Shown here piece after piece: positions 1-64,000 of a stretch of DNA of 64,000 nucleotides. How positions within the stretch are numbered: the stretch's first letter is position 1; each line of letters starts with the position of its first letter. The notes below the pieces were generated by a model that worked only from the letters and a program-made list of their open reading frames with translations, made no database searches and was not told the DNA's origin. Source of the DNA: a phage; NCBI GenBank assembly GCA_025677605.1, contig GCA_025677605.1_4110.1; one strand, 5' to 3'. The position numbers were made by a program, and so were the translations under genes.

Positions 1-34
1 ATTTTAACAGTACTTGCATGGTATAGAATCATCA

Positions 35-634
35 TCAATCCTCAGTGAGAATACAGTTCAGGTACGAACACAGTTCATCGTAGAAGAGTTTGTCCAGTAC
101 TGTAAGGTAACAGATACCGTTCTCTTTCATTGCAGCCTGTATCTTATCATAACCATTCACTGTGTCAAGGATTTCTTGATAAGATAATGCATCATCATTA
201 ACAGTACTACTCTGGAATGCCATTTCTTCTATGTTATCGATGGGTTCCTCATCGGAATTTAAGAAGCCTCCATTTTGATATATAATGTAATCTTCATTCC
301 ATGATTTAGTGAAACGGAGCAGGATAGGTTCATTAGCGAACATTTCGATATCACCACTTTCAATGTCGTATGAACAATATAGATTACAGTCTTCATCTAT
401 GAATTCTGCCATAAAGATTGCAGTTCGAGAACCATCATATACATAAACTCCAGTTTTGTTCATCTCAACATCAACTGCCATTCCATTTTTGAATTGCATT
501 CGAATCGTGATTTTAAGACTTTGGAGTATGTTATTTTCTGTATCTTTAACACTATACAATCCACGATATCGTAACCACAAATCTTTGATAGTACTTAAAG
601 AATTGATTAAGTCTTCATTGGGATCTTTTTTCAT
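35..634 (-). CDS. Family A paralog, unknown function
   Basis: 199-aa ORF; motif EEMAFQSSTV; 4-nt overlap with next gene. Confidence 0.7.
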   Translation of the reverse strand: MKKDPNEDLINSLSTIKDLWLRYRGLYSVKDTENNILQSLKITIRMQFKNGMAVDVEMNKTGVYVYDGSRTAIFMAEFIDEDCNLYCSYDIESGDIEMFANEPILLRFTKSWNEDYIIYQNGGFLNSDEEPIDNIEEMAFQSSTVNDDALSYQEILDTVNGYDKIQAAMKENGICYLTVLDKLFYDELCSYLNCILTED

Positions 635-1248
635 TCAGGTATTACCATATTGTTAATTAGTGTTTCTTTCTTGATGCAATCAGGCTTGATATAAATGAAC
701 ATCTTTCGTAGACTCTTCACTTTGTACCAATCATTCAGTACTGAAACCATAAGCCATAATTCTTCTGGTGTAGTGGTAACCTCTGTGATTACACCCATCT
801 GAAACAATGCACCCTTACAATCTTCAAGTGATTTCAGATCAGTCTTATACCCAGATTCAATATCCATTAGTGTTTTAGTTTTGGCATCATATGTGATGAA
901 CGATTCTTTTAGCGTTTTTCTTCCATCATTTAAGGTTAAAAACACTGGATTACCTGGACTAAACATGCACTCTTCAAATTCAGGAAATAAATCATGTGCT
1001 TCTTCATCATCGTCTTGGGTTAATTCCAGTACTAATTCATCTGTATAGATATTACAAATCCCAACGCTATATCTATTATACAGCGTTGTATATTGTGTGG
1101 GTTTTCCCTTTTTTGATAGCTTGAGTTCACTTTTCGGACCGTACTTGTCAAATAGTGTTTGTTTAGCTCTAATTAAATCTGGTGCAATGTTTAGTAAATC
1201 ACGTAGTGCTTTCTCGTACTTAACATACTCTGTTCTAATGTTAGTCAT
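631..1248 (-). CDS. Family A paralog (divergent), unknown function
   Basis: 205-aa ORF; degenerate motif KGALFQMGVI; coupled to neighbours. Confidence 0.6.
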   Translation of the reverse strand: MTNIRTEYVKYEKALRDLLNIAPDLIRAKQTLFDKYGPKSELKLSKKGKPTQYTTLYNRYSVGICNIYTDELVLELTQDDDEEAHDLFPEFEECMFSPGNPVFLTLNDGRKTLKESFITYDAKTKTLMDIESGYKTDLKSLEDCKGALFQMGVITEVTTTPEELWLMVSVLNDWYKVKSLRKMFIYIKPDCIKKETLINNMVIPE

Positions 1249-1780
1249 TGTAACCCTCTAAAAAATAATCTAATGTATCAAGTACATCACTATCAAAAAA
1301 ACAATTATTAACTACAACGATACCAGTATTATGTTCTAAATCATAACATTTATCCAGTACATTGATGCATTCATTGTACTCAATGATATCATGAAGAGTA
1401 CTGTGCTGAAAGTGTTCTTCTTCAGTGTACTCACAGTAATTAATATCAACACTGAACGATTGGTCGTTTCTTTTGCACGGATATAATTTAGTAGACTTTC
1501 GTCCAGACCATGTAATTGAATAACAACCAATCGAATTCTGTGGGATTTGTGTACCAGCATGAAGCATAATGTACAGAGCTTGCGAACTGTATGATTCAAC
1601 GTACAAACGGTTCTTATCTGCATTCATAACACAACCATCAATTGACATGCTTAGTGAATGTGACATTCTACTGGCTTTCCTGATGCCACGGCAGAAATTA
1701 ACATAACGCTGACGTAAGCTGTTAACTTTCTCAGGCCATAGCTCAAATTCTTTAGTATTTGATAATGTTGCAATGTGCAT
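1241..1780 (-). CDS. Family A paralog, unknown function
   Basis: 179-aa ORF; motif EEEHFQHSTL. Confidence 0.7.
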   Translation of the reverse strand: MHIATLSNTKEFELWPEKVNSLRQRYVNFCRGIRKASRMSHSLSMSIDGCVMNADKNRLYVESYSSQALYIMLHAGTQIPQNSIGCYSITWSGRKSTKLYPCKRNDQSFSVDINYCEYTEEEHFQHSTLHDIIEYNECINVLDKCYDLEHNTGIVVVNNCFFDSDVLDTLDYFLEGYND

Positions 1781-1782
1781 TA

Positions 1783-2385
1783 TTATTCCTTAATAACTGG
1801 TATAGCAGACCAAATTCGTTTCATTAGTTCATCTTCTAATACCACATCAGTACTGATCTTTTTGTAGTTCATTGATAATAGAAAATTACATTTCAGTTCT
1901 GATTTTAATTTTTCATAAAGATCAATGTTCATATACATTTCTTCATACGAAGGTAAAGAATGAATTAATGAATTTTGAAAATACCATTCTTCGCTGAAAT
2001 CTTTCACTTCAACACTTTTGATATTCTTAAATGAATCCTTATCAAAATAATATGAAACATCAGAACCATTATAATGTGAAAATGTTTTGAATAATTTTAT
2101 TTCATTTGTTCTACGAAGAATTCTTTCATAGGACAGAATTTTACTATCTTCTAATTCACCATGAAGTATCAGTGAAATATCAAAATCATTTGCAAGTCCA
2201 GCACCAAGGCGTTTGAATGCTAGTGTAATTCGTTGTTCACATGCCGAGATTTCAATCCTGTAAAAATCAGTTGCATACGTTAACATAGAGTATGGGAGAT
2301 GCAACTTTTCATTATTAGAAATACTTTTAGCTAACGTAATGACAGGGTTAAGCATTTTATTAAGAATAGGCATGTCAATGATCAT
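1783..2385 (-). CDS. Family A paralog, unknown function
   Basis: 200-aa ORF; motif EEWYFQNSLI. Confidence 0.7.
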   Translation of the reverse strand: MIIDMPILNKMLNPVITLAKSISNNEKLHLPYSMLTYATDFYRIEISACEQRITLAFKRLGAGLANDFDISLILHGELEDSKILSYERILRRTNEIKLFKTFSHYNGSDVSYYFDKDSFKNIKSVEVKDFSEEWYFQNSLIHSLPSYEEMYMNIDLYEKLKSELKCNFLLSMNYKKISTDVVLEDELMKRIWSAIPVIKE

Positions 2386-2386
2386 A

Positions 2387-2890
2387 TCATAATTCTCTTA
2401 GTTTTTTCAATACATAGTGTAGTACTTCATCTTCATTTACATACGATGTGTACATGAGAAATTTGCAACAAGTACTGTTAAGATAGCACATGTAGGTGAA
2501 CATTGCACTATAATTATTCACAGTACTGTTCTGAAATTCAACTTCATCAATTTCACCCAATGATACAGGTCGCATGTTGCAATCTACACCATCAATTTTT
2601 ACAACAGTAGTTCCTGGATGAAAGACTGCGGATTGTGAACCTATGGTGCTTGTATCGAAACTTGGTGCATCATAGATAGGACTATTGCTATCAAAGAGCA
2701 TGAAAATGTCATGGTCTAAACCTCTTTTCTGCTCAAATACAACTCGGATCATACCATCTTTTTGTATTTTAAGAATAATATCTGGAGCCAGTTCGAATCG
2801 ACCATATTGTTCATTGATATATTTTTCTTCAAGAATTTTATGCAATTCCACAAAGTCTTTAGTACTAAAGTGTTCCATCATATCCCTCAA
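2387..2890 (-). CDS. Family A paralog, unknown function
   Basis: 167-aa ORF; motif DEVEFQNSTV. Confidence 0.7.
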   Translation of the reverse strand: MRDMMEHFSTKDFVELHKILEEKYINEQYGRFELAPDIILKIQKDGMIRVVFEQKRGLDHDIFMLFDSNSPIYDAPSFDTSTIGSQSAVFHPGTTVVKIDGVDCNMRPVSLGEIDEVEFQNSTVNNYSAMFTYMCYLNSTCCKFLMYTSYVNEDEVLHYVLKKLREL

Positions 2891-3323
2891 CTAATTTTGT
2901 AATTTCTGCTCTTCGTACATCAATGTCATGAGCAAATGATATGGATGTGAAACCACGTTCCGCTGCAATGGCTCTCAACTGTAGGAGAAGTAATAACGGA
3001 TATATCACTTCATCAGAATACAAAGTACTTAATTGAAATATGGTTGCTTCATCAATCTCAGTACTTAAATCTATACTTTTAATATCAATGATTAACTGTG
3101 TATTGAAATACCATACATTGTCATTGACATAATCTATAGTAGTATTATCCATTACACTATAATCAATGTATCTTTCATTTGACCATAATGTCATCATATC
3201 ATCGCCGTCCGATGGATAGCTTACGTCAAACCATGAACCTGATTTTCGAGCTTTACCATTATCCAGTTCATTGAGGCAGTACTGGATTAACTTTTTCAGT
3301 AATTCGTAATCGTCTTTATTCAT
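2865..3323 (-). CDS. Family A paralog, unknown function
   Basis: 152-aa ORF; motif EATIFQLSTL. Confidence 0.7.
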   Translation of the reverse strand: MNKDDYELLKKLIQYCLNELDNGKARKSGSWFDVSYPSDGDDMMTLWSNERYIDYSVMDNTTIDYVNDNVWYFNTQLIIDIKSIDLSTEIDEATIFQLSTLYSDEVIYPLLLLLQLRAIAAERGFTSISFAHDIDVRRAEITKLVEGYDGTL

Positions 3324-3801
3324 TGCATTTCCAGAATATAGGATGTTTGTTAAGTGTTTGAAATATCATATCAAATGTAAATTTGTAATAAGAATAAACA
3401 CCGAAATTAATTGATATAGAATTTAAATTAGTTTCATGCACCATAGCACTATGTATCAGAACTGCATTTCTATGAAACTCATTATCAAGGCTCAATTCAG
3501 CCATAAAATCATCTAAAGTTCTGTCGCCGTTCTTTTTCTCGTATATGATTTCACCACTTGGTTCAATGAATACTGAACTTTCCCTTGATAGGATCATGAT
3601 TCGTTTCTCAATGACATTTTGAGATTCTTGACAGTTGAGTTCACAAAATGTCCATGAGCCACAGAACACAGCGATAATGTCGTTGTTTTTCACGAAGTTA
3701 AAGGGAATGCCATCAATCATTATCTGTACTTCGTGCACAAATTTATGAGAATACTTCTCAAGAATTTTACAAAATTTAATAACGTCTGCTGGATTTAACA
3801 T
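3316..3801 (-). CDS. Family A-like paralog (motif degenerate)
   Basis: 161-aa ORF; DDFMAELSLD at the motif position; same size and context. Confidence 0.55.
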   Translation of the reverse strand: MLNPADVIKFCKILEKYSHKFVHEVQIMIDGIPFNFVKNNDIIAVFCGSWTFCELNCQESQNVIEKRIMILSRESSVFIEPSGEIIYEKKNGDRTLDDFMAELSLDNEFHRNAVLIHSAMVHETNLNSISINFGVYSYYKFTFDMIFQTLNKHPIFWKCNE

Positions 3802-4355
3802 TGGATTGCCTTAATATGTTCAATCATTGCCTTGGAGTTAGTACTCATGTACTCAAATATATCATCATTCATGAGTTCTGTCAAGTTCAATTCAACCGTA
3901 CATCCATCTGGTAAGTTCTTCTGACAGAACGGAGCCAGTACTGCACCGTACAGTACATACGGATCATCAATAATTAAACTCTTCTGGAAGCAATCACAAT
4001 CCATATCTTCTTCATTATCGAAGTAAGTACTGATATCTATTGCAGTACTATCTTTACACATCAACTCTACATCACCTTTTTTAATTACTACACGCTTTGT
4101 CTTGGTATTGCGTAATCGGGTGTATTCTTTTATGTGTCGTTGTTGTGTATTGATTTCAATGATATCTTTGTGGTTGTACGTTATTGTGAAGTGCATATCA
4201 TTATTCAAATCACCACTCAGAAAAAAATTAAGATCTCTTAGTACAGTGTGATTGACTTTAATGTATTCACCTTCACGAATTAAACTCAGTGCAGCTACAC
4301 AATCTTCAATAAACTTCTCAAGGAACTTCCCTCTATAGTAAAGACTATATTTCAT
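3795..4355 (-). CDS. Family A paralog, unknown function
   Basis: 186-aa ORF; motif DCDCFQKSLI. Confidence 0.7.
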   Translation of the reverse strand: MKYSLYYRGKFLEKFIEDCVAALSLIREGEYIKVNHTVLRDLNFFLSGDLNNDMHFTITYNHKDIIEINTQQRHIKEYTRLRNTKTKRVVIKKGDVELMCKDSTAIDISTYFDNEEDMDCDCFQKSLIIDDPYVLYGAVLAPFCQKNLPDGCTVELNLTELMNDDIFEYMSTNSKAMIEHIKAIQC

Positions 4356-4930
4356 GAGAACTCCCCAGTATTGTTGATAAGACTGTCCAGACCTTCATGA
4401 ATTCTTTTAAATTCACTACGTTTAAAACGATGAACAATTTGTTGTAATGGACAGTATTTGTCTTTCTTATCCAGTTCATGATTGACGATTGTACTGAAAA
4501 GTAATAAATCCAATTCGTTAGTACTGTACATAGTACTTAACTGGAATAGTTCTTCTTCTATAGTACTACTGTTAAGATTAATCTTTGGAATTTTTTTACC
4601 TGAAATAACAATCCCTGCAAATTCACTTGTCCCTGGAACTTCAGCATTTCCTCCAATAATATAATCGTAGTTAATGTACCCATCGTTATTGGTTAAATCT
4701 TCTTTATTGTACTTAATTATCAGAAAGACACGTAGATCATTCATCGAAACTACTGCATGATCATACATACCTTCCTGGTCTTTAGTAATCGCCAAACGCA
4801 TATATGGGAGATTAAATGTCTTTTTAGTTTTACATAAATCACTATTAAGAATAGCATTCACTTTCAAAACCATCTTAGTGTAATATTGATACTCTTCGGA
4901 CATGTAATTATAAAGATTTGAGAAAGGCAT
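4352..4930 (-). CDS. Family A paralog, unknown function
   Basis: 192-aa ORF; motif EEELFQLSTM. Confidence 0.7.
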   Translation of the reverse strand: MPFSNLYNYMSEEYQYYTKMVLKVNAILNSDLCKTKKTFNLPYMRLAITKDQEGMYDHAVVSMNDLRVFLIIKYNKEDLTNNDGYINYDYIIGGNAEVPGTSEFAGIVISGKKIPKINLNSSTIEEELFQLSTMYSTNELDLLLFSTIVNHELDKKDKYCPLQQIVHRFKRSEFKRIHEGLDSLINNTGEFS

Positions 4931-5480
4931 TTAATTCCTCCAATAATTCTTCTTGTGTTTCAGTACTTTCATTGTATAAATTATTGAAAGCGGAACACTC
5001 CCCACTACCAAGTTGCATTGATAGTTGATATACAAAATCAGCTTTAGCTATCATATCATAACCAGGAAGCAACGACAACTGGAAAAGATATGCTTCTCGC
5101 TCTTCTGGATTTTGTAGCTCAGGTGCAATATGAAGATATTCTTCATCATCATAATAATCATCGTACAAATTTCTGACGATTAATTCGTTAGTTTCTTTGA
5201 GTTTATTCACAGTAAGACTACAATCAGAAACTGAACCCAAAAATTTACTCTCTCTGCCTGATGCCACATAAGAAGCATCAACTGACCATATATTTTTGGT
5301 TTTATGTTGAATGCAGTGTTGTATTTGGATATTAGCATAACGATACAAAGTACTGCAATCAAAAACTAATCGGTACATTGGATTGTTGAAGTAATGAAAA
5401 ATATTCTCTGTTCTTTTTTGTTCATCTAACTTATGAGTAAGTTCTTCTAGTACTTTAAAAATATCAATTAGTGTTTTCAT
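4908..5480 (-). CDS. Family A paralog, unknown function
   Basis: 190-aa ORF; motif EAYLFQLSLL. Confidence 0.7.
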   Translation of the reverse strand: MKTLIDIFKVLEELTHKLDEQKRTENIFHYFNNPMYRLVFDCSTLYRYANIQIQHCIQHKTKNIWSVDASYVASGRESKFLGSVSDCSLTVNKLKETNELIVRNLYDDYYDDEEYLHIAPELQNPEEREAYLFQLSLLPGYDMIAKADFVYQLSMQLGSGECSAFNNLYNESTETQEELLEELNAFLKSL

Positions 5481-6018
5481 GTTCTTTTCTCGTTTGTGCG
5501 TAGTTTTTCAAGTCCTTGAGTAATACTACTAATTGATCATCAGTGAGTAATGATGCTGTTGCACTATATGACATATAATAATTATTGAGATTGAAATCAA
5601 ATTTATAGTTACGTGCTAAAGCTTCAATCGTAAGTGCATCAGTGATTAATTTATCGTGAGTTACAGAACTCTGGAAATTTTGTTCTTCTAAATTCTCAGT
5701 ACTGAACAACGCAATAGGATCATATGATGGTTCTTTGTAATCCACTGCCTCTTTCATTCGAGGATTACGTGAAATAAAAGCCCAAGAACTGTCATATGAA
5801 AAATCAACAACACAGTCTTCCTCATCACCTTCATGTGGGTAAACGCACAGAATAGTTTTATTTTCTTCTGTGAACATCTGCTGCGTTGCAATACCCTCTC
5901 CTGTGTATTCAATTTCATAATCGAAACCGATTCTTAATTTACGTCCCTGTGAATTACACGTTTCAAGAAGTTTTCCCAGTTCGTTGTAAATTTGTAAGAT
6001 TAATAGGTAATTGTCCAT
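5464..6018 (-). CDS. Family A paralog, unknown function
   Basis: Track ORF 5464..6075 trimmed to MDNYLL (GAGGA SD). The removed extension overlaps the terminator/promoter at 6047..6085. Motif EEQNFQSSVT. Confidence 0.65.
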   Translation of the reverse strand: MDNYLLILQIYNELGKLLETCNSQGRKLRIGFDYEIEYTGEGIATQQMFTEENKTILCVYPHEGDEEDCVVDFSYDSSWAFISRNPRMKEAVDYKEPSYDPIALFSTENLEEQNFQSSVTHDKLITDALTIEALARNYKFDFNLNNYYMSYSATASLLTDDQLVVLLKDLKNYAQTRKEHENTN

Positions 6019-6046
6019 ATGATATCCTCGGTTAAATAATATTAAA

Positions 6047-6085
6047 ATAATAGCAAAGAAAAAAGCCAGAGTCAATACCCTGGCT
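6047..6085 (-). promoter_or_regulatory. Terminator hairpin with embedded sigma70-type promoter
   Basis: Stem AGCCAG 6064..6069 / CTGGCT 6080..6085, followed on the minus strand by a U-tract. -35 TTGACT 6070..6075 lies in the loop; 17-bp spacer; -10 TATTAT 6047..6052. Confidence 0.6.
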
Positions 6086-6091
6086 TTAAAA

Positions 6092-7504
6092 TTATTTCAC
6101 GTTAAAAATCGAAGTGGCTTTTTGTAAAGCATGTACTTCAGACTGTTGATTGTCTACCATCATCATTGTGTCCTTGACATGCTCCGCATTTTGCTGTACT
6201 GAACGGTCCATCATATTAACACTCTCGGTAACCTGAAGGATTGCAATGCTTTGTTGTTCAGCCATTATAGCTAAATCATCAATGAACTGCAAGAGAGAAT
6301 CAACATTTTTTACAATAGAATCAATATCACTTGCAGTTTCGTTGATTTGTTCTATTCCTTGGTTGTTGTTTTTTACAGAGTTATCAACGATTTCTTTAAT
6401 TTCTTTACTACATGCATCACATTTCATTGCTAAGTTACGAACTTCCTGTGCAACAACAGAGAATCCACGTCCATGTTCACCCGCTTTAGCAGCCTCAATA
6501 CTGGCATTTAAAGAAAGAATATTAGTCTGGAAAGCAATAGTTTCTATATTTTTGAGTATAGCAACTATAGCATTAGAATCTTCTTTAATTCTATCCATCT
6601 GCTCTTTGCAATTATTAATACTTTCAATTGCATTAGTACTGGATTCTTTTGTAGTTTTAACCATACTTTTTGCAGTATTGGAGTTATCAGATGTATTTGC
6701 AGATGTAGCACTTAATTCTTCCATAGCAGCAGCGATTTGAGTAAGTGCCTGTCCTTGTGTTTCAGTTCTGAAAGCTAAATCATTACTTTTACTTTCGAGA
6801 TGATAGGAGTTGCTTTTCATTGACTGAACTGTAATTTGTACTTGTTCAATTGCCTCACGCATAGCTGATATTGTTTTACTAAAAGTCTGTGCAAATTCTG
6901 AGTTGAAATGATTATTTTGTATTTCTAAAGTAATATTGCCGTCTTCAGAATTCACCGAATGGGCAATTCGTTGAATTTCATCTGCTTCATTTGCATCTTT
7001 CTCCATAATATACGCAACGTACATCAGAACTATTGCCTGTACTACTACATATATTGCGTGCTCTATAATGTGCCATAACGAAATATGGTGAAAAGAAAAC
7101 ACGAATAATATTGGAATTCCAGCACCCTGTAACAATCCAAATAATAAATGATGTATAGCAATCAGTACTGAACCTGCTAATACACAACGCCAGTCACGCC
7201 ATACAATCAATAAACTTAAAAAGACAAAAACTGTAAAGTGCCATTCCACCATCCCTAAGCCAAGATGTATTAGTAACGCACTCCAGCACATCACATTTAT
7301 ACTTAACAACGTTCGAGTGAACGCATTACTTTCAACAAATAGTAAAGGAGTTAGCATTACTAATAATAAAACTGCACCGATTAGTGCAATAATAAAACTA
7401 CCATGAACAACACCGGAAACTAAAGTAACAGCAAATAAAGCCCCTATACAACATAGTACTAAATTATCGGCTTTTTTGCGTATATTTTCTAAATTACTTT
7501 TCAA
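6092..7504 (-). CDS. Methyl-accepting chemotaxis protein homolog (multi-TM N-terminus plus MCP signalling domain)
   Basis: 470 aa. About 5 hydrophobic helices in the first 170 aa. Contains the canonical MCP hairpin-tip signature [37 protein letters not shown]. Alignable by eye to E. coli Tsr. Confidence 0.9.
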
Positions 7505-8049
7505 CGTACTTCTCCATAATTTAAATTATCATCAATATATTTTTTTAATAACAAATGCATTTTCTCTAGTTCCTCTTGGCTTTTGGTAAGTAACTTGTCC
7601 ATAATTGTAATTTCATAATGATCTTCTAATAACCTAAGTAATTTATAACCCATTTCTAGCTTATTATAAGTTAATTGATCATATGACATAGCAGCCATGA
7701 ACATTTGTTCTTTGAAAGTGTTTGAATCAATTTTAGCTACAGCTAACTTCTCGTCATCTTCATAAGAATGTTTTACCAGTATCTTAGTGTAGCGTGATAC
7801 ATTATATAGACGAATTTCACTATCTCCGCGTAGAATTTCCATCTTGTATTCTTGTCTACGTTGTGTTGCATTAATGATCTTTACGACATAACCTAAACCA
7901 CTAATGAACAATGTAATATTAGAATATACTGATGGAGATTCTTTTGGGTTGATATTTAATTCACCTAACTCAAAATTAACAGTCTTATTATCAGGACTGT
8001 TTTTAAAAATATAAATCATGCATTCAATAATATTTACAATGCTATCCAT
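7501..8049 (-). CDS. Family A-like paralog (motif degenerate)
   Basis: 182-aa ORF; [11 protein letters not shown] at the motif position; ATGA overlap with the MCP gene. Confidence 0.6.
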
Positions 8050-8080
8050 AAAATACGCTCTCTTTTAAATAGGTTACAAT

Positions 8081-8109
8081 ATTCTAACACTCTACATTAC
8101 TAATGTCAA
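8081..8109 (-). promoter_or_regulatory. sigma70-type promoter
   Basis: -35 TTGACA 8104..8109; 17 bp; -10 TAGAAT 8081..8086; reads into 7501..8049 and the MCP gene. Confidence 0.6.
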
Positions 8110-8117
8110 CCTATAAA

Positions 8118-8141
8118 CGAAAAAAGACCCATCAGGGTCTT
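8118..8141 (-). terminator. Rho-independent terminator
   Basis: AAGACCC-ATCA-GGGTCTT hairpin covering the stop codon of 8132..8683, then UUUUU on the minus strand. Confidence 0.6.
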
Positions 8142-8683
8142 TTAAATGCTCGTAAGTCTCTCAGAATGTTTGGTAGAGTGCCTTGTTCCATTACAGAATT
8201 CAGTACATTAAGATCCATTGTAAGATAGAAACCATCAGGGATGTAATCACGCACTAACTTATCCAACTCAATGATATCCATTGTTAACTGATCATATAGA
8301 GTACTGTACTGGAAAAGCACCCCATCGTCAACATTTAAATCTATTAAGTTATCACCGTGATTGCATTGGCAAAAGTTATTAGCAAGATTTTTATGTTTAA
8401 TGCTGCTTATGTACACATATGGATAACGTGTGAGTACACGATTCTGTGCCTCCGAACAACCATCTGCAATTTCTTCATCTGATAACTCAGGGTGCAAAAG
8501 AAACAATGAACTATCACTAATGTACAAAGTACCTATAGAACCGTTTTTATTATTACTGTGTCGAATATAACATGAACCAAGATTTGATATAGGTTTTATA
8601 TCTTGTAGTACAATAGGAAAAAAGTTAATAATAACTTTAGATAGATCTTTTAGTACTGGGTTTATTGTTAATGGTAGACTCAT
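8132..8683 (-). CDS. Family A paralog, unknown function
   Basis: 183-aa ORF; motif DGVLFQYSTL. Confidence 0.7.
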   Translation of the reverse strand: MSLPLTINPVLKDLSKVIINFFPIVLQDIKPISNLGSCYIRHSNNKNGSIGTLYISDSSLFLLHPELSDEEIADGCSEAQNRVLTRYPYVYISSIKHKNLANNFCQCNHGDNLIDLNVDDGVLFQYSTLYDQLTMDIIELDKLVRDYIPDGFYLTMDLNVLNSVMEQGTLPNILRDLRAFKRP

Positions 8684-9312
8684 TTCATTATCCTTGAACC
8701 GCCTATATAGGTATCGTTAAAATAATTATCATTTTCAAACGCCATGTTATTCAAATCAGCAAGGTCATCGAAGTAACCGCCTTCAATACATATTTCTTTG
8801 AATACGTCACTGTACTTGAATAAATTTACTAAACTAAAGGTAATGTCTGCTCTTTGAACTTTAGTACATTTAAGGTGCTCATGTAGATATGGGAAAACAA
8901 TAGTATATAATAAATCATTCGGTTCATATATTAAACTATTTTGAAAGAATGATTCTTCTGAATAATCCATAACATTGAGGTTCAATCTAAGTACCTCATT
9001 ACTATCCAGTACTAATGTTTTATCTGACAAATCGAAGTTCAAGCAGTGCGTATAAAATGGTCCCAAATTACCAACTCTATTTTTATCTAAACCACTAGGA
9101 CTGAAATCAAGCCATACTTCATTCAACTCACTATCATCTGATTCTATGTACTCAAGAACATTGTTATGAAAACGCATGTCATAACATTCAAGGAACTTAT
9201 CATCCTTCAGACGTGGTAATATGTCCGTTAATGCTCGTGCATACGCAATGCAGTGCTTATACTCTAGGCGATGAAAAACGTACTTTGAAATTGGTTTTCT
9301 TTTTGTACTCAT
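8680..9312 (-). CDS. Family A paralog, unknown function
   Basis: 210-aa ORF; motif EESFFQNSLI. Confidence 0.7.
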   Translation of the reverse strand: MSTKRKPISKYVFHRLEYKHCIAYARALTDILPRLKDDKFLECYDMRFHNNVLEYIESDDSELNEVWLDFSPSGLDKNRVGNLGPFYTHCLNFDLSDKTLVLDSNEVLRLNLNVMDYSEESFFQNSLIYEPNDLLYTIVFPYLHEHLKCTKVQRADITFSLVNLFKYSDVFKEICIEGGYFDDLADLNNMAFENDNYFNDTYIGGSRIMK

Positions 9313-9316
9313 TCAA

Positions 9317-9931
9317 TTAATCTCCAATTGTACATATGTTTTCTTCAGTAATACTTTTTAATTTAAGTAATAAACCATCCCAGTCCTGTTCTTTGAATAT
9401 TTCAGGTTCTAATTTGATATACTTTGTTAATGGTAATTTAGGGGATAGATTTTTACAAAATTTAATAGCATCAATAACACAGGCGTTGTGAATTAATGAG
9501 TACTGAAACAATGTTTCGTCGAGTACATCATCATCTGGAATATCCAGAAATTCAGGTTCATGTGTTGTGACATAGTATTCTTCTTCTTCATCCATATCAA
9601 TGTAGACTTTATTAAGATAATTAAGTCCAGATGAACTAATAAAAATACCATCGCTTCTTGAGATACAAATATAAGAACTGGGCATATATATATCTAAATC
9701 TCTTTCTCTGTTGTGGTCGGTCAATTCTGTTCTTACGCAGATGATAGCTTTACAATTTTCATCCATTAAATCAAACCATTTGTCACCACGGTCAAATTTG
9801 TATGTAGAATTTTGTTCAGTACTGGTATGAAATGAAATAACACGATTTGTTAGACGCCATGCAAATTCATGAATACGAATTAGTTCTAAACTTATCTGAC
9901 TAATTTTATCTATTGTTTCGTTTGTCAGCAT
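9317..9931 (-). CDS. Family A paralog, unknown function
   Basis: 204-aa ORF; motif DETLFQYSLI. Confidence 0.7.
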   Translation of the reverse strand: MLTNETIDKISQISLELIRIHEFAWRLTNRVISFHTSTEQNSTYKFDRGDKWFDLMDENCKAIICVRTELTDHNRERDLDIYMPSSYICISRSDGIFISSSGLNYLNKVYIDMDEEEEYYVTTHEPEFLDIPDDDVLDETLFQYSLIHNACVIDAIKFCKNLSPKLPLTKYIKLEPEIFKEQDWDGLLLKLKSITEENICTIGD

Positions 9932-10412
9932 TTTTTAAAATCCTTACTTGTTTAATAAAGTGCTTCATTGAAGCAAATTCAAAACTAATTCTCTGAAACT
10001 CACTATATTTTTTAAAGTACGATAGAATAAACATAGCTTTAAGTTCAGAGTCATTGTAAATTAATGAATTTTGGAAATAATTTTCATCCGTTAAATCCGT
10101 AATGTACGGAAGTATATGATTAATAAATTGGGCTTTTCCTCTTTGGTGTGAAATATATTTTATATCAGAACCATCTGAACGAAATAGAATATAGTCTGTT
10201 TTACCTTTCTCAAACATAGAATGAGCCAGACGATCTTCAGCTTTAGTATGAAAATATATACTATGAGCACCGTGACGAATATTGAAAGACGATTCAGTAC
10301 TGTGATGGATAGCGAAATATCTATGCAAATTAACTTCATTAACGTACAAATAAGTTATTGTATCAAGACAATCCTTTGCGAACTTTATTAGTTCTGATAG
10401 TTTCCTCGACAT
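9906..10412 (-). CDS. Family A paralog, unknown function
   Basis: 168-aa ORF; motif DENYFQNSLI. Confidence 0.7.
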   Translation of the reverse strand: MSRKLSELIKFAKDCLDTITYLYVNEVNLHRYFAIHHSTESSFNIRHGAHSIYFHTKAEDRLAHSMFEKGKTDYILFRSDGSDIKYISHQRGKAQFINHILPYITDLTDENYFQNSLIYNDSELKAMFILSYFKKYSEFQRISFEFASMKHFIKQVRILKNADKRNNR

Positions 10413-10421
10413 ATAGCACCT

Positions 10422-10892
10422 TTATAAATGTTCCAAAAATGTATTAAAGAAATCCAAATCAATATAAAAGGAATTAAGTCCTTCGCTTCTTAAGTATGTT
10501 ACAATCACAGATAGTAAAAGTATATTACTTGTATATAATAATGAGTTTTGAAAGTACATCTCTTCATTACATATTTCAATATATGAAGGTAATACTTTAA
10601 AATCACTGTCATGAACACAAATTTTATCAAGGTATGAATGGTACTGAATATAATAGTAATCAAAGCTCATGAATGATTCATTATCACACACTGATTCCCC
10701 TATGTTTAAAACTTCAGTACCAGCGTAATACCATGCATTATGAGTATTTGATTTTTCAAACACTTTGTCAAATTTACCATTATTACCAGCATGATAAATC
10801 TTCATCAAAATCTTTGCAAAATCAATACACGCCGCATATGAATCGTATCGGATAACGTGACCATCCAGTACTAACTCGTCGGATTCTATCAT
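10422..10892 (-). CDS. Family A paralog, unknown function
   Basis: 156-aa ORF; motifs EEMYFQNSLL and FYIDL. Confidence 0.7.
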   Translation of the reverse strand: MIESDELVLDGHVIRYDSYAACIDFAKILMKIYHAGNNGKFDKVFEKSNTHNAWYYAGTEVLNIGESVCDNESFMSFDYYYIQYHSYLDKICVHDSDFKVLPSYIEICNEEMYFQNSLLYTSNILLLSVIVTYLRSEGLNSFYIDLDFFNTFLEHL

Positions 10893-11371
10893 AGAGAAAG
10901 TTCCTCTGCAAGTAATTCCTCAATAAGTTCAAGATGTACTAAATCCAGATAGAAAGCACTGGCATTTACACTATTGAGATATGAATACAACATTATAGCA
11001 CGAACTGTTTCTTCTGTATAGATCAAAGATAACTGAAAGTGCGTCTCTTCAGTAGGCTTATAAGAACCTATATTATCAAGTACAATTGTCTCTTCCTCCC
11101 ATTGGAAGTAACATACAAGTGTATTCCCTGGGGTAAAGGTCATGTACAAATCCATTAGATTGTATTCTGAATCATCATAAATCGTAGCGTAGATGGCCTC
11201 TCTTTTGGATTTGAATGTAGGTAGTTTTATGACAAATGAACTTTTATCACAGCTTTTAATCTTATCGACATATGAACGCTTTTGGAACTCAGTACTTTCC
11301 ATTATAAGATGAATTTTGTAAATCTTTTTTGCAAAATCAATATCTTCCTGGAATGTCATTAATCTCTCCAT
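10889..11371 (-). CDS. Family A paralog, unknown function
   Basis: 160-aa ORF; motifs EETHFQLSLI and FYLDL. Confidence 0.7.
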   Translation of the reverse strand: MERLMTFQEDIDFAKKIYKIHLIMESTEFQKRSYVDKIKSCDKSSFVIKLPTFKSKREAIYATIYDDSEYNLMDLYMTFTPGNTLVCYFQWEEETIVLDNIGSYKPTEETHFQLSLIYTEETVRAIMLYSYLNSVNASAFYLDLVHLELIEELLAEELSL

Positions 11372-11790
11372 TTTTTTCCTGGGAAATGCTTATCGTAGAA
11401 CTCATCATCACTAAGCATATAATCAGGAATTTCTCTTTCGATCTTTAAAAACTCTACATTAGTTGAAAAATATTCAGGGCTAGACTTAGGCACAAAGTCC
11501 ATTAAACCCTCCTGAATCTTCTTGAGAAGGTCAATATCACCACGGTAAGGACATACTAAGCTGTACTGAAATAGCTCGTCAGGTGGCATTACAGCGAGAT
11601 TCTCAATGTCATATTGTGAGTTATCTTTGTGAGAATAGATATAGAATTTATTCTCCGGTACTGGTTGTGTTACTTTAGAATAATACAATTCGTTATTATC
11701 ATCCAGCATTACACTATGAGTGCAACCATACGTTTGAAATCTTGTATTAAGTAAAGCCTTTGATTTAACTTTTATAATTTCAAAATACAT
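11359..11790 (-). CDS. Family A paralog, unknown function
   Basis: 143-aa ORF; motif PDELFQYSLV. Confidence 0.7.
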   Translation of the reverse strand: MYFEIIKVKSKALLNTRFQTYGCTHSVMLDDNNELYYSKVTQPVPENKFYIYSHKDNSQYDIENLAVMPPDELFQYSLVCPYRGDIDLLKKIQEGLMDFVPKSSPEYFSTNVEFLKIEREIPDYMLSDDEFYDKHFPGKKWRD

Positions 11791-12128
11791 TAATCCACCT
11801 CAAGTGTAAATTTGTGCATCATAAATGATTTAACCAGAAATAAATCTTTGTGTTTTAGTTTCTGAAGAGACTCCAACAAAATATTCTGTACATCTAATAA
11901 TTCGTATACATCATATTCAAATGCAGTGCTCATTTGAAATAGTTCTTCTTCACTTAAATTGTAAAGAAGTTCCAAATTCGTATCTTTATGTTTAGTAGAA
12001 ATAAAAGATACAATGGATTCATCCTCTTCTACAGAGAAGATAACCCAATGTCCAGCCTTGCATTCTTTTTGGACAATAAAAATTTCATCACCATCGTGCA
12101 TGTACTCAATATCAACTACTTTTCCCAT
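11790..12128 (-). CDS. Family A paralog (short form), unknown function
   Basis: 112-aa ORF; motif EEELFQMSTA. Confidence 0.7.
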   Translation of the reverse strand: MGKVVDIEYMHDGDEIFIVQKECKAGHWVIFSVEEDESIVSFISTKHKDTNLELLYNLSEEELFQMSTAFEYDVYELLDVQNILLESLQKLKHKDLFLVKSFMMHKFTLEVD

Positions 12129-12615
12129 TTAGATATCCCTTGCATACTTCAAAATCATTCAAATCAAAATAGAAGTCAGTTTCAATTTCATGCTTATATC
12201 GGAGAAAACCGTAGAGTGTTATGACATTCAATACCAACATATTCATAGTAGTACTGAACTGAAAGTAATCTTCTTCAGAAATTAGTTTTACATCTTCTTC
12301 CTTGATACTACTCTTTTTATTACGACCATTTTCATCACGTAAATCTACTACAACTTCACCTTCTTTTGAGTAAGATAGGTAATTCATGCCTACACTATAT
12401 TCACTATCATCAAATGATTCACAGAAGATTTCCATCATTTCGCCTGATTTCTGTGTATATGTTAAACAACTTTTCCTATCCCTGTTAAGACTCTTTTTTC
12501 GAGAATACATTGAACCAAATGCTGTAGTATTGTTCTTGAATTCATCATAGATTTCGTAGATATCTTTTGCGTACTGTTCAATCTCATCGTAATTAAGTTT
12601 GCTAATATCAGGCAT
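12112..12615 (-). CDS. Family A paralog, unknown function
   Basis: 167-aa ORF; motifs EEDYFQFSTT and FYFDL. Confidence 0.7.
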   Translation of the reverse strand: MPDISKLNYDEIEQYAKDIYEIYDEFKNNTTAFGSMYSRKKSLNRDRKSCLTYTQKSGEMMEIFCESFDDSEYSVGMNYLSYSKEGEVVVDLRDENGRNKKSSIKEEDVKLISEEDYFQFSTTMNMLVLNVITLYGFLRYKHEIETDFYFDLNDFEVCKGYLNGKSS

Positions 12616-13112
12616 TACAATTCTCCTACACGATTAATATGATCCAACATGATATCATAATCACTAAGGTCAAAGTAAAATTGGGCATCTGGTGGTAATT
12701 TTTTATGCAATTCAGATATTGCAGTTAATGCAAAAACCACATCTTCTGAATAGATTGTGCAGTACTGAAAGTATTCACACTCATCATTGATATCAATGAG
12801 ATCTATCTCTTCGCACTCCAAAAATTCTTTATAAAAACGAAGAGTACCTTTCGCTTTCGCATTGAATCCAAAGAATGACGAACCAAGAATTCTGACATTA
12901 TTATGTGCTTCAACTTTGCTGTATAACATATGCATACGAAATGACAGGATACTGGATACCTGTACTGTATCGGTAAACATTTCACCACTTTTGGGGTCCA
13001 CATATGTAACGTCAAAATTAGTTTCAACATCTCTTAAAAAGTTATGAATGCGAATTAAATTGTCTGCAAAAGTTATAGCATTACTGTATGAGAGTTCAGG
13101 ATTGAATTGCAT
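12615..13112 (-). CDS. Family A paralog, unknown function
   Basis: 165-aa ORF; motifs CEYFQYCTI and FYFDL. Confidence 0.7.
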   Translation of the reverse strand: MQFNPELSYSNAITFADNLIRIHNFLRDVETNFDVTYVDPKSGEMFTDTVQVSSILSFRMHMLYSKVEAHNNVRILGSSFFGFNAKAKGTLRFYKEFLECEEIDLIDINDECEYFQYCTIYSEDVVFALTAISELHKKLPPDAQFYFDLSDYDIMLDHINRVGEL

Positions 13113-13143
13113 GATATGATCCTTTTCGTATTAGATGAAAAAG

Positions 13144-13172
13144 ATTATATCATGCACAGAAGGAGGTGTCAA
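13144..13172 (-). promoter_or_regulatory. sigma70-type promoter
   Basis: -35 TTGACA 13167..13172 (overlaps the stop of the upstream gene); 17 bp; -10 TATAAT 13144..13149. Confidence 0.65.
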
Positions 13173-13705
13173 GATGGATTACGAACAAAATTCCAAATTA
13201 GATCGTAAAAAGTAAGGTCAACATAAAAAGGAGGGAAGTTATTCTGTTTAAGCCAAGAGAACATGAATTGTACACCAACTATGTACGGGTCGTCAACAGT
13301 ACTCATCTGAAAGAACAGTTCTTCGGTAAGTTCTTCTTCTATAAATGGTATAACAATGTCTGCCTCTTCATAAAAGAACTTTATTCTGTCATAGTCAGGT
13401 GAATAACTTAAAAAGCCACCGCTGTATTTTGGATCATATTCAGGGTCATTAAATTTGTTGATATTGAACATATCAACACTGTACCCGTCATCATCCAGAC
13501 CTCTTGAACGAATACTGAAGTAATCATAACTTGAATCAATAAATCTGTCAGATTTTACCCAAATAGAAGTCTCTCTGTTATTACAAATGAACTCATGGAT
13601 TTGCATAAGATCTTGAGCAGTACTGCGAGCGTGTTCAAAAGTGTCAACCTTTAAATGGTGAGTACCGTCCCAATCATCTTTCTCTATTCTGTCATAATCT
13701 AACAT
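13169..13705 (-). CDS. Family A paralog, unknown function
   Basis: 178-aa ORF; motifs EELFFQMSTV and FYVDL. Confidence 0.7.
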   Translation of the reverse strand: MLDYDRIEKDDWDGTHHLKVDTFEHARSTAQDLMQIHEFICNNRETSIWVKSDRFIDSSYDYFSIRSRGLDDDGYSVDMFNINKFNDPEYDPKYSGGFLSYSPDYDRIKFFYEEADIVIPFIEEELTEELFFQMSTVDDPYIVGVQFMFSWLKQNNFPPFYVDLTFYDLIWNFVRNPS

Positions 13706-13707
13706 AA

Positions 13708-14046
13708 TTAAACCTCTTTGTATTGGACAATAAATTCCAGTTCTCTTTGTAGTTCACATGGATAGTTATTCATTATATCTTTCATTAGTTGTTGATACTT
13801 AAATAACTTTTCAATATCTACAATTCTATTATACTCCCATACTAATGATTCCTGAAATAACTCTTCTTCACTATAATCACTGTAATCAAAAATATGAAAT
13901 ACATCTCGTGCTAAATTATTAGTGATTATCTTGAACATATTCTTTTCATATGTAAGATAATAAAAATGTTCTTTCTTGTGGTTATAACCTAACTCAATCA
14001 TTACATAGTACTGATGTTTGGCTATAGTAACTTTAACTAAATCCAT
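13708..14046 (-). CDS. Family A paralog (short form), unknown function
   Basis: 112-aa ORF; motif EEELFQESLV. Confidence 0.7.
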   Translation of the reverse strand: MDLVKVTIAKHQYYVMIELGYNHKKEHFYYLTYEKNMFKIITNNLARDVFHIFDYSDYSEEELFQESLVWEYNRIVDIEKLFKYQQLMKDIMNNYPCELQRELEFIVQYKEV

Positions 14047-14414
14047 CAGTACTCAACCTCTACATGAATAGATTCAGGAAACTTAGTCATATGATCTTCT
14101 GGATAGTTCTGCATTGCTTTGATCATCTCTACCTGTGTAGCACGGACGTATTCAATTGGTGCTCCTGGTAAATCCCAAACTGTACTTTCCTGAAAGAATT
14201 CCTCTTCTGACAGTACTGTAAGATTTACAAAATCATTACGATAATTTTTTGAATCATCATATGTGAAGATTTTAAAAGACCCATTTTCATATAGTACAAG
14301 AACAAAATGGGAGAATTTTTGTAATGCATCAAACCTTTCCACGACCGCATGATTCAGTGTACAAATGACCTCTTTTTTCCTCATACCGAATTGGATTCTA
14401 ATTTCTTTTTTCAT
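14046..14414 (-). CDS. Family A paralog (short form), unknown function
   Basis: Track ORF 14046..14459 trimmed to MKKEIRIQ (GGAG SD, ATGA coupling to the upstream stop). Motif EEEFFQESTV. Confidence 0.6.
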   Translation of the reverse strand: MKKEIRIQFGMRKKEVICTLNHAVVERFDALQKFSHFVLVLYENGSFKIFTYDDSKNYRNDFVNLTVLSEEEFFQESTVWDLPGAPIEYVRATQVEMIKAMQNYPEDHMTKFPESIHVEVEY

Positions 14415-15061
14415 AAAATCTCCTTCAGATGAGTACAAAATTTGTACAGTATATTGCAATCCGCAATGTACAATAACTCAAGAATTTTGGAATTCTGAAA
14501 TTCCTTACACAGAACATTAGAACTGTATACTGATGCTGAATCCACATTCATAATCAAATCCTGTTGGAATGCAACATCAGTACTTGGATTGAGATCCACA
14601 TCTTGTACTGCACCTTTATTATAAAATGAAGTACCTGTGCCTAAATTCTTACCCAATCCAATAATGAAAGAAGTACTGGAATTTAATGTAAGTTGATACA
14701 GATTGCTTCTTACATCGTAGAAGAAACGATTTAAATCACGATCAATCTTGAAATCATCATTGCATTTAATCAAATCACGCTTTGACATATATGGTTTAAT
14801 ATACATAAAGTTCACACCATTATATGAAAGCTCACATTCTTTTTGTGTTTTATTAAATGATTTAACTAAATCACGAAATGTAGAAGGTGATTGACTCAGT
14901 ACTGTATCGTAATAATATTCAGCAGTACTGATGAGTAGCTTAGCTTTCTCGTGAATATCAAATGTGGAAGTTTTGTTTAAATTGATCAATTCTTCTCTCC
15001 ATTTCATCAATACAAGTATCAATGTCTTCATAATTTGCATATACAAATACAGGAGCATCAT
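14411..15061 (-). CDS. Family A paralog (divergent), start uncertain
   Basis: 216-aa ORF; motif TDVAFQQDLI. The 5' end overlaps 14958..15506 by about 100 nt, so an internal start (e.g. 15007) is possible. Confidence 0.55.
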   Translation of the reverse strand: MMLLYLYMQIMKTLILVLMKWREELINLNKTSTFDIHEKAKLLISTAEYYYDTVLSQSPSTFRDLVKSFNKTQKECELSYNGVNFMYIKPYMSKRDLIKCNDDFKIDRDLNRFFYDVRSNLYQLTLNSSTSFIIGLGKNLGTGTSFYNKGAVQDVDLNPSTDVAFQQDLIMNVDSASVYSSNVLCKEFQNSKILELLYIADCNILYKFCTHLKEIL

Positions 15062-15506
15062 CCCTTAAACGAAGGATATTCCACAAAGAAATACCAAACA
15101 CTTCAATATCATTGTGCACTGTACTTAACTGAAAAACACTTTCTTCATTAATTTCAAGGTGTGGTAAATCTATGTGTTTGTCAACATCACTCAACGATGT
15201 AACATCAACTGCACTCGCTCCTGCATTAAAAGTATTCAGTACTGTCGAATCTTTTCTGTACACTAATCCATACAATTCCCCATTGTTATGGGTGCACATA
15301 GATAATTTTCCATTTGTTTCAGGAACAGAACCGAACTTAATAAGTGTTCGGCCTGAAGATCTGAAAGACATATACGTCATGTAATCGTGTTGTGAAACAT
15401 CTAGCTCACTACGGGCAAGTATACGCTCATCTTGCAGTACTACTTCCGTCAATTTGGTTAGTGTACTTAACTTATTTGCAAAAGAAATTATCTCATCATA
15501 GGTCAT
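14958..15506 (-). CDS. Family A paralog, unknown function
   Basis: 182-aa ORF; motif EESVFQLSTV. Confidence 0.7.
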   Translation of the reverse strand: MTYDEIISFANKLSTLTKLTEVVLQDERILARSELDVSQHDYMTYMSFRSSGRTLIKFGSVPETNGKLSMCTHNNGELYGLVYRKDSTVLNTFNAGASAVDVTSLSDVDKHIDLPHLEINEESVFQLSTVHNDIEVFGISLWNILRLRDDAPVFVYANYEDIDTCIDEMERRIDQFKQNFHI

Positions 15507-15732
15507 AGTGTTCGCTCATTTCATTCATATATTCATAGCACGATAGGTATATAATTTTTTTAATCATAAAAGACATATCAGATTTATCACTGTCCTCTGC
15601 AATACGAAAAATATAACGCATATTAGCAAAGATATAAAGAGGTATATCAGATGCTTCAGTACCAGAAAATATATCTATAATAAACCCATAACTGAAATCC
15701 GATGCTGGTGCTTGTTCAAAAGTATTGTCCAT
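15496..15732 (-). CDS. Hypothetical protein
   Basis: 78-aa ORF co-oriented and coupled with neighbours; no recognisable motif. Confidence 0.5.
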   Translation of the reverse strand: MDNTFEQAPASDFSYGFIIDIFSGTEASDIPLYIFANMRYIFRIAEDSDKSDMSFMIKKIIYLSCYEYMNEMSEHYDL

Positions 15733-15922
15733 TTTTCATCCTTATAATACCCAATAGGTACTTAATATACGTCTCAACTGAAGCCTCCTGGTATTGTGTC
15801 CCTATGTACATCAGTAACTGTAATTCCGACACGTCATTTTGATTGGAAGACCTGATTGCAGTGAACATTTGAGCACTGTATTGGTTAAGAATATCTTGCA
15901 TGTCTCTGTGTCTTATACCCAC
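15716..15922 (-). CDS. Family B-like small protein (xGTxYQ motif)
   Basis: 68 aa; YIGTQYQEASVETYIKYL. Confidence 0.6.
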   Translation of the reverse strand: MGIRHRDMQDILNQYSAQMFTAIRSSNQNDVSELQLLMYIGTQYQEASVETYIKYLLGIIRMKNGQYF

Positions 15923-16140
15923 GGTGACTCCCCCTTTCCTTGAACTTTATTCTGAATTAATTTCTGAAGGTTAAAAATGTAATCTTTCATCACAACCTCT
16001 TGATAATTAGTTCCAAGAAAATGATTCAACTTGTAATCATGATATGGTCGCCTCTTCTTCAAAAGGGGATGAAATGTATTCCATTTTGTGTAAATGTCAG
16101 AACACATCCTGTAGTACTGGTGTTTTGGAATATACTTCAT
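15913..16140 (-). CDS. Family B-like small protein
   Basis: 75 aa; FLGTNYQEVVMKDYIFNL. Confidence 0.6.
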   Translation of the reverse strand: MKYIPKHQYYRMCSDIYTKWNTFHPLLKKRRPYHDYKLNHFLGTNYQEVVMKDYIFNLQKLIQNKVQGKGESPWV

Positions 16141-16670
16141 AGTATACCATCAACGAATACATCTTCGAATTCAAATGTTGAAGTATCAATGTATAAATTA
16201 CTTCTGAAGTTCATTTGCATCTCCATATATAGACGTAGAATCATGTACATGTCATCAGTACATGACAATTGAAACATCTGCTCTTCAAATGCGTTGTAAT
16301 TGTATTTCGGGATTTCAATAGTACTACTCTTTACTGTATCCCACCAGTTCTGAATACCAAAATATAATTCAGTACTTTTTCCTGTATAAAACAAATTCAT
16401 GATTTGATTTTTTTCATTCAAGTACAAACGGTTCGTGCCGCATACGGCAATACCAATACCAATAAGTGTAAGTGCAGGAAGACCGTCACGTAATACACGA
16501 CAACGATGAAATGTACCACCCTTATAGACTGACTGTAGGTAGTATCCTTCTTTAATAATGTCTCGTGATGGAATCAAACCAGTACTGCAATCCTTAAGCA
16601 AAGGAACTATAATGTTGATTTTACGAGATAATTCCTGCATTTCCTCTGCATTGTAAGCATCAATAATCAT
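16137..16670 (-). CDS. Family A paralog, unknown function
   Basis: Track ORF 16137..16706 trimmed to MIIDAYN, because the -10 of the promoter at 16705..16732 overlaps the first ATG. Motif EEQMFQLSCT. Confidence 0.6.
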   Translation of the reverse strand: MIIDAYNAEEMQELSRKINIIVPLLKDCSTGLIPSRDIIKEGYYLQSVYKGGTFHRCRVLRDGLPALTLIGIGIAVCGTNRLYLNEKNQIMNLFYTGKSTELYFGIQNWWDTVKSSTIEIPKYNYNAFEEQMFQLSCTDDMYMILRLYMEMQMNFRSNLYIDTSTFEFEDVFVDGIL

Positions 16671-16704
16671 TTCATGTGCACCTTTTGAATTAATATTACT
16701 GTGC

Positions 16705-16732
16705 ATTGTAACACAGTACAGGCTCTTGTCAA
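16705..16732 (-). promoter_or_regulatory. sigma70-type promoter
   Basis: -35 TTGACA 16727..16732; 16 bp; -10 TACAAT 16705..16710. Confidence 0.55.
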
Positions 16733-16742
16733 TAGCATGAAC

Positions 16743-17189
16743 TCATTTTTTAGAACTAATCTTACGTAAGTACTCAAAGTAATCTAAATCAATGTATACC
16801 TGATCGTGCTTCAAGTTCATAGTACTAATAAGATAAAACAAACGTAATACATGTAGTTCTTCATGATTCAGTACTGTACTCAATTGAAAGTATCCTTCTT
16901 CATTACCTACACTTTGTATTGTCTCTCTGGTATACACTGTACGGTCATCACTACTGTCACGTACCACAATCAACTCGTCTGCAAGTGCATTATAGGAGAT
17001 GTAATTTGAATAAGAATTGAAAAATGATTGCTCTTCCGAGCACCCACCACAGAAAGTAAAATATACACACCCACCTTTCTCGTATTCAAGCTCACTACCC
17101 AATACGTTAGGATTATCATTGAAGTACTTGATTATTTGTACAATATCCTGAACCAACTTATCATTTACTTCATAATAATAAAAAAACAT
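16743..17189 (-). CDS. Family A paralog, unknown function
   Basis: 148-aa ORF; motifs EEGYFQLSTV and VYIDL. Confidence 0.7.
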   Translation of the reverse strand: MFFYYYEVNDKLVQDIVQIIKYFNDNPNVLGSELEYEKGGCVYFTFCGGCSEEQSFFNSYSNYISYNALADELIVVRDSSDDRTVYTRETIQSVGNEEGYFQLSTVLNHEELHVLRLFYLISTMNLKHDQVYIDLDYFEYLRKISSKK

Positions 17190-17194
17190 TACAA

Positions 17195-17650
17195 TTACCT
17201 CTTATATTTCTGTGTCTCTATGTATTCATAATCCATATAGAAACATGTTGAATCTATACTTTTAAAGTACCACATAATGACCAGAGTATCGAGTTCATGT
17301 TCAGTATATACAGTACTTTGCTGAAAGTAATACTCTTCACTATCCCACGGACCATCCAGTACTGAAAACGGAATTGTCAAATCTTTAGCATAATAATCAG
17401 GGTTGTATACGGTTATATCTGACCCTGGGTAGTAATTGATAAAGTAGTACAAAGGGTTATAACCACAATTATCATGATCATAATCATCACATTGCAGTAC
17501 TAATGTATCAGAACCATCAAAATCCTCAATATTCTTCGTGCAATATTCAGTCTCTGACATTTTGAAGATACCTGGAATTTCTCCACCTTTGACCTTAATC
17601 ATGTACTCATGAATCTTCTTTGCTTCTTTTAATGCACTTTGTAACGACAT
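17195..17650 (-). CDS. Family A paralog (recent triplet, copy 1)
   Basis: 151 aa; LDGPWDSEEYYFQQSTVYT; FYMDY. Confidence 0.75.
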   Translation of the reverse strand: MSLQSALKEAKKIHEYMIKVKGGEIPGIFKMSETEYCTKNIEDFDGSDTLVLQCDDYDHDNCGYNPLYYFINYYPGSDITVYNPDYYAKDLTIPFSVLDGPWDSEEYYFQQSTVYTEHELDTLVIMWYFKSIDSTCFYMDYEYIETQKYKR

Positions 17651-18093
17651 TACAAATCCCCTGTACTTAAATATTCACATGCTCCCCAGTCAAGAAAGAA
17701 TGGTTCAAAATTCAATTCCTTAAAGTACCACAACACAACCAAGGAATCAAGCATTTCTTGGTTAAAAATGAGACTCTGTTGGAAGTAATACTCTTCAGTA
17801 CCCCACGGGCCATCAAGTACCCCGAAGTCAACAGGTGAATTTGATGTGTCAAAAGTAATCTTAGTACCTGGAATATATACCATAAAACTAGTATATTGAC
17901 TACATGAAGAGTACTGTATAGTATTGTCTTTATCATGACCCATAAGTAAAATATCAGCAGAGTATGTCTTTATACCTGATAGATAATACTCATTACCAAA
18001 TGCACTTACTTTATCACCATAGAACCCACTTTTTATGTTATCGTGGAAGTGATGTATTTTGTTGGCTAGTTCTAGTGCTCTTTCTAAACTCAT
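17650..18093 (-). CDS. Family A paralog (recent triplet, copy 2)
   Basis: 147 aa; LDGPWGTEEYYFQQSLIFN; FFLDW. Confidence 0.75.
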   Translation of the reverse strand: MSLERALELANKIHHFHDNIKSGFYGDKVSAFGNEYYLSGIKTYSADILLMGHDKDNTIQYSSCSQYTSFMVYIPGTKITFDTSNSPVDFGVLDGPWGTEEYYFQQSLIFNQEMLDSLVVLWYFKELNFEPFFLDWGACEYLSTGDL

Positions 18094-18094
18094 T

Positions 18095-18577
18095 TCAACC
18101 CCTGTGAAGTTTATTAATACCGTTATCTACAGTTTTCTTTACGTATCTGTAATCGAAATAGAAGTTCTCAGAACCAATACTTTTAAAGTACCACATAATT
18201 ACAATACAATCAAGTTCTTCTTCATTGTATACAGTACTTTGTTGGAAGTAATACTCTTCACTATCCCACGGACCATCCAGTACTGCACACGGAATTATAA
18301 TGTCATCGGTATCGTGGACAGTACTGTAGATGGTAATATCTCCACCATTAACATAGACCATGTACTCATTATGCATATCAATGAAACATTCATAATCATT
18401 AGGGTCGGTATCTAGTACGCACGTTTCTGTATCTGGGAAGTCATTATCAATGAGGTTATCAGAGACATAATATTGAGTACTTGTGTCTTTGAAAATACCG
18501 TAAACTGAACCTTCTTTTGCCATATTCATGTACTCATGAATCTTCTTTGCTTCTTGTAATGCTCTTTTTAAACTCAT
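18095..18577 (-). CDS. Family A paralog (recent triplet, copy 3)
   Basis: 160 aa; LDGPWDSEEYYFQQSTVYN; FYFDY. Confidence 0.75.
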   Translation of the reverse strand: MSLKRALQEAKKIHEYMNMAKEGSVYGIFKDTSTQYYVSDNLIDNDFPDTETCVLDTDPNDYECFIDMHNEYMVYVNGGDITIYSTVHDTDDIIIPCAVLDGPWDSEEYYFQQSTVYNEEELDCIVIMWYFKSIGSENFYFDYRYVKKTVDNGINKLHRG

Positions 18578-18578
18578 T

Positions 18579-18749
18579 TCAACCCCTGTGAAGTGTCTTG
18601 ATATATTCTCTGTACGCCATGTGAATATTAGCTATATACAATTCTATACCGTACTTGTCATTTGTAATACAGTTCTTGTGTTGGATATCATTAACAAAAC
18701 GACGAATAACTGCATTCATTAATGATTCCATTTGTTCTTTTTTAAGCAT
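18579..18749 (-). CDS. Small hypothetical protein (56 aa, not in ORF track)
   Basis: Hand translation MLKKEQMESLMNAVIRRF...KTLHRG. Start overlaps the upstream stop (TGATG). C-terminus LHRG matches that of 18095..18577. Confidence 0.45.
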   Translation of the reverse strand: MLKKEQMESLMNAVIRRFVNDIQHKNCITNDKYGIELYIANIHMAYREYIKTLHRG

Positions 18750-19075
18750 CAGTACTCCAGATTAATAGAATAAATGCAAGAACGAACTATTTGGTCCTTG
18801 TTATCTCTGTAGTACTTTTGTAATGCAAGGTACATAAAGAAATCGATTTCTTTATCCCATACTAATGATTCCTGAAATATAAAACTTTCATAGTTCTCCA
18901 TGTATTCACATTCGATGTAATTAGGAAGCTTATCTGTTTTGGATACGTACTCAATATTACATTCATTGAAATCACGAATAATCAATATAGGTGTTTTATT
19001 CAATGTAGTAAAAAAGCACGTATAAGTAAAACCACTTCCCATTGTACTTGAAGAAACATATATTTTAGTATTCAT
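18749..19075 (-). CDS. Family A paralog (short form)
   Basis: 108 aa; motif YESFIFQESLV. Confidence 0.7.
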   Translation of the reverse strand: MNTKIYVSSSTMGSGFTYTCFFTTLNKTPILIIRDFNECNIEYVSKTDKLPNYIECEYMENYESFIFQESLVWDKEIDFFMYLALQKYYRDNKDQIVRSCIYSINLEY

Positions 19076-19419
19076 TAGAATCTACTCTTAAGAAGTTTAT
19101 TACAGTGCTCATTGTATTCTTCCTCGGAAATAACTTGAGTACTGCTATTGTTGAAATGATTTCTATAATGACCAGTATTCAAACAGAATGATGCGTTATT
19201 GCGAGTTATAATGTATTTCACAATTTCTCCGCACCAGACTTCTCCAGTGAAAGTCTTTATTTTAATTTTAGTACCATTATGTTTTTTCTGAAGTACTACT
19301 TTTATTTCTTCGAACATTTCATTAAAGAACGAAAGACTTGTCCATCCGTGCATTAAATCTTCAATTTCATATAATGTATTCTGAAGAAGATCTATTTCAC
19401 GGTATTCATTGTATGTCAT
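19075..19419 (-). CDS. Hypothetical protein
   Basis: 114-aa ORF coupled to neighbours; family A motif not evident. Confidence 0.5.
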   Translation of the reverse strand: MTYNEYREIDLLQNTLYEIEDLMHGWTSLSFFNEMFEEIKVVLQKKHNGTKIKIKTFTGEVWCGEIVKYIITRNNASFCLNTGHYRNHFNNSSTQVISEEEYNEHCNKLLKSRF

Positions 19420-19430
19420 AGTTAAGACCC

Positions 19431-19787
19431 CTATAGATTGAAATAGTACTGAACAGTCTTGTGCTTATCTTGAGTTAATTCTATCATGCACTTCGCAGAG
19501 TATTCTTTCATGATATTCTGAATACCAATAACTTCATCTAGTGTACAAATATATTTCTTATCGAACACTAATGACTCCTGAAATAGAGTCGCCTCATCCA
19601 TTTCTGTATAGTCCAGTAGAGGTTCATTAACACCACCACCCACTCGACCGTAATCAATAAAAGAAAATCCATTTGAGGTGTACTTAATATATTGGTCCAA
19701 CGAATGATTGGTATCACCCTTAACGAGATTACAATAGAACTCAACCTTTTTGTAGAAAAAACTGTGAATAGCAAAATCATTGCTCAT
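19431..19787 (-). CDS. Family A paralog (short form)
   Basis: 118 aa; motif DEATLFQESLV. Confidence 0.7.
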   Translation of the reverse strand: MSNDFAIHSFFYKKVEFYCNLVKGDTNHSLDQYIKYTSNGFSFIDYGRVGGGVNEPLLDYTEMDEATLFQESLVFDKKYICTLDEVIGIQNIMKEYSAKCMIELTQDKHKTVQYYFNL

Positions 19788-19882
19788 AATAACCTCTACT
19801 ATAATTAATAAGGTAAACTACAATATAAGGAGCACGTTCGGCGGCGGGGTATTTTTTTGTTTAAGGAAACATGAACTGTACT

Positions 19883-19938
19883 CTGAAAAACACAATATAA
19901 AATTTTATATTAAACATATACCTTAACATGTTTTTCAG
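19883..19938. repeat. Inverted repeat with nested perfect AT palindrome
   Basis: CTGAAAAACA 19883..19892 pairs with TGTTTTTCAG 19929..19938. The nested 18-bp palindrome AATATAAAATTTTATATT is at 19894..19911. Confidence 0.7.
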
Positions 19939-20000
19939 CGAAAATTTTTTTGACCCCCCAAAACGCCCCCAAAAACAAGCCTATATTTATCATTTTAAAA

Positions 20001-20567
20001 TTACCCCTTTTCCGCGACCTTATCAAACACGTACTGTATGTACTGATTCAATGCAATGAGATCGATATCTCTGTCAAATCTCAACGTTAACTTCTCTGTC
20101 AACTCCCCGAAGGTATCATAATAATGCTTAACAAAATAACGATATCGTATTGAATTATAATCGTGCAATGTACTGTACTGAAACACTACATCAGGACTAT
20201 ATGGCATCAAATCAATAAGCTCACTTACTTTTAATTTCTCATTTTCGCCATTATTTTTAACTGTTATATATTCATTTGAACTGAACCATGCACATGATAC
20301 ATCTGAACAAATTGATGTTGTACTGTAAAATCTATCTGTACTCACAAATAATACACTATGTGATTTGTTGGATTTTCTTTCGTAAATCGATAAATCCGAC
20401 ATAAGCGTAATGATTGGTTCGTGTCGAAATTTATTATGCTGGTACGTTTCCTGAAACGCATTCGGATTTTTGTAAATCCTATCTACAATTAAATACAACC
20501 CCTTGATGTATTCTAAATCATCTTCTATCGCTTTGCATGTACTTTCTATGTCCTGAAGGTCCAGCAT
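20001..20567 (-). CDS. Family A paralog, unknown function
   Basis: 188 aa; motif SPDVVFQYSTL. Confidence 0.7.
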   Translation of the reverse strand: MLDLQDIESTCKAIEDDLEYIKGLYLIVDRIYKNPNAFQETYQHNKFRHEPIITLMSDLSIYERKSNKSHSVLFVSTDRFYSTTSICSDVSCAWFSSNEYITVKNNGENEKLKVSELIDLMPYSPDVVFQYSTLHDYNSIRYRYFVKHYYDTFGELTEKLTLRFDRDIDLIALNQYIQYVFDKVAEKG

Positions 20568-21103
20568 TACTCCCCCTTAATCTCTTTGAGATCTTTTACT
20601 AACCTATCGTACCACGTTAAAGCTAAAAAGAAATTCGTTTTCACATTAGCACGTAATACATTATATACTTGCTGCACCTGTAAAACATAAGGATCTTGTA
20701 CTAAGGACTCCTGAAAATATTCTTCAGGACTCAGGATGTTAGGATTCAAGGTTGCAATATCAACGTGCTTTGTTAAACCAAAAAAGGTTTCTTCCTCTCT
20801 CTTGCTCATATCCAAATAACGAATCCAATTCACTGGAGCGAACTCTTCAGATGCTGATGTAGCCGATGTAATAGCATTGAACAAAAGACAATACTCTAAC
20901 TGCATCTTCTCACCTACAGCGTGCATTACCGTATCTCTCCTGTAATACACAATAGAGGGATACTTTTCAATATCGCTCTTAGGCTCAAGCCATCCTTCCT
21001 TGTGCTTAGGATAGATGTGGTCAAAATCCCCAGCCTCAAACGCCTGTACGATTTTTACTAAATTGTCAGCGAACTCGTACTCAAAATGTTTGTGCTGGAT
21101 CAT
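20567..21103 (-). CDS. Family A paralog, unknown function
   Basis: 178 aa; motif SPEEYFQESLV. Confidence 0.7.
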   Translation of the reverse strand: MIQHKHFEYEFADNLVKIVQAFEAGDFDHIYPKHKEGWLEPKSDIEKYPSIVYYRRDTVMHAVGEKMQLEYCLLFNAITSATSASEEFAPVNWIRYLDMSKREEETFFGLTKHVDIATLNPNILSPEEYFQESLVQDPYVLQVQQVYNVLRANVKTNFFLALTWYDRLVKDLKEIKGE

Positions 21104-21133
21104 CTAAATCACTCCCGTCTTTGTTGTATTGTG

Positions 21134-21168
21134 TGTTATTGCATGTTATTGCATGTTATTGCGTATTA
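21134..21168. repeat. Tandem decamer repeat (TGTTATTGCA x3 plus a partial copy)
   Basis: Copies at 21134, 21144 and 21154, in the 62-bp gap between two family A genes. Confidence 0.7.
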
Positions 21169-21804
21169 TAACACAATCTCTTTTAACTTCAAAATGAAAT
21201 CTTCATATACTTTTATCTGAAAATGCGGACTCTGTGCACTGAAACTAAACCCAGGTTCAATCAATTTCTTGTACTCATTTGCATATTTGCACAACTTCAG
21301 GATTTCGGTAGGGTCCACCATATCCTTCTGTACTAAGGACATTTGAAAAAGCACTTCCTCTACACCCTCGTACTCTTGACCTGCAATGTAACATATGTCA
21401 TCGTCTAACGATAATGATATGAACGTCTTTGTACTTATTACATTACCATCTTTTGAAACACCATAATCTGCAACTGAATCCACAAAGGAATCCGGCTTAG
21501 ATGAACCTGCTATGTCGCAAATGTACTTGTCAATGTATGTGATGTTATTGTTGTTATCGAATATACCAAATGCTAATGACGTGTCAAATACTTCCCTGAA
21601 ACCAATTCTGTCACTACCGATAACTAAAACTAATTTACCACAGGATGCACTGTATCTGGATGCGGAATCAAATGGAATCTCCAATTTTGAATTCTCAGGG
21701 AAAATAGCATTGAACTTCTTTAGCATTTCAAACATATAAGGAACATGAGGCTCCATGAACTTCATCACCTCATACGGTGAAGCATTTCTGGGAAAATTAT
21801 GCAT
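21166..21804 (-). CDS. Family A paralog, unknown function
   Basis: 212 aa; motif VEEVLFQMSLV. Confidence 0.7.
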   Translation of the reverse strand: MHNFPRNASPYEVMKFMEPHVPYMFEMLKKFNAIFPENSKLEIPFDSASRYSASCGKLVLVIGSDRIGFREVFDTSLAFGIFDNNNNITYIDKYICDIAGSSKPDSFVDSVADYGVSKDGNVISTKTFISLSLDDDICYIAGQEYEGVEEVLFQMSLVQKDMVDPTEILKLCKYANEYKKLIEPGFSFSAQSPHFQIKVYEDFILKLKEIVL

Positions 21805-22330
21805 ATGTACTTACCCTTAAATTTTCGAAATCCCATACATCACTGATTGTACCATTGTGCCTGTAATCATAATATTGTACTAATACATTATACAATAACT
21901 TCAACGATACAAATTCATGATTCCACGGGGCTTTATTCTCATGAACACATTTAGAGATATAAGGTATCATATATAAAGCAACCATCTCTAATGGTTCATG
22001 TACACATTGCTTTTGAAAATATTCTTCTTCTTGCATACAATGCTCAGGAATAATTAGATCACCATGTTTACCGAAGACATATGAACCTACTGTGTATTTT
22101 TTCACATCGCAAGCGAACCATATTGTACTATCCGAAACAAATGGAATGATACCATTATTGTTTGCAATGTACATCATATGGTAAGAGCTATTTGACTTGT
22201 TAAATACCTCTATACTTTTAATATTACTACAAATCGCGTATTCAATACAATCAATAATCTTATCTTTAAATACACCAATTTCATTGAATGTCATTGCTTT
22301 CTGTACTTGCGATGTTTGCGATGTTTGCAT
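21797..22330 (-). CDS. Family A paralog (divergent)
   Basis: Track ORF 21797..22366 trimmed to MQTSQTSQ (AAGGAG SD; the extension overlaps the -10). Motif QEEEYFQKQCV. Confidence 0.6.
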   Translation of the reverse strand: MQTSQTSQVQKAMTFNEIGVFKDKIIDCIEYAICSNIKSIEVFNKSNSSYHMMYIANNNGIIPFVSDSTIWFACDVKKYTVGSYVFGKHGDLIIPEHCMQEEEYFQKQCVHEPLEMVALYMIPYISKCVHENKAPWNHEFVSLKLLYNVLVQYYDYRHNGTISDVWDFENLRVSTYA

Positions 22331-22356
22331 GGGGTTCTCCTTAAAAATGTTCAGGT

Positions 22357-22385
22357 ATATTAGCACCGATTCGGTACTGTGTCAA
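22357..22385 (-). promoter_or_regulatory. sigma70-type promoter
   Basis: -35 TTGACA 22380..22385; 17 bp; -10 TAATAT 22357..22362. Confidence 0.6.
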
Positions 22386-22394
22386 TACCAAAAC

Positions 22395-22424
22395 GAAAAA
22401 AGCCCATATCTTACGATACAGGCT
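22395..22424 (-). terminator. Probable rho-independent terminator
   Basis: Imperfect hairpin AGCCCATAT / ATACAGGCT followed by U6 on the minus strand; overlaps the stop of 22411..22908. Confidence 0.45.
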
Positions 22425-22908
22425 CGGTTGGGTAAAAGGACTCATATACATTTTTCATTTGCTGGAAATAAAAATATACATGATTCTTAAGCACACCATT
22501 CTCATAAAGCATCTTGTATATTGCGTAGAAAAAGATATCAATTTCTTCATGTATTGTACTGTACTGGAACCACAACTCCGGTGTCAAGGGTTCTGGACTG
22601 TATTTGATTTCCAACAAAGCATCATCCATTGGCTTATCACGTCCTGGATACATATACCAAAGGTCATCTCTTTCCAGACGAAGATCATCTTCATCAGGAT
22701 ATACATTGTCAGGAGCAAAATTTAAAAAACTAAAAAGCACTTTACCTGAATTTGATTCTTCTAACTGATTGTTAATATAATCATATTTGTGATTTATTGA
22801 AGCATATCCTTTTCCTTCATATGCTTTCATTATATTGTATACACCTTCAATGTACTTAACGTACTGTACAGCACTCTCTAAACTAAATTCCACTTTACAT
22901 TTTTGCAT
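22411..22908 (-). CDS. Family A paralog, unknown function
   Basis: 165 aa; motif TPELWFQYSTI. Confidence 0.7.
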   Translation of the reverse strand: MQKCKVEFSLESAVQYVKYIEGVYNIMKAYEGKGYASINHKYDYINNQLEESNSGKVLFSFLNFAPDNVYPDEDDLRLERDDLWYMYPGRDKPMDDALLEIKYSPEPLTPELWFQYSTIHEEIDIFFYAIYKMLYENGVLKNHVYFYFQQMKNVYESFYPTEPVS

Positions 22909-23246
22909 AATAAAATAATCTCAACTAAAGCAAGAACTGTATTGAATTCCACTATACTTGTAATTCCCTGAAGGTACATGTACTTTGCTATTACATATTT
23001 CTGTACTAAATTATCATTCTTCTTGAATTCATCAAACGCATCATTACAACGTGTCATGTATTCTGTACTCAAAAATATCTTATGCATCTCTAATGCACTC
23101 TGATAATATGCATACAACTCACGAATATCTATACTACGTAAATCACGTTGTTCGTACTTGTGATACGGAATAGCTTCAATTTCAATATTATAAAACCATT
23201 CTGTTAACTTATTAATATCAAATGTATTATTGTACTTCGAGGTCAT
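22878..23246 (-). CDS. Hypothetical protein
   Basis: Track ORF 22878..23279 trimmed to MTSKYNN (AGGAA SD); no family motif. Confidence 0.5.
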   Translation of the reverse strand: MTSKYNNTFDINKLTEWFYNIEIEAIPYHKYEQRDLRSIDIRELYAYYQSALEMHKIFLSTEYMTRCNDAFDEFKKNDNLVQKYVIAKYMYLQGITSIVEFNTVLALVEIILLCKNVKWNLV

Positions 23247-23535
23247 AATATTTCCTTTCCCATTCGGATACATGGGCATTAAAATTCATAACAGCTTTCT
23301 GTATCTTTTTTAATAATAACACATCATATCCACCTGTGTCAATCACTAATTGCTGTTGAAACAATTCTTCGTCGGATAATGTATTGAAATCTACAAAATA
23401 ATCTGTGACTTCGTTATCATTTAAATGTGCCATGTACCAACCTGAACTACATGAATAAATCAAATTCCAACCGTCTTCATCGCCTTCTAATTCAACATAA
23501 ATCATATCTTTTGTATAAAGCATTCTATACTTCAT
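23227..23535 (-). CDS. Family A paralog (short form)
   Basis: 102 aa; motif SDEELFQQQLV. Confidence 0.65.
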   Translation of the reverse strand: MKYRMLYTKDMIYVELEGDEDGWNLIYSCSSGWYMAHLNDNEVTDYFVDFNTLSDEELFQQQLVIDTGGYDVLLLKKIQKAVMNFNAHVSEWERKYYDLEVQ

Positions 23536-24040
23536 AACTATATCCTTGCATCAAAATATCATAAACTGCTTGAATGTCAGGAACTTTTATATAAAATTTA
23601 AAACCCTTAATTAAAGGATTCGCGTACAATGAACTGAATAACTTTAGATAATGCATTTGACGAGGACTATATAATAACGATTTCTGAAATAATTCAGCAC
23701 TACAATCTGTACTAATATCAATTAAATCAATTCGTTCTTCTACTTCATCATCTTGTTTCAAATCATAAAAGAAATAATCGTTTGTGTTTACCCACAAATA
23801 CCCTTCTTTATTTTCGTATACAACAGGAGATGTTTGTACCGGATTGGCTTGGGTAAATGCTGCAATACAAACGTTAACATTCCCTGCATTATTTGCATTG
23901 TGAAACATAAACGATAATTTACCATGCCTATCTTCTATGCGTAATTCATCTATATCAATGTACTTATGTATAGGATGATTATTTTTGAGCATAAGCATTA
24001 TTGTACTAATCTTGTGCGTTAATAATTCAATTTCATTCAT
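23525..24040 (-). CDS. Family A paralog, unknown function
   Basis: 171 aa; motif CSAELFQKSLL. Confidence 0.7.
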   Translation of the reverse strand: MNEIELLTHKISTIMLMLKNNHPIHKYIDIDELRIEDRHGKLSFMFHNANNAGNVNVCIAAFTQANPVQTSPVVYENKEGYLWVNTNDYFFYDLKQDDEVEERIDLIDISTDCSAELFQKSLLYSPRQMHYLKLFSSLYANPLIKGFKFYIKVPDIQAVYDILMQGYSYEV

Positions 24041-24046
24041 ATATTA

Positions 24047-24430
24047 TTACCTATAGCATTTGAGCACTGTAACCAATCCCTCTGCATTCTTGAAATGCAT
24101 TAAAGACAATGAACTATCAACGTACTGCAATGATATAATTACATCCTGTTCTGTGTGTTTGAATAAAAATTCCTGTACCGAATTCGTACCATAATACATG
24201 TACTTCGTTGCTTCAATCTGCAAATAAGGCACTTCTGTATTGTGTAAAAAGATATTGATTATTTCATTATTCTGTAATCTGCAATCAAATTTGTATGTTT
24301 CATATAACGGTACATCCGATGATGCCTGTACTGCCTGTACTGCCTGTGCTGCATGAGCGGTGTTTATAAATGATAAAAACACAAATGTTAAAATGAATAT
24401 GATTTTATTGAACATGTTTTGTTTCCTCAA
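24047..24430 (-). CDS. Secreted/periplasmic small protein (signal peptide)
   Basis: 127 aa. N-terminus MRKQNMFNKIIFILTFVFLSFINTAHA, then AQAVQAVQA encoded by a 9-bp tandem repeat at 24324..24350. Confidence 0.6.
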   Translation of the reverse strand: MRKQNMFNKIIFILTFVFLSFINTAHAAQAVQAVQASSDVPLYETYKFDCRLQNNEIINIFLHNTEVPYLQIEATKYMYYGTNSVQEFLFKHTEQDVIISLQYVDSSLSLMHFKNAEGLVTVLKCYR

Positions 24431-24624
24431 TAATGTTTGTACTTGTGTAAAATTCTATCCTGTACTGAAAGATGCTCAAATATAATTACACTCAAATAAT
24501 AATTGTAATCATTGATACCACCCCTCAAATGCATATTGTAATACAGCTTAATACTATCTAATAATGAATCCTGTAATGCATGTAATGCATTTAATGTCTT
24601 TGCATCTATCATCATCTTTCCCAT
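24427..24624 (-). CDS. Hypothetical protein
   Basis: 65-aa ORF; ATGA coupling to the downstream gene. Confidence 0.5.
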   Translation of the reverse strand: MGKMMIDAKTLNALHALQDSLLDSIKLYYNMHLRGGINDYNYYLSVIIFEHLSVQDRILHKYKHY

Positions 24625-25013
24625 TTAATAGGGTATTCCGTTTCATTCACTACATACGACATAATCCATCCGTAATGGATAGGATGATATTTGTCTGAAT
24701 CAGGAATAAAATATAAAGCTGTACTGGGATTATAACTGAAGAAATCCCTCTCGTCAAATGTTAATCTGGCTAACTTAATTTTCCTTGGAATTGCATGAGG
24801 ACGAACTGCATTCTTTACACAGAATATACCATCTTTGTATTTTGGTTCGATAACACCCAATGCACTCTGGATTAACTCCTGAAAGACTAAATTGATTTGT
24901 GCAAATGAATCCTTGTTGTTATGCATTTCGTGCCATAAATCTCGTCTTGCATTTAACATCATTATTACTGGTCTAAGATCCTGTACTATTGTTAGATTCT
25001 GCATTGTATTCAT
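24612..25013 (-). CDS. Hypothetical protein
   Basis: 133-aa ORF, co-oriented. Confidence 0.55.
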   Translation of the reverse strand: MNTMQNLTIVQDLRPVIMMLNARRDLWHEMHNNKDSFAQINLVFQELIQSALGVIEPKYKDGIFCVKNAVRPHAIPRKIKLARLTFDERDFFSYNPSTALYFIPDSDKYHPIHYGWIMSYVVNETEYPIKWER

Positions 25014-25230
25014 TTATCTCATTCTGTAACTTAACAACCAAAATTTGCGTATGAATTTTTCGCTCAAGGTGCTTGATAAATTTCTGTACCATTTCTTCTT
25101 GTACTGATGTACCAAGATAAAATAACATATTAAATTCTGATAATCGCAGAGCAAAATCTTCATCGCCCCCCTGTAAACAAAAATCCCTGTACTTCGATGC
25201 GTACAAATGATGGTTTACATTTTTGTACAT
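24973..25230 (-). CDS. Family B-like small protein
   Basis: 85 aa; FYLGTSVQEEMVQKFIKHL. Confidence 0.6.
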   Translation of the reverse strand: MYKNVNHHLYASKYRDFCLQGGDEDFALRLSEFNMLFYLGTSVQEEMVQKFIKHLERKIHTQILVVKLQNEINEYNAESNNSTGS

Positions 25231-25433
25231 TTAGACTCCTTTGGTGTGCATACTATCTCTGTTCGTAAAGCCCTTATGTATGCATCAACGAATTGTGGCT
25301 GTGCTCTCGTTCCTAGATAAAATAATAAATCGAACTCTGCCATTTTAACATTAAAAGGATCTGAATCTACATTTCGAATAAACTGTCTGTACTTCAATTC
25401 ATATCCGTTAGGCATCTTCTTGTATACTATCAT
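25215..25433 (-). CDS. Family B-like small protein
   Basis: 72 aa; FYLGTRAQPQFVDAYIRAL. Confidence 0.6.
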   Translation of the reverse strand: MIVYKKMPNGYELKYRQFIRNVDSDPFNVKMAEFDLLFYLGTRAQPQFVDAYIRALRTEIVCTPKESKCTKM

Positions 25434-25743
25434 ATTCTATACAATCACCTCTTTTAATCGAATCCCAAACTTCTTTCATCCTCTTCTGTAAACTGCACAT
25501 AATATCTATATCAAACATATAAGGGTCATGAATTAGACTGTACTGAAATAATTCATCTTCCTGCATAAGAGAAAGATCCTGAAGCAACTCGTACTTACCT
25601 AAACTCCTGGGACTCAAATAAGCAAAATATTCTTTACCGTCCTCAAAAACATAATGTACTTCATGATTCATGTACTTCTTGTAATTCTCATGCGTATAAG
25701 CAAATATACAACCGGAATTAATTCGGTGAATGTTGAATTTCAT
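25408..25743 (-). CDS. Family A paralog (short form)
   Basis: 111 aa; motif QEDELFQYSLI. Confidence 0.7.
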   Translation of the reverse strand: MKFNIHRINSGCIFAYTHENYKKYMNHEVHYVFEDGKEYFAYLSPRSLGKYELLQDLSLMQEDELFQYSLIHDPYMFDIDIMCSLQKRMKEVWDSIKRGDCIEYDSIQEDA

Positions 25744-25752
25744 ATTAATCTC

Positions 25753-26079
25753 TTATACGTAAATTGGATGAATATTTTGAAGGAAATGCTTAGAAATATT
25801 CATACATGATATCATCTGCCTTTGTACTTCCTTCATCTCTTTGTATGTCAACCCAAAAGAATCATCGTATACTAACATGTACTGAAACTCTTCTTCTTCA
25901 GAGATATCAACTAGATTCGGTACTGCTATCGTATTTTCATATGATTTGATACCTTCTACCCAATAGAAACAATTATCAACTTTATTGTACTCAAATATCT
26001 TAACCCCAGGCCCACCCTGTACATTGGTCAACGCAATGAAACATGTATTCGCTCTTTTTATACAATTGATCTTACGCAT
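25753..26079 (-). CDS. Family A paralog (short form)
   Basis: Track ORF 25753..26109 trimmed to MRKINCIK (avoids overlap with the upstream gene; GGAG upstream). Motif SEEEEFQYMLV. Confidence 0.55.
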   Translation of the reverse strand: MRKINCIKRANTCFIALTNVQGGPGVKIFEYNKVDNCFYWVEGIKSYENTIAVPNLVDISEEEEFQYMLVYDDSFGLTYKEMKEVQRQMISCMNISKHFLQNIHPIYV

Positions 26080-26086
26080 TATCGCA

Positions 26087-26332
26087 TTATCTCCATCTCT
26101 CTCCGTCATCGCAAGAGTACTGGTACGTTGTCGTTAGGGTAGGAATCATGTTCGTAATCGGCATATTATTCACAATAACCGTTACGGGCATCATAACCGT
26201 CTCTTTTCTACTCTGTCCTGTCTTTGTGCAATTCATCTTGTGCATTTCATCTGAATCCAGATACGCTAATACAAACGGTGCAATCCCAAGAACAATACAC
26301 AAGACGATAAGGAAATTTAAAAATTTTAACAT
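26087..26332 (-). CDS. Small membrane-anchored protein
   Basis: 81 aa; N-terminal hydrophobic helix LKFLNFLIVLCIVLGIAPFVLAY. Confidence 0.55.
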   Translation of the reverse strand: MLKFLNFLIVLCIVLGIAPFVLAYLDSDEMHKMNCTKTGQSRKETVMMPVTVIVNNMPITNMIPTLTTTYQYSCDDGERWR

Positions 26333-26361
26333 AATCTGTACCCTATGATTAACGTTAGTGT

Positions 26362-26390
26362 ACTATAGCACTACAATAGAGTACTGTCAA
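26362..26390 (-). promoter_or_regulatory. sigma70-type promoter
   Basis: -35 TTGACA 26385..26390 (inside the 3' end of 26371..26601); 17 bp; -10 TATAGT 26362..26367. Confidence 0.55.
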
Positions 26391-26601
26391 CTGCTTTGTT
26401 CTCTATTATACTCATTAAACCCCAAATTAGATAACGAACACTATCAGCTTGATAGTTAGTACCTACTGTGCATTTTAAAATTAACTCATCTTTCAGTACT
26501 GCACGTTCTTCTTGGGATATAGGAAGAGAATTTATTTGTTTTATTTGTGGTTGTAAAGTATTAATAAGCTTGCAGTACTCTTCGAATGATAATCTTTTCA
26601 T
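26371..26601 (-). CDS. Family B small protein (LGTNYQ family)
   Basis: 76 aa; CTVGTNYQADSV. Confidence 0.65.
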   Translation of the reverse strand: MKRLSFEEYCKLINTLQPQIKQINSLPISQEERAVLKDELILKCTVGTNYQADSVRYLIWGLMSIIENKAVDSTLL

Positions 26602-26604
26602 GGT

Positions 26605-26946
26605 TCAGTACTCAATAATGTGTTCTTCATAAGCACTATTAGGCTCCTGTTTAGTTTCTTTTATTAGTACTATCATCTTATGTGCCAATGGCATAGGAAA
26701 CTCTAAATCCCATACTAATGATTCTTGAAAGTATTCTTCTTCAGATAAAGTACTTAAATCTTCAATGTCAATGTGTTCGTACATGTTATATTTGTAATCA
26801 GCAAAAGATATATAAAAACCTCTTGTAGAATCGTAAGTAATCGTGAATGGCTTACCTTTGTAGTCCATTACATCTTTACATAGACTGCATTTGATATATG
26901 TACTTGCAAATGATTTATAAACCTTAAGTTGAATATTAGTTTTCAT
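26605..26946 (-). CDS. Family A paralog (short form)
   Basis: 113 aa; motif SEEEYFQESLV. Confidence 0.7.
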   Translation of the reverse strand: MKTNIQLKVYKSFASTYIKCSLCKDVMDYKGKPFTITYDSTRGFYISFADYKYNMYEHIDIEDLSTLSEEEYFQESLVWDLEFPMPLAHKMIVLIKETKQEPNSAYEEHIIEY

Positions 26947-26948
26947 TT

Positions 26949-27170
26949 TTAAACACCTATTCCATTAGCAATAGCAGTACTTAACGCTAACAAATACTTC
27001 TGTACTGCTTGCTCTTGATGATCTGTACCTAAAAGTATATACACCCATAATTCACTGTAGTGTACATCTTCTGTATAAGGGTTGTTGTAACTTTTTGATA
27101 ATATAGCATCAAATTCAGATGCATGAACCCTTGTGAACTTAAGAATATCTTGTTGTGTTATGATTCTCAT
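26949..27170 (-). CDS. Family B small protein
   Basis: 73 aa; LLGTDHQEQAV. Confidence 0.65.
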   Translation of the reverse strand: MRIITQQDILKFTRVHASEFDAILSKSYNNPYTEDVHYSELWVYILLGTDHQEQAVQKYLLALSTAIANGIGV

Positions 27171-27382
27171 AGCTTTTCCTGTATAAGCTTCTTAAGTATT
27201 TCTATGTGTGAATTAACAGTTCTTTCTTGATGCTGTGTTCCTAAGAGTATCAGTACTATCATCTCTGAACGCAAAAGATTTTTTTCAAGTTCCCCTATAT
27301 CAGTTCTTGTATCAAGTACTAAAAATTTGTGATTATTCTTTCTGAATAGTTCTAAGTACTCTTGATTTGATATTGTCTTCAT
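27167..27382 (-). CDS. Family B small protein
   Basis: 71 aa; LLGTQHQERTV; ATGA coupling. Confidence 0.65.
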   Translation of the reverse strand: MKTISNQEYLELFRKNNHKFLVLDTRTDIGELEKNLLRSEMIVLILLGTQHQERTVNSHIEILKKLIQEKL

Positions 27383-27609
27383 AGTTTATCCCTGATGCCA
27401 TTTAAAAGTGCTCTAATATGCTCCTGTACGAATTTGTACTGACTGTCTGTTCCTAGAGTGAGTAACAATCTTAAATCTGAACTTTTGATATGATATTCTA
27501 AATCATTATTTGATTCTTGCCTCAGTTTCTGAAAGGATGAGAAGTTTGCTGCCATTAGTTCAATGTATTCTGCTGTTCCTAGGGGTTTGTGTATGTGCTG
27601 TCTGTGCAT
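27379..27609 (-). CDS. Family B small protein
   Basis: 76 aa; TLGTDSQYKFV. Confidence 0.65.
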   Translation of the reverse strand: MHRQHIHKPLGTAEYIELMAANFSSFQKLRQESNNDLEYHIKSSDLRLLLTLGTDSQYKFVQEHIRALLNGIRDKL

Positions 27610-27815
27610 TTTAATTGTATTACCCTTTTAAGTGTATTAATATAATCCACGATGATGTGTTCTTGATAGTTAGTTCCTATAGTAGCTAGAACATAGATTT
27701 CACTTATTAGAATATTTTTTTCATCCTGTGATAATTCTTCTGACCAGCTACGATGCAACTTTGGAATTAAACTACTTAATAGTTGGTTGTATTCAGTAGG
27801 TGAAATGATTTTCAT
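27579..27815 (-). CDS. Family B small protein
   Basis: 78 aa; TIGTNYQEHII. Confidence 0.65.
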   Translation of the reverse strand: MKIISPTEYNQLLSSLIPKLHRSWSEELSQDEKNILISEIYVLATIGTNYQEHIIVDYINTLKRVIQLKCTDSTYTNP

Positions 27816-28027
27816 TTACATCTTCTCAGTACTGATTCTTTAAGTTCATCGATGTAGTCCTCAACAAATTGTTCTTGTAGGTTTGTTCCGAGATGTAACA
27901 GTACTCTTAAATCTGCTCTAAGTACTTCTTTGTCATCTTCATCTATATCAGACAGTGATATGTTTAAGAATTTACTTGAATTCTCTATAAGTAATATTAC
28001 TTCATCACCTTCGCTTAAAATTTTCAT
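27812..28027 (-). CDS. Family B small protein
   Basis: 71 aa; HLGTNLQEQFV. Confidence 0.65.
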   Translation of the reverse strand: MKILSEGDEVILLIENSSKFLNISLSDIDEDDKEVLRADLRVLLHLGTNLQEQFVEDYIDELKESVLRRCK

Positions 28028-28239
28028 AATCTTTGTGTTTTCCTCGACAGTAGGTACAGGTAACGTTCAGTGCATTGTTCTTGATAGTTTGTTCCTAATA
28101 AATGAACTAATTGTTGTTCAGCTATAGAAAGCTGTTTATCTTCATAACAAGCGTATCGTTGTTTCCTATGGTATTCTTTATTGATAACATCAAGGATGAT
28201 AACACCGTATTCGTCATCTGTCAAGTGTTTCATGTGCAT
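28024..28239 (-). CDS. Family B small protein
   Basis: 71 aa; LLGTNYQEQCT. Confidence 0.65.
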   Translation of the reverse strand: MHMKHLTDDEYGVIILDVINKEYHRKQRYACYEDKQLSIAEQQLVHLLGTNYQEQCTERYLYLLSRKTQRL

Positions 28240-28471
28240 TTCTTTTTCTTATATGTTTAGTTAAAAGGTATATTAGTTTTCTTACGTACTCGTCTTGATA
28301 GTTAGTCCCTAATAGTGCAAGAAGTTTTGCTTCAACTAAAGCTAATTGTCGTTCTTCAAATGTGTGTTCCAGAATGTACTTGGGGTTTGATTTTTTAGAA
28401 ATTGCACTATTAGTCTTCATTATAATCTTATGATATTCATTGACTGTTAAGATTTTTATATATTTGGTCAT
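28214..28471 (-). CDS. Family B small protein
   Basis: 85 aa; LLGTNYQDEYV. Confidence 0.65.
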   Translation of the reverse strand: MTKYIKILTVNEYHKIIMKTNSAISKKSNPKYILEHTFEERQLALVEAKLLALLGTNYQDEYVRKLIYLLTKHIRKRNAHETLDR

Positions 28472-28691
28472 GTATCTTTTCCTGAATAGTCATTTTAAGA
28501 TATCTAAGAATCGATCGAACATAATACTCCTGTCTATCGGTTCCAAGAAAGTACAGGAGTTGTTGATATAATACTTCTGCACTCCTTGCAGCAGGGGTTT
28601 GATTTGGGTCTTTTGGAAGTTGATTTGTATGTTTTCTGGATTTAATTATTCTTTCTTTTATTTCATCGTCTGTTAAGTATATCATTTGCAT
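28437..28691 (-). CDS. Family B small protein
   Basis: Track ORF 28437..28727 trimmed to MQMIYLTDDE (compare MQMINLS in the next two paralogs); FLGTDRQEYYV. Confidence 0.6.
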   Translation of the reverse strand: MQMIYLTDDEIKERIIKSRKHTNQLPKDPNQTPAARSAEVLYQQLLYFLGTDRQEYYVRSILRYLKMTIQEKIHDQIYKNLNSQ

Positions 28692-28918
28692 TTTATGTTC
28701 CTCACATGAATTGTTTGGATTAAACATTCAATCCAAGATGTAACATATCTTGTTTGATATTGTGTGCCTAAGAGACTCTGCATTTTAAACTCTGCTTCAA
28801 GTTCATATCTCTTTTCTATCGTAAAGCTTAAATGACCATATTCTGCATCGTATCTTCTCAGTGATTCCCCAATTCTATCAAATCTTTCTGCTAAGTTGAT
28901 GTTATTCACAGTATTCAT
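28682..28918 (-). CDS. Family B small protein
   Basis: 78 aa; LLGTQYQTRYV. Confidence 0.65.
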   Translation of the reverse strand: MNTVNNINLAERFDRIGESLRRYDAEYGHLSFTIEKRYELEAEFKMQSLLGTQYQTRYVTSWIECLIQTIHVRNIKCK

Positions 28919-29178
28919 CGATCAGTACACCTCAGTGGTTGGGTCATTTGATAAAAGTACAGCTTACCTCTGATTTCCATTAACAACTCGGCTATGACGC
29001 GATTTACTTCTGTCTCTTGATAGTTTGTTCCTAAGAAGACACCCATCTTTAACTCACGATGCATAATCATCTTCTTACTGTGTTGAATTTCTTGGCTGTA
29101 ATAGATTGCATTACGTTTAGGTGAGATTTTTGCTAGTCGCTCGTTATATTCATCTTGACTTAAATTAATCATTTGCAT
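28915..29178 (-). CDS. Family B small protein
   Basis: 87 aa; FLGTNYQETEV. Confidence 0.65.
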   Translation of the reverse strand: MQMINLSQDEYNERLAKISPKRNAIYYSQEIQHSKKMIMHRELKMGVFLGTNYQETEVNRVIAELLMEIRGKLYFYQMTQPLRCTDR

Positions 29179-29393
29179 TTACTTTGGACCTCATTTTGAA
29201 GTGCATTAATGACCTTCAGTACAGCACTCGCTTGATAGTTTGTTCCTAAGACTGAAAGCATCTTGATCTCATTTACTACAATCCACTTATTTGATTGTTC
29301 AATAATGTGACTTTCATAAATGGCCTTGCGTAATGAATAAGTTTTTGCAAGACGTACATAATATTCATCTTTACTTAAATTAATCATTTGCAT
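29169..29393 (-). CDS. Family B small protein
   Basis: 74 aa; VLGTNYQASAV. Confidence 0.65.
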   Translation of the reverse strand: MQMINLSKDEYYVRLAKTYSLRKAIYESHIIEQSNKWIVVNEIKMLSVLGTNYQASAVLKVINALQNEVQSKCK

Positions 29394-29602
29394 TTACTTT
29401 TAACCTCTTTCTGGAGTGCATCAATCCATAGGTCTATATACGTTTGTTGATAGTTTGTGCCTAAGAGTGCCTCTACATAGAGTTCAGCTACCTTTGCGTG
29501 CTTTAGGTCAACAGGGATGCTCTTATCGCTTGATAACATTCTCCTTCTGCTGGTGCATGTTTTCAGAAGCCTGATGTATTCAACACCTTGTAATTTTCTC
29601 AT
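29384..29602 (-). CDS. Family B small protein
   Basis: 72 aa; LLGTNYQQTYI. Confidence 0.65.
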   Translation of the reverse strand: MRKLQGVEYIRLLKTCTSRRRMLSSDKSIPVDLKHAKVAELYVEALLGTNYQQTYIDLWIDALQKEVKSKCK

Positions 29603-29814
29603 TCTCTGGATATCACCTTGTTACGTAGACTTGCTAACCATGCGTCAGTATAGATGTTTTGATAGTTTGTCCCAATGAAGATAGATAGCTTCATTTCAGT
29701 TATTATAACACATTTGTCCACTTGTGCAATAGATTTGTTTAAAGAAATACTAGAAACTTTTGCTTGTATAGTTCGCAACAGCCTGTAATATTCATACCCA
29801 CTAAGGATTTTCAT
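29599..29814 (-). CDS. Family B small protein
   Basis: 71 aa; FIGTNYQNIYT. Confidence 0.65.
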   Translation of the reverse strand: MKILSGYEYYRLLRTIQAKVSSISLNKSIAQVDKCVIITEMKLSIFIGTNYQNIYTDAWLASLRNKVISRE

Positions 29815-30061
29815 TCTCTCGTCTCCAGACTTCCGTTCTTATATGTTGTTGATATGCTTCCAGATAGTTCTCTATTGCCTTAGAGATTGTTTGTGTATCG
29901 TCGCCCGTCATCAGTACAAGCATCTCTGCTTCACAGTGTATAAGTCTGCTAATATCATTAGTGAGTTTATCAGATACCGTATCATAGTGTTTGTGGATTA
30001 GTTTCTGAAATAGTTTAACGTACATAATGTGATTTATTCTGGATCGCATTGTCTTTTCCAT
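29801..30061 (-). CDS. Family B small protein (divergent)
   Basis: 86 aa; MTGDDTQTIS at the motif position. Confidence 0.55.
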   Translation of the reverse strand: MEKTMRSRINHIMYVKLFQKLIHKHYDTVSDKLTNDISRLIHCEAEMLVLMTGDDTQTISKAIENYLEAYQQHIRTEVWRRENENP

Positions 30062-30285
30062 TCTCTTTTGGCCTGTCGGGTTTTATACGCTACAAGGTTT
30101 CTTAGTGCATTGATATAACGATCAGTGAAGATATCTTGTTTATTAGTTCCAACGAATTTAAGAAGAAACACGTCACCATTAACTACATCATTCTCAGGGG
30201 AAGGATAAAGTTCATTGTTCTTGCGAAGGGTGTTTAGTAAAGAGAATAGGGCAGATTGATACTCAGTGCTTGATAATACTTTCAT
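30034..30285 (-). CDS. Family B small protein
   Basis: 83 aa; FVGTNKQDIFT. Confidence 0.65.
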   Translation of the reverse strand: MKVLSSTEYQSALFSLLNTLRKNNELYPSPENDVVNGDVFLLKFVGTNKQDIFTDRYINALRNLVAYKTRQAKREWKRQCDPE

Positions 30286-30509
30286 TAGTTCATTCCCTTT
30301 CTTTCTATATGTTTCATAAGAACATTAAGATACTCACCCACAAACCTATTCTGATACTGCGTCCCCATGAATTCAAACAGCCATACTTCAGCAACCATTT
30401 CTTCAATTTCATTCCAAGATAAGTACATCATAGTGAAGTAAATGTGGTTCTCTTTTTGAGATGCACTCCTTGAGCGAGCCTCGTATTCAAAGTTATTAAT
30501 GCAGTTCAT
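30285..30509 (-). CDS. Family B small protein
   Basis: 74 aa; FMGTQYQNRFV. Confidence 0.65.
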   Translation of the reverse strand: MNCINNFEYEARSRSASQKENHIYFTMMYLSWNEIEEMVAEVWLFEFMGTQYQNRFVGEYLNVLMKHIERKGMN

Positions 30510-30718
30510 AGTTTACTCCTGATGTATTTCTCAAGAGCTATTAGATACTCTTGGACATAAGATTTCTGGTGGTCAGTTCCTAAGAAGACACCCAGAAGTA
30601 ATTCTTTTTCCATAACTTTTGATAAGTATACATCATCCCTGTCTGCATATATCAGCAAGATTTCAATCTGCTTAGAATTGTAACGTTTCCTATATTGCTC
30701 TGGTGTTAATATAATCAT
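30506..30718 (-). CDS. Family B small protein
   Basis: 70 aa; FLGTDHQKSYV. Confidence 0.65.
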   Translation of the reverse strand: MIILTPEQYRKRYNSKQIEILLIYADRDDVYLSKVMEKELLLGVFLGTDHQKSYVQEYLIALEKYIRSKL

Positions 30719-30924
30719 AGTTTACTCTTTATATCTTCAATTAAAAATCCAATACAATCATTGACATACTCTTCCTGAAAGTTAGTCCCCAGTACAGCCA
30801 ACATGCGATACTCTGCTGACCTTATCGCTCTTTCAGTTTTTGGTAAGTTACGTGGTATAGTTACCATCAATTCAAGATACTCCACCATACGACTCAATGC
30901 TTGTCTTTGTGTTATAGTTTTCAT
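30715..30924 (-). CDS. Family B small protein
   Basis: 69 aa; VLGTNFQEEYV. Confidence 0.65.
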   Translation of the reverse strand: MKTITQRQALSRMVEYLELMVTIPRNLPKTERAIRSAEYRMLAVLGTNFQEEYVNDCIGFLIEDIKSKL

Positions 30925-31121
30925 AATTTACACCTCGCTCGTATGTCAGCTTTCAAAGATTCCAAATAGTGCGTTACCCACACTTCCTGATAGTTGGTTC
31001 CCATCGTAATCAACAGGTACAACTCAACTCTTTCTAAGTGCACATTGCTTTGGTAAATCCTTGCCGTGTTTTTACGTAGTATATGATGATATTCATCTTG
31101 GGTTAATGTACGCATTTTCAT
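30921..31121 (-). CDS. Family B small protein
   Basis: 66 aa; TMGTNYQEVWV. Confidence 0.65.
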   Translation of the reverse strand: MKMRTLTQDEYHHILRKNTARIYQSNVHLERVELYLLITMGTNYQEVWVTHYLESLKADIRARCKL

Positions 31122-31315
31122 AGTTTACCATTTATCTCTAAACATAACTCTTTTACATATAGTTTAACATATTCATTTTGTAAGTTAGTTCCTAAGAATA
31201 GTTCCATAACTAATTCACGTTTATAGGCATTACCACGTTTATGAGACTTATACATTATCATAGCCATGTTATTGATAAGTCTTTCGTGATGCTCTTCTTG
31301 TGTTAAAATACGCAT
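31118..31315 (-). CDS. Family B small protein (first gene of operon)
   Basis: 65 aa; FLGTNLQNEYV. Confidence 0.65.
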   Translation of the reverse strand: MRILTQEEHHERLINNMAMIMYKSHKRGNAYKRELVMELFLGTNLQNEYVKLYVKELCLEINGKL

Positions 31316-31349
31316 AGGGCAAATTCCATAGGTTCATATATGAAAAAAC

Positions 31350-31378
31350 ATCATACCCCATATGAGGCATGATGTCAA
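31350..31378 (-). promoter_or_regulatory. sigma70-type promoter of the family B operon
   Basis: -35 TTGACA 31373..31378; 17 bp; -10 TATGAT 31350..31355. Confidence 0.6.
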
Positions 31379-31381
31379 GTG

Positions 31382-32203
31382 TTAAAGCTTACCCATGTAA
31401 GTAAGTTCTTCCATAATAAATTTTAGTCCAGCTTCGTCGGTGAGTTCAGTACAGCCATCTTTGATTTTAACATGTTGCATATGATTAATTAAATTAGTAT
31501 ACTTCAACATATCCTCAAGGTCAGCAGCTTCAACTGAGTTTTCAAACAGTACAGCTATGATTTCTTCAGAATCGAACCTATTGTTATATTTGAATAGTTC
31601 ACGACGATTTGTTAAATTATGAGTAACTCCGTATTTGTAAACAACTTCACTATTGTGGATGAACTTATTGACATAGAAATAAGCTTCATGCGAACCATTG
31701 AATGTCTTACGCTTATAACAATCTGGGCAGTTTGTTATATTACCATTTTCAACTATATGACACATTTTTCGTTCAAAAATACAACCACATTTACATTCAA
31801 GATTGCATGTGTAATTACCATATACTCCATGTCTATTTGATTTACCTGACGGAATATACCCATTACATCTTATATCATTTCCCTGAAATTCTAGAATGCA
31901 ATTAGCAACGTAAACTATATCTTTATCAGTATATCGTATACGAGAAATATTATTAGCTTTCATCAAATAATTAGCTGACCTTGTAAGTAAAACACCATTA
32001 TATTCATAAAGGATTGGTGTTTTATTTCCTATATATTCCGATGATTTTTTGATAGCATATCCTAAGATTTTTATCGATGTGTGTTTATTTGAAATTTCAT
32101 TTGTATAAAATTTCGGTGTTTTAATATTATGAGTGTTGTAAATTACATTTATATTTTCAGCCAACATATAATTGAATGTACGACCGCCGCGTATAATTTG
32201 CAT
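31382..32203 (-). CDS. Putative nuclease: Cys-cluster plus GIY-YIG-superfamily (T5orf172-like) C-terminal domain
   Basis: 273 aa. CNLECKCGC..C..CPDC cluster. The C-terminus AYFYVNKF..VYKYGVTHNLTNRR..AADLEDML..DGCTE fits the Y..Y-KxGxT..R...E pattern of T5orf172/GIY-YIG-like domains. Confidence 0.45.
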   Translation of the reverse strand: MQIIRGGRTFNYMLAENINVIYNTHNIKTPKFYTNEISNKHTSIKILGYAIKKSSEYIGNKTPILYEYNGVLLTRSANYLMKANNISRIRYTDKDIVYVANCILEFQGNDIRCNGYIPSGKSNRHGVYGNYTCNLECKCGCIFERKMCHIVENGNITNCPDCYKRKTFNGSHEAYFYVNKFIHNSEVVYKYGVTHNLTNRRELFKYNNRFDSEEIIAVLFENSVEAADLEDMLKYTNLINHMQHVKIKDGCTELTDEAGLKFIMEELTYMGKL

Positions 32204-32360
32204 ATTAAGTCTCCCTGATAATTGTAATTATTATATCACACATATATTTTTTATCCCATCTATGAACACATTCACACGCGACTAAGCATTAATAGCCTTT
32301 ACTTTGATAATAATATAATAACAGTCCGAAACTATTTCATACGTTATAGTGTACTGGTTA

Positions 32361-32393
32361 AAATAAAAAACGATGCATTTTTAAAATGCACCG
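32361..32393 (-). terminator. Rho-independent terminator ending the early-like block
   Basis: Minus-strand hairpin GGUGCAU..AUGCAUC followed by UUUUUUAUUU. Confidence 0.6.
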
Positions 32394-32437
32394 ATTATTT
32401 TCTGACTAATAGTTTTAGTACTGAATCATTTAATTCA

Positions 32438-32647
32438 TTAATCATTACTTACTGCAATGATAATCTGCGTATCCGCGTAGTCCTGCCAGACTTCACCGCC
32501 AGCCTTTGCCCTGGTTAGTCGTGCTGTCATCTGCTTAACAGTCTTAGGCTTTAGTGGAACCTGTTGCAGTACTGTACGCATAGCATCATCGATGTTATCG
32601 TGTACGCCTGCAATAGTACCTAGAACGCTGTATACTGTATAGATCAT
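32438..32647 (-). CDS. Hypothetical small protein
   Basis: 69-aa ORF; last gene before the terminator. Confidence 0.55.
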   Translation of the reverse strand: MIYTVYSVLGTIAGVHDNIDDAMRTVLQQVPLKPKTVKQMTARLTRAKAGGEVWQDYADTQIIIAVSND

Positions 32648-32715
32648 GTGTATGTACTCCTGATATAGTTAAGGCCGCTACAAGGCGGCCTATGATGTTT
32701 GGTGATGTGTAATGC

Positions 32716-33117
32716 TTACAGTCCTAAGATTGTGCGTGCTTCGTTACGCTCCTTAGTCTGCTGCATGATGTAAGCGAGCAAGTCCTTACTAATGTATCCC
32801 GTGTCCATAGCTTCACGGATGGATACATCATAAGCACCGAACCCCGTGCGAACGATACGCACATCATTCAGGTTAGTGTTATAGATACCGCCGAGATCAA
32901 CGGCTTCAAATACTGCATCAACAGTATATTCATTGTTACCATCATTGAAGTTTTCCAGTTCAATCGTATTGTTAGTTGCCCAACGTTTACAGCTTCCAAT
33001 GATGCGGCAATATTCAGGGTGCATGTGACCATTGTTTACAGCATACTCCATGCCAGCTTTACCAAAAGTCCGAGCCAGTACTAAAACGTCAGCGTAGGAA
33101 GTGATTGAGAAAGTCAT
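32716..33117 (-). CDS. Hypothetical protein
   Basis: Track ORF 32716..33174 trimmed to MTFSITSY (AAGGAG SD); the extension is a translation of the leader hairpin and promoter. Confidence 0.6.
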   Translation of the reverse strand: MTFSITSYADVLVLARTFGKAGMEYAVNNGHMHPEYCRIIGSCKRWATNNTIELENFNDGNNEYTVDAVFEAVDLGGIYNTNLNDVRIVRTGFGAYDVSIREAMDTGYISKDLLAYIMQQTKERNEARTILGL

Positions 33118-33137
33118 GGTAGTACTCCTTAAGTTAG

Positions 33138-33200
33138 GAGGGAGAACCATTTCCCCCCTCTCTATGTAAAACATTATACACTTTACTAAGTACTATGCAA
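33138..33200 (-). promoter_or_regulatory. sigma70-type promoter plus leader hairpin
   Basis: -35 TTGCAT 33195..33200; 16 bp; -10 TATAAT 33173..33178; hairpin about 33138..33160. Confidence 0.65.
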
Positions 33201-33207
33201 GTACTTT

Positions 33208-33540
33208 TTACATTTTAATACCTGGATTCAGGTAGCGGTGAGATCCATATTCTGGATCGGTTTCGGTCCAGTACTGTAAATCGATAGTACCTTTAGCGTT
33301 AATCTTGTCTACCAGCTTATTCATCTTAGCGTATACTACGTCCGCATCGATGCGTTTAAAGCCAGTAGCTTTAGTGTAGTAGTAGTGATTTGCTTCACTA
33401 TCATTGAGGATATACCGAGCACCGTTTGCAGTTTGTGCGATAATGATTGAGTATTCTACTTCCCGATCCAGCCCGTCAATGAATACAGATGAAACATTGG
33501 TACGGATGAAAGCGTTTACGATAGCGATTGAAGTACTCAT
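33208..33540 (-). CDS. Hypothetical protein
   Basis: 110-aa ORF; GGAG SD. Confidence 0.6.
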   Translation of the reverse strand: MSTSIAIVNAFIRTNVSSVFIDGLDREVEYSIIIAQTANGARYILNDSEANHYYYTKATGFKRIDADVVYAKMNKLVDKINAKGTIDLQYWTETDPEYGSHRYLNPGIKM

Positions 33541-33593
33541 TTTGAATCTCCTAACTTTGTGGACCGTCGCACCATTGCCGCCCTACGAGATAC

Positions 33594-33622
33594 ATTATTG
33601 CAGTACTGCTATACTTTGTCAA
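33594..33622 (-). promoter_or_regulatory. sigma70-type promoter
   Basis: -35 TTGACA 33617..33622; 17 bp; -10 AATAAT 33594..33599. Confidence 0.55.
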
Positions 33623-33647
33623 TAGTTTTTTATTAATAGTTTTCACT

Positions 33648-33655
33648 CCACCAGC
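33648..33655 (-). other. Chi octamer (GCTGGTGG on minus strand)
   Basis: Plus strand reads CCACCAGC; intergenic. Confidence 0.8.
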
Positions 33656-33734
33656 AGATAGTTACTCACCGTTATTAACTATATATTTTAGATACACCTA
33701 TGCACCCGGTGGGCTAGTTTTTGTCTATGCGTAT

Positions 33735-33767
33735 ATAATAGCAAAGGGACTGACCGGAGTCAATCCC
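33735..33767 (-). promoter_or_regulatory. R-module copy 1: terminator hairpin with embedded promoter
   Basis: Hairpin GGGACTGAC / GTCAATCCC 33746..33767; -35 TTGACT 33758..33763; 17 bp; -10 TATTAT 33735..33740; conserved core 33699..33717. Confidence 0.5.
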
Positions 33768-33785
33768 TTTTTTTATTCTTTTTTG

Positions 33786-33986
33786 TTAGATGATCTTCCA
33801 ATCTTCCACGATCATTGTAAGATACCGAACCATCGATTCGAGTGATTCGAATTCACGATAATCTGTCGCCCCACCAGCGGTACAAGTACAGCCGATTAAG
33901 CCGGATTGTAGTTCCTGGATCTTTACGTCGATCAGGTTAGCTTTAGCATCTTTCAGTACTTCAACCAGGGCGATAGCGATAGACAT
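33786..33986 (-). CDS. Hypothetical small protein
   Basis: 66-aa ORF with its own promoter and hairpin; contains a Chi site. Confidence 0.55.
   Translation of the reverse strand: MSIAIALVEVLKDAKANLIDVKIQELQSGLIGCTCTAGGATDYREFESLESMVRYLTMIVEDWKII
33871..33878 (-). other. Chi octamer (minus strand)
   Basis: Plus strand reads CCACCAGC; inside a CDS. Confidence 0.8.
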
Positions 33987-34008
33987 AATGTTTTACTCCA
34001 AACTATTG

Positions 34009-34069
34009 GCGGGAGAACTATTCCCCCGCTCTATGTAAAACATTATACACTATATGATAGTACTGTCAA
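34009..34069 (-). promoter_or_regulatory. sigma70-type promoter plus leader hairpin
   Basis: -35 TTGACA 34064..34069; 16 bp; -10 TATAAT 34042..34047; hairpin GCGGGAGAA / TTCCCCCGC 34009..34029. Confidence 0.65.
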
Positions 34070-34075
34070 ATAGTT

Positions 34076-34333
34076 TTATGAGATATCCTCGATATAGTCG
34101 GCCCATTTCATTTTTTCAGTACTGTCAAGTGCAATCGGATTGTTAGGATCAAACCATTCACCATTACCGCAATACATCCCCACGGCAACGGTTTTATATC
34201 CATCCTGGGCCGTATTCCATGCAAGGCCACGATAGATACGGCCTTTAACTGGTTGCAGTACTGGTAACGTTTTATGGTCTTCTACGTAGGCCATAGCTTG
34301 AGGATTTACCCGATATTGTGTGAATTGTTCCAT
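34076..34333 (-). CDS. Hypothetical small protein (paralog of 34416..34682)
   Basis: Track ORF trimmed to MEQFTQYRV; the extension MFCIGEISSP is a translation of the promoter and hairpin. Confidence 0.6.
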   Translation of the reverse strand: MEQFTQYRVNPQAMAYVEDHKTLPVLQPVKGRIYRGLAWNTAQDGYKTVAVGMYCGNGEWFDPNNPIALDSTEKMKWADYIEDIS

Positions 34334-34355
34334 GATGTTTCCCCTTTTAATATTG

Positions 34356-34410
34356 GGGGAGGATATCTCCCCTATGCAAAACATTATACACTATCAGTTA
34401 GTACTGTCAA
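34356..34410 (-). promoter_or_regulatory. sigma70-type promoter plus leader hairpin
   Basis: -35 TTGACA 34405..34410; 16 bp; -10 TATAAT 34383..34388; hairpin 34356..34372. Confidence 0.65.
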
Positions 34411-34415
34411 TACTA

Positions 34416-34682
34416 TCAATTAAATTTAGGATGTATTTCAATGTAGTCACAATAAGGAAAATATTCAATATAACGCGTAGTGATTGGATGTAACGGATCG
34501 GACCATACACCGTCACCCTCATAGCGTGCTATTGGGCCTTTTAAGTACTTTTGTTGTTTCCTTGACCAGTATATGGATTGATAGACTACACCAACGGCAG
34601 GAACAACGAGCGGGAGCATAGAGTGATCTAATACAACGGATTGATAATTTTTATTATAGCGATATGTTGTTTTCTTTTTCAT
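34416..34682 (-). CDS. Hypothetical small protein (paralog of 34076..34333)
   Basis: 88 aa; shares the pattern ..LP..P..G..Y....W......Y......Y.G.G.W.DP..PI. Confidence 0.6.
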   Translation of the reverse strand: MKKKTTYRYNKNYQSVVLDHSMLPLVVPAVGVVYQSIYWSRKQQKYLKGPIARYEGDGVWSDPLHPITTRYIEYFPYCDYIEIHPKFN

Positions 34683-34734
34683 TGTTAACCTATTATAGAA
34701 ATTATTAAGGGGATATTATCATCCCCTTTTATTG

Positions 34735-34959
34735 TTATACTAGATTATTTAATCCTCTTATGGTTGATGCTTTTTCTTCTTTCTCCCATTGGCGGTAATA
34801 CTTCCATGCTTCGTGATAGGTGGCGATCAGTTTATCTTTCTCTTCCTGGGGGCTATTCAGGAATGTATCCCGATAATCAGTACTATAGATTACATCGAAT
34901 GGTTTTTTCTCAAAGGCCAGGTCTGCAACTACTGATTCAAGTACTTCGTATGTGGTCAT
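34735..34959 (-). CDS. Hypothetical small protein
   Basis: 74-aa ORF. Confidence 0.55.
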   Translation of the reverse strand: MTTYEVLESVVADLAFEKKPFDVIYSTDYRDTFLNSPQEEKDKLIATYHEAWKYYRQWEKEEKASTIRGLNNLV

Positions 34960-34977
34960 GATATTACACCTTTTAGT

Positions 34978-35034
34978 GGGGGAGGATATCTCCCCCTATG
35001 CAAAACATTATACTTTGTTTTACTTACTATGCAA
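34978..35034 (-). promoter_or_regulatory. sigma70-type promoter plus leader hairpin
   Basis: -35 TTGCAT 35029..35034 (overlaps the stop of the upstream gene); 16 bp; -10 TATAAT 35007..35012; hairpin 34978..34996. Confidence 0.65.
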
Positions 35035-35290
35035 GTACTTTTTTCATATAAAGGTTATATTCTACACCGCCGTAACCTTCTACGATGATATGTTTTGCGT
35101 TATCACGTTTGCACATAGTGAAACCGTTGTTGATGTGTTCTGCATTTTCCAGGGATACATCACCGATAGCGGCACATACAGCACTTATAACAGTATTCCG
35201 CAAAGTACTGGTATCGTTAGCGGTCATAGTAGTTTGCAGTACTACGTTGTCGTATACGTGTGCATTGATAGTGATTTCGATAGTGTTCAT
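35027..35290 (-). CDS. Hypothetical small protein
   Basis: 87-aa ORF; GGAG SD. Confidence 0.6.
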   Translation of the reverse strand: MNTIEITINAHVYDNVVLQTTMTANDTSTLRNTVISAVCAAIGDVSLENAEHINNGFTMCKRDNAKHIIVEGYGGVEYNLYMKKVLA

Positions 35291-35308
35291 GGTGTATCTC
35301 CTGGACTT

Positions 35309-35369
35309 GAGGGGAAACCATTTCCCCTCTCGATATAAAACATTATACGTTAATCTAACTACAATGCAA
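35309..35369 (-). promoter_or_regulatory. sigma70-type promoter plus leader hairpin
   Basis: -35 TTGCAT 35364..35369; 16 bp; -10 TATAAT 35342..35347; hairpin GAGGGGAAA / TTTCCCCTC 35309..35329. Confidence 0.65.
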
Positions 35370-35376
35370 GTACTTT

Positions 35377-35568
35377 TTAAATTTTATTTCCGATATAGTC
35401 CGGCCTATTCTTTTCAGTCATACGCTTTGCTAATGTTTGTATATGGCTTATCGCGTTTAAGGTGTCTTCCTCCAGGGATGAATCAACATAATCAGGATCA
35501 TTCTTAACCTTGCAATGATTATGATAGCGTAGTACTGCAAGTACTTTTTTAACTTCTTCAACTGTCAT
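35377..35568 (-). CDS. Hypothetical small protein
   Basis: 63-aa ORF; ATGA coupling to 35565..35837. Confidence 0.55.
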   Translation of the reverse strand: MTVEEVKKVLAVLRYHNHCKVKNDPDYVDSSLEEDTLNAISHIQTLAKRMTEKNRPDYIGNKI

Positions 35569-35837
35569 AATAAGTATTCCACTTCGTTAGCTTTCAGGTT
35601 AGTATCAATCATTAGTGGATTTTTGTAGTCCACAAAACGTTTAGTTTTCTCGATAGCGAAGCCCATATAATCCATCTTGCTTACAGTGCATTCATTCTTA
35701 AAAACTTCTTTCGCTGCATTGATGGCTGATTCCATTGATAACCGACCATCTAAGTTAATATTTCCAAATGATCCACCAGCAGAAGTAGGATTACCGTTCA
35801 TATCTTTAATGATCATAGTAGCGGAGTAGCTAGACAT
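35565..35837 (-). CDS. Hypothetical small protein
   Basis: 90-aa ORF; contains a Chi site. Confidence 0.6.
   Translation of the reverse strand: MSSYSATMIIKDMNGNPTSAGGSFGNINLDGRLSMESAINAAKEVFKNECTVSKMDYMGFAIEKTKRFVDYKNPLMIDTNLKANEVEYLL
35773..35780 (-). other. Chi octamer (minus strand)
   Basis: Plus strand reads CCACCAGC; inside a CDS. Confidence 0.8.
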
Positions 35838-35859
35838 AATTTTGTTTCCTTTTATTGGT

Positions 35860-35918
35860 GGGGAGAACTATTCTCCCCTTGATGTAAACTATTATACAGT
35901 ACTGATATACTTTGTCAA
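35860..35918 (-). promoter_or_regulatory. sigma70-type promoter plus leader hairpin
   Basis: -35 TTGACA 35913..35918; 16 bp; -10 TATAAT 35891..35896 (TG-extended); hairpin GGGGAGAA / TTCTCCCC 35860..35878. Confidence 0.7.
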
Positions 35919-35924
35919 GTACTT

Positions 35925-36329
35925 TTATTCGCCCATATAGATTAGATTATCATCGCCCACATAGGGATCGCAAACGTTGATTTCTTCGCAGTACTTAGTG
36001 AATACATCGTCATAGTGACCGATATCACGATCCCAAAAGCCAGTACCGTGACCTTCGCGAGTAAGAAAGAGATCATGACCTGCATGATTATAAGTATAAT
36101 CAGGATTATGGTGTTTTTGTACTGCTTCCATTTCATTACTAAACTTTTCAAGGAAACGAGAACATGCAATCACCGCCGCTTGATGGGCTTGCTCTGATAA
36201 TTCGTAATCTTCCAGGTAGTCGCCGTTCTCATTGTGTACAGTACTGAATTGCATAGCTTCAATGTAACCAGCGACCATAGCAGCATGATTTTTATCGTTG
36301 GCGATGTTCCGGGCTTGATTAGTAGTCAT
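35925..36329 (-). CDS. Hypothetical protein
   Basis: 134-aa ORF. Confidence 0.6.
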   Translation of the reverse strand: MTTNQARNIANDKNHAAMVAGYIEAMQFSTVHNENGDYLEDYELSEQAHQAAVIACSRFLEKFSNEMEAVQKHHNPDYTYNHAGHDLFLTREGHGTGFWDRDIGHYDDVFTKYCEEINVCDPYVGDDNLIYMGE

Positions 36330-36348
36330 GATTTTATTCCTTTGTGCT

Positions 36349-36407
36349 GGGGAGAACTATTCTCCCCTTGATGAAAACTATTATACAGTACTAAGATACT
36401 TTGTCAA
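36349..36407 (-). promoter_or_regulatory. sigma70-type promoter plus leader hairpin
   Basis: -35 TTGACA 36402..36407; 16 bp; -10 TATAAT 36380..36385; hairpin 36349..36367. Confidence 0.7.
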
Positions 36408-36410
36408 TAC

Positions 36411-36632
36411 TTAATTACGTTTAAAATGATATGTGCCTTTATCATCCTGTACGCCCCATACTGATTTACCATCAACACCAGTGAAGCCGGATTGTAATTC
36501 AATATGGAAACCATTATTATCAACTACAAAAACTTTTTTATTTTCATCCCGATAACATTGATATTCTGAATCAACATTAAAGGCCGCATCATTCAGAAGA
36601 TTGGAAGCGTAAATGCAAGTCATTGTAGTCAT
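36411..36632 (-). CDS. Hypothetical small protein
   Basis: Track ORF 36411..36707 trimmed to MTTMTCIY; the extension covers the hairpin and promoter. Confidence 0.55.
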   Translation of the reverse strand: MTTMTCIYASNLLNDAAFNVDSEYQCYRDENKKVFVVDNNGFHIELQSGFTGVDGKSVWGVQDDKGTYHFKRN

Positions 36633-36651
36633 GATTTTATTCCTTATTACC

Positions 36652-36712
36652 AGGGAGAACCGTTCCCCCCTCTCGATATAAAACATTATACTTGATTCTA
36701 AGTACAATGCAA
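36652..36712 (-). promoter_or_regulatory. sigma70-type promoter plus leader hairpin
   Basis: -35 TTGCAT 36707..36712; 16 bp; -10 TATAAT 36685..36690; hairpin 36652..36671. Confidence 0.65.
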
Positions 36713-36807
36713 GTACTTTTTAAAAATAGTTTTCAGTACTGACAATACTTATATTATAGATACACTTATGCACCCTATGGGTCAGTGAGTTATCTCTCAA
36801 TGACTAT

Positions 36808-36840
36808 ATAATAGCAAAGGGACTGACTGGAGTCAATCCC
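36808..36840 (-). promoter_or_regulatory. R-module copy 2: terminator hairpin with embedded promoter
   Basis: Hairpin 36819..36840; -35 TTGACT 36831..36836; 17 bp; -10 TATTAT 36808..36813; core 36768..36785. Confidence 0.5.
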
Positions 36841-36854
36841 TTTTTTAATCTTTT

Positions 36855-37439
36855 TTATCGTGTTATAGTTACGGCTTTTACGTCGCGTTGTTTATAGTAC
36901 TGATTCCAGATATTGCGGGTTAAACCGTAATCAAGTACTTTAATCAGGCCATTGCGATCTTGGCCTATGTTCTGCTTTCTGATATCTCTTATCGTTAGTG
37001 TTGATAAGGTATCATCAACGTGTTGTAGTGCATCAGCGAAATGGTGTTGGCGTTCAATAGTGTTACGTTTGACATTGTACTTTAATTCATTGCAAGCGTT
37101 AACGTGCTTTACACTGCCTTTGCTTGCAGTACTCAAACGATCCATAACAATAAACATATTATCAGGATCGCTTAAATGCATATGCACCTTAGCAAAGTAC
37201 TGTTTAAGGTGAGGGCGGTCATAATCTAAAAAATTCCATACCTTACATTCTGTTTCATTTTGTTCTACGCCAGCGTCACAATTAGCGACCTTAATCACTA
37301 ACCGATCATTTAAAGCGAATACGATACGGGATGATCCGGCCCCGATGATCTCCAGACCAGCCAACCGACAAGCTGTAAGGATCTCTTTGTTAGTTTCCAT
37401 TTCTGCCAGTGTACGGATGAATTTAGTATAATTACGCAT
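36855..37439 (-). CDS. Small protein kinase-like protein (Ser/Thr kinase fold)
   Basis: 194 aa. Gly-loop GAGSSRIVF; VIKVA (VAIK-like Lys); catalytic-loop-like IRDIRKQN; KVLDYG (DFG-like). Confidence 0.6.
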   Translation of the reverse strand: MRNYTKFIRTLAEMETNKEILTACRLAGLEIIGAGSSRIVFALNDRLVIKVANCDAGVEQNETECKVWNFLDYDRPHLKQYFAKVHMHLSDPDNMFIVMDRLSTASKGSVKHVNACNELKYNVKRNTIERQHHFADALQHVDDTLSTLTIRDIRKQNIGQDRNGLIKVLDYGLTRNIWNQYYKQRDVKAVTITR

Positions 37440-37459
37440 TGCATTTACTCTTTAAGATA

Positions 37460-37519
37460 GCAGGGAGGTATTCCCTGCCTTGATGTGACTATTATATGTT
37501 AGTACTAATTAGATTGCAA
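37460..37519 (-). promoter_or_regulatory. sigma70-type promoter plus leader hairpin
   Basis: -35 TTGCAA 37514..37519; 17 bp; -10 TATAAT 37491..37496; hairpin GCAGGGA / TCCCTGC 37460..37478. Confidence 0.6.
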
Positions 37520-37736
37520 CAGTTTTATTTGCAATTACAGAATGAATTGCGGTTTTACCTGATTTAGTACTGAATACATTAGCACGACCATTTTCAATAG
37601 TGATGCGGTATTCACCTTTACTATCAATGAGGTTGATAAATTCAGGAGTACTAAACCGAGTTACTTTAAAAGTCAGTACATTGAGTAGGTCCACCAGCGT
37701 AGTAGTTTCTTTGATGCGTTCTAAGATATTAATCAT
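37509..37736 (-). CDS. Hypothetical small protein
   Basis: 75-aa ORF; contains a Chi site. Confidence 0.55.
   Translation of the reverse strand: MINILERIKETTTLVDLLNVLTFKVTRFSTPEFINLIDSKGEYRITIENGRANVFSTKSGKTAIHSVIANKTVAI
37691..37698 (-). other. Chi octamer (minus strand)
   Basis: Plus strand reads CCACCAGC; inside a CDS. Confidence 0.8.
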
Positions 37737-37765
37737 TTTGTTTCTCCCCGTGTTGGTATAGATAC

Positions 37766-37794
37766 ATAGTACTAAAACAATTGAGTACTGTCAA
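37766..37794 (-). promoter_or_regulatory. sigma70-type promoter (repeat copy 1)
   Basis: -35 TTGACA 37789..37794; 17 bp; -10 TACTAT 37766..37771; about 58 bp nearly identical to 38011..38070. Confidence 0.6.
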
Positions 37795-38013
37795 TTAGAT
37801 AATTGCATATTTCTTTAAAGATAATGCGTCTTGTGTTGGCTGATACTCGATACCGTTACCGTTATCTACTTTAACTAATAAACCTTTGTCAATTAGTTTT
37901 TTAATAGTCCGTTGGCCTTGTTGAAAATTGGTAAAATGTGAATCATTACGAAAGGTATAACCGTGCTTAACTGCTTCATCAATAGTTTTCTTTTCGATTT
38001 TAGATAATTTCAT
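37795..38013 (-). CDS. Hypothetical small protein, possible winged-helix DNA binder
   Basis: Track ORF trimmed to MKLSKIEKK (the extension covers the promoter). The wHTH suggestion rests only on a ..TIKKLIDKGLLVKV.. helix-strand pattern. Confidence 0.45.
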   Translation of the reverse strand: MKLSKIEKKTIDEAVKHGYTFRNDSHFTNFQQGQRTIKKLIDKGLLVKVDNGNGIEYQPTQDALSLKKYAII

Positions 38014-38041
38014 TTTGTTTCTCCCGTGTTGGTATAGATAC

Positions 38042-38070
38042 ATAGTACTAAAACAATTGAGTACTGTCAA
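38042..38070 (-). promoter_or_regulatory. sigma70-type promoter (repeat copy 2)
   Basis: -35 TTGACA 38065..38070; 17 bp; -10 TACTAT 38042..38047. Confidence 0.6.
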
Positions 38071-38321
38071 CGTGATATTAGTTTTATTTTCTTATTATAT
38101 TGTTGGTGTTCATATAGGTTTATCTTTCCTGTATTCTCGATTACTATTCTGTTGTTGGTGTCCACGTCGATTACACGCAGTTTGCCGTTGCTTAACTTCC
38201 TGGGCAATAGATTACCATTAATAAACTCATTAGCAAGCTGTACGGCCTTTGTGATGATTCTCTGTGGTGCTTTATAGTGTACCCGCAAGATATTATCTTT
38301 TGATAGTTGAACCTTAATCAT
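38067..38321 (-). CDS. Hypothetical small protein
   Basis: 84-aa ORF. Confidence 0.55.
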   Translation of the reverse strand: MIKVQLSKDNILRVHYKAPQRIITKAVQLANEFINGNLLPRKLSNGKLRVIDVDTNNRIVIENTGKINLYEHQQYNKKIKLISR

Positions 38322-38335
38322 TTTAGTTTATCCTA

Positions 38336-38361
38336 TAAAAAAGGCGGGAACTGATCCCGCC
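38336..38361 (-). terminator. Rho-independent terminator
   Basis: Minus-strand hairpin GGCGGGA-UCAGU-UCCCGCC followed by UUUUUUAU. Confidence 0.7.
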
Positions 38362-38383
38362 GTGTTGTTAGTACTGCAAGTTA

Positions 38384-38788
38384 TTAGATAACCTGGCGGC
38401 GTTTACTGTATACGGTAACACGGTTTCCCTTACGGTCATGACGGATCTCTCGTTTGTTGCGAATCAGTTCACTTGGACGCTTCAGGTTTACCAGGTGATC
38501 CGCGTGAGTCCATGCATTCGAATTTACCTGTACTTTAATATCAGAACCAGCGATAAATTCATCTTGAGCGTTAAGTACTGCTGACAGTTCATCAGCTTTC
38601 TTCTGTTCTGCTGCTGTCAGTACTGGCTCCGGTGAATTCACAATATCAGAGATTTCTTTGAACTGTACGGCCCAGCGTTGACCTTTCGGTGCGGTCGTGC
38701 CCATGTCTTTAAATGCTGCTCCTTCCTCGCGTGCAACAATACGGGCAGCTTCACGGGTAGCGTAGAATTTAGTAATCATGGTATACAT
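38384..38788 (-). CDS. Hypothetical protein (paralog of 50198..50464)
   Basis: 134 aa; shares FYATREAAR..GA.FKDMG...G.RWAV and C-terminal HDRKGNRVTVYS. Confidence 0.6.
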   Translation of the reverse strand: MYTMITKFYATREAARIVAREEGAAFKDMGTTAPKGQRWAVQFKEISDIVNSPEPVLTAAEQKKADELSAVLNAQDEFIAGSDIKVQVNSNAWTHADHLVNLKRPSELIRNKREIRHDRKGNRVTVYSKRRQVI

Positions 38789-38823
38789 CCTATTAGTTAA
38801 GTTAGTACTACAAGTTAGAGTCT

Positions 38824-38852
38824 ATTATAAAGTACTATCTGGGCAATGTCAA
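38824..38852 (-). promoter_or_regulatory. sigma70-type promoter
   Basis: -35 TTGACA 38847..38852; 17 bp; -10 TATAAT 38824..38829. Confidence 0.65.
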
Positions 38853-38874
38853 ATAGTACTTTAAATGGATTCTA

Positions 38875-39198
38875 TTACATATCTTTCTTACGTTTTACAT
38901 CGTTGTAGCGAACTGTGATTTCTTTGTTGATCTCTTTCTCAATGTGGTGAATAACTTTTTCTTTCGGGTTGAAACCTATAACCGTTTCTTTAATGATCTC
39001 CAAGCCCGTGTATTCGCCTTGTGTACCGTAACCGTAAGTAAAGGTTTCATGTCCCAGGTCTTCCCAGCGGTCGCCAATCAACGCAGACACGTAGCAAGAG
39101 TGGTAAGTATTGCCGTGTGAATCAGTCCACCGATTAACTTTAATGTCAAAGGATGTTACAATTTTCAGTTCTACTTTCTGGGTAAGGATCATAGCCAT
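38875..39198 (-). CDS. Hypothetical protein (paralog of 44672..45016)
   Basis: 107 aa; shares GNTY.S, F.YGYG and C-terminal DVKRKKD. Confidence 0.6.
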   Translation of the reverse strand: MAMILTQKVELKIVTSFDIKVNRWTDSHGNTYHSCYVSALIGDRWEDLGHETFTYGYGTQGEYTGLEIIKETVIGFNPKEKVIHHIEKEINKEITVRYNDVKRKKDM

Positions 39199-39221
39199 TT
39201 TTATTTCTCTCTTTTAGTTAG

Positions 39222-39283
39222 GAGGGGAACCGTTTCCCCTCACTCGATGTAAACTATTATACAGTACTAAGATACTTTGTCAA
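39222..39283 (-). promoter_or_regulatory. sigma70-type promoter plus leader hairpin (88-bp repeat copy 1)
   Basis: -35 TTGACA 39278..39283; 16 bp; -10 TATAAT 39256..39261; hairpin 39222..39241. Confidence 0.7.
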
Positions 39284-39286
39284 TAC

Positions 39287-39469
39287 TTATTTTTTGGAAA
39301 GTTTACGCATTAATTCTACGCTTTCTTGTGAACGTTTTGCTACCTGGCAATCTGCATGGGCAGTAAACATTTTTGTATAGTCTGACGCTTTGCCACCGAA
39401 CCGAGCGGCACGTTCACGGGCACTTGGAACTAATACAATTTCTTTCTTACAGATAGTGCACTTAGCCAT
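39287..39469 (-). CDS. Hypothetical small basic protein
   Basis: 60-aa ORF; CxxC near the N-terminus. Confidence 0.5.
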   Translation of the reverse strand: MAKCTICKKEIVLVPSARERAARFGGKASDYTKMFTAHADCQVAKRSQESVELMRKLSKK

Positions 39470-39492
39470 TTTTATTTCTCTCTTTTAGTTAG

Positions 39493-39553
39493 GAGGGGAA
39501 CCATTCCCCTCACTTGATGTAAACTATTATACAGTACTAAGATACTTTGTCAA
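39493..39553 (-). promoter_or_regulatory. sigma70-type promoter plus leader hairpin (88-bp repeat copy 2)
   Basis: -35 TTGACA 39548..39553; 16 bp; -10 TATAAT 39526..39531; hairpin 39493..39511. Confidence 0.7.
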
Positions 39554-39556
39554 TAC

Positions 39557-39832
39557 TTAAGTATTGTAAATGTCGTGAATAGTGATAAAGTTTTTACGAC
39601 CGTAAACCTGTAAATCAGTATCAATGTAGTGCTTATCAAGTACATCCTCGACGCTTAACGCGGTGTCGTGAATATCTTCATAGAATTGAGGATCTACAAT
39701 CTTGCTTAAGTCATCCGGCGTTAACTTATCGTTAAGCCATTGAACCGCCTGGATATCTGCTTCACGTTTCCAGTCTTGCAGGTTAGTAGTCAGTACTTGC
39801 TCGATTTCGTTAGCTGTCAGTAGAATCCGCAT
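39557..39832 (-). CDS. Hypothetical small acidic protein
   Basis: 91-aa ORF. Confidence 0.55.
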   Translation of the reverse strand: MRILLTANEIEQVLTTNLQDWKREADIQAVQWLNDKLTPDDLSKIVDPQFYEDIHDTALSVEDVLDKHYIDTDLQVYGRKNFITIHDIYNT

Positions 39833-39864
39833 TTTATGTTTCCTTATCAGTAGTTGATGTAAGT

Positions 39865-39892
39865 ATTATACTCGTTTACTTTCTATTGTCAA
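39865..39892 (-). promoter_or_regulatory. sigma70-type promoter (proximal of a tandem pair)
   Basis: -35 TTGACA 39887..39892; 16 bp; -10 TATAAT 39865..39870. Confidence 0.6.
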
Positions 39893-39980
39893 ACTATTTT
39901 ATCAGGGGAGTTTTTCGTATGTCTTACTCCTGGACTACTTAACGGGGTTACTTGTTTCATTCCCCGTCCTGATGTAAAAC

Positions 39981-40008
39981 ATTATACTTGATTCTAAGTA
40001 CAATGCAA
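39981..40008 (-). promoter_or_regulatory. sigma70-type promoter (distal of a tandem pair)
   Basis: -35 TTGCAT 40003..40008; 16 bp; -10 TATAAT 39981..39986; structured leader 39893..39975. Confidence 0.6.
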
Positions 40009-40039
40009 GTACTTTTTTAAAAATAGTTTTCAGTACTAG

Positions 40040-40047
40040 CCACCAGC
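40040..40047 (-). other. Chi octamer (minus strand)
   Basis: Plus strand reads CCACCAGC; intergenic. Confidence 0.8.
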
Positions 40048-40099
40048 AAACAATAGATACATTTATGCACCCGGTGGGCTAGTTTTTGTCTATGCATAT

Positions 40100-40132
40100 A
40101 TAATAGCAAAGGGACTGACCGGAGTCAATCCC
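40100..40132 (-). promoter_or_regulatory. R-module copy 3: terminator hairpin with embedded promoter
   Basis: Hairpin 40111..40132; -35 TTGACT 40123..40128; 17 bp; -10 TATTAT 40100..40105; core 40064..40082. Confidence 0.5.
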
Positions 40133-40147
40133 TTTTTTCAATTTATT

Positions 40148-40297
40148 TTATGCCTCGCGAGGGTTGCGATATGTGATAGCGTTCGGGTACATTTGTTTTA
40201 AGTTATTCCACGCCTGGTTAACACTGTATCCGCTGGACCGTATCAGTTGATGCATACCTTTACCCAAAAACGTAACTTCGAAAATGTATTCTTTCAT
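40148..40297 (-). CDS. Small hypothetical protein (49 aa, not in ORF track)
   Basis: Hand translation MKEYIFEVTFLGKGMHQLIR...NPREA; ATGA coupling to the upstream ORF. Confidence 0.45.
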   Translation of the reverse strand: MKEYIFEVTFLGKGMHQLIRSSGYSVNQAWNNLKQMYPNAITYRNPREA

Positions 40298-40467
40298 GCT
40301 ACGGCCCCCTTGTCGGCTTTACCTTTACGCCAGGACGTTACTAATTGTTCGCGTTGCCATAAGTCGAGTGATACAAAAAGTTTTGCGGTATCACCCTTCG
40401 GATATTCGCCAGTAGTACCCATCCGATAAAACAAATCTTTCAGTACTGACAATTCTACATGGATCAT
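40294..40467 (-). CDS. Small hypothetical protein (57 aa, not in ORF track)
   Basis: Hand translation MIHVELSVLKDLFYRMGTTG...DKGAVA; begins 1 nt after the upstream stop. Confidence 0.45.
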   Translation of the reverse strand: MIHVELSVLKDLFYRMGTTGEYPKGDTAKLFVSLDLWQREQLVTSWRKGKADKGAVA

Positions 40468-40468
40468 T

Positions 40469-40558
40469 TTAGATAACTCCTGCTTTGCTTAAGTAAACTA
40501 ATACGGCCTGTACTGCCATAATGATTGCAATTACTACTATGAACGGATTCATGTGCAT
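40469..40558 (-). CDS. Small hydrophobic peptide (29 aa, not in ORF track)
   Basis: Hand translation MHMNPFIVVIAIIMAVQAVLVYLSKAGVI; first ORF after the promoter and hairpin. Confidence 0.4.
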   Translation of the reverse strand: MHMNPFIVVIAIIMAVQAVLVYLSKAGVI

Positions 40559-40578
40559 AACTGTTACCCTTATATGGT

Positions 40579-40637
40579 GGGGAGAAAACTTCTCCCCTTG
40601 ATGTAATTAATTATACAGTACTGTGATACTTTGTCAA
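40579..40637 (-). promoter_or_regulatory. sigma70-type promoter plus leader hairpin
   Basis: -35 TTGACA 40632..40637; 16 bp; -10 TATAAT 40610..40615; hairpin 40579..40597. Confidence 0.7.
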
Positions 40638-40645
40638 ATACTTTT

Positions 40646-40858
40646 TTAATCTTTCAGCCAATGATCTTGGATGAATTTTTCACCGAAGCCTTGCTGCATG
40701 GATTGTAACAGGCGTTCACGGTGTGCGGCGGCAAACTGCTCAGTACTATGCGTTACACCTGGTTGATATCTGGATTCACCATTGGGGGCGATGTATTGTA
40801 CATCCCACGGTTTAGCGTTAGTATCAGACCATTTACGAACGATTAGTTGACCTTGCAT
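40646..40858 (-). CDS. Hypothetical small protein
   Basis: Track ORF 40646..40888 trimmed to MQGQLIVRK; the extension covers the hairpin. Confidence 0.55.
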   Translation of the reverse strand: MQGQLIVRKWSDTNAKPWDVQYIAPNGESRYQPGVTHSTEQFAAAHRERLLQSMQQGFGEKFIQDHWLKD

Positions 40859-40876
40859 TTTTCTTTCCTCAGTACT

Positions 40877-40936
40877 GGGGAGAATCATTTCTCCCCTTCA
40901 TGTAACTTATTATACAGTACTATAATCTATTGTCTA
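40877..40936 (-). promoter_or_regulatory. sigma70-type promoter plus leader hairpin
   Basis: -35 TAGACA 40931..40936; 16 bp; -10 TATAAT 40909..40914; hairpin 40877..40896. Confidence 0.6.
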
Positions 40937-40944
40937 GTACTTTT

Positions 40945-41139
40945 TTAAAGTTTATGTATCAGTTCTTTATCTAAGCGATAGCGTACATTATTAATAGTAA
41001 CGGCATTGTTTTTAATGCTACGCTGTACAGGTCCACCAGCAATAACAAACGTTGCCTTATTACCCCGAACAATGATAGCACTTCCTGGATTGCCGTATTC
41101 ATCTTGTACTAAAATACTTGATAAGTTTTCCATTTTCAT
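40945..41139 (-). CDS. Hypothetical small protein
   Basis: 64-aa ORF; the start may instead be the second Met (41133), given the AGAGGA spacing; contains a Chi site. Confidence 0.55.
   Translation of the reverse strand: MKMENLSSILVQDEYGNPGSAIIVRGNKATFVIAGGPVQRSIKNNAVTINNVRYRLDKELIHKL
41033..41040 (-). other. Chi octamer (minus strand)
   Basis: Plus strand reads CCACCAGC; inside a CDS. Confidence 0.8.
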
Positions 41140-41150
41140 TTCCTCTTAGT

Positions 41151-41208
41151 AGGGGAAGATGTTTCCCCTTCATGTAAAACATTATACACTATCTTTCAGT
41201 ACTGTCAA
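41151..41208 (-). promoter_or_regulatory. sigma70-type promoter plus leader hairpin
   Basis: -35 TTGACA 41203..41208; 16 bp; -10 TATAAT 41181..41186; hairpin 41151..41169. Confidence 0.65.
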
Positions 41209-41292
41209 TTACTTTTTAGTACTTATTTAAACGCTCTCAATCGCATTCTAACGAGCTAATCTATTTTGTAGTACTATCGGATAGGTATATAC

Positions 41293-41323
41293 TAAAAAGC
41301 CCACCAGCGTTAACCAGTGGGCT
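41293..41323 (-). terminator. Rho-independent terminator (Chi in the loop)
   Basis: AGCCCAC..GTGGGCT stem followed by UUUUU on the minus strand; the loop carries the Chi at 41301..41308. Confidence 0.6.
41301..41308 (-). other. Chi octamer (minus strand)
   Basis: Plus strand reads CCACCAGC. Confidence 0.8.
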
Positions 41324-41329
41324 ATAATC

Positions 41330-41473
41330 TTACATCTTGCGGATAATCTTAACAGTATCTTTCACCGATTTACCGTCTTGCTGGCATTGTTCGATCATTG
41401 CGTATTGTTCTGCGGTCAGATCTTCGCCAGTTTTTGCCAGTACTGCTTCGATGAATGAATCCAGTGCGATCAT
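41330..41473 (-). CDS. Small hypothetical protein (47 aa, not in ORF track)
   Basis: Hand translation MIALDSFIEAVLAKTGEDLTAEQYAMIEQCQQDGKSVKDTVKIIRKM; has its own promoter and terminator. Confidence 0.5.
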   Translation of the reverse strand: MIALDSFIEAVLAKTGEDLTAEQYAMIEQCQQDGKSVKDTVKIIRKM

Positions 41474-41517
41474 TTTGTTTCTCTCTTAGGTTAAGTTAAC
41501 TACTGTTTATAAAACTT

Positions 41518-41545
41518 ATTATACAGTACTATCAAACTATGTCAA
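41518..41545 (-). promoter_or_regulatory. sigma70-type promoter
   Basis: -35 TTGACA 41540..41545; 16 bp; -10 TATAAT 41518..41523. Confidence 0.65.
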
Positions 41546-41572
41546 TATCTTTAATAGTACTGGTAATATATT

Positions 41573-41752
41573 TTAGCGGTAGTCGTCGTATGCTTTATTC
41601 ACCTGGCGAATGTAACTTTCAAAGGCTTCGTCTACCGTTTCATACTCCCGAACATAATCACCATAGGAAACTACATACATCCCTTTTTGATCTTCAAACG
41701 TCATGATGATAGAATCCAGGCCGATGATTTCAGTTTTTGCGATGATAGCCAT
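41573..41752 (-). CDS. Hypothetical small protein (related to 45097..45309)
   Basis: Track ORF 41573..41815 trimmed to MAIIAKTE, because the track start lies inside the -35 of its own promoter; AAGGAA SD. Confidence 0.55.
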   Translation of the reverse strand: MAIIAKTEIIGLDSIIMTFEDQKGMYVVSYGDYVREYETVDEAFESYIRQVNKAYDDYR

Positions 41753-41786
41753 TTTTAATTCCTTAGTAGTGTAGTTGATAAAATCT

Positions 41787-41815
41787 ATTATGCCAGTACT
41801 ATCAATCTTTGTCAA
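41787..41815 (-). promoter_or_regulatory. sigma70-type promoter (repeat family with 45049 and 45345)
   Basis: -35 TTGACA 41810..41815; 17 bp; -10 CATAAT 41787..41792. Confidence 0.6.
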
Positions 41816-41834
41816 TAGTACTGTGATAATATTT

Positions 41835-42047
41835 TTAATCGATAATGGTTAATGTAAAGTTATAATCACCGCATCGATATAGCACGTTATTCCCAAATGT
41901 TCCAACCAATCGCACATCACACAAAACGCCAGTTTTTTCTTTTACTTCCTTGATACTTGTAACTCCTGTAATATCTTTATTAAAGTATTCATGGTCTGAA
42001 AATAAAACTTGTTTTGCATTTTTCAATTTCGACCGGATATTAGCCAT
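41835..42047 (-). CDS. Hypothetical small protein
   Basis: 70-aa ORF. Confidence 0.55.
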   Translation of the reverse strand: MANIRSKLKNAKQVLFSDHEYFNKDITGVTSIKEVKEKTGVLCDVRLVGTFGNNVLYRCGDYNFTLTIID

Positions 42048-42069
42048 TTTGTTTTCTCTCTCTGTTAGT

Positions 42070-42128
42070 GGGGAGAACTATTCTCCCCTTGATGTAAACT
42101 ATTATACAGTACTATAATCTATTGTCAA
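42070..42128 (-). promoter_or_regulatory. sigma70-type promoter plus leader hairpin
   Basis: -35 TTGACA 42123..42128; 16 bp; -10 TATAAT 42101..42106; hairpin GGGGAGAA / TTCTCCCC 42070..42088. Confidence 0.7.
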
Positions 42129-42142
42129 ACTATTTTTTAATA

Positions 42143-42484
42143 TTATTCGAAATCTTCTGGACCGGACTGATAATCATCTTCACCGTATGCACTTTCTAAC
42201 TTCTCGCCAGTGCAATCATCAGTTAGTGAGTCATCCTCATAGTTCACGTCTACGCCCGTGATGTAAAACTGGCTATCGTATGGATCATTGAAATTAATTT
42301 TCTGAATGTTTACAATAACTGTATTGATGCCCAGGACACCGCCATCAGCCGTTACAAAGTACTGATAGTTTTCACATCCACCACTATTGAAACCGTAATT
42401 GATTTCGGCCCGACCATCATTTAAACGCAGTGCCTGAGCGATGAATTCGTTTTCAAAGTTAGATTGAGCAATTGCAATAGTCAT
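42143..42484 (-). CDS. Hypothetical acidic protein
   Basis: 113-aa ORF. Confidence 0.6.
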   Translation of the reverse strand: MTIAIAQSNFENEFIAQALRLNDGRAEINYGFNSGGCENYQYFVTADGGVLGINTVIVNIQKINFNDPYDSQFYITGVDVNYEDDSLTDDCTGEKLESAYGEDDYQSGPEDFE

Positions 42485-42503
42485 GATTCGTTTCCTTATT
42501 ACC

Positions 42504-42563
42504 AGGGGAAACGGTTTCCCCTTGCTATGTAAAACATTATACTTGATTCTAAGTACAATGCAA
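42504..42563 (-). promoter_or_regulatory. sigma70-type promoter plus leader hairpin
   Basis: -35 TTGCAT 42558..42563; 16 bp; -10 TATAAT 42536..42541; hairpin 42504..42522. Confidence 0.65.
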
Positions 42564-42583
42564 GTACTTTTTGCAAAATACTT

Positions 42584-42766
42584 TTAATCCCTTTGATACT
42601 CACATAACGCCATATCATACGCAATTGACGCTGATTTGAAATCATCGTGTCGCTCAATCTCTTTCATGTCAACATAGATGATCCATAGGTTTACGTCTTC
42701 CTGGCGTATGATAACGGCAGGTTTACCGATGATATGTGATGCCGCTAGTTCGATTGGATTAAACAT
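42584..42766 (-). CDS. Hypothetical small protein
   Basis: 60-aa ORF. Confidence 0.5.
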   Translation of the reverse strand: MFNPIELAASHIIGKPAVIIRQEDVNLWIIYVDMKEIERHDDFKSASIAYDMALCEYQRD

Positions 42767-42847
42767 TGTAGTACTCCTTATTAGATTGATATATTTTATT
42801 TACACTTCCGCACCCTGTGGGCTAGTGAGCTATCTCTCAATGAATAT

Positions 42848-42879
42848 ATAATAGCAAAATGGCTGACCGAAGTCAACCA
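42848..42879 (-). promoter_or_regulatory. R-module copy 4: hairpin with embedded promoter
   Basis: Hairpin 42860..42879; -35 TTGACT 42871..42876; 17 bp; -10 TATTAT 42848..42853; core 42808..42825. Confidence 0.45.
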
Positions 42880-42885
42880 CTTTTT

Positions 42886-43023
42886 TCATTTATTTTTAGC
42901 TTTTAGAATCGCCGCTTTTCGCGTCATGCCTTGCTTGATGTACTCCTTTACTTTCGCTTTACGTGCTTTCGCTTTATCTGCTTTCGTTTTAGGAGTACTG
43001 TAAATTAAACCGTTAGGATTCAT
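42886..43023 (-). CDS. Small basic protein (45 aa, not in ORF track)
   Basis: Hand translation MNPNGLIYSTPKTKADKAKARKAKVKEYIKQGMTRKAAILKAKNK. Confidence 0.45.
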   Translation of the reverse strand: MNPNGLIYSTPKTKADKAKARKAKVKEYIKQGMTRKAAILKAKNK

Positions 43024-43113
43024 TTAAATCACCATAAAGAATAGATAGGTTACTAACAATGCCGCGATCAATGCACCGATCACCGCCGAACTGTAATAAG
43101 CCAATGATTTCAT
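43024..43113 (-). CDS. Small hydrophobic peptide (29 aa, not in ORF track)
   Basis: Hand translation MKSLAYYSSAVIGALIAALLVTYLFFMVI; ATGA coupling. Confidence 0.4.
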   Translation of the reverse strand: MKSLAYYSSAVIGALIAALLVTYLFFMVI

Positions 43114-43262
43114 TTTTTAGCCTGGAAGTAATGTTTAATTTGTGCGGCGGTCAATGCACAATTACGCAGGAAGTTTTCTGTATAACTGCGACGAGTACTG
43201 AAAGAAAATTGACCTTTGCCGTTGCCGATAGTAACATCAAACCGAGCATTATATTGTTTCAT
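43110..43262 (-). CDS. Small hypothetical protein (50 aa, not in ORF track)
   Basis: Hand translation MKQYNARFDVTIGNGKGQFSFSTRRSYTENFLRNCALTAAQIKHYFQAKK; GGAG SD after the hairpin. Confidence 0.5.
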   Translation of the reverse strand: MKQYNARFDVTIGNGKGQFSFSTRRSYTENFLRNCALTAAQIKHYFQAKK

Positions 43263-43281
43263 TTTGATTCTCCTAGTATCA

Positions 43282-43343
43282 GGGGAGAACCATTTCCCCC
43301 CCCTCTATGTAAAACATTATACAGTACTAAAAACTAATTGCAA
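43282..43343 (-). promoter_or_regulatory. sigma70-type promoter plus leader hairpin
   Basis: -35 TTGCAA 43338..43343; 16 bp; -10 TATAAT 43316..43321; hairpin about 43282..43301. Confidence 0.65.
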
Positions 43344-43346
43344 GTA

Positions 43347-43493
43347 CTATTTTTTAGATTTACGCAAACTTTCTACCATCTCAGGAGTAAGGCCCGGCGG
43401 GTAGGAAACCACTTCATCAACGAAACGTAAAGGGAATACCCCAGCGAAAGGTGAACATGCTTTCTTAGTATTACTCTTTTTTGATGCTTTCAT
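43347..43493 (-). CDS. Small hypothetical protein (48 aa, not in ORF track)
   Basis: Hand translation MKASKKSNTKKACSPFAGVFPLRFVDEVVSYPPGLTPEMVESLRKSKK. Confidence 0.45.
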   Translation of the reverse strand: MKASKKSNTKKACSPFAGVFPLRFVDEVVSYPPGLTPEMVESLRKSKK

Positions 43494-43512
43494 TTCATAT
43501 TCCTTAATTAGT

Positions 43513-43572
43513 GGGAAGTACTATTTCTCCCCTTCATGTAAAACATTATACAGTACTAAAAACTAATTGCAA
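43513..43572 (-). promoter_or_regulatory. sigma70-type promoter plus weak leader hairpin
   Basis: -35 TTGCAA 43567..43572; 16 bp; -10 TATAAT 43545..43550. Confidence 0.6.
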
Positions 43573-43575
43573 GTA

Positions 43576-43818
43576 TTATTTTAAACTTTGTGCGACTAAT
43601 TTCGCACGGTCAATCATATACTGCCATTTTTTGATCTCTTCTGGTAGAAAACGATATTCACCAATAACAATAGTGATACACTTTTCAGCCTGGTCAATGT
43701 ATGTAGTGTCAATCTCGACTTGAACGGGTACACGTTCGCCGTAATCAGTGCCAGGGATAATACAATCATTATCATAAGTAACAGTAGTAGCAGTGTCTTT
43801 GATTAAAATTGTTTCCAT
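43576..43818 (-). CDS. Hypothetical small protein
   Basis: 80-aa ORF. Confidence 0.55.
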   Translation of the reverse strand: METILIKDTATTVTYDNDCIIPGTDYGERVPVQVEIDTTYIDQAEKCITIVIGEYRFLPEEIKKWQYMIDRAKLVAQSLK

Positions 43819-43840
43819 TATACTTTCCTCGTTAGGTGTA

Positions 43841-43898
43841 AGGGGAAAAAGTTTCCCCTCTATGTAAACAATTATACAGTACTGAAAACTAATTGCAA
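43841..43898 (-). promoter_or_regulatory. sigma70-type promoter plus leader hairpin
   Basis: -35 TTGCAA 43893..43898 (in the 3' end of the upstream CDS); 16 bp; -10 TATAAT 43871..43876; hairpin 43841..43859. Confidence 0.65.
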
Positions 43899-44098
43899 GT
43901 ATTATTTTCTAAAAAATGATTGTATGCTGCATCAACCACTCTTTCGATAACATACGCCAACGGCACGTATCCAACTACATGACTACAATAGAAAGGACTA
44001 CGATTAGAATCATCGTATGCAAATACTTTACCAGGTACGGCATCAATCACATACATATTAACCTTTAAGATGTCGATCTTATCCTGTACAGTAAGCAT
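43889..44098 (-). CDS. Hypothetical small protein
   Basis: Track ORF 43889..44125 trimmed to MLTVQDKI, which begins 1 nt after the stop of 44100..44270. Confidence 0.5.
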   Translation of the reverse strand: MLTVQDKIDILKVNMYVIDAVPGKVFAYDDSNRSPFYCSHVVGYVPLAYVIERVVDAAYNHFLENNTCN

Positions 44099-44099
44099 A

Positions 44100-44270
44100 T
44101 TACGCCGCCTTATCAGTACTAGCAACCGGACGGATACGGGCCATCGCCTGGGCTTGTTCTACGCTGTATTGTTCGTATAGTCTGCATTCTTCCGGTGTAG
44201 GAATAGCATCAATACGTTTCATTGGTTTAATGATGCTTTCAACTTCATTCAGTACTTGATTAACGTTCAT
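44100..44270 (-). CDS. Small hypothetical protein (56 aa, not in ORF track)
   Basis: Hand translation MNVNQVLNEVESIIKPMKRIDAIPTPEECRLYEQYSVEQAQAMARIRPVASTDKAA; GAGGA SD. Confidence 0.5.
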   Translation of the reverse strand: MNVNQVLNEVESIIKPMKRIDAIPTPEECRLYEQYSVEQAQAMARIRPVASTDKAA

Positions 44271-44321
44271 GGTATTATCCTCAATATTAGCGGCCTAAAT
44301 CAACCGCTAACGATGTTTTGA

Positions 44322-44591
44322 TTAATAGGTGTATGGTTGACGCTCAAACAATGAATAGACGTTATACGCCCCGCTAATGGGCTTCGCTGGCAAATCAATT
44401 TTATATTGTTCACGCTTAAAGATAATAAAACGGCAATTGTTTTTTACATCAAAATTGATTGAACGTTCCAGGAGTTTTCCATCGTGTACAAATACAAGAT
44501 AACCGCTTGGTACTTGTTTTGTAGTACTGGTTGCAACCATAGACCGACGAACATGCGTACCTGCATCGATTAAAGTACTGATATTTTTCAT
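44322..44591 (-). CDS. Hypothetical small protein
   Basis: 89-aa ORF. Confidence 0.55.
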   Translation of the reverse strand: MKNISTLIDAGTHVRRSMVATSTTKQVPSGYLVFVHDGKLLERSINFDVKNNCRFIIFKREQYKIDLPAKPISGAYNVYSLFERQPYTY

Positions 44592-44637
44592 TATACTATC
44601 CTCTTAAGTTAATTTAATTTCTTTCCCCTATGCAGAC

Positions 44638-44666
44638 ACTATATCAAAGTATCTGCATAAAGTAAA
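44638..44666 (-). promoter_or_regulatory. sigma70-type promoter
   Basis: -35 TTTACT 44661..44666; 17 bp; -10 TATAGT 44638..44643; flanked by the 7-bp inverted repeat ATGCAGA / TCTGCAT. Confidence 0.5.
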
Positions 44667-44671
44667 GCTAA

Positions 44672-45016
44672 TTAAAGATCTTTTTTGCGTTTAACATCAG
44701 TTACCGAACTGTAAACAGTGATATTATTGTCACGGCAAAAACGGGAAAGATAAGAACCGCGTAAAAACTCTTTACCTTCCATATCAATAACCTTGCTAAA
44801 TTCATCCATTGCTACGGTGTCAAAGTGATCCCCGTATCCATATTGGAACGGCACGTTTACTACTTCAATAAAATTACCATCAATTTCTACGTCTACACTT
44901 AAAGAGAAATAAGTGTTACCATATGAAGCCTGGAACCAACGCCGAGCGGCAATATGTACAACTTCAACAGAAGACAGGTTGATATTTTGTGCTGTGATAG
45001 TGTTGATGTTAGCCAT
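44672..45016 (-). CDS. Hypothetical protein (paralog of 38875..39198)
   Basis: 114 aa; GNTYFS, FQYGYG, C-terminal DVKRKKDL. Confidence 0.6.
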   Translation of the reverse strand: MANINTITAQNINLSSVEVVHIAARRWFQASYGNTYFSLSVDVEIDGNFIEVVNVPFQYGYGDHFDTVAMDEFSKVIDMEGKEFLRGSYLSRFCRDNNITVYSSVTDVKRKKDL

Positions 45017-45048
45017 TTTTAGTTTCCTCAGTTGTTTTGATAAAATCT

Positions 45049-45077
45049 ATTATGCCAGTACTATCAATCTATGTCAA
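45049..45077 (-). promoter_or_regulatory. sigma70-type promoter
   Basis: -35 TTGACA 45072..45077; 17 bp; -10 CATAAT 45049..45054. Confidence 0.6.
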
Positions 45078-45096
45078 TAGTACTGTGATAATAATT

Positions 45097-45309
45097 TTAC
45101 TTACTTTCTTTCGATGCTTTATGTTGTGCAACTGCCATTACTACATCAGCACGAACAAAGTTTTTAACCGTGTCAGTGTAATAATTGATTGCATCGTCTA
45201 TATCTGCGAACGTCCGATACATACCGCACCAAGATACTTTATAACCTGCTTTCACTTGTTCCAGCTTAACCAGTGATTTGTTTACTTTGATTTTAGTAAT
45301 GATAGCCAT
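45097..45309 (-). CDS. Hypothetical small protein
   Basis: 70-aa ORF; N-terminus MAIITK resembles that of 41573..41752. Confidence 0.55.
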   Translation of the reverse strand: MAIITKIKVNKSLVKLEQVKAGYKVSWCGMYRTFADIDDAINYYTDTVKNFVRADVVMAVAQHKASKESK

Positions 45310-45344
45310 TTTTTGTTTCCTCTTAGTTGTCTTGATAAAATCTA

Positions 45345-45372
45345 TTATGCCAGTACTATCAAACTATGTCAA
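45345..45372 (-). promoter_or_regulatory. sigma70-type promoter
   Basis: -35 TTGACA 45367..45372; 16 bp; -10 CATAAT 45345..45350. Confidence 0.6.
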
Positions 45373-45391
45373 TAGTACTGTGATAATATTT

Positions 45392-45535
45392 TTACTTACT
45401 TTTTGCTTTCTTTGCTGCTTCCACCTGGTCGGCCCACTCTTTACCCCATACTTGAGCATTATAGTGATACTGACAAAGAGCAACGCCCCGCTTCAAACCA
45501 GTAATAGATTTTTTACCACATTGACAAGTTTTCAT
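45392..45535 (-). CDS. Small Cys-containing protein (47 aa, not in ORF track)
   Basis: Hand translation MKTCQCGKKSITGLKRGVALCQYHYNAQVWGKEWADQVEAAKKAKSK. Confidence 0.45.
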   Translation of the reverse strand: MKTCQCGKKSITGLKRGVALCQYHYNAQVWGKEWADQVEAAKKAKSK

Positions 45536-45552
45536 TTTAGTTTCCTCTTAGT

Positions 45553-45613
45553 GGGGAGAACCATTTTCTCCCCTTGATGTAATGTATTATACTTTATCTG
45601 ATTTACTTTGCAA
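45553..45613 (-). promoter_or_regulatory. sigma70-type promoter plus leader hairpin
   Basis: -35 TTGCAA 45608..45613; 16 bp; -10 TATAAT 45586..45591; hairpin 45553..45573. Confidence 0.65.
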
Positions 45614-45622
45614 GTACTTTTT

Positions 45623-45850
45623 TTAATTTAATTCATCCAGGCAAAGGATACGCTCAACGCCCAAATCAGTTAAACTAATAGACGGCACTTGATAGGTTTC
45701 AACGTATTCTACACTCGCCCACTGACCGAACTCATTCACCGCCCAGGTATTCATTGCAAAATGTAATTCCGCACCTTTCTTATTAGTAATTACAGCAACA
45801 GTAGAAGAATTGCCAGTAGTACCAGATACGCGAGTGATTACGATAGCCAT
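45623..45850 (-). CDS. Hypothetical small protein
   Basis: 75-aa ORF. Confidence 0.55.
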   Translation of the reverse strand: MAIVITRVSGTTGNSSTVAVITNKKGAELHFAMNTWAVNEFGQWASVEYVETYQVPSISLTDLGVERILCLDELN

Positions 45851-45883
45851 TGTTTTGATTCCTATTCAGTAGTTGATGTATGT

Positions 45884-45912
45884 ATTATCGCAGTACTTAA
45901 AACTATTGTCAA
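45884..45912 (-). promoter_or_regulatory. sigma70-type promoter
   Basis: -35 TTGACA 45907..45912; 17 bp; -10 GATAAT 45884..45889. Confidence 0.6.
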
Positions 45913-45920
45913 ACTATTTT

Positions 45921-46073
45921 TTAAAGTTTATCAATGATTGATGCCGTTTCATTGATAGTCTTGCCGTGTTTTGCACACGCGATAACTGCTTTAAATTCCT
46001 TTGATGACCAATCTTTTTTACTGCATACTGACATTACTTGTAAAGTGAAACAATCCAGTTCATAAGTATTCAT
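45921..46073 (-). CDS. Small hypothetical protein (50 aa, not in ORF track)
   Basis: Hand translation MNTYELDCFTLQVMSVCSKKDWSSKEFKAVIACAKHGKTINETASIIDKL; GAGGA SD. Confidence 0.45.
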   Translation of the reverse strand: MNTYELDCFTLQVMSVCSKKDWSSKEFKAVIACAKHGKTINETASIIDKL

Positions 46074-46117
46074 CTTTATATCCTCAGTTAGTTAAGGTGT
46101 CTCGCCTTGATGAAATT

Positions 46118-46145
46118 AATTATACGCTAATCTCTTAATCGTGCA
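46118..46145 (-). promoter_or_regulatory. sigma70-type promoter
   Basis: -35 TTGCAC 46140..46145; 16 bp; -10 TATAAT 46118..46123. Confidence 0.6.
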
Positions 46146-46211
46146 AGTACTTTTTATTAGTTTTTGCAAAATACTTTAAACGCCCGCAATCGCATTCTAA
46201 CGACCTTAACG

Positions 46212-46219
46212 CCACCAGC
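46212..46219 (-). other. Chi octamer (minus strand)
   Basis: Plus strand reads CCACCAGC; intergenic, inside a 9-bp-stem inverted repeat (ATTCTAACG / CGTTAGAAT). Confidence 0.8.
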
Positions 46220-46299
46220 TAGGGCGATGCATCAGATAATCAGTTTAATGCGTTAGAATCGATTCTAGGCGGTGCTGGGGGCATGGTAAACGATAAACA

Positions 46300-46327
46300 C
46301 AAAAAAGCCCACTGTTTAAGGTGGGCT
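46300..46327 (-). terminator. Rho-independent terminator
   Basis: AGCCCAC-8 nt-GTGGGCT followed by UUUUUU on the minus strand; near-identical copy at 47030..47058. Confidence 0.7.
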
Positions 46328-46348
46328 AGTGATTCAGTACTTTAATTG

Positions 46349-46831
46349 TTATGCTTCAACTTTGCGATGAGCTTCGATCCATTCCTCGCGAGTCAATCCG
46401 CTTTCTTTGATAGCATCCAGTACTACGGCAATGCAGTTACCGCGTACTGGTACAGTGTATTCCTCGCCATTATCCAGAACTACCGGCACGCGTTCCTGAA
46501 TCCATTTTTTAGCTTTTACTTCTGGCTTGTCTTCCCCGTATTTCGCTGCCAGGGCTTTACGTGCCATTTCGGTTACTACTTCCAGATCAAGCCCAGCGAC
46601 GGCGGCGTTAATATCTTCAATCGTTTTCTGCAATTCAGCTTCGCGTGCTGCCTTCTCAGCTTCAAGTGCCGCCGCTTTATTAGCTTGTAGTTCTTTCGCT
46701 TCGCTGTACGCAATGTTAAAATTGTTGCGTACTGCTTTCATGGTATCGCTATCCAGTTCAGCCAGGATCTCAGCCGCTACGTTAGTTTCATTTGCTACCA
46801 GTGCTTTGATGAATGATTTTACATTAGCCAT
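46349..46831 (-). CDS. Ala/Glu/Lys-rich helical protein, unknown function
   Basis: Track ORF trimmed to MANVKSFIK (GAGGA SD); coiled-coil-like AAALEAEKAAREAELQK; locally higher GC. Confidence 0.6.
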   Translation of the reverse strand: MANVKSFIKALVANETNVAAEILAELDSDTMKAVRNNFNIAYSEAKELQANKAAALEAEKAAREAELQKTIEDINAAVAGLDLEVVTEMARKALAAKYGEDKPEVKAKKWIQERVPVVLDNGEEYTVPVRGNCIAVVLDAIKESGLTREEWIEAHRKVEA

Positions 46832-46954
46832 TATATAATTCCTCAATTAAAGTTTAGTTTACGTTTATTAGTGTATCAAAGTTTTCTTGACGTGTCCAGT
46901 TTTTCGTTCGACTTACTGGCGGTCTACTTAGTGTTCCCCGTCTTGATGTAATAC

Positions 46955-46982
46955 ATTCTACGCTTTTCTTCGGTAATGTCAA
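46955..46982 (-). promoter_or_regulatory. sigma70-type promoter with long leader
   Basis: -35 TTGACA 46977..46982; 16 bp; -10 TAGAAT 46955..46960; the leader is related to 39893..39975. Confidence 0.5.
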
Positions 46983-47029
46983 CTACTTTTTTAAAACTAT
47001 TTTCAAAGTATCTCAGTACTACACCACTA

Positions 47030-47058
47030 CAAAAAAAGCCCACTGTTTAAGGTGGGCT
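47030..47058 (-). terminator. Rho-independent terminator
   Basis: AGCCCAC-8 nt-GTGGGCT followed by UUUUUUU on the minus strand. Confidence 0.7.
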
Positions 47059-47075
47059 ATTGATTCAGTACTAGA

Positions 47076-47375
47076 TTATAAACAGTTAATTACTCCTGTG
47101 TGCGTTACTTTCTCAGTATCCATAACCGTGACCGAACCGCGTTTTTTCTTCGCATCATAATAAATTGTTGTGCTACCTTTCGCATCTTCTTCATGGAACG
47201 GGCCATTTTTAAATGCTTCTGGCTGTAATTCCAGATCCTTTAAAACAATCTCGCCAGTACTTTCATCGGTCATTGCTACGGTGCACTGAATGAATTTATC
47301 ACCAGGTACATCTAACGACGCATTAACAGCGAAAGAGGAAACAGATAAAGCCAGGGCGATGATTGCTACTTTCAT
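47076..47375 (-). CDS. Secreted/periplasmic small protein (signal peptide)
   Basis: 99 aa; MKVAIIALALSVSSFAVNA followed by a mature domain. Confidence 0.6.
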   Translation of the reverse strand: MKVAIIALALSVSSFAVNASLDVPGDKFIQCTVAMTDESTGEIVLKDLELQPEAFKNGPFHEEDAKGSTTIYYDAKKKRGSVTVMDTEKVTHTGVINCL

Positions 47376-47394
47376 TTGATTATCCTTAGTTACC

Positions 47395-47455
47395 AGGGGA
47401 ACCGTTCCCCCCCTTGCTATGTAAAATATTATACAGTACTAAAAACTAATTGCAA
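47395..47455 (-). promoter_or_regulatory. sigma70-type promoter plus leader hairpin
   Basis: -35 TTGCAA 47450..47455; 16 bp; -10 TATAAT 47428..47433; hairpin 47395..47413. Confidence 0.65.
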
Positions 47456-47460
47456 GTACT

Positions 47461-47697
47461 TTATGATTTTTTATAAAACATTTCGGCAGTGATATTTTTA
47501 CCCGTTGGTTGTACTTTATCCAGGATTTTTTGATGCCCGGACCGTCCAAATGAATATGATCCGTAAACCGTAAACCAGTAGTTACCCTCAGTGTTTACAT
47601 GTACAGCACAATAGGGAACGCCCCGCGATTCATCACTAGTAAAGTGTGCTACCGTTCCCGTTACATTCGAAGACGTTGATTTGATTTGTTCGACCAT
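47461..47697 (-). CDS. Hypothetical small protein
   Basis: 78-aa ORF. Confidence 0.55.
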   Translation of the reverse strand: MVEQIKSTSSNVTGTVAHFTSDESRGVPYCAVHVNTEGNYWFTVYGSYSFGRSGHQKILDKVQPTGKNITAEMFYKKS

Positions 47698-47718
47698 TTT
47701 CTTATTCCTTAGTTACCA

Positions 47719-47772
47719 GGGGAACCGCTCCCCCTATGCAAAACATTATACGCGTTTAAAAACTATTAGCAA
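47719..47772 (-). promoter_or_regulatory. sigma70-type promoter plus leader hairpin
   Basis: -35 TTGCTA 47767..47772; 16 bp; -10 TATAAT 47745..47750; hairpin 47719..47735. Confidence 0.6.
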
Positions 47773-47805
47773 GTATTTTAATAAAAAGTATTTGAAAAAT
47801 AGTTC

Positions 47806-47834
47806 TTGACAACTGCATCCAATACTGGCATAAT
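47806..47834 (+). promoter_or_regulatory. sigma70-type promoter on the opposite (plus) strand
   Basis: -35 TTGACA 47806..47811; 17 bp; -10 CATAAT 47829..47834; no ORF downstream. Confidence 0.6.
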
Positions 47835-47840
47835 TACTAC

Positions 47841-47947
47841 ATAAAGACAAAACAGTCTCTAACCCACCGGGTGCATAGATCCGTCTATTAAATGATTCAG
47901 TACTGAAAAAAGAAAGGGGATCAATTGATCCCCTCGTTGTTATTTTG
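47841..47947 (+). ncRNA. Candidate small RNA carrying the R-module conserved core
   Basis: Lies between the plus promoter and the hairpin AGGGGATCA / TGATCCCCT (47915..47934) plus a U-rich tail. Contains AGAC-loop-GTCT and the core CTAACCCACCGGGTGCATAG. Confidence 0.3.
47905..47934 (-). terminator. Bidirectional terminator
   Basis: Same hairpin as above, followed on the minus strand by UUUCUUUUUU; directly downstream of the stop of 47940..48161. Confidence 0.65.
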
Positions 47948-48161
47948 TAAGGTATAAACAGAAGTCACCTTTATTTGCTACGCCGCCAGTGTAACGCGAT
48001 GAATAGTTAGAAACGTCCTGGACTTCTGCTATTACCAGTGTATCATCATTCAATTCGTCGCAGAAGCAAACGGCTGGATCTTTTACGCCGATATTGTCGG
48101 CATGTTCCCGCATAGATTTAACCAGTGCTTCAAGTTGGGAAAGGGTAGTAATGTTAGCCAT
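47940..48161 (-). CDS. Hypothetical small protein
   Basis: Track ORF 47940..48191 trimmed to MANITTLSQ; the extension covers the hairpin. Confidence 0.55.
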   Translation of the reverse strand: MANITTLSQLEALVKSMREHADNIGVKDPAVCFCDELNDDTLVIAEVQDVSNYSSRYTGGVANKGDFCLYLTK

Positions 48162-48180
48162 TTTATTTTCCTCATTACCA

Positions 48181-48239
48181 GGGAGAACCATTTCTCCCCT
48201 CTATGTAAACCATTATACAGTACTAAAAACTAATTGCAA
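48181..48239 (-). promoter_or_regulatory. sigma70-type promoter plus leader hairpin
   Basis: -35 TTGCAA 48234..48239; 16 bp; -10 TATAAT 48212..48217; hairpin 48181..48199. Confidence 0.65.
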
Positions 48240-48246
48240 GTACTTT

Positions 48247-48450
48247 TTAATTTAATTGCTTAAAAACATACTCAAAGACACGACGCACATCATTGATCAT
48301 CGCCTGGCGGTTAGCAGGTAACGCATCAGGATCGCCACTATCCCAGGCATTGATAAAACTCCCCAAATCATGATAGATTTTATTCTGTAAGCCGATTAAC
48401 TGCAATTCTTTTTCTTCAAGCTCTTTGATACGTTCAATTAAATCACTCAT
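48247..48450 (-). CDS. Hypothetical small helical protein
   Basis: Track ORF 48247..48486 trimmed to MSDLIERIK (AAGGA SD; avoids overlap with the upstream CDS). Confidence 0.55.
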   Translation of the reverse strand: MSDLIERIKELEEKELQLIGLQNKIYHDLGSFINAWDSGDPDALPANRQAMINDVRRVFEYVFKQLN

Positions 48451-48467
48451 TATATAATCCTTAGTAC

Positions 48468-48752
48468 TTAACTGTAAGATCCGCAACGGTCGCAGTAGTG
48501 CCCGTCCTCGTCATCGTCAACGAATTGACCGACGAAATGATCTACTTTCGCTTTCAGGTTATTATAATCGTTTTCTACTTCCTTTAAACGCTTCTGGTAG
48601 TATTCCAGTGCTTTAAGATATGCCGCATCAGCAGTTTTCTCCTGCATAGCTAAATTCATGCCACGCGTTTCATCGTACAGCCAAAAACCATCGGTGCACT
48701 GGCTAATAGATAATGACTTGCTTAGTACTGTATAGTTAATTACTTTGCTCAT
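48468..48752 (-). CDS. Hypothetical small protein
   Basis: 94-aa ORF. Confidence 0.55.
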   Translation of the reverse strand: MSKVINYTVLSKSLSISQCTDGFWLYDETRGMNLAMQEKTADAAYLKALEYYQKRLKEVENDYNNLKAKVDHFVGQFVDDDEDGHYCDRCGSYS

Positions 48753-48770
48753 TAGATAATCCTCAGTAAA

Positions 48771-48830
48771 GGCGGGAACTATTCCCCGCCTCGATATAAA
48801 GTATTATACGTTAATCTAACTACAATGCAA
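48771..48830 (-). promoter_or_regulatory. sigma70-type promoter plus leader hairpin
   Basis: -35 TTGCAT 48825..48830; 16 bp; -10 TATAAT 48803..48808; hairpin GGCGGGAA / TTCCCCGCC 48771..48790. Confidence 0.65.
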
Positions 48831-48837
48831 GTACTTT

Positions 48838-49110
48838 TTAGTTTTTTAATTCTTTTACTGCATCAGGTGCGACAGAACCATCAATGTATTGAACATCGTT
48901 TTCAACTTCACGGGCGGCATCATTCAGCAGATCAAAATTAAATTCCATTTCTTCCAGATCATCAAAATCAGGCTCATAACCATTAATTGTTGAATAAGTC
49001 CAAGTACCTTTTTCATAAGTCACGACACTTACATCAGGGAAGAAATCTTGCACATGATCCATTGCATCCCGAACCAGTTGATGTGCAGTTGTGATATTTA
49101 AAGTTTTCAT
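48838..49110 (-). CDS. Hypothetical acidic small protein
   Basis: 90-aa ORF. Confidence 0.55.
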   Translation of the reverse strand: MKTLNITTAHQLVRDAMDHVQDFFPDVSVVTYEKGTWTYSTINGYEPDFDDLEEMEFNFDLLNDAAREVENDVQYIDGSVAPDAVKELKN

Positions 49111-49131
49111 TTTGTTACCCTTTTAGTGTGA

Positions 49132-49191
49132 GCGGGGAACCACTCCCCGCCTCGATATAAAGTATTATACGCTTTTAAACTTAGTATGCAA
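49132..49191 (-). promoter_or_regulatory. sigma70-type promoter plus leader hairpin
   Basis: -35 TTGCAT 49186..49191; 16 bp; -10 TATAAT 49164..49169; hairpin 49132..49150. Confidence 0.65.
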
Positions 49192-49203
49192 GTACTTTTT
49201 AAA

Positions 49204-49878
49204 TTAATATTCGATTGATTCTACTACGCCATCAATAACATTGAATTGATATTCGTTACCCTCAATCAGTGCCGTAATGTTTTCAGTAGTGAATTGATCC
49301 TCATATGCATTCTCTAAATCACGGTACAACTTGCGGGATAATTCACGAATAGTTTCAGTGAGTAGTTCCTCAAGCTCATTAACTAACGCTTCTTGTTTTG
49401 CGGTTAAATCAGTGTAAGCCGATTCAATGTACCCGCTTACAGTGTTTTCATGCGAGTAGTTGGAGTGAGAACGCTTTACACTCATTGCCAAATCATCTTC
49501 ATTCAGCAGGTGACGGATTGAGCGATACTTAGTTAATGCTCTAACCTTGCGTAAAAACTTCTCAGCGTCAACGTGGTCAGTACTAATTGATGCACCGTCA
49601 CCCTGCGACCAAAAACCACTGAATTGTATTTCAGCGTCATTAATGCCATATTCCGGTAGTACTGTTTCTTTATAGTATTCAATTTCACTTTCAGAAAAAT
49701 AATCGTCGTTTAAGTTTTTTTCACGTTCCCGAACCAGTTCGATAGCTGACGTTTGTTGTTCTGCGTTCAATTCAGAAAAATCCATAACGAAAGTAGTATT
49801 AGTGACAGTTTTCGCTTTGCAACCCTCATTCAATTCAGAAAAATCCATAACGAAAGTAGTAGTAGTGATAGTTTTCAT
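49204..49878 (-). CDS. Acidic protein with duplicated N-terminus, unknown function
   Basis: 224 aa. TTFVMDFSELN occurs twice, encoded by a 66-bp-spaced direct DNA repeat at about 49745..49878. Motif FSGFWSQGDGAS. Confidence 0.6.
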   Translation of the reverse strand: MKTITTTTFVMDFSELNEGCKAKTVTNTTFVMDFSELNAEQQTSAIELVREREKNLNDDYFSESEIEYYKETVLPEYGINDAEIQFSGFWSQGDGASISTDHVDAEKFLRKVRALTKYRSIRHLLNEDDLAMSVKRSHSNYSHENTVSGYIESAYTDLTAKQEALVNELEELLTETIRELSRKLYRDLENAYEDQFTTENITALIEGNEYQFNVIDGVVESIEY

Positions 49879-49910
49879 TTTGTAACTCTCATTCAGTAGT
49901 TGATGTAAGT

Positions 49911-49938
49911 ATTATACGCTTTTAAAAACAATTGTCAA
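49911..49938 (-). promoter_or_regulatory. sigma70-type promoter (proximal of a tandem pair)
   Basis: -35 TTGACA 49933..49938; 16 bp; -10 TATAAT 49911..49916. Confidence 0.6.
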
Positions 49939-50028
49939 ACTATTTTATCAGGGGAGTTTTTCGTGTGCCTTACTCCTGGGCTACTTAACGGGGAGTTACT
50001 TATTTCGTTCCCCGTCCTGATGTAAAAC

Positions 50029-50056
50029 ATTATACGCCTTTAAACATAGTTTGCAA
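50029..50056 (-). promoter_or_regulatory. sigma70-type promoter (distal of a tandem pair)
   Basis: -35 TTGCAA 50051..50056; 16 bp; -10 TATAAT 50029..50034. Confidence 0.6.
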
Positions 50057-50149
50057 GTACTTTTTATCAAATAGTTTTCAGTACTGGCATTGTACTTAAT
50101 CACTTTACTATAGATACACTTCCGCACCCTATGGGCTATCGCCTTGTGT

Positions 50150-50191
50150 CCGGCTTGTAAGTATTATCTCACTAAGCCGGATAATGGTCAA
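50150..50191 (-). promoter_or_regulatory. R-module copy 5: hairpin with embedded promoter
   Basis: Stem CCGGCTT 50150..50156 / AAGCCGG 50174..50180; -35 TTGACC 50186..50191; 17 bp; -10 GATAAT 50163..50168; core about 50121..50139. Confidence 0.4.
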
Positions 50192-50197
50192 GTACTT

Positions 50198-50464
50198 TTA
50201 TTCAAGTACTGCAATCTTTTTAGTACTGTACACGGTAACACGGTTTCCCTTGCGGTCGTGCTTTATTTCTACCACTCGACGCGATACACTATCAGGACTT
50301 TTTAACGCCGCTAACCAGTACTGAATTGATCGGGCTGTACTTTGCTTTACTACGGCCCAACGTTTACCCCTGGCTGATTGTACGCCCATATCTTTAAACG
50401 TTGCACCGTCAACCTTTGCCGCTTGCCGAGCTTGTTCACGCGTCGCAAAGTATATAATATTCAT
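50198..50464 (-). CDS. Hypothetical protein (paralog of 38384..38788)
   Basis: Track ORF 50198..50518 trimmed to MNIIYFATREQ; shares the FATRE..R..A...GA.FKDMG and HDRKGNRVTVYS blocks. Confidence 0.6.
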   Translation of the reverse strand: MNIIYFATREQARQAAKVDGATFKDMGVQSARGKRWAVVKQSTARSIQYWLAALKSPDSVSRRVVEIKHDRKGNRVTVYSTKKIAVLE

Positions 50465-50546
50465 GCTGTTACCCCTATCGTTGTTGTATAAAAGAAATCT
50501 ATTATAAAGTACTATCACCGTGCAATAGTACTTTTAATCTATTCTC

Positions 50547-50786
50547 TTACATGCCAACCATTGCAGCACGGATCGCAGTAGTGCTATACTTGAATCCGTC
50601 CGGTGTTTTATCTTGTCCAGTCTGTTCTAAAAATAGCATCATATGACGGGCCGCATCATTTCGATTAGTGTTAGCGGCAATAAAGTCCAGGGCCAACCGG
50701 TATAATGATTCATCGTTATTAATCCAAAGGCTTACATTCCATTGAGTTTTGTTTTTGTGACCTAAGAACATTTTTGATTTAGCCAT
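50547..50786 (-). CDS. Hypothetical small protein
   Basis: 79-aa ORF. Confidence 0.55.
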   Translation of the reverse strand: MAKSKMFLGHKNKTQWNVSLWINNDESLYRLALDFIAANTNRNDAARHMMLFLEQTGQDKTPDGFKYSTTAIRAAMVGM

Positions 50787-50807
50787 TTTTAAATCCTCTT
50801 AATTATA

Positions 50808-50866
50808 GTGGGGAACTATTCCCCACCGGATAGAAAGTATTATACATTAATCTAATTACTTTGCAA
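50808..50866 (-). promoter_or_regulatory. sigma70-type promoter plus leader hairpin
   Basis: -35 TTGCAA 50861..50866; 16 bp; -10 TATAAT 50839..50844; hairpin GTGGGGAA / TTCCCCAC 50808..50826. Confidence 0.65.
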
Positions 50867-50879
50867 GTACTTTTTTAAC

Positions 50880-51242
50880 TTATTCGTAAATCTTGCCACT
50901 GTCAGCCCATACCAGGAAACGAGGCATATTATCCCATGCATCTTGTTTTAAGTTTAAGCCGTGCAATACTTCGGTACTTTCCATCCCAGGCACTGGTTTA
51001 CTATACACCGCAAATAGTTCGCCCATGTACTGATAAGCCATCGTTAAATCACTGGCAATCATCTTGTGGATCATCGCATCAAGCATCACAGTAGCGGCGT
51101 ATTGTTCACGCTTAAGCGGCAACATTGCAATCAATTCCCGATAAGCTGATATATGAATCTTTACAGTCTCAGCCGGAAGATCTTTCATCTCTTCGCGAAA
51201 GTTAACCAGGTTAGCAATGATTTTAGTGATTTGAGTCGCCAT
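50880..51242 (-). CDS. Hypothetical protein
   Basis: 120-aa ORF. Confidence 0.6.
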   Translation of the reverse strand: MATQITKIIANLVNFREEMKDLPAETVKIHISAYRELIAMLPLKREQYAATVMLDAMIHKMIASDLTMAYQYMGELFAVYSKPVPGMESTEVLHGLNLKQDAWDNMPRFLVWADSGKIYE

Positions 51243-51298
51243 CGTTTTAATTCCTATTAAAGTGAGTTAGGAGCGTTTCCCCCGTCTCGATGTAAAAC

Positions 51299-51326
51299 AT
51301 TATACGCCCTTAAACATAGTATGCAA
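51299..51326 (-). promoter_or_regulatory. sigma70-type promoter
   Basis: -35 TTGCAT 51321..51326; 16 bp; -10 TATAAT 51299..51304. Confidence 0.6.
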
Positions 51327-51534
51327 GTACTTTCTACAAATACTTTTAAAATAGTTTTCTTTCTATATAGGAGTACTATCATTCAGTACTGAATCAATCC
51401 AGTGGTACAATTATTCAGTACTATACCCTTAAAACGGCCTCAATCGCGTTCTAACGCATTAATACACCTAAGCTATACATTTGCACCACTCCCAACAATC
51501 CAGGGCTTTACGGGCCGTTTAAACACCAGTACTG

Positions 51535-52044
51535 TTAAGAGTACTTTTTAAAATATTTTATTATTGTTTCCTTTGTAACTCCAAATTTTCTACCCAATGC
51601 AGTAGCACCATAAACGCGATCCCCTGGCTTATAATGTGTTATAATGTATTGTGTATCGTCGGCGGTCAAACGTGCCTTATCGTTATCATATCCCGTTAAA
51701 CGTGGTTTAACTAATCCAGAATCAAACGCATGTTTAACATTTTCGCTATTGGTTGCCCATTCCAACGCGGTGTAATGATTGTTCGCCTTTCCCTTTAAAT
51801 GATTAACTTGAACTATCTTATAGTGAGTTTTTGCAGCCCATGCGATTTGTTCCGCAGTAGGCGGTGATAGATAGTTATTAGCAACCAATCTATGAACAAA
51901 ATGATCCCCATCGTTTAACGATACTCTTTGATAACCTTTTTCGGTTATACGTGGTTTAAGATTGGTTGTAGTGCCAATCTTTCTAACATCCCCATACTCG
52001 CTAACTTCATATAAATTATTTTCTTTTAGTACCTTCCATTGCAT
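51535..52044 (-). CDS. HNH homing endonuclease
   Basis: 169 aa. N-terminal YEVSEYGDVR and GYQRVSL..HRLVA (NUMOD4/HNH_3-type). VNHLKGKANNHYTALEWATNSEN is the HNH core. C-terminal HTH-like GRKFGVTKETIIKY. Confidence 0.8.
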   Translation of the reverse strand: MQWKVLKENNLYEVSEYGDVRKIGTTTNLKPRITEKGYQRVSLNDGDHFVHRLVANNYLSPPTAEQIAWAAKTHYKIVQVNHLKGKANNHYTALEWATNSENVKHAFDSGLVKPRLTGYDNDKARLTADDTQYIITHYKPGDRVYGATALGRKFGVTKETIIKYFKKYS

Positions 52045-52118
52045 ACACGATCCCCTGATGTAACATTTATTTGATACTATTATATCATAAAAATATGTTC
52101 CATCTCATAAAATAGTAC

Positions 52119-52146
52119 TTGCATTCTGTACGGCATAGCGTATAAT
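52119..52146 (+). promoter_or_regulatory. Plus-strand sigma70-type promoter followed by the R core
   Basis: -35 TTGCAT 52119..52124; 16 bp; -10 TATAAT 52141..52146; downstream GCC-loop-GGC then CTAACCCACAGGGTGCCGAG. Confidence 0.5.
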
Positions 52147-52334
52147 TACTACATAAGCCGGAAACAAGGCACTAACCCACAGGGTGCCGAGATCCGCCCA
52201 AAATTCATATAATTTAAAAAGGATACACTCCCGCACCCTAGCAGGTCAAAGCACTTTCTCAGTACTGAATCATAGTACCATAGTACGCCCCAGGATGGCA
52301 AGCAAATTAATTAAAACTTTTTACACTTAGGCTA

Positions 52335-52363
52335 TTGCTTTTATAATTCAGTACTGCTATAAT
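52335..52363 (+). promoter_or_regulatory. Plus-strand sigma70-type promoter followed by the R core
   Basis: -35 TTGCTT 52335..52340; 17 bp; -10 TATAAT 52358..52363; downstream AGTC-loop-GACT then CTAGCCCACCGGGTGCATAG. Confidence 0.5.
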
Positions 52364-52459
52364 TATTTCATCAAGTCGAGAAAGACTCTAGCCCACCGGG
52401 TGCATAGTTACGCCCAAAATTCAGTACTAGATTATTTTTAAAAATATTCATCCAGGCGG

Positions 52460-52540
52460 TTGACATACCCCGCTAAAACTGGGATAATGTTTCCAGATTC
52501 AGAAAAATCTAACTCCAGATACTGCGGGGAAACCATCCCC
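52460..52540 (+). promoter_or_regulatory. Plus-strand sigma70-type promoter plus leader hairpin firing into the repeat array
   Basis: -35 TTGACA 52460..52465; 17 bp; -10 GATAAT 52483..52488; hairpin GGGGA-AACCA-TCCCC 52526..52540; no ORF follows. Confidence 0.55.
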
Positions 52541-52587
52541 ACGCGGTAGGGGAACTATTGGAAAAAACAAAATAAAAATTTTGATTT

Positions 52588-52765
52588 AGCCGTCTATACA
52601 TCCAGACGTGTAACCATCTAGCCATCTAGCCGTCCAAACGTCTAGCAGTACAGCCATCTAGAAATCTAGCCATCTAGAAATCTAGCCATCCAGCCGTCTA
52701 GAGGGATAGCCATCTTTACTTCCAGACTTCTGGAGGGCTAGACATCTCTACGTCCAAAATCCACC
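52588..52765. repeat. Iteron-like array of about 15-18 degenerate 8-9-bp units (consensus ATCTAGCC / GTCTAGAN)
   Basis: For example CCATCTAGCCATCTAGCCGTCCAAACGTCTAGCAG...CCATCTAGAAATCTAGCCATCTAGAAATCTAGCCATCCAGCCGTCTAGAG. Confidence 0.75.
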
Positions 52766-53118
52766 CAGGGTTACTACGCCCAAAATCCGTCAGTACTATA
52801 CCATAGATCTATCTTTAAGAAGGGAGTATTCAGTACTGCCATCATAGTCCTCACTATGTTACCCTAGGAGGATGAAGACTATCATGTAGTACTGAATACT
52901 TTTAAGGGGAATATCATCACATTGCGTGATGCATTATATATTAGATTAATATCAGTACTGCTACCATTCTGTTAATAACAGTACTGTTTATATTACGAAA
53001 AAAGAGGTTGTCAAAGATGAACCACTGCATAGGAGGATTCAATCTCTTCTGTACTGTCTCACGACAGGAGGGTTAAGGCTCTGAATTGTTTGCGGCAATT
53101 CATCACTCTATGTAGAAC

Positions 53119-53146
53119 ATTATACAGTACTGAATCATAATGTCAA
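53119..53146 (-). promoter_or_regulatory. sigma70-type promoter with no downstream ORF
   Basis: -35 TTGACA 53141..53146; 16 bp; -10 TATAAT 53119..53124; more than 1 kb downstream lacks any credible ORF. Confidence 0.5.
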
Positions 53147-53591
53147 TAGATTTCTTCCATTATTCAGTACTGAAAACATATCTTCTGTATCTCTTCAAAA
53201 CTCATTATATCCCACTAATCCTATATGTCCCAATGTAAATTTCAACTTTCGAAGATCCAACTTTTATTTCATAGGTACTCCAAAATTTTTACGATCCAGA
53301 TTTACGATGGAGTACTAACCAACTTTTTGCTGGAGCCTCAAGGGGTATTCGGAATTTTCCCCAATGGGTATTCGGGATTTTTGACGAAGGGTAAATTGAA
53401 CTTTTTTGAATAGGTGATTGGGAGTTTTCAGTACTGGTCATTCCGTGATTACTTTTGATTGGAAATGATTTGTTTTGCAATTGTTCAGTACTGTAAAATT
53501 ATGTAAATTTTGGGCGACTTCATTTGCCTACTTAGTGGGATATCAGTACTGAATCATTCCTGCACTCTAGTACTCAATACTCTTCACTACA

Positions 53592-53651
53592 ATGATTATA
53601 AATGATTACTTAAATGTTTATATATGATTACTTATGACTACCTATGATTAC
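53592..53651. repeat. Five phased copies of ATGAT/CTAC/T
   Basis: Copies start at 53592, 53602, 53624, 53634 and 53644 (10-bp register within each group). Confidence 0.7.
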
Positions 53652-53691
53652 GGGGTTTAGCCTGGGGAGAATCCTAGTGATCGCATTTGTC

Positions 53692-53731
53692 CAGGCTGAA
53701 TTTTAACATATGCAACATATGTTAAAGCCTG
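53692..53731. repeat. Large palindrome/hairpin
   Basis: Perfect 11-bp arms TTTAACATATG 53702..53712 and CATATGTTAAA 53716..53726, extended by CAGGCT / AGCCTG; TGTATAAT immediately follows on the plus strand. Confidence 0.75.
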
Positions 53732-53776
53732 TATAATGCTTGCACTACGGAGCTTCCCCTAGCTATATGTGTTTAA

Positions 53777-53974
53777 TTACTTCCTATATATAAGCATTAA
53801 GATATAGTAGTACTGATTGTACTGTACATTCTCTAGAACAGGAGAAGGGTCTATTGCTATATTAGTACATTTATTAAATTCATATCGAGTCATTGGTAGA
53901 GGGATTAGAGCGTTAATCCATACTTGTTCATTCTCTTTGAGTTTACTTATATAGAATTCTTTATGGTCATTCAT
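53777..53974 (-). CDS. Family C tiny protein
   Basis: Track ORF 53777..54085 trimmed to MNDHKEFY (abuts the upstream stop); ends LMLIYRK. Confidence 0.55.
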   Translation of the reverse strand: MNDHKEFYISKLKENEQVWINALIPLPMTRYEFNKCTNIAIDPSPVLENVQYNQYYYILMLIYRK

Positions 53975-53975
53975 A

Positions 53976-54167
53976 TTAGTGTCTGTATATAAGTAATAGT
54001 AAGAATACGTACTGCACCTGTTCATCTTTAGTATTGAGTACTGTACGTATTGCGTCCTTAAACAAGAATATAGAACTTGGGTCATGGGAATTTAAAGGGA
54101 TTACGGGGACGGCATCTTTGTAGTTCTCTTTAACAAATTGTTTATAGTATTCTTTATAATTATCCAT
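53976..54167 (-). CDS. Family C tiny protein
   Basis: 63 aa; MDNYKEYY...LLLLIYRH. Confidence 0.6.
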   Translation of the reverse strand: MDNYKEYYKQFVKENYKDAVPVIPLNSHDPSSIFLFKDAIRTVLNTKDEQVQYVFLLLLIYRH

Positions 54168-54360
54168 AGATATATACTAGCAACATTAGGTTAGAGTATA
54201 GTGCTTTAGTGTCATCTTGTTCTAGAGCTTCAATTGAGTTCGTTGTAGCTTTCCTAAAGCCCATTTTTGCGTATGCACTTTTTGGATTAACGGGGGCGGC
54301 GGCTTCGCACCAGATTCTTTCGGTGCTTGATAGTTTACTCATATAGAATTCTTTATACAT
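54160..54360 (-). CDS. Family C tiny protein
   Basis: 66 aa; MYKEFY...LMLLVYIYG. Confidence 0.6.
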   Translation of the reverse strand: MYKEFYMSKLSSTERIWCEAAAPVNPKSAYAKMGFRKATTNSIEALEQDDTKALYSNLMLLVYIYG

Positions 54361-54361
54361 A

Positions 54362-54544
54362 TTAGTACCTGAATATTAGCATTGTTATGTAGTACAGCAT
54401 ATATGGATTGTCATCGTATATTAGGGTGTACTTAGTACATTGTTGGAACATTATCTTTGCGTGATCTTTTATTCCTATTGGTTCTGTTGGTACAAGGTGT
54501 TGGAGATGCATTGGGAGATGATCTTTATAAAATTCTTTATACAT
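54362..54544 (-). CDS. Family C tiny protein
   Basis: 60 aa; MYKEFY...ITMLIFRY. Confidence 0.6.
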   Translation of the reverse strand: MYKEFYKDHLPMHLQHLVPTEPIGIKDHAKIMFQQCTKYTLIYDDNPYMLYYITMLIFRY

Positions 54545-54552
54545 ATTAGTCC

Positions 54553-54741
54553 TTAGTACTGGAACGCGAGATACAGAGTGTGGTACAGTTGCACTTGAGA
54601 ATTGTTTTCATTAAGTACTTGTTCAGTACATGTGCGGAAGTAATCAGCTTCGTATATACAGTTAATATCGCGAGGTTCATCTTCTAATAGATTGCCTTGT
54701 AGAAACTTTGGTAGTTCTTTTATGTAGTATTCTTTATGCAT
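54553..54741 (-). CDS. Family C tiny protein
   Basis: 62 aa; MHKEYY...TLYLAFQY. Confidence 0.6.
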   Translation of the reverse strand: MHKEYYIKELPKFLQGNLLEDEPRDINCIYEADYFRTCTEQVLNENNSQVQLYHTLYLAFQY

Positions 54742-54750
54742 ATGATTTCC

Positions 54751-54939
54751 TTAGTACACGAATGCGAGGTACAGGGTGTGGTACAGTACTCGATGATAGC
54801 TATCATAATCTTGTATACATGCTTTAGTGCACATAGTAAAGTACTTTTTATCGTTTTGTGCATTGATACCGCGAGGTTTATCTAATAGATTAGTTATGAG
54901 GTACATTGGGAAATATTTTGTGTAGTATTCTTTGTGCAT
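54751..54939 (-). CDS. Family C tiny protein
   Basis: 62 aa; MHKEYY...TLYLAFVY. Confidence 0.6.
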   Translation of the reverse strand: MHKEYYTKYFPMYLITNLLDKPRGINAQNDKKYFTMCTKACIQDYDSYHRVLYHTLYLAFVY

Positions 54940-54940
54940 A

Positions 54941-55123
54941 TTAGTACCTGTATATAAGTGTTAGTACATTGTACAAGTTATAGATATCATCTTCATTTAT
55001 TGCAGATTCTGTTTGATATCGGTAGAATATAGTTTGGCTTTTATCTTTGAAATCTACAGGTTTTTGGGGAATAAGTTTTTGGAGATCTATTGTAAGTTTA
55101 CTTACGTAGTATTCTTTATACAT
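54941..55123 (-). CDS. Family C tiny protein
   Basis: Track ORF 54941..55186 trimmed to MYKEYYVSKL; ends VLTLIYRY. Confidence 0.55.
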   Translation of the reverse strand: MYKEYYVSKLTIDLQKLIPQKPVDFKDKSQTIFYRYQTESAINEDDIYNLYNVLTLIYRY

Positions 55124-55787
55124 AGTTTGTAATATAAGTAATGAGGTGATGAATTTTCTTATCAGTACTGATAAGTTCCTGTACATGTTTTGTTAGTTTG
55201 TACGCGTTTTTGTACAGTACAGGATTATCGATTACAGTACTGTACATGAATAGATCTTCTTCCTGTAGTTCTTTGTGTTCTAGTTCTTTGAGGAATTCTA
55301 CAATTGATTTAGTTTCTTCTGTACGTTGCTGTTGGAAGAAATGCATGTTATCGTGTATTTCTTCTGAACCCATACTGTATATGCCACCCATTTGGAATTG
55401 TGCTGTATTGACATCGTGGGAGGTGTTACAATTCCCGAAGAAGTATGTATTCCCGAAGTATAGCATTAAAGTGCACGGGGTATTATCCAACTGCATATGG
55501 ATGATGAAGGATGCGTTCTTTAGTACCTTCATGCTCGTATTAGTACTCAATACTTTTAAATCAGTATTATAGATATTCATATAATGAACAGCTATATTAT
55601 TTTTCTTCATGTACAATTCAAGGTTCTTTGATACGTTAACTCCATTTGTACTGGTTTTTTTACTTTTCTTTAGGTTCTTTAGTACATTAGGGTGATAAGT
55701 ATATGCATTAGTGGTAGATTCAGCCTGGATTGATTGCAGGTACTTGAAGTGCTGTAGGTATCGTTTACTTTGTGGATTGAGTTTCAT
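55116..55787 (-). CDS. Family A-like outlier within the family C array
   Basis: 223 aa; LQEEDLFMYSTVIDN at the motif position. Confidence 0.55.
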   Translation of the reverse strand: MKLNPQSKRYLQHFKYLQSIQAESTTNAYTYHPNVLKNLKKSKKTSTNGVNVSKNLELYMKKNNIAVHYMNIYNTDLKVLSTNTSMKVLKNASFIIHMQLDNTPCTLMLYFGNTYFFGNCNTSHDVNTAQFQMGGIYSMGSEEIHDNMHFFQQQRTEETKSIVEFLKELEHKELQEEDLFMYSTVIDNPVLYKNAYKLTKHVQELISTDKKIHHLITYITNYV

Positions 55788-55815
55788 TTTAGTCTCCTTA
55801 AATTGCTTATACTGC

Positions 55816-55995
55816 TTATACTGTTACAAGCGAGATTATTTCTCTGTATGGGTTATTTTTTGTCAGGACGTGATGAATGCAGCTATTGAGATTAATAGTT
55901 TTAGTACTTTTTGTTCCTATGTTGTAGTACTTCACGAAGGTGTCGTACATGAAACGATCCTTAGTACTGAGATTATCGGTGTAGTACTCTAGCAT
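55816..55995 (-). CDS. Family C tiny protein (59 aa, not in ORF track)
   Basis: Hand translation MLEYYTDNLSTKDRFMYDTF...NPYREIISLVTV. Confidence 0.5.
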   Translation of the reverse strand: MLEYYTDNLSTKDRFMYDTFVKYYNIGTKSTKTINLNSCIHHVLTKNNPYREIISLVTV

Positions 55996-56005
55996 AGTTT
56001 ATTCC

Positions 56006-56185
56006 TTATATAGAGATTAGTTTCAGTACTTCTCTGTACGTGTACTTTTCGTTTTGTGCTTCTACTGTACATGATAGCAGGTATCGTTTTTTATCTCTTT
56101 TGTTCCCGACTGTGTAGTACCTTTGGAATTGATTATAGATGTATCTATCTTTGTTCTGGAGTTTATAGATATAGAATTCTTGCAT
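56006..56185 (-). CDS. Family C tiny protein (59 aa, not in ORF track)
   Basis: Hand translation MQEFYIYKLQNKDRYIYNQF...KYTYREVLKLISI. Confidence 0.5.
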   Translation of the reverse strand: MQEFYIYKLQNKDRYIYNQFQRYYTVGNKRDKKRYLLSCTVEAQNEKYTYREVLKLISI

Positions 56186-56193
56186 AGTGTACC

Positions 56194-56373
56194 TTAGATA
56201 GAAATTAGTTTCAGTACTTCATTATATGTGAACATTTCGTCCTGTGCCAATTTAGTACAATTCAGGAGTAATTTTCTTTGTTTTCTTTGCGAACTACAAT
56301 GATAGCTCATTGAGAAGTAATTGAAGCCGTATCTATCTTCTGGGTAAATTACGCTTAGGTAGTATTCTAGCAT
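56194..56373 (-). CDS. Family C tiny protein (59 aa, not in ORF track)
   Basis: Hand translation MLEYYLSVIYPEDRYGFNYF...MFTYNEVLKLISI. Confidence 0.5.
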   Translation of the reverse strand: MLEYYLSVIYPEDRYGFNYFSMSYHCSSQRKQRKLLLNCTKLAQDEMFTYNEVLKLISI

Positions 56374-56381
56374 TGTATTCT

Positions 56382-56567
56382 CTACATTTCAATAAGTTTA
56401 AGTACTGCTCTGTACGTGTACTTAGTTGTTAGTACTTCTTTTATAGCAGTACAGAAGTAATGTTGTTTGTCTCTTATACTGCCGCGTTTGTAGTACCATA
56501 CATGGGAGTTGTGGCTGTACTTGTCTCTGTCGGATAGTTGTTGGTAATAGTAGCTTATATGATTCAT
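56382..56567 (-). CDS. Family C tiny protein
   Basis: 61 aa; ...KYTYRAVLKLIEM. Confidence 0.6.
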   Translation of the reverse strand: MNHISYYYQQLSDRDKYSHNSHVWYYKRGSIRDKQHYFCTAIKEVLTTKYTYRAVLKLIEM

Positions 56568-56776
56568 TGTAATGTAATTAGCCTTACTATATTAAAGTAC
56601 TCGGTCCCTGTTGCACCTTGTAGAATATTACGCACGACATGTTTGTGGTGCAGGATGATTGCTGAAGGTGCGGTTCTTTTAAGTTTTTTAAAAGTACTGA
56701 ATTCTTGTTTAAGTATGAACTGTACATCTTTAGGGAGAATATCTATGTAGTACTGATGAATGTTTGTAATTTTCAT
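56564..56776 (-). CDS. Family C tiny protein (divergent)
   Basis: 70 aa; MKITNIHQYY...NIVRLITLQ. Confidence 0.55.
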   Translation of the reverse strand: MKITNIHQYYIDILPKDVQFILKQEFSTFKKLKRTAPSAIILHHKHVVRNILQGATGTEYFNIVRLITLQ

Positions 56777-56787
56777 ATAGTACCTTT

Positions 56788-56979
56788 TTAGAACTTAAAG
56801 ATGAGGTACATGATAGATAGGTACTTAGTTGAAGTAAATGGTTGTTCTATTGCATAACGTGTCTCCAACCTGAAATCGTAATTATAAAAGGGACTATTCT
56901 TTCTCATAGGTTCTTGAGGGAATGAGTCCCTGTATTGTTCGTGTAGTTTACTACAGTAGAAATCTTTATGATTATTCAT
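56788..56979 (-). CDS. Family C tiny protein
   Basis: 63 aa; MNNHKDFY...IMYLIFKF. Confidence 0.6.
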   Translation of the reverse strand: MNNHKDFYCSKLHEQYRDSFPQEPMRKNSPFYNYDFRLETRYAIEQPFTSTKYLSIMYLIFKF

Positions 56980-57181
56980 AGAAGTATATTAGTCCGATTA
57001 AACTTGAGTACTGCATATTTTTGTTATTGCATTCAATAGCTTCTAGAGTACTACGTATACAATTATTAAAGCAATTCCTTGTGTTGGGTGTGTCTATACT
57101 TACAGGTGGTACACTCCTTAGAAACATTTGTTCTTCGTTGCTGAGGTATTTGGTGTAGAATTCTTTATGTTCAGTATTCAT
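56972..57181 (-). CDS. Family C tiny protein
   Basis: 69 aa; MNTEHKEFY...LIGLIYFYE. Confidence 0.6.
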   Translation of the reverse strand: MNTEHKEFYTKYLSNEEQMFLRSVPPVSIDTPNTRNCFNNCIRSTLEAIECNNKNMQYSSLIGLIYFYE

Positions 57182-57182
57182 A

Positions 57183-57383
57183 TTAGTACTCCAATAGTAG
57201 TGTTAAGATGAAATAGTACTGCATACTTTCGTTACCTTCTATTGCATTCCAGATGAGGTTATTCCTGTTTGAGTTCAGGAGTCCTGGTATGCGTTTAGCA
57301 TTTTTCAGTACTGTTTTTTGGTTCTTCATTGCATCTTGTAGCCCAGGGTGCAATGCATTGATGTAGTACGGGTTAATGTTCAT
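57183..57383 (-). CDS. Family C tiny protein
   Basis: 66 aa; MNINPYY...ILTLLLEY. Confidence 0.6.
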   Translation of the reverse strand: MNINPYYINALHPGLQDAMKNQKTVLKNAKRIPGLLNSNRNNLIWNAIEGNESMQYYFILTLLLEY

Positions 57384-57607
57384 ATAGCCACTAGTACTAA
57401 GATGTTTAAAAATTGTTTACGGGTATCCCCTAATAGTGTATTGTGTACAATGCTCACAGTAAGGGTATTCAGTGCACTACCAAGCATAAGGTTACACCCT
57501 GTGCTCTTATGATTTTTTAGTTCAATTAGCCACGATTGGTCAGAGAGAACCTTTGCGTACTCTAGTTCATTTAGTTCATTGATGTAGTACTTTAGAGCAT
57601 ATGGCAT
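57380..57607 (-). CDS. Family C tiny protein (first gene of operon)
   Basis: 75 aa; MPYALKYY...NILVLVAI; AAGGAG SD. Confidence 0.6.
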   Translation of the reverse strand: MPYALKYYINELNELEYAKVLSDQSWLIELKNHKSTGCNLMLGSALNTLTVSIVHNTLLGDTRKQFLNILVLVAI

Positions 57608-57632
57608 GTACGATTCTCCTTAGATTTCTCAT

Positions 57633-57661
57633 ATAGTACATCAGTACTGAAAGGGTGTCAA
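57633..57661 (-). promoter_or_regulatory. sigma70-type promoter of the family C operon
   Basis: -35 TTGACA 57656..57661; 17 bp; -10 TACTAT 57633..57638. Confidence 0.6.
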
Positions 57662-57673
57662 GGGTTTTCTTTT

Positions 57674-57709
57674 TTGATTAAATATAGTATAATGAATAAA
57701 GGAGGAATT
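57674..57709 (+). promoter_or_regulatory. Conserved cassette leader (TATAAT box without -35, plus SD)
   Basis: TTGATTAAATATAGTATAATGAATAAAGGAGGAATT; TATAAT 57688..57693; repeated 5 times in front of the beta-propeller genes. Confidence 0.5.
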
Positions 57710-58606
57710 ATGTTACCTTTTGTTAGAATGTTTAAGTACGGGAATGTAGGTCCATTACCTGGCCCAAATGGTGGAGTACGAACACCATTTACTACAACAC
57801 CCGTACCTTCAGCACGAAATAACTTTGGTTATACGTATGATGCGGAAAGTAATATTGCTTATATATTTGGTGGTATACAGAATGCGGTGCAGACGGATAA
57901 TCAGTTATGGAGTTTTAATTTAACTACAAGAACGTGGTCACAATTAGCCAATGCACCTGTATCTACATTTGGTAGTGCGTTATGTGCTTATCAGGGAAAA
58001 ATATATTTGTTTGGTGGTTCAGGTAATAGTAGTAATAATTTTTATGTATATAATATAAGTACAAATACATGGATTCTGAACACTAACAGTATTGGGAAGC
58101 CTAGTCAACTGGCGTATAGTAAGATGATTACTGCTGGGGATAAGATATATTTGTGGGGTTCGCCTACTAATAATTCGTTATACAGTTATACTCCAAGTAC
58201 TAATACATGGTCATCATTAGGTACAAGTGATGGAACAAATAACAATGGAGGTGGTGATATGTGTACGGATGGTACTTACATATATATTACTGGTCAAGGT
58301 ACTAGTACTGCACAAAAATATCATATACAAAGTGCGGTGTGGTCTAACATAGCACCAGTTGGTGGTAATAACCCTAGTAAAATATGTTACAGTACATATG
58401 ATAAAAATATATATGCAGTGTCGTATGGTGCATTAAATTTATTGAGATACGATGCAGAAGAAGACATATGGATTCCCTTAGCGGTTAATACTACTTTGAG
58501 TAGTAGTACTGGTGCGTTATTTGGTTCTAAGAATAGTGCTGAGATATTTTATGTACTTGGTTTTGACAATGGCACTCGTGTTAATACGCAGTATGTTTTT
58601 AAATAA
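57710..58606 (+). CDS. Kelch-repeat beta-propeller protein with conserved MLPFVRM N-terminus
   Basis: Track ORF trimmed to MLPFVRMFKYGN (AAAGGAGG SD). 5-6 Kelch-like units, e.g. IYIFGG..LWSFNLTTRTW, KIYLFGG..YVYNISTNTW, KIYLWG..YSYTPSTNTW. Confidence 0.75.
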   Translation: MLPFVRMFKYGNVGPLPGPNGGVRTPFTTTPVPSARNNFGYTYDAESNIAYIFGGIQNAVQTDNQLWSFNLTTRTWSQLANAPVSTFGSALCAYQGKIYLFGGSGNSSNNFYVYNISTNTWILNTNSIGKPSQLAYSKMITAGDKIYLWGSPTNNSLYSYTPSTNTWSSLGTSDGTNNNGGGDMCTDGTYIYITGQGTSTAQKYHIQSAVWSNIAPVGGNNPSKICYSTYDKNIYAVSYGALNLLRYDAEEDIWIPLAVNTTLSSSTGALFGSKNSAEIFYVLGFDNGTRVNTQYVFK

Positions 58607-58618
58607 TTTGGAGGAATT

Positions 58619-59761
58619 ATGTTACCTTTTGTTAGAATGTTAGAGTACGGGAATATTGCACCAGAACCAAAACCTCTATTTAAAAATAGATTACAAGCAA
58701 ATTATAATACTCGTTTTTATTTGCATGTTAATGGTGACTTGTACTGGTATGGTTCATCTTCATTTGGACAAGGTGGTAATGGTTCATTACAATCATCCAC
58801 CGTATGGACCCGTGTGAATAATAATATTGAACGTTACTGGGGTGGTGTTCTTGGTTCCATTGCCATTAAGAATGATGGAACTATTTGGTTCACAGGTGCT
58901 AGTATAGTAATGCCACAAATCGGAACAAATACAAATGGGGTTTGGATTGATGTAACCCAGTACTTCACTGATTTTGGTGTCAGTGCTGATGATATTGATG
59001 GTATTGCTGTTGGGCAGAATTTGCGTGTATTTTTAAAAAATGGAAAATGGTTCTACTGTGGTGCTGGCGAAGGTGGTGTATTTGGTAACGCGTCAACAGC
59101 TAATGTCACATCGTTCAGATACAGCACTATAGAAAATGTTAAAAGTTATGGCTGTTCTTTGCTCAGTACTGGGTTAGTACTTGATGATGGCTCCTATTGG
59201 TATGCAGGAAATACTGTTGCTCCTGGTAGTACAAAAACATCAAATATATTAAGTTTTACAAAAGACAATACGATCACCAATGCTATACAAGCTGTAAATA
59301 CATACCGTACTTCATATATATTTCTTAATGATGGTTCAGTGAAGGTTGCTTCACCAAATGCATATGGTCAAGCTGGTGTAGGTACAGTATCAGCAGTACC
59401 AATGAGTACATTAATTCCCAATTTATCATTCCAAGGTGAAATAGAGTTGGTGGGTGGTTTATCCAACAACGAAGGGAATGGATGTGTTGTTAAAAATAAT
59501 AATAAGTTATATACTTGTGGTCGAAATACCTATGGTGCATGTGGTGTTAATCAAACATCCGAAAATATACTAACTTTCACCGAAATGGTTCTTGATGCAT
59601 TAGAAGGAAGACGAATTTCAGGCTTCGTAATTGATAATTTCTATTCAATGATAATTGATGAAAATAACAATTTGTATATGAGTGGTTTACCTGAACTTGG
59701 AAATGTTCCAGCCGTTAGAGTACCAACCAGAGTTCCTGATTCACTTCTACCGTGGAAATAA
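58619..59761 (+). CDS. RCC1-like repeat beta-propeller protein with MLPFVRM N-terminus
   Basis: 380 aa; GGAGG SD. Repeats such as LYWYGSSSFGQGGNG, WFYCGAGEGGVFGN, SPNAYGQAGVG, LYTCGRNTYGACGVN. Confidence 0.7.
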   Translation: MLPFVRMLEYGNIAPEPKPLFKNRLQANYNTRFYLHVNGDLYWYGSSSFGQGGNGSLQSSTVWTRVNNNIERYWGGVLGSIAIKNDGTIWFTGASIVMPQIGTNTNGVWIDVTQYFTDFGVSADDIDGIAVGQNLRVFLKNGKWFYCGAGEGGVFGNASTANVTSFRYSTIENVKSYGCSLLSTGLVLDDGSYWYAGNTVAPGSTKTSNILSFTKDNTITNAIQAVNTYRTSYIFLNDGSVKVASPNAYGQAGVGTVSAVPMSTLIPNLSFQGEIELVGGLSNNEGNGCVVKNNNKLYTCGRNTYGACGVNQTSENILTFTEMVLDALEGRRISGFVIDNFYSMIIDENNNLYMSGLPELGNVPAVRVPTRVPDSLLPWK

Positions 59762-59768
59762 TATAATA

Positions 59769-59797
59769 GCCAGTACTCTGTACTGGCTTTTCTTATT
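59769..59797 (+). terminator. Rho-independent terminator
   Basis: GCCAGTAC-TCT-GTACTGGC followed by TTTTCTTATTT. Confidence 0.75.
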
Positions 59798-59833
59798 TGT
59801 ATTAAATATAGTATAATGAATAAAGGAGGAATT
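59798..59833 (+). promoter_or_regulatory. Conserved cassette leader
   Basis: TATAAT 59812..59817; AAAGGAGG SD. Confidence 0.5.
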
Positions 59834-60943
59834 ATGTTACCTTTTGTTAGAATGTTAGAGTATGGGAATATTGTACCCGGTCCTAAAAATATAATTAAAG
59901 TTGGTGCTTCTACACAAGGTCAATTCTTATTGACTGATTCACATGATTTATATTACATAGGTAGAAATCAAGGTGGTGAATCTGGAAATGGTAATAACAA
60001 CACGGTATCTTCATGGATATTAGTAAGTTCAGATGTTTCTAATTTTTTCGTGGGTGGTCGTACACTTGTTATTATTAAAAATGATAATACGATATGGACA
60101 TCGGGTGAAACGTACTGGTTCTCATCTTCTACAACTACTTCTTACAGTACTATATTAGTTGAAAGGACTAATTGGTTTACCAATGCTATACCAGTGAGTG
60201 AAATTGCTAATATTGTATGTACAAATGGTTTAATATTTGTACTTAGCACTAGTTCAGTACTCTATGGTGCAGGAGATAATGGATATCGTGGTTCTTTAGG
60301 TATTGGCTCATCATCGATTTACACATTAACTCAATGTGCTACTAACGTGCGTAAAGTAATGACTAATGCAAATGATAGTATGTATATTACATTAGATAAT
60401 AAGCTATATAGTTCTGGATGGAATAGCAGTGGGCAGCATGGTACAGGGGACCAAACACAAATTAACACTTGGGGATTACGTAGTTCTGGTGTAATCGATG
60501 CAGCGATTGGTGGTAATGCATTTAATTACTATAATGGTACATCATATTTCGTATGTGGTCAAACTCCAAACTTTCTTAGTTCAGGTACGACTACATTCCG
60601 TGCAGTTCCTGTAAGTACTTTGCCTAATAGTTCTCCGTTGTTTATGACGAATTCACCTGCATTAAATACTGCTACACAAATGGTAATTACTAGTACATAT
60701 CAGAAGGGTGTTGGGGCGAACCGTGGTTTGGGATTAAACAATTCTCAAACTGGTGCTATATATAGTGCTACAAATTTACAATTACCCGTTGAAGTTAGTG
60801 AGATTAGGGATGTTCTTTTTAGTGATGGTTTGACTTCAATATTAACCAAAGATGGAGATGTATATAGTACTGGAACGTATTACGCCATTCCTGGTGCAAG
60901 CGAGGATGTTGCAGTCTTTACTAAAATTGATTTACCAAAATAA
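59834..60943 (+). CDS. RCC1-like repeat beta-propeller protein with MLPFVRM N-terminus
   Basis: Track ORF trimmed to MLPFVRMLEYGN. Repeats LYYIGRNQGGESGNG, LYGAGDNGYRGSLGIG, LYSSGWNSSGQHGTGD. Confidence 0.7.
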   Translation: MLPFVRMLEYGNIVPGPKNIIKVGASTQGQFLLTDSHDLYYIGRNQGGESGNGNNNTVSSWILVSSDVSNFFVGGRTLVIIKNDNTIWTSGETYWFSSSTTTSYSTILVERTNWFTNAIPVSEIANIVCTNGLIFVLSTSSVLYGAGDNGYRGSLGIGSSSIYTLTQCATNVRKVMTNANDSMYITLDNKLYSSGWNSSGQHGTGDQTQINTWGLRSSGVIDAAIGGNAFNYYNGTSYFVCGQTPNFLSSGTTTFRAVPVSTLPNSSPLFMTNSPALNTATQMVITSTYQKGVGANRGLGLNNSQTGAIYSATNLQLPVEVSEIRDVLFSDGLTSILTKDGDVYSTGTYYAIPGASEDVAVFTKIDLPK

Positions 60944-60949
60944 CATAAT

Positions 60950-60977
60950 GCCAGTACTTGATACTGGCTTTCTTATT
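60950..60977 (+). terminator. Rho-independent terminator
   Basis: GCCAGTA-CTTGA-TACTGGC followed by TTTCTTATTT. Confidence 0.75.
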
Positions 60978-61014
60978 TGTATTAAATATAGTATAATGAA
61001 TAAAGGAGGAATAT
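60978..61014 (+). promoter_or_regulatory. Conserved cassette leader
   Basis: TATAAT 60992..60997; AAAGGAGG SD. Confidence 0.5.
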
Positions 61015-62194
61015 ATGTTACCTTTTGTTAGATTGTTTGATTATGGGAATGTTGCCCCTATTAAAGATACTGTTGTTAAAATTAATAGTGATGAAAATTC
61101 AATAAGCGTATTATACAGTGACGGGTCATTATATATGCGTGGACGGAAACCAATCAGCAAAAATGGGAGTTACTGGTTCATCTTTTTTAGATAGATGGGT
61201 TTTATGTCCTTATAGTGTTGATGATTTCTGGAGTTCTTTATATTGTACTATAATTAGAACAAAACAAGGGGAATTGTACTATAGTGGAACTAACTCAGTT
61301 TTTGGTATATCATCTTCTGTTTCAACATGGACTCGTTGTGAATCATATTTTGGATCTATCTCGGCGAGTTCTATAAAAGATATAAAAATAACATCAACAA
61401 CCAGTACTAACAATTCTATGCTAATACTCACAAGTGACGGTCAGTTATATGGTATAGGCATGAATGGTGCAAGTGAATTGGGTACAGCAACTGCACCAAT
61501 TACATCTCCACTCTTAATTGACACTAGTGTAACTGCAATTGCATCTAGCGAAATGAGCAGAAACTTTCACTATATAAAAGATGGTATATATTATCGTTGT
61601 GGTGAGAATACTTTTTATCAATTAGGGACAGGTGATAATAATCCAATTACGACTTTTACTGCATTGAATCTTGCAAGTTCTCAAGTAATTGCAGTACAAG
61701 CTACACGATGGGTAACACGTTTGATTGTTCAAAGTAGTACATCTGCTTTGTCTTTAATGGCGGCTGGTTGGAACACACAGTTGACTATAGGTGGTTCTGA
61801 AAATACTGGTATAATAAGGTCATCATTTACTACAAATCCCTATACCGATATAACAGCAAATTCATTCGATAAACTTTCACCAGTATCCTATGTTAATGCA
61901 ATAAAATCCAGTACTAACATTATTAATACGAATGGTAAGGGATATAATTCTAATGGTGCTGGTTTAGGCCGCAACGCATTCTCTGGGAATTATGGTTCAA
62001 TATTACCAATAGAATTCTTTGATGATAGTGTTGACTTATCACATGTTGAGTGGTTTGGTACGATTGGTAATGGTTCAGTATCGGTAGTTAGTATAGGTGA
62101 GGATTTATACTGGACTGGAAACCCTGGGTATTTTACTGAACAAGGTGAGACTGGATATATATATAAATTCAAAAAGTGCATTCCTTTTAGATAA
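61015..62194 (+). pseudogene. Frameshifted RCC1-like beta-propeller paralog
   Basis: MLPFVRLFDYGN...LYSDGSLYMRG is in frame 1 (stop at 61192..61194). The homologous continuation GNQSAKMGVTG... is in the +1 frame (track ORF 61118..62194). One extra nucleotide near 61144. Confidence 0.6.
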
Positions 62195-62202
62195 TCACAA
62201 TA

Positions 62203-62229
62203 CCAGTACTTGATACTGGCTTTTCTTTT
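62203..62229 (+). terminator. Rho-independent terminator
   Basis: CCAGTA-CTTGA-TACTGG followed by CTTTTCTTTTTT. Confidence 0.7.
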
Positions 62230-62265
62230 TTGATTAAATATAGTATAATGAATAAAGGAGGAAAT
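62230..62265 (+). promoter_or_regulatory. Conserved cassette leader
   Basis: TATAAT 62244..62249; AAAGGAGG SD. Confidence 0.5.
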
Positions 62266-63456
62266 ATGTTACCTTTTGTTAGAATGTTTGATTACGGGAA
62301 TATAACACCAGTCCCTATTCAAATTAAGAAAATATCACCAACTGATTTAGATGTTGTCGTTCTTTATACGGATGGTCAACTATACGCACGTGGAAATAAT
62401 AGTTTTGGGAAGTTTGGTAGAGGAAATAGTAATGCAGTAAAGTCATGGACCTTAATTAGAGAAAATGTTAAAGATTTCTGGGTGTCACAAGGAACTTTGT
62501 TAGTACAAGATAATGACTTAAATTATTTTTATTGTGGATACGGTGATCATGTTGGTTTACCAACTAGTACTACAACATTTTTAAGTTATAACCAATATAT
62601 TGAAAATTTATACACACAAAGTTCAAGTACTTCAATTAAACAGATGTATGCAGGCACTACGTGGTTTACTTTCTTAATGGATAATAATACAATATGGAGT
62701 ACTGGTTGGAGTGGGGCTAGACAATTCGCTGATGGTACTGGAAAAACTCAACAAATAACAGATGGATCATTTGTAAAAGCTGTCACGCCTAATGTTGATA
62801 TTGCACAAATACAGTCAACAAATAACTGTGTAATGTTTTTTGATACACAAAATAATTTATATATTGGTGGTGGTACGTCAGGTATAAGTACCAGTACCAC
62901 ATGGACACCATTTAATGAATATACTTTATATAAACCAAGTACAACATACACAAAAACGTTACAATACACTGGATGCTCAAGTGGTGCAGTCAGTGCTTTG
63001 GTTGAGAATCCAAGTACTGGTGCACGTCAGTTTCTAGTTGGTGGTTTAGCGAGTAATGGTGCATGGGGTAACAATACCACAACCAGTTCGGCACTTGCTG
63101 TATTAGGGAGCAATAGTACGACATTACCAACTGGAACTTTGTATTCAATTCATACAGGATACCCAACACAATCTAGTATACTAGTTACGAGTACTGGTGT
63201 ATATGCAACTGGTTTAAATGCGAGTAGTTATGCTGGTTCGTTGGGTGTTGGTTCTAATGTTACTATTGGTAGATTTACTATATGTCCAATGCCAGCAGAA
63301 ATATCATATTCTATGTATGATAAAATAAAAATATATCGCGGTTCGTATCGTACTTTTCTAACTGCTGATATGAAAAATATATATTCAACCGGAACGTATG
63401 ATGATGGTGGTCCTAGTACAAATAGATATGTTCTGGATACACCTAGACAATTGTAA
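62266..63456 (+). CDS. RCC1-like repeat beta-propeller protein with MLPFVRM N-terminus
   Basis: Track ORF trimmed to MLPFVRMFDYGN. Repeats LYARGNNSFGKFGRGN, IWSTGWSGARQFADGTG, GGLASNGAWGN. Confidence 0.65.
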   Translation: MLPFVRMFDYGNITPVPIQIKKISPTDLDVVVLYTDGQLYARGNNSFGKFGRGNSNAVKSWTLIRENVKDFWVSQGTLLVQDNDLNYFYCGYGDHVGLPTSTTTFLSYNQYIENLYTQSSSTSIKQMYAGTTWFTFLMDNNTIWSTGWSGARQFADGTGKTQQITDGSFVKAVTPNVDIAQIQSTNNCVMFFDTQNNLYIGGGTSGISTSTTWTPFNEYTLYKPSTTYTKTLQYTGCSSGAVSALVENPSTGARQFLVGGLASNGAWGNNTTTSSALAVLGSNSTTLPTGTLYSIHTGYPTQSSILVTSTGVYATGLNASSYAGSLGVGSNVTIGRFTICPMPAEISYSMYDKIKIYRGSYRTFLTADMKNIYSTGTYDDGGPSTNRYVLDTPRQL

Positions 63457-63463
63457 TAATTTC

Positions 63464-63491
63464 GCCAGTACTTGATACTGGCTTTTCTTTT
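63464..63491 (+). terminator. Rho-independent terminator
   Basis: GCCAGTA-CTTGA-TACTGGC followed by TTTTCTTTTTT. Confidence 0.75.
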
Positions 63492-63527
63492 TTGATTAAA
63501 TATAGTATAATGAATAAAGGAGGAAAT
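63492..63527 (+). promoter_or_regulatory. Conserved cassette leader
   Basis: TATAAT 63506..63511; AAAGGAGG SD. Confidence 0.5.
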
Positions 63528-64000
63528 ATGTTACCTTTTGTAAGAATGTTGGATTATGGAAATAAAGTTTTACCATATATTCCCAATTTTGTTAAATTAG
63601 TTACACCATCGTGTGGTTATTCATATACATGTACAATGATGCTTGATAAAAATGGTTCAATATGGGCTATAGGTTTTCAGAATGGTGGAATTTTTGGTTT
63701 AGGTCATACTAATCCAGTAACTGAATGGACAAAAATATATAGCAATGTTAAAGATTTTTGGTGCAGTACAATGAACGCTTTTTGTCTAATACGCACAAAT
63801 GATGATAGATTCTTTTATAGTGGTTTAGATAAATGGCTGGGTAATAATACAACCAATAATATAACAACATTCACAGAATGTACAAGCTATTTTACACAAT
63901 TTGGAATTTCAAGAATTAAAGATATATACGTGGGTTATGATTATGCTTTGATTTTAGGTACAGATAATAGTTTATATTTGTTAGGTGATAATACTGGTTA
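63528..64000 (+). CDS. Beta-propeller paralog with MLPFVRM N-terminus (partial; runs off the window)
   Basis: Hand translation MLPFVRMLDYGNKVLPYIPNF...IWAIGFQNGGIFGLGHTN... is open to the window end; not in the track because no stop is reached. Confidence 0.65.
   Translation, partial: MLPFVRMLDYGNKVLPYIPNFVKLVTPSCGYSYTCTMMLDKNGSIWAIGFQNGGIFGLGHTNPVTEWTKIYSNVKDFWCSTMNAFCLIRTNDDRFFYSGLDKWLGNNTTNNITTFTECTSYFTQFGISRIKDIYVGYDYALILGTDNSLYLLGDNTG

Follow-up and report, generated by a model that had tools for sequence, protein, structure and literature searches.

The window analyzed here is a stretch of 64,000 nucleotides from an Asteriusvirus-type jumbo coliphage of the PBECO4/121Q/Sharanji group, and one of its small genes raises the question of whether a protein of 194 residues is a protein kinase and, if so, what it does in the infected cell. 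The gene belongs to a run of ~130 minus-strand genes in the window, and those located past ~24 kb are mostly small (median 75 aa), many of the small ones carrying an upstream TTGACA-16/17-TATAAT promoter-like site and a G-rich hairpin. The 1.3-kb region around the gene exhibits 86-95% identity to five records covering most of it (37 such genomes matched), and no paralogue of the gene occurs elsewhere in the 64-kb window. A preliminary description, made from the letters alone, had reported an ORF of 194 aa at positions 36855-37439 carrying four kinase motifs. These coordinates are exact, and the strand, which that description did not state, is the minus strand. The gene and its motifs, assigned by an approximate alignment with PKA, are located as follows.

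36855..37439, minus strand: coding sequence of the 194-residue C-lobe-less protein-kinase-like protein of the phrog_4301 family (ORF list, ATG start)
36855-36857, minus strand: TAA stop codon of the kinase-like gene (ORF list)
37317..37346, minus strand: Gly-rich (P-) loop IGAGSSRIVF, residues 32-41, aligned with PKA GTGSFG
37284..37298, minus strand: strand β3 VIKVA, residues 48-52, with the ATP-binding Lys50 aligned with PKA K72
37248..37271, minus strand: start of helix C, G57-x-x-Q60-N61-x-x-E64, with the Lys-pairing Glu (E64) aligned with PKA E91
36969..36992, minus strand: catalytic loop IRDIRKQN, residues 150-157, with Asp152 and Asn157 aligned with PKA D166 and N171
36924..36935, minus strand: metal-binding motif LDYG (DFG equivalent), residues 169-172, with D170 aligned with PKA D184

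Catalytic residues and homology to protein kinases

Sequence profiles and a structural model together support a kinase-like interpretation of this protein; beyond that, we infer its catalysis, its early expression, its action on proteins, and the role it plays. All four motifs pointed out in the preliminary description hold in the alignment with the PKA positions, and K50, E64, D152, N157 and D170 are all present after proper alignment. The position of IRDIRKQN was also checked by hand against the DNA (nt 36969-36992). Conservation was assessed on an alignment of 56 phrog_4301 homologues, with identity down to ~20%. Seven of its columns are invariant (R38, K50, G57, Q60, E64, D170, and G172), and S36, S37, A52, N61, D152, and G159 are kept in at least 90% of the sequences. 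Two signatures are specific to the family, a GxGSSR loop with the invariant Arg (R38), which reads G33-x-G35-S-S-R in the 194-residue protein, and GxxQNxxE opening helix C.

Other parts of the active site are less constrained. The HRD His and Arg of canonical Hanks kinases are not conserved in the family, N157 varies among distant homologues, and orthologues that are >90% identical fall into two linked haplotypes of the catalytic loop, IRDIRKQN, the form found in the window, and IIDISKTN. These traits would suit a pseudokinase or a nucleotide-binding regulator, or else a protein depending on a partner for its C-lobe functions (cf. OspG with E2~ubiquitin and Bud32 with Kae1). We consider such a reading quite unlikely, since very divergent members keep the Lys, the Glu, and the metal-binding Asp without exception and the catalytic Asp in at least 90% of cases, which is, as judged from the alignment, the pattern of an active enzyme.

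As a single sequence, the protein matches the Pfam Pkinase model with E=0.001 and 18.9 bits, short of the cut-offs of 31.7 and 23.1 bits (PF00069, PF07714), and nearly all of its best 60 PDB matches listed are protein kinases (E 0.01-1). When the family profile is searched against all PDB sequences, the best 60 of 636 matches are all protein kinases, with a top E-value of 6e-6. Profile-profile comparison with six canonical kinases reports 96.1% probability (E=3e-9) from the Gly-loop to beyond the DFG motif, a comparison that is approximate, as is its PKA alignment. The kinase identity put forward earlier is thus borne out by profile searches. Within the family, 11 of the 56 members match Pkinase at E<0.1, all weakly, and six weakly match the ABC1 atypical-kinase model. 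No Pfam model captures the phrog_4301 family, an NCBIfam search returned nothing useful, and PADLOC reports a weak generic kinase similarity to PD-T4-6 and nothing more. That the motifs are chance matches in an ordinary small protein of the phage with no relation to kinases might be argued from the single-sequence Pfam score, which lies under the curated threshold, and from the label "unknown function" given to phrog_4301 in PHROGs. However, profile and structure evidence agree throughout and the catalytic positions are among the most conserved columns of the family; chance resemblance is effectively excluded.

Predicted fold and short C-terminus

The AF2 model computed from the 56-sequence alignment reaches a pLDDT of 93.2 and a pTM of 0.88, while an alignment of just 11 close homologues yields a poor model (pLDDT 48). 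From the N-terminus, the predicted structure comprises two helices, three strands that include the Gly-loop and Lys50, the long helix C (55-73), further N-lobe elements with a pre-hinge strand (96-100), a pair of helices (109-120, 130-145), the catalytic loop followed by two short strands, and, after DYG, a final helix (175-188). The model displays the bilobal kinase fold by which the PKL superfamily is recognized and matches kinase-like folds in structure searches, in which the APH and SAICAR-synthetase folds score equal to protein kinases.

With the canonical Hanks kinases (PF00069, PF07714) the protein shares the Gly-loop, the Lys-Glu pair, the D-x4-N loop, and the D(F/Y)G motif, and the distance of 138 residues between its Gly-loop and DYG fits their spacing. 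In contrast, it has no subdomains VIII-XI (activation segment, APE, helices F to I). Canonical kinases use this portion, including the P+1/APE region, to build the platform on which the substrate binds and the hydrophobic core of their C-lobe. Only 22 residues follow DYG in the 194-residue protein, forming the single helix 175-188, and it is indeed much shorter than canonical kinases, as had been pointed out in the preliminary description. The protein is natively short rather than truncated, because the phrog_4301 homologues share the same end point and are mostly 180-260 aa long. As the protein lacks the platform that binds peptides (activation segment, P+1 loop, helices F and G), its structure does not allow a protein substrate to be deduced.

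The protein shows no specific sequence relationship to Bud32/PRPK, Rio1/2, NleH/OspG, Legionella Lpg2603, or archaeal ArkI. All of these retain more of the C-lobe than the 194-residue protein does, and several minimal kinase-fold proteins require partners, such as Kae1 for Bud32, E2~Ub for OspG, or IP6. The absence of the entire substrate-binding C-lobe is a further argument for a pseudokinase, but the kinase domain of T7 gp0.7 (T7K), which also ends just past the metal-binding motif, is extremely active alone (PMC13645617).

The equal scores of the APH and SAICAR-synthetase folds, together with the ABC1 matches in the family, raise another alternative, in which the protein would be an active kinase-fold phosphotransferase with a non-protein substrate, namely RNA (e.g., a tRNA 2'-OH as for ArkI), a nucleotide, or a small molecule (APH, choline, ABC1-type). 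We hold this possible although rather doubtful. ArkI offers a precedent, as an enzyme of the ePK superfamily that is devoid of subdomain VIII and phosphorylates tRNA, but the catalytic Asp at the HRD position, kept in the 194-residue protein, is replaced in ArkI (PMC9095486). The hallmarks of the ArkI RNA 2'-kinases, an HGQ catalytic loop, a DFE metal loop, and a C-terminal YKR helix, are likewise absent from the phage protein. Moreover, protein kinases rank first in the sequence-profile matches, and the phage protein possesses no helical substrate subdomain of the APH or choline-kinase type.

Relatives among phage kinases

Orthologues of the same length and at the same early-region position are 91-96% identical in coliphages and 36-39% identical in Klebsiella, Salmonella, Erwinia, and Xanthomonas phages. 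They occur in Asteriusvirus and RaK2-like jumbo phages, including Sharanji (gp063, WNN14351.1), PBECO4 (L7TKF0), Munch (gp046), K64-1, Muenster, Turkey3/5, and fEgEco12. Several of them already bear a kinase annotation, which reads "putative protein kinase" for Munch and Muenster, "protein kinase" for K64-1, "serine/threonine-protein kinase" for Turkey3/5 and fEgEco12, and "protein kinase domain-containing protein" for ph0011 and for the UniProt entry L7TKF0 of PBECO4. The Sharanji orthologue WNN14351.1 has been called "another protein kinase", of unknown function (PMC11895373). The kinase identification is thus confirmed and not new, orthologues being already annotated in GenBank/UniProt, and the practical outcome for the window is modest, as the kinase-like call is right but repeats database annotation. 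What is new here is the confident fold model, the family-wide conservation of the catalytic residues, the midway placement of phrog_4301 described below, and gene contexts suggestive of an entry of these proteins into the host. The exact 194-residue sequence is not present in a collection of 15 billion proteins, and a pattern search with the close alignment returned a match in phage 121Q only. Our literature searches found no experimental study, biochemical or genetic, of any phrog_4301 member and no characterized "minimal" or "atypical" phage kinase belonging to this family.

The preliminary description had drawn an analogy with T7 gp0.7. T7K is an early anti-defence kinase, experimentally highly active, in which a DPV motif takes the place of DFG and the kinase domain stops shortly after it (PMC13645617). 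The 194-residue protein resembles it as the product of a putative phage early gene, with an N-terminal helical extension and a domain end shortly after the metal-binding motif, and in the succession of motifs (xGxG..., VIKV, D-x4-N, then Asp). However, the C-terminal shut-off/DNA-binding domain of T7 gp0.7 is absent from it. When the phrog_4301 profile is compared with a gp0.7 kinase-domain profile built from nine sequences, from T7 through RSB1 and a jumbo-phage homologue, the match reaches 95.1% probability (E=3e-8) and spans 144 columns, beginning at the Gly-loop and ending at the metal-binding Asp. Single-sequence hhalign to T7K gives 0.7% probability, the comparison being informative only with the nine-sequence T7K alignment, and T7K compared with the canonical kinases by profile-profile alignment, again with the approximate six sequences, gives 25%. 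By these profile scores, phrog_4301 takes an intermediate position, at a similar distance from T7K and from canonical kinases, and its homology to gp0.7 would be at the superfamily level, with no specific sister relationship apparent.

Membership of the gp0.7 family was considered and rejected, given the different PHROG, DYG instead of DPV, and the lack of a shut-off domain. Among PHROGs, the protein matches phrog_4301 alone (E=2.2e-41, residues 3-187), while T7K and its jumbo-phage homologue match phrog_2828, phrog_15752, and phrog_18305; D213-P214 is invariant in the T7K alignment. The gp0.7 analogy therefore stands for the kinase domain, through the profile match at 95% and E=3e-8, but not as family membership, the match being no closer than that to ordinary kinases. 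A phmmer search with T7K detects no T7K-like gene in the 64-kb window. In sister phages, a separate true T7K homologue lies ~37 kb away (SD-6_S16, 156324-156965, phrog_15752; Sharanji, WNN14432.1). The gene is thus not the sole kinase candidate, because these sister phages carry a second, T7K-like kinase, and this other kinase is the closer relative of an enzyme with proven broad activity. The suggestion that the gene could be the enzymatic hub of host takeover finds no support, as nothing singles it out.

Among phages, the reduction is not confined to T7K. Iyer et al. (2017) described phage kinase domains without the whole C-terminal subdomain in which the active site is kept, found within polyvalent proteins or as stand-alone proteins and predicted to act like the T7 kinase (PMC5512222). 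The 194-residue protein is similar in having lost the C-terminal subdomain while retaining the active site, and phrog_4301 members are likewise found in polyvalent and tape-measure proteins. The markers of the Iyer clade, a conserved His and an insert before the catalytic Asp, a Glu before strand 2, and a Gln in the last N-lobe strand (PMC5512222), do not obviously match phrog_4301 at the sequence level, with neither a conserved His nor an insert before D152 in the 56-sequence alignment, the clade being compared by its description only.

The family itself is very large. An exhaustive HMM search, clustered at 50% identity, yields 2,085 clusters at E<=0.001 and 249 at E<=1e-10. Viral contigs (5-460 kb) contain one distant subfamily at 67 loci, compared with a single locus in the genomes of 185,000 bacterial species, the latter being searched with a narrower pattern; judged from these counts, phrog_4301 looks essentially viral. 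The gene of this distant subfamily is located in a structural module, with a head-tail adaptor-like gene upstream of it and the tail sheath gene downstream, opposite a replication module of divergent orientation. Some other members are parts of larger polypeptides, one being embedded in a 3,248-aa tape-measure protein and another lying within a 2,130-aa polyvalent protein together with GNAT, 2H-phosphoesterase, and polyA-polymerase/CCA-type domains. Others form two to six tandem copies per polypeptide, and these tandem-repeat proteins, as well as the distant homologues, still match phrog_4301. The fusion to 2H-phosphoesterase and polyA-polymerase/CCA-type domains may be read in favor of a non-protein substrate, but polyvalent proteins join unrelated effectors, which makes such a fusion weak evidence (PMC5512222).

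These gene contexts suggest that the proteins work within the host cell as the DNA enters or shortly afterwards, in keeping with what was predicted for the phage polyvalent-protein kinases devoid of the C-terminal subdomain (PMC5512222). Delivery with the virion is suggested because of the tape-measure and polyvalent fusions and of the distant members encoded between the head-tail adaptor and tail sheath genes. Taken one step further, phrog_4301 might represent a very large, almost wholly viral family of autonomous "half kinases", intermediate between canonical kinases and gp0.7 and delivered to the host either as an early gene or with the virion, which would be broad anti-defence kinases or phosphorylators of non-protein targets (tRNA/RNA). 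We offer this picture tentatively, as more doubtful than probable. If the members are broad anti-defence kinases, promiscuous phosphorylation would be far commoner in phages than the ~200 reported T7K homologues imply.

Phage kinases have lately been shown to be powerful and general anti-defence weapons (T7K, PMC13645617). The phrog_4301 family would be a second phage kinase family, much more widespread in phages than T7K. With its catalytic center contained in <200 residues, the protein represents a convenient model for minimal kinase activity and for substrate choice without a C-lobe, and the gene, while hardly surprising, is well worth experimental study.

Transcription signals and proposed role

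The preliminary description had assigned the gene its own promoter and hairpin and a following R module. Both are found in the window, the promoter and the hairpin as pattern-level matches, along with further signals.

37519..37491, minus strand: sigma-70-like promoter TTGCAA-17-TATAAT upstream of the gene (consensus scan, 10/12 matches, pattern only)
37479..37459, minus strand: 5'-UTR hairpin GGCAGGGA-AUACC-UCCCUGCU, 8 bp (RNA fold -14 kcal/mol, z=-2.4)
37448-37452, minus strand: Shine-Dalgarno sequence AAGAG, 8 nt ahead of the ATG (from the sequence)
36762..36857, minus strand: R module, a 96-nt repeat overlapping the stop codon (three exact-core copies, none expected by chance)
36816-36843, minus strand: 12-bp hairpin in the R module (terminator-like in the scan; fold z=-4.6)
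36836..36808, minus strand: second promoter-like site, TTGACT-17-TATTAT, overlapping the R-module stem (consensus scan)

The window contains the R module exactly three times (33.7, 36.8, and 40.1 kb), and every copy has a 12-bp hairpin that is terminator-like on the minus strand and overlapped by a promoter-like site. The repeat is not a known RNA, since an Rfam scan of the whole window gave no matches. Going by these patterns, the R module probably ends the transcription unit containing the kinase-like gene, which looks to be the last gene of a unit of ~3 kb. In phages vB_Ec-M-J and Muenster, the orthologue is located inside the annotated terminal repeat. In the related phage CBB, a region of short ORFs rich in RpoD promoters has been taken as the early region (PMC5259590). 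Early expression is plausible from the sigma-70-type consensus matches and from the terminal-repeat position in vB_Ec-M-J and Muenster, and early production is probable because the sigma-70-type promoter comes with a block of small genes in or next to the terminal repeat.

Directly upstream of the kinase-like gene lies a 75-aa gene that is weakly conserved and is also the upstream neighbor in EJP2 and Munch. This shared neighbor could be taken to favor a partner-dependent protein, but its conservation is explained by the general synteny among related phages. A search for a conserved functional partner beside the gene led to the rejection of this idea, six related jumbo phages showing general synteny plus this weakly conserved gene.

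The explanation that we favor, and regard as probable though well short of assured, is that of an active early kinase devoid of a C-lobe that acts on host and/or phage proteins for host reprogramming or anti-defence. According to this proposal, the host RNA polymerase would transcribe the gene from the sigma-70-type promoter, and the product, encoded in a small-gene block in or beside the terminal repeat, would probably be made early in infection. Its architecture would be that of a complete N-lobe preceded by a two-helix N-terminal extension and followed by helices D and E, the catalytic loop, the Mg-binding DYG, and then a single helix. By analogy with T7 gp0.7, it would phosphorylate host and/or phage proteins on Ser, Thr, or Tyr with the γ-phosphate of ATP, its specificity being loose or supplied by a partner, and its likely purpose would be to reprogramme the host or disarm its defences.

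T7-like phages with a hyper-promiscuous kinase are reported to exhibit a Ser/Thr/Tyr depletion, on which we modelled a comparison of minus-strand proteins. The small ones encoded between 24.1 and 57.5 kb display no such depletion, with 18% Ser/Thr/Tyr vs 19% in the minus-strand proteins of the first 24.1 kb, which is a weak test as base composition dominates. Lastly, the 194-residue protein is basic, with a pI of 9.2, as are 40 of the 56 homologues; this charge would suit a nucleic-acid substrate too, and to that extent it speaks for a non-protein substrate and against the protein-kinase reading.

Catalytic-loop variation and a second kinase

Among orthologues of the 194-aa mini-kinase that share >90% identity, two linked haplotypes of the catalytic loop (residues 150-157, window 36969-36992) are found, IRDIRKQN vs IIDISKTN, which differ at 3 of the 6 variable positions of the loop and, outside it, by V109A, N113T, and V/I122A. 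Related Asteriusvirus genomes also encode a second kinase of 213 residues, which resembles T7 gp0.7, carries the motif TDPL, and is assigned to phrog_15752. Its gene lies ~37 kb from that of the mini-kinase in these genomes, and is absent from the window itself.

T7 gp0.7-like kinase gene in a related phage
L005 1381-2022 (Salmonella phage SD-6_S16 156324-156965): T7 gp0.7-like kinase, recorded as "hypothetical protein"

Repeated elements around the kinase gene

Most of the small minus-strand genes in window 33000-42000 are preceded by a repeated module, of which 13 copies occur in 9 kb. Each combines a consensus sigma-70 promoter (TTGACA-16/17-TATAAT, with 12/12 consensus matches in several modules) and a Shine-Dalgarno sequence with a 5'-UTR hairpin rich in G (GGGGAGAA-loop-TTCTCCCC). 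A second element, a repeat of 96 nt, occurs exactly three times in the window, at spacings of 3073 and 3292 nt.

Repeated elements in the window
35843-35926: promoter-hairpin module (example)
36332-36415: promoter-hairpin module (example)
39208-39291: promoter-hairpin module (example)
40562-40645: promoter-hairpin module (example)
33689-33784: 96-nt repeat
36762-36857: 96-nt repeat, overlapping the mini-kinase stop codon
40054-40149: 96-nt repeat

Every copy of the 96-nt repeat contains a perfect 12-bp hairpin, AAAGGGATTGACT...AGTCAGTCCCTTT, which on the plus strand is followed by a T-run and on the minus strand by a U-rich tail; two additional small hairpins come after it. The 12-bp stem also includes a -35-like TTGACT, and a search of Rfam returned no match for the repeat. 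It may act as a terminator and promoter bounding early transcription units of ~3 kb, or else it may be a small RNA.

Genomic contexts and domain fusions of mini-kinase homologues

The gene directly upstream of the mini-kinase encodes a 75-aa protein, and the same gene is found directly upstream of the kinase in phages EJP2 (E=9e-8) and Munch (E=8e-6), whose kinases are just 36-38% identical to that of the window. This shared neighbour may be a simple reflection of synteny.

Neighbour and distant homologues
Window 37509-37736: 75-aa gene directly upstream of the mini-kinase
~5001-5650 of each of loci L014-L080 (IMG/VR contigs): mini-kinase homologue of the distant subfamily

In this distant subfamily, the mini-kinase gene belongs to the structural module, where a head-tail adaptor-like gene and the tail sheath gene flank it, and the divergent module opposite it contains DnaB, RNR, FEN, UvsX/RecA, SSB, and dUTPase genes. 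Two to six copies of the mini-kinase occur in 22 of these 67 loci. Homologous proteins carrying the domain (P0121, P0110, P0021, P0022, and P0027) include a tape-measure protein of 3,248 residues in which it is embedded, a polyvalent protein of 2,130 residues that combines it with GNAT, 2H phosphoesterase, and polyA-polymerase head domains, and proteins that consist of 2-6 tandem mini-kinase domains each.

Paralogous gene families in the window

Up to 24 kb, the window is filled by a tight array of ORFs of 150-215 aa, and seven minus-strand paralogues of 150-210 aa lie at 8680-18577. Another family comprises 19 paralogues of ~70 aa each (15716-16140 and 25215-31315), most of which form head-to-tail minus-strand arrays. 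Of the 13 plus-strand genes called, the sole long ones are six paralogues of ~300-400 aa (57692-64000), the Ser+Thr+Tyr content of which is unusually high (27%).

Follow-up and report, generated by a model that had tools for sequence, protein, structure and literature searches.

A promoter-headed string of small paralogous genes beside the terminal repeat of an Asteriusvirus jumbo phage

Introduction

Large phages spend much of their genome on small orphan genes, for which annotation is poor and dedicated studies are very rare. Do the short, tightly packed reading frames at 53777-57607 of the phage DNA analysed here encode proteins, are these proteins related to one another, and what could so many of them do? 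The window, i.e. the whole stretch of 64,000 nucleotides that was analysed, had been described in the original prediction as carrying at this place a lineage-specific expansion of tiny genes, arranged in one promoter-headed, tightly packed string. This description is supported by the results given below. The locus is a clean and well-delimited example of its kind, with one promoter, 16-22 homologous tiny proteins, a confidently predicted scaffold and a clear variable surface.

Results

Source phage and position of the array

The window is DNA of an Asteriusvirus (PBECO4/121Q-like) jumbo coliphage. The array is the final operon of the unique genome and is located ~245 bp from a direct terminal repeat (DTR) of ~21 kb. 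The start of the DTR-equivalent, to which no strand is assigned, is predicted at 53480..53540, from where it extends to ~32,280. For phage fEgEco12 the termini have been confirmed and the DTR is 20,993 bp long (PMC13070987); by blastn, its position 54 corresponds to position 53,480 of the window and its position 20,902 to 32,369. The GC-content step seen at ~32 kb in the window agrees with this DTR limit. In fEgEco12, 303 bp separate the end of the array (353,438) from the DTR start (353,741). The DTR contains small genes and repeated strong promoters of the form TTGACA...CAGTACTG-TATAAT. In the related phage CBB, RpoD-like promoters are clustered over short hypothetical ORFs, which its authors suspected to be early host-takeover genes (PMC5259590).

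The small ORFs are protein-coding genes

Sixteen genes of 59-75 aa and one gene of 223 aa (gA) were identified on the minus strand of 53777-57607. All 16 small ORFs of the original prediction were recovered, including the three of 59 aa. Two listed ORFs of 81 and 102 aa were restarted at internal ATGs that fit the family, giving 54941-55123 (60 aa) and 53777-53974 (65 aa). The predicted N-terminal (K-E-F/Y-Y, L-E-Y-Y) and C-terminal (LIYRY, LAFQY, LIFKF, VLKLISI) motifs are present.

Since the ORFs are very short, sparsely represented in public annotation (3/17 in Sharanji, 5/17 in PBECO4) and show an atypical C>G skew on the coding strand, they could be taken for frames open by chance or for artefacts of an AT-rich composition. 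To control for composition, 1000 dinucleotide-preserving shuffles of the array stretch were carried out. ORFs of at least 59 aa on the coding strand cover 97.8% of the stretch (n=17), whereas in the shuffled control the mean coverage is 2.3% (max 17.6%) and the mean ORF count 0.4 (max 3). The pooled dN/dS of the array genes against six related phages is 0.35-0.44 and is significantly below 1 in every comparison (Fisher p 2e-13 to 5e-4). Significant HMM and profile matches and confident structure models, described below, likewise contradict a compositional origin of the shared termini. The reading as chance frames is refuted, and we regard it as next to impossible. Thus, from the shuffle coverage, the purifying selection and the AlphaFold2 confidence taken together, the array ORFs are genuine protein-coding genes.

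Three subgroups of small genes

The small proteins had been described as one family. Pairwise BLAST and HMMs split them into three subgroups, S1 (9 genes), S2 (4) and S3 (3). S1 and S3 align over their full length in HHalign (probability 91.7%, P=7.7e-7, 63 aligned columns) and are, by this profile evidence, homologous. S1 and S2 give a collinear alignment of lower probability (31%, P=5e-4) with the same predicted helix order; S2 against S3 is not significant, and the sole match of the S2 model in Foldseek is an S2 relative, not an S1 model. S2 is thus weakly linked to the other subgroups, and the notion of one family holds for S1 and S3, not as a uniform group of 16.

The string begins with two S3 genes, g01 (57380..57607; 75 aa; 103-108 bits with the S3 HMM), which has an ortholog (OG01) in 7/7 genomes and a dN/dS of 0.29-0.39, and g02 (57183..57383; 66 aa), with a 4-nt overlap between its start and the g01 stop. 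The latter is also matched by the S1 HMM (E=0.003), and jackhmmer joins it to S1. All nine S1 genes match PHROG 11711 (phrog_11711) end to end, with E values of 2e-7 to 2e-27. The first two of these, g03 (56972..57181; 69 aa; E=1.2e-13, also found with the S1 HMM) and g04 (56788..56979; 63 aa; E=2e-15), overlap by 8 nt and are followed by the remaining S3 gene, g05 (56564..56776; 70 aa; S3 HMM). The S2 genes are g06 (56382..56567; 61 aa), assigned from its ORF and HMM match, and three genes of 59 aa: g07 (56194..56373), whose orthogroup is restricted to the window and phage A4, g08 (56006..56185) and g09 (55816..55995; dN/dS 0.15-0.25). The distal S1 block comprises g10 (54941..55123; 60 aa; E=4e-12), which is one of the restarted ORFs and overlaps gA by 8 nt, g11 (54751..54939; 62 aa; E=6e-26), g12 (54553..54741; 62 aa; E=2e-27), g13 (54362..54544; 60 aa; E=1e-23), g14 (54160..54360; 66 aa; E=4e-12), g15 (53976..54167; 63 aa; E=2e-7), with a dN/dS of ~1 in some comparisons that rest on small counts, and the last gene of the operon, g16 (53777..53974; 65 aa; E=2e-20), the other restarted ORF. 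All are on the minus strand.

PHROG 11711 has no assigned function; the S2 and S3 genes, which have no PHROG match at E <=0.01, are outside its coverage, and it does not capture the tandem operon organisation. None of the 17 proteins reaches a Pfam-A gathering threshold. The best hit, g05 to HigB_toxin, was rejected, as it scores 15.6 bits and the cut-off is 27. The searches by fold and by sequence, including those of the PDB, returned no similarity to a characterised protein of host takeover or anti-defence.

An unrelated gene within the array

The 223-aa gene gA (55116..55787, minus strand) is flanked, in all genomes examined, by the S2 block on one side and by the distal S1 block on the other. 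It matches phrog_29152, which has no assigned function (E=3e-135), its dN/dS is 0.31-0.44, and no Pfam or PDB match and no paralog within the window were found for it. It had been called family A-like, after a set of 38 paralogs at 38-26964. No relatedness to that family was detectable by jackhmmer: a search seeded with gA recovers gA alone, and none of the searches started from each ORF of 100 aa or more picks it up. By sequence comparison, gA appears to be a gene unrelated to the small array genes among which it is embedded.

Promoter, ribosome-binding sites and downstream hairpin

The single sigma70-type promoter that had been placed at the head of the string is present at 57633..57661 (minus strand), with a -35 TTGACA (57661-57656), a 17-nt spacer and a -10 TACTAT (57638-57633), i.e. 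10/12 consensus matches in a consensus scan; its activity and timing are as yet predicted ones. The spacer contains the palindrome CAGTACTG (57642-57649). The promoter is near-invariant across seven Asteriusvirus genomes and its flanks vary. In the array interior, no further promoter of the type that characterises this phage was found. A strong Shine-Dalgarno sequence, AAGGAGAA (57614..57621, minus strand), lies 6 nt upstream of the g01 ATG and is conserved in the seven-genome alignment.

Spacing between the genes had been given as 0-10 nt. This is roughly right and overlooks the overlaps: the gaps between cistrons measure -8 to +11 nt, except for +28 nt before gA, which has its own Shine-Dalgarno AAGGAG. 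In all genomes the gaps peak at -8, -4, +1 and +8 to +10. The Arg codon of the C-terminal R-Y is AGG in 26/33 cases, as compared with 42/256 elsewhere (p=8e-13). The conservation of R-Y at the C-terminus is thus due in part to a constraint on the nucleotides: AGG forms the Shine-Dalgarno of the next gene, and in many genes the penultimate codon doubles as the ribosome-binding site of the following one. Given the tight packing and these AGG sites, translation is probably coupled along the string, and the array would constitute a single polycistronic operon of 17 cistrons and ~3.9 kb.

A long conserved stem-loop (53650..53765, minus strand; MFE -47.5 kcal/mol, z=-5.6) is located directly 3' of the last stop codon. 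In eight genomes, its 3' half and the ~70 nt that follow show nearly 100% identity. The stem-loop could serve as a terminator, an RNA-processing site or a terminus-related signal.

A predicted four-helix scaffold with a variable surface

One S1 and one S2 protein were modelled with AlphaFold2. The model of g12 (pLDDT 90.8, pTM 0.75) has helices at residues 3-7, 12-19, 29-44 and 48-60, and that of g08 (pLDDT 83.9) at 2-7, 11-26, 29-44 and 49-58. Both proteins are predicted to be small four-helix bundles. The conserved scaffold consists of the N-terminal K-E-Y-Y helix, F35/C38/T39/I43 on helix 3 and the L-x-L-I-Y-R-Y C-terminal helix. By column entropy, hypervariability is found in helix 2 and in the loop after it. 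The dN/dS is 0.27-0.35 for the scaffold versus 0.61-0.80 for helix 2 and the loop. As dN/dS exceeds 1 in no region of the array proteins, an arms race is not demonstrated.

The pI of the proteins varies from 4.7 to 10, several being basic (8.8-10) and many neutral or acidic, and they contain 0-3 Cys. Their composition is skewed (Tyr 10.6%, Gly 1.8%). No transmembrane segment and no signal sequence or lipobox was detected: the longest apolar run is 11 residues, the N-termini are polar (M-x-K-E-Y-Y) and GRAVY is mostly negative. Membrane-acting small phage proteins such as holins, superinfection-exclusion proteins and spanins were ruled out by the lack of a transmembrane segment. In phage phAPEC6, the array genes gp540c-gp548c are absent from the 62-protein virion list obtained by ESI-MS/MS, which includes the neighbouring RCC1-like gp549 and gp551 (PMC7247149). 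This absence is weak evidence, as virion proteomics often misses very small proteins. We take the array proteins to be cytoplasmic and probably non-structural.

Distribution and evolution of the family

The family is confined to the genus Asteriusvirus (35/50,697 phage records; 27 clusters in a set of 1.84 billion protein representatives). The seven genomes compared carry 16-22 copies each and together hold ~26 orthogroups, ~10 of them universal and collinear. No within-genome pair exceeds 59% amino-acid identity and there are no recent duplicates. The claimed expansion is therefore genuine and lineage-specific, but old. The array evolves by slow birth, death and shuffling of cassettes. Since most array genes are unannotated in the genus, any gene count or pangenome analysis of these phages is biased.

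The dN/dS of the array lies above that of the neighbouring genes (0.08-0.31), and the array is under purifying but relaxed selection. Old paralogs in largely collinear order fit slow drift as well as adaptive turnover. The array could accordingly be largely dispensable baggage, i.e. old tandem ORFan duplicates that drift under weak constraint and have no specific individual functions; the dN/dS near 1 of some genes, the patchy presence and the skewed composition agree with this. Phage genomes are, in general, under packaging-size pressure, which does not favour the retention of such baggage. Moreover, selection is significant in every comparison, scaffold positions and reading frames are kept in all genomes, the universal orthogroups stay collinear, and the promoter and ribosome-binding sites are conserved. 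We consider this explanation rather unlikely. If it held and the proteins had no specific role, the locus would be another orphan paralog cluster.

Discussion

The explanation that we prefer, with a probability of roughly one in two, is that the array is an early, sigma70-driven operon, the products of which form a repertoire binding different host factors or anti-phage defence proteins. Host RNA polymerase would transcribe the operon early in infection; we infer this timing from the location of the array at the edge of a terminal repeat in which promoters of the same type abound. The literature searched yielded no transcriptome of an Asteriusvirus. Each small protein would then neutralise or redirect a different host factor or defence protein, and the variable membership between phage strains would mirror the variable hosts that they meet.

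The target could instead be the phage itself. The ~35 small zinc ribbons of Bacillus phage G have been proposed to be transcription factors or DNA-binding proteins (PMC7824862), and the array proteins might similarly act as DNA-, RNA- or RNA-polymerase-binding regulators tuning phage transcription or DNA handling. The basic members, and a very over-represented palindrome in the window that is a possible operator, would suit such a role. However, a neutral or acidic pI is common among the members, no signature of nucleic-acid binding, be it a helix-turn-helix, a zinc ribbon or another, was detected in the array proteins, and 26 divergent, patchily present orthogroups would be superfluous for a conserved phage target. 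Regulation of this kind appears improbable. It is equally hard to believe that the small proteins together build up a single hetero-oligomer, in which helical hairpins would be stacked into a solenoid or scaffold in the infected cell. Tight coupling of the cistrons would supply matched amounts, and the helices conserved at both termini could serve as shared interfaces, but a fixed complex is hard to reconcile with a copy number and membership that differ between closely related phages (16-22 copies, only ~10/26 orthogroups universal).

A stricter form of the host-directed repertoire is offered tentatively, as a minority view. The array would be an encoded library of ~60-residue 'mini-binders' built on one four-helix scaffold, with helix 2 and the loop as the hypervariable surface. 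Each orthogroup would have its own protein to neutralise, from the defence systems or other host proteins of E. coli or Salmonella, and cassettes would be swapped between phages. If true, two dozen new specificities for anti-defence or host takeover would be gained, all on a single scaffold not known before. The natural presence/absence variation among ~35 sequenced phages of standard laboratory E. coli provides a practical start for deletion and host-range screens that look for new activities in host takeover or anti-defence.

Comparison with known systems

As an organisation, the array is typical of large phages and not a new kind of system. The zinc-ribbon expansion of phage G (~35 copies) resembles it in that a jumbo phage carries dozens of copies of one very small domain (PMC7824862); the array proteins differ in being predicted four-helix bundles without a Cys4 site, and lineage and host are different. 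The host-takeover module of Bacillus phage SPO1 has 24 small genes in a 13-kb terminal redundancy, and those of its small products that have been characterised bind to host factors and inactivate them (RNAP, HU, cell division) (PMC10531801). Its genes are described as unrelated to each other, whereas the array members are mutual paralogs (PMC10531801). In both, small and mostly orphan genes are densely clustered in one direction at the genome end of a large myovirus that has long DTRs. The SPO1 genes are inside the repeat and the array is ~245-300 bp outside it; there is no sequence or fold similarity, and for the array early timing and host shut-off are hypothetical. The SPO1 module has many early promoters and the array one.

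Anti-CRISPR and anti-defence clusters are runs of small (50-150 aa), fast-evolving, strain-variable genes with a strong early promoter; their members are usually mutually unrelated and are often followed by a helix-turn-helix regulator (aca). The array is likewise a run of small genes with membership varying between close relatives. In contrast, its members are paralogs, no helix-turn-helix gene is present among the cistrons, and the proteins have no similarity to solved anti-defence proteins. In the poxvirus-type 'gene accordion', a host-interaction gene is present in tandem, recent, near-identical copies, the number of which depends on the strain. The array shares the tandem copies and the strain-dependent number. 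As the closest pair within a genome is only 59% identical, however, the array is old and diversified, unlike the accordion.

Coding capacity and selection

The array is an unbroken string of small ORFs on the minus strand (53777-57607, window ORF list), comprising 16 genes of 59-75 aa (g01-g16, numbered in the order of transcription) and one gene of 223 aa (gA, 55116-55787). For two of the genes, an internal ATG consistent with the family was taken as the start. ORFs of at least 59 aa (n=17) cover 97.8% of the array on the coding strand, against a mean coverage of 2.3% and a mean count of 0.4 in 1000 dinucleotide-preserving shuffles of array DNA. The string is thus real, far beyond chance. Both the three 59-aa genes (ORF list) and the N- and C-terminal motifs of the proteins were found as described in the original prediction.

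To assess selection, window genes were paired with their reciprocal-best orthologs in six genomes. The pooled dN/dS of the array was 0.35-0.44, significantly below 1 (Fisher p 2e-13 to 5e-4, six genomes), and neighbouring genes had lower values of 0.08-0.31. AlphaFold2 models were obtained for two sequence subgroups of the small proteins. The S1 model (70-sequence alignment; pLDDT 90.8, pTM 0.75) has helices at 3-7, 12-19, 29-44 and 48-60, and the S2 model (16-sequence alignment; pLDDT 83.9) at 2-7, 11-26, 29-44 and 49-58. The array ORFs are real proteins, under selection and foldable. Selection and the structure models rule out a non-coding or compositional reading of the array, including the possibility, raised with the original prediction, that the shared termini are artefacts of composition.

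The conserved columns are K3, E4, Y5, Y6, L10, P23, F35, C38, T39 and I43, followed by L52, Y53, L56, L58, I59, Y60 and Y62; the hypervariable part spans helix 2, the loop and the start of helix 3. By region, dN/dS was 0.27-0.35 in the scaffold and 0.61-0.80 in helix 2 plus loop, with no value above 1 in any region that would indicate positive selection. Values above those of the neighbours would fit dispensable duplicates that are simply drifting, values significantly below 1 speak against them, and this reading is held unlikely. The array proteins have polar N-termini, a longest apolar run of 11 residues and a pI of 4.7-10. Their Tyr-rich (10.6%), Gly-poor (1.8%) composition accounts for the excess of C over G on the coding strand of the array, unlike that of other minus-strand genes.

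Subgroups of the small proteins and the central gene

All-against-all BLAST and HMMs divided the small proteins into three subgroups: S1 (g03, g04, g10-g16; K-E-F/Y-Y ... L-I-Y-R-Y), S2 (g06-g09; L-E-Y-Y ... V-L-K-L-I-S-I) and S3 (g01, g02, g05; Y-Y-I ... L-x-L). Each of the nine S1 genes matches phrog_11711 (function unknown), and S2 and S3 genes have no PHROG match. None of the 17 array proteins has a Pfam domain at threshold; weak matches to HigB_toxin, DUF1272 and cutinase fell below it and were discarded. Once homologs were included, HHalign matched S1 to S3 end to end (probability 92%, P=8e-7), and S1 and S2 are collinear but weakly similar (P=5e-4, probability 31%). Similarity between S2 and S3 was not significant by HHalign. 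The identical order of predicted helices supports a common origin of S2 with S1. Since a Foldseek search with the S2 model did not retrieve S1 models, membership of S2 in the same superfamily is treated as probable. S1 and S3 are homologous, S2 is weakly linked to S1, and the single family proposed originally is corrected to three subgroups. Searching the whole window by HMM gave no additional members.

The central gene gA matches phrog_29152 (function unknown), has no paralog within the window and gave an empty PDB sequence search. It had been called family A-like, after the 38-member paralog family at 38-26964. In a jackhmmer search that family did not recruit gA, and the assignment is not supported, as no link between the two was detected. 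Family A itself comprises 38 paralogs of 110-216 aa over ~27 kb (38-26,964, minus strand; jackhmmer single-linkage), and the members sampled match different PHROGs, all of unknown function.

Operon organization and promoter

The promoter predicted at 57661-57633 is present, with the arrangement TTGACA-17-TACTAT, then AAGGAGAA, then the first ATG. It is near-invariant in seven genomes, whereas its flanks vary, and its spacer holds the palindrome CAGTACTG (57642-57649). Inside the array there is no second promoter of the type characteristic of this phage. Generic promoter-like sites number 20, compared with 27.5 in shuffles; as this total is below expectation, the internal sigma70-like matches at 56250-56221 and 56392-56364, in a gene that only this phage and phage A4 carry, were taken as chance and rejected.

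Gaps between cistrons range from -8 to +11 nt, with +28 nt ahead of gA, and gap sizes in the seven genomes peak at -8, -4, +1 and +8 to +10, a pattern expected for translational coupling. Arg uses the AGG codon in 26 of 33 cases when it falls among the last three residues, compared with 42 of 256 elsewhere (p=8e-13). In the recurrent gene ending ...AGG TAC TAA TG, the AGG lies ~6-8 nt ahead of the next ATG, so the C-terminal R-Y is partly a ribosome-binding-site constraint. The C-terminus, offered earlier as a plain family signature, is one only with this qualification.

Directly 3' of the array (~53,540-53,776, minus strand) lies a long stem-loop (MFE -47.5 kcal/mol, z=-5.6), in the last ~300 nt ahead of the terminal-repeat boundary. 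About 110 nt of this zone are near 100% identical in eight genomes, compared with only ~84% for the flanking genes; the apical hairpin varies between genomes. The stem-loop may act as a terminator, as a processing site or as a terminase/terminus signal.

Position at the edge of the terminal repeat

The termini of phage fEgEco12 have been confirmed experimentally, with direct terminal repeats of 20,993 bp (PMC13070987). The fEgEco12 record has the end of the array (g596-g613) at 353,438 and the start of the right repeat at 353,741; the two repeat copies are identical. Mapping from fEgEco12 places the equivalent of the repeat at ~32,280-53,530 in the window, in agreement with a GC step at 32 kb. 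These coordinates and the mapping place the array as the final transcription unit of the unique part of the genome, read toward the right repeat and ending ~245 bp short of it. The window is contiguous through array, repeat and left unique region, which indicates either an assembly collapsed into a circle or a junction within a concatemer.

GC content is 0.37-0.40 in the repeat-equivalent, versus 0.31-0.34. Its first ~1.7 kb (52,045-53,530) has no ORF of at least 100 aa and carries ten palindrome copies. Several strong promoters in the repeat share the arrangement TTGACA-N8-CAGTACTG-TATAAT, with a GGGGAGAA...TTCTCCCC hairpin after it. Window-wide the palindrome occurs in 58 exact copies, among them those at 57642-57649, 53125, 53165, 43877, 40616, 35897 and 33601, and TCAGTACTGA, with up to one mismatch allowed, is found 53 times where 2.7 are expected. 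Only a subset of palindrome copies is part of such a promoter; others precede a -35 box by ~20 nt or fall within coding sequence. The palindrome may serve a regulator of early promoters as its operator.

Two endonuclease-like genes on the minus strand, an HNH type at 51,535-52,044 (phrog_59, E=9e-27) and another at 31,382-32,203 (phrog_681), are located inside the repeat-equivalent or at its edges and may be homing endonucleases. About 1 kb past the other edge of the repeat-equivalent begins a second, unrelated tandem family of 25 tiny proteins of 67-96 aa, on the minus strand at 26,952-31,333 plus 15,719-16,149, 24,976-25,436 and 26,374-26,604. These have a conserved G-T-N-Y-Q-E motif and 4-nt overlaps; profile comparison of the 27-31 kb family with S1, S2 and S3 was not significant. 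Rfam and tRNA scans of the window were empty.

The other side of the array adjoins RCC1-like propeller genes in divergent orientation. In phAPEC6 two orthologs of these are virion proteins, and array genes are absent from the virion proteome (PMC7247149). The plus-strand region 57,710-64,000 opens with a 298-aa beta-propeller-like gene, which probably starts at ATG 57710 after AGGAGG rather than at TTG 57674, and continues with RCC1-like paralogs. Lacking a sigma70 consensus ahead of them, the propeller genes are probably late.

Distribution, evolution and annotation

Megablast assigns the region to Asteriusvirus, the PBECO4/121Q-like jumbo coliphages with genomes of ~350-380 kb. Escherichia phage A4 is its nearest match (97% identity), and BF17, vB_Ec-M-J, PBECO4, phAPEC6 and Sharanji are 82-87% identical to the region. 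A word-indexed search of 5.8 billion proteins gave 64 clusters for S1, 14 for S2 and 12 for S3, all of 39-98 aa and without Pfam domains, from ~350-kb phage genomes or short metagenome contigs. When HMMER was run exhaustively over 1.84 billion representatives with the S1 profile, 27 clusters only (41-69 aa) came up, among them neither fusions nor distant relatives. By tblastn the family is present in 35 of 50,697 phage records, every one of them a phage of Escherichia or Salmonella with a genome of 320-384 kb. On these searches the family is restricted to the genus and never domain-fused.

Across seven genomes the number of small genes is 16-22, and the layout S3 S3 S1 (S1) (S3), S2 x3-6, gA, S1 x7-12 is kept. 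Clustering at 55% identity yields 26 orthogroups, ~10 of them universal; all shared orthogroups but one (proximal, distal or both) are collinear. The most similar pair of array genes within a genome is 59% identical. The array is thus old and diversified, shaped by gain, loss and shuffling of cassettes and not by recent amplification. With copy number and membership varying, it is quite improbable that the small proteins form a hetero-oligomeric assembly.

Public annotation of the array is incomplete. Small genes are annotated in ~3 of 17 cases in Sharanji, 5 of 17 in PBECO4, 8 of 18 in phAPEC6, 11 of 22 in BF17 and 15 of 17 in A4, as hypothetical proteins throughout. The vB_Ec-M-J record also leaves many unannotated, and the PBECO4 entries gp281 and gp285 look truncated relative to the family.

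Possible function and comparison with known systems

Foldseek searches against viral models returned only the family's own members, and a PDB sequence search with the S1 profile was empty. Literature searches found neither an Asteriusvirus transcriptome nor a published description of this array. A promoter of host type, a location bordering the early-type terminal repeat and absence from the virion, together with a scaffold bearing a variable surface, relaxed selection and strain-variable membership, suggest that the array proteins may be early, cytoplasmic small binders of host factors or defence systems, transcribed by the host polymerase. We give this reading a probability of about 0.5, and its structural part is much stronger than its functional part. 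Small proteins directed instead at regulation of the phage itself seem a distinctly poor prospect. The original prediction stands as an observation and largely as an interpretation, apart from the single family, the plain C-terminal signature and the kinship of gA. The main interest of the array is as a candidate locus for host-takeover or anti-defence functions that lends itself to experiment.

The array is a previously undescribed case of orphan small-gene expansions in early regions of large phages. Phage CBB, a relative, has a concentration of RpoD-like promoters over short hypothetical ORFs, and its authors suspected that these ORFs serve early host takeover (PMC5259590). The nearest organizational analogue is the host-takeover module of SPO1, with 24 small genes in the terminal redundancy (PMC10531801). 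The SPO1 module lies inside the repeat and its genes are non-paralogous, whereas the array lies outside the repeat and its genes are paralogous; the likeness would therefore be one of resemblance, not membership.
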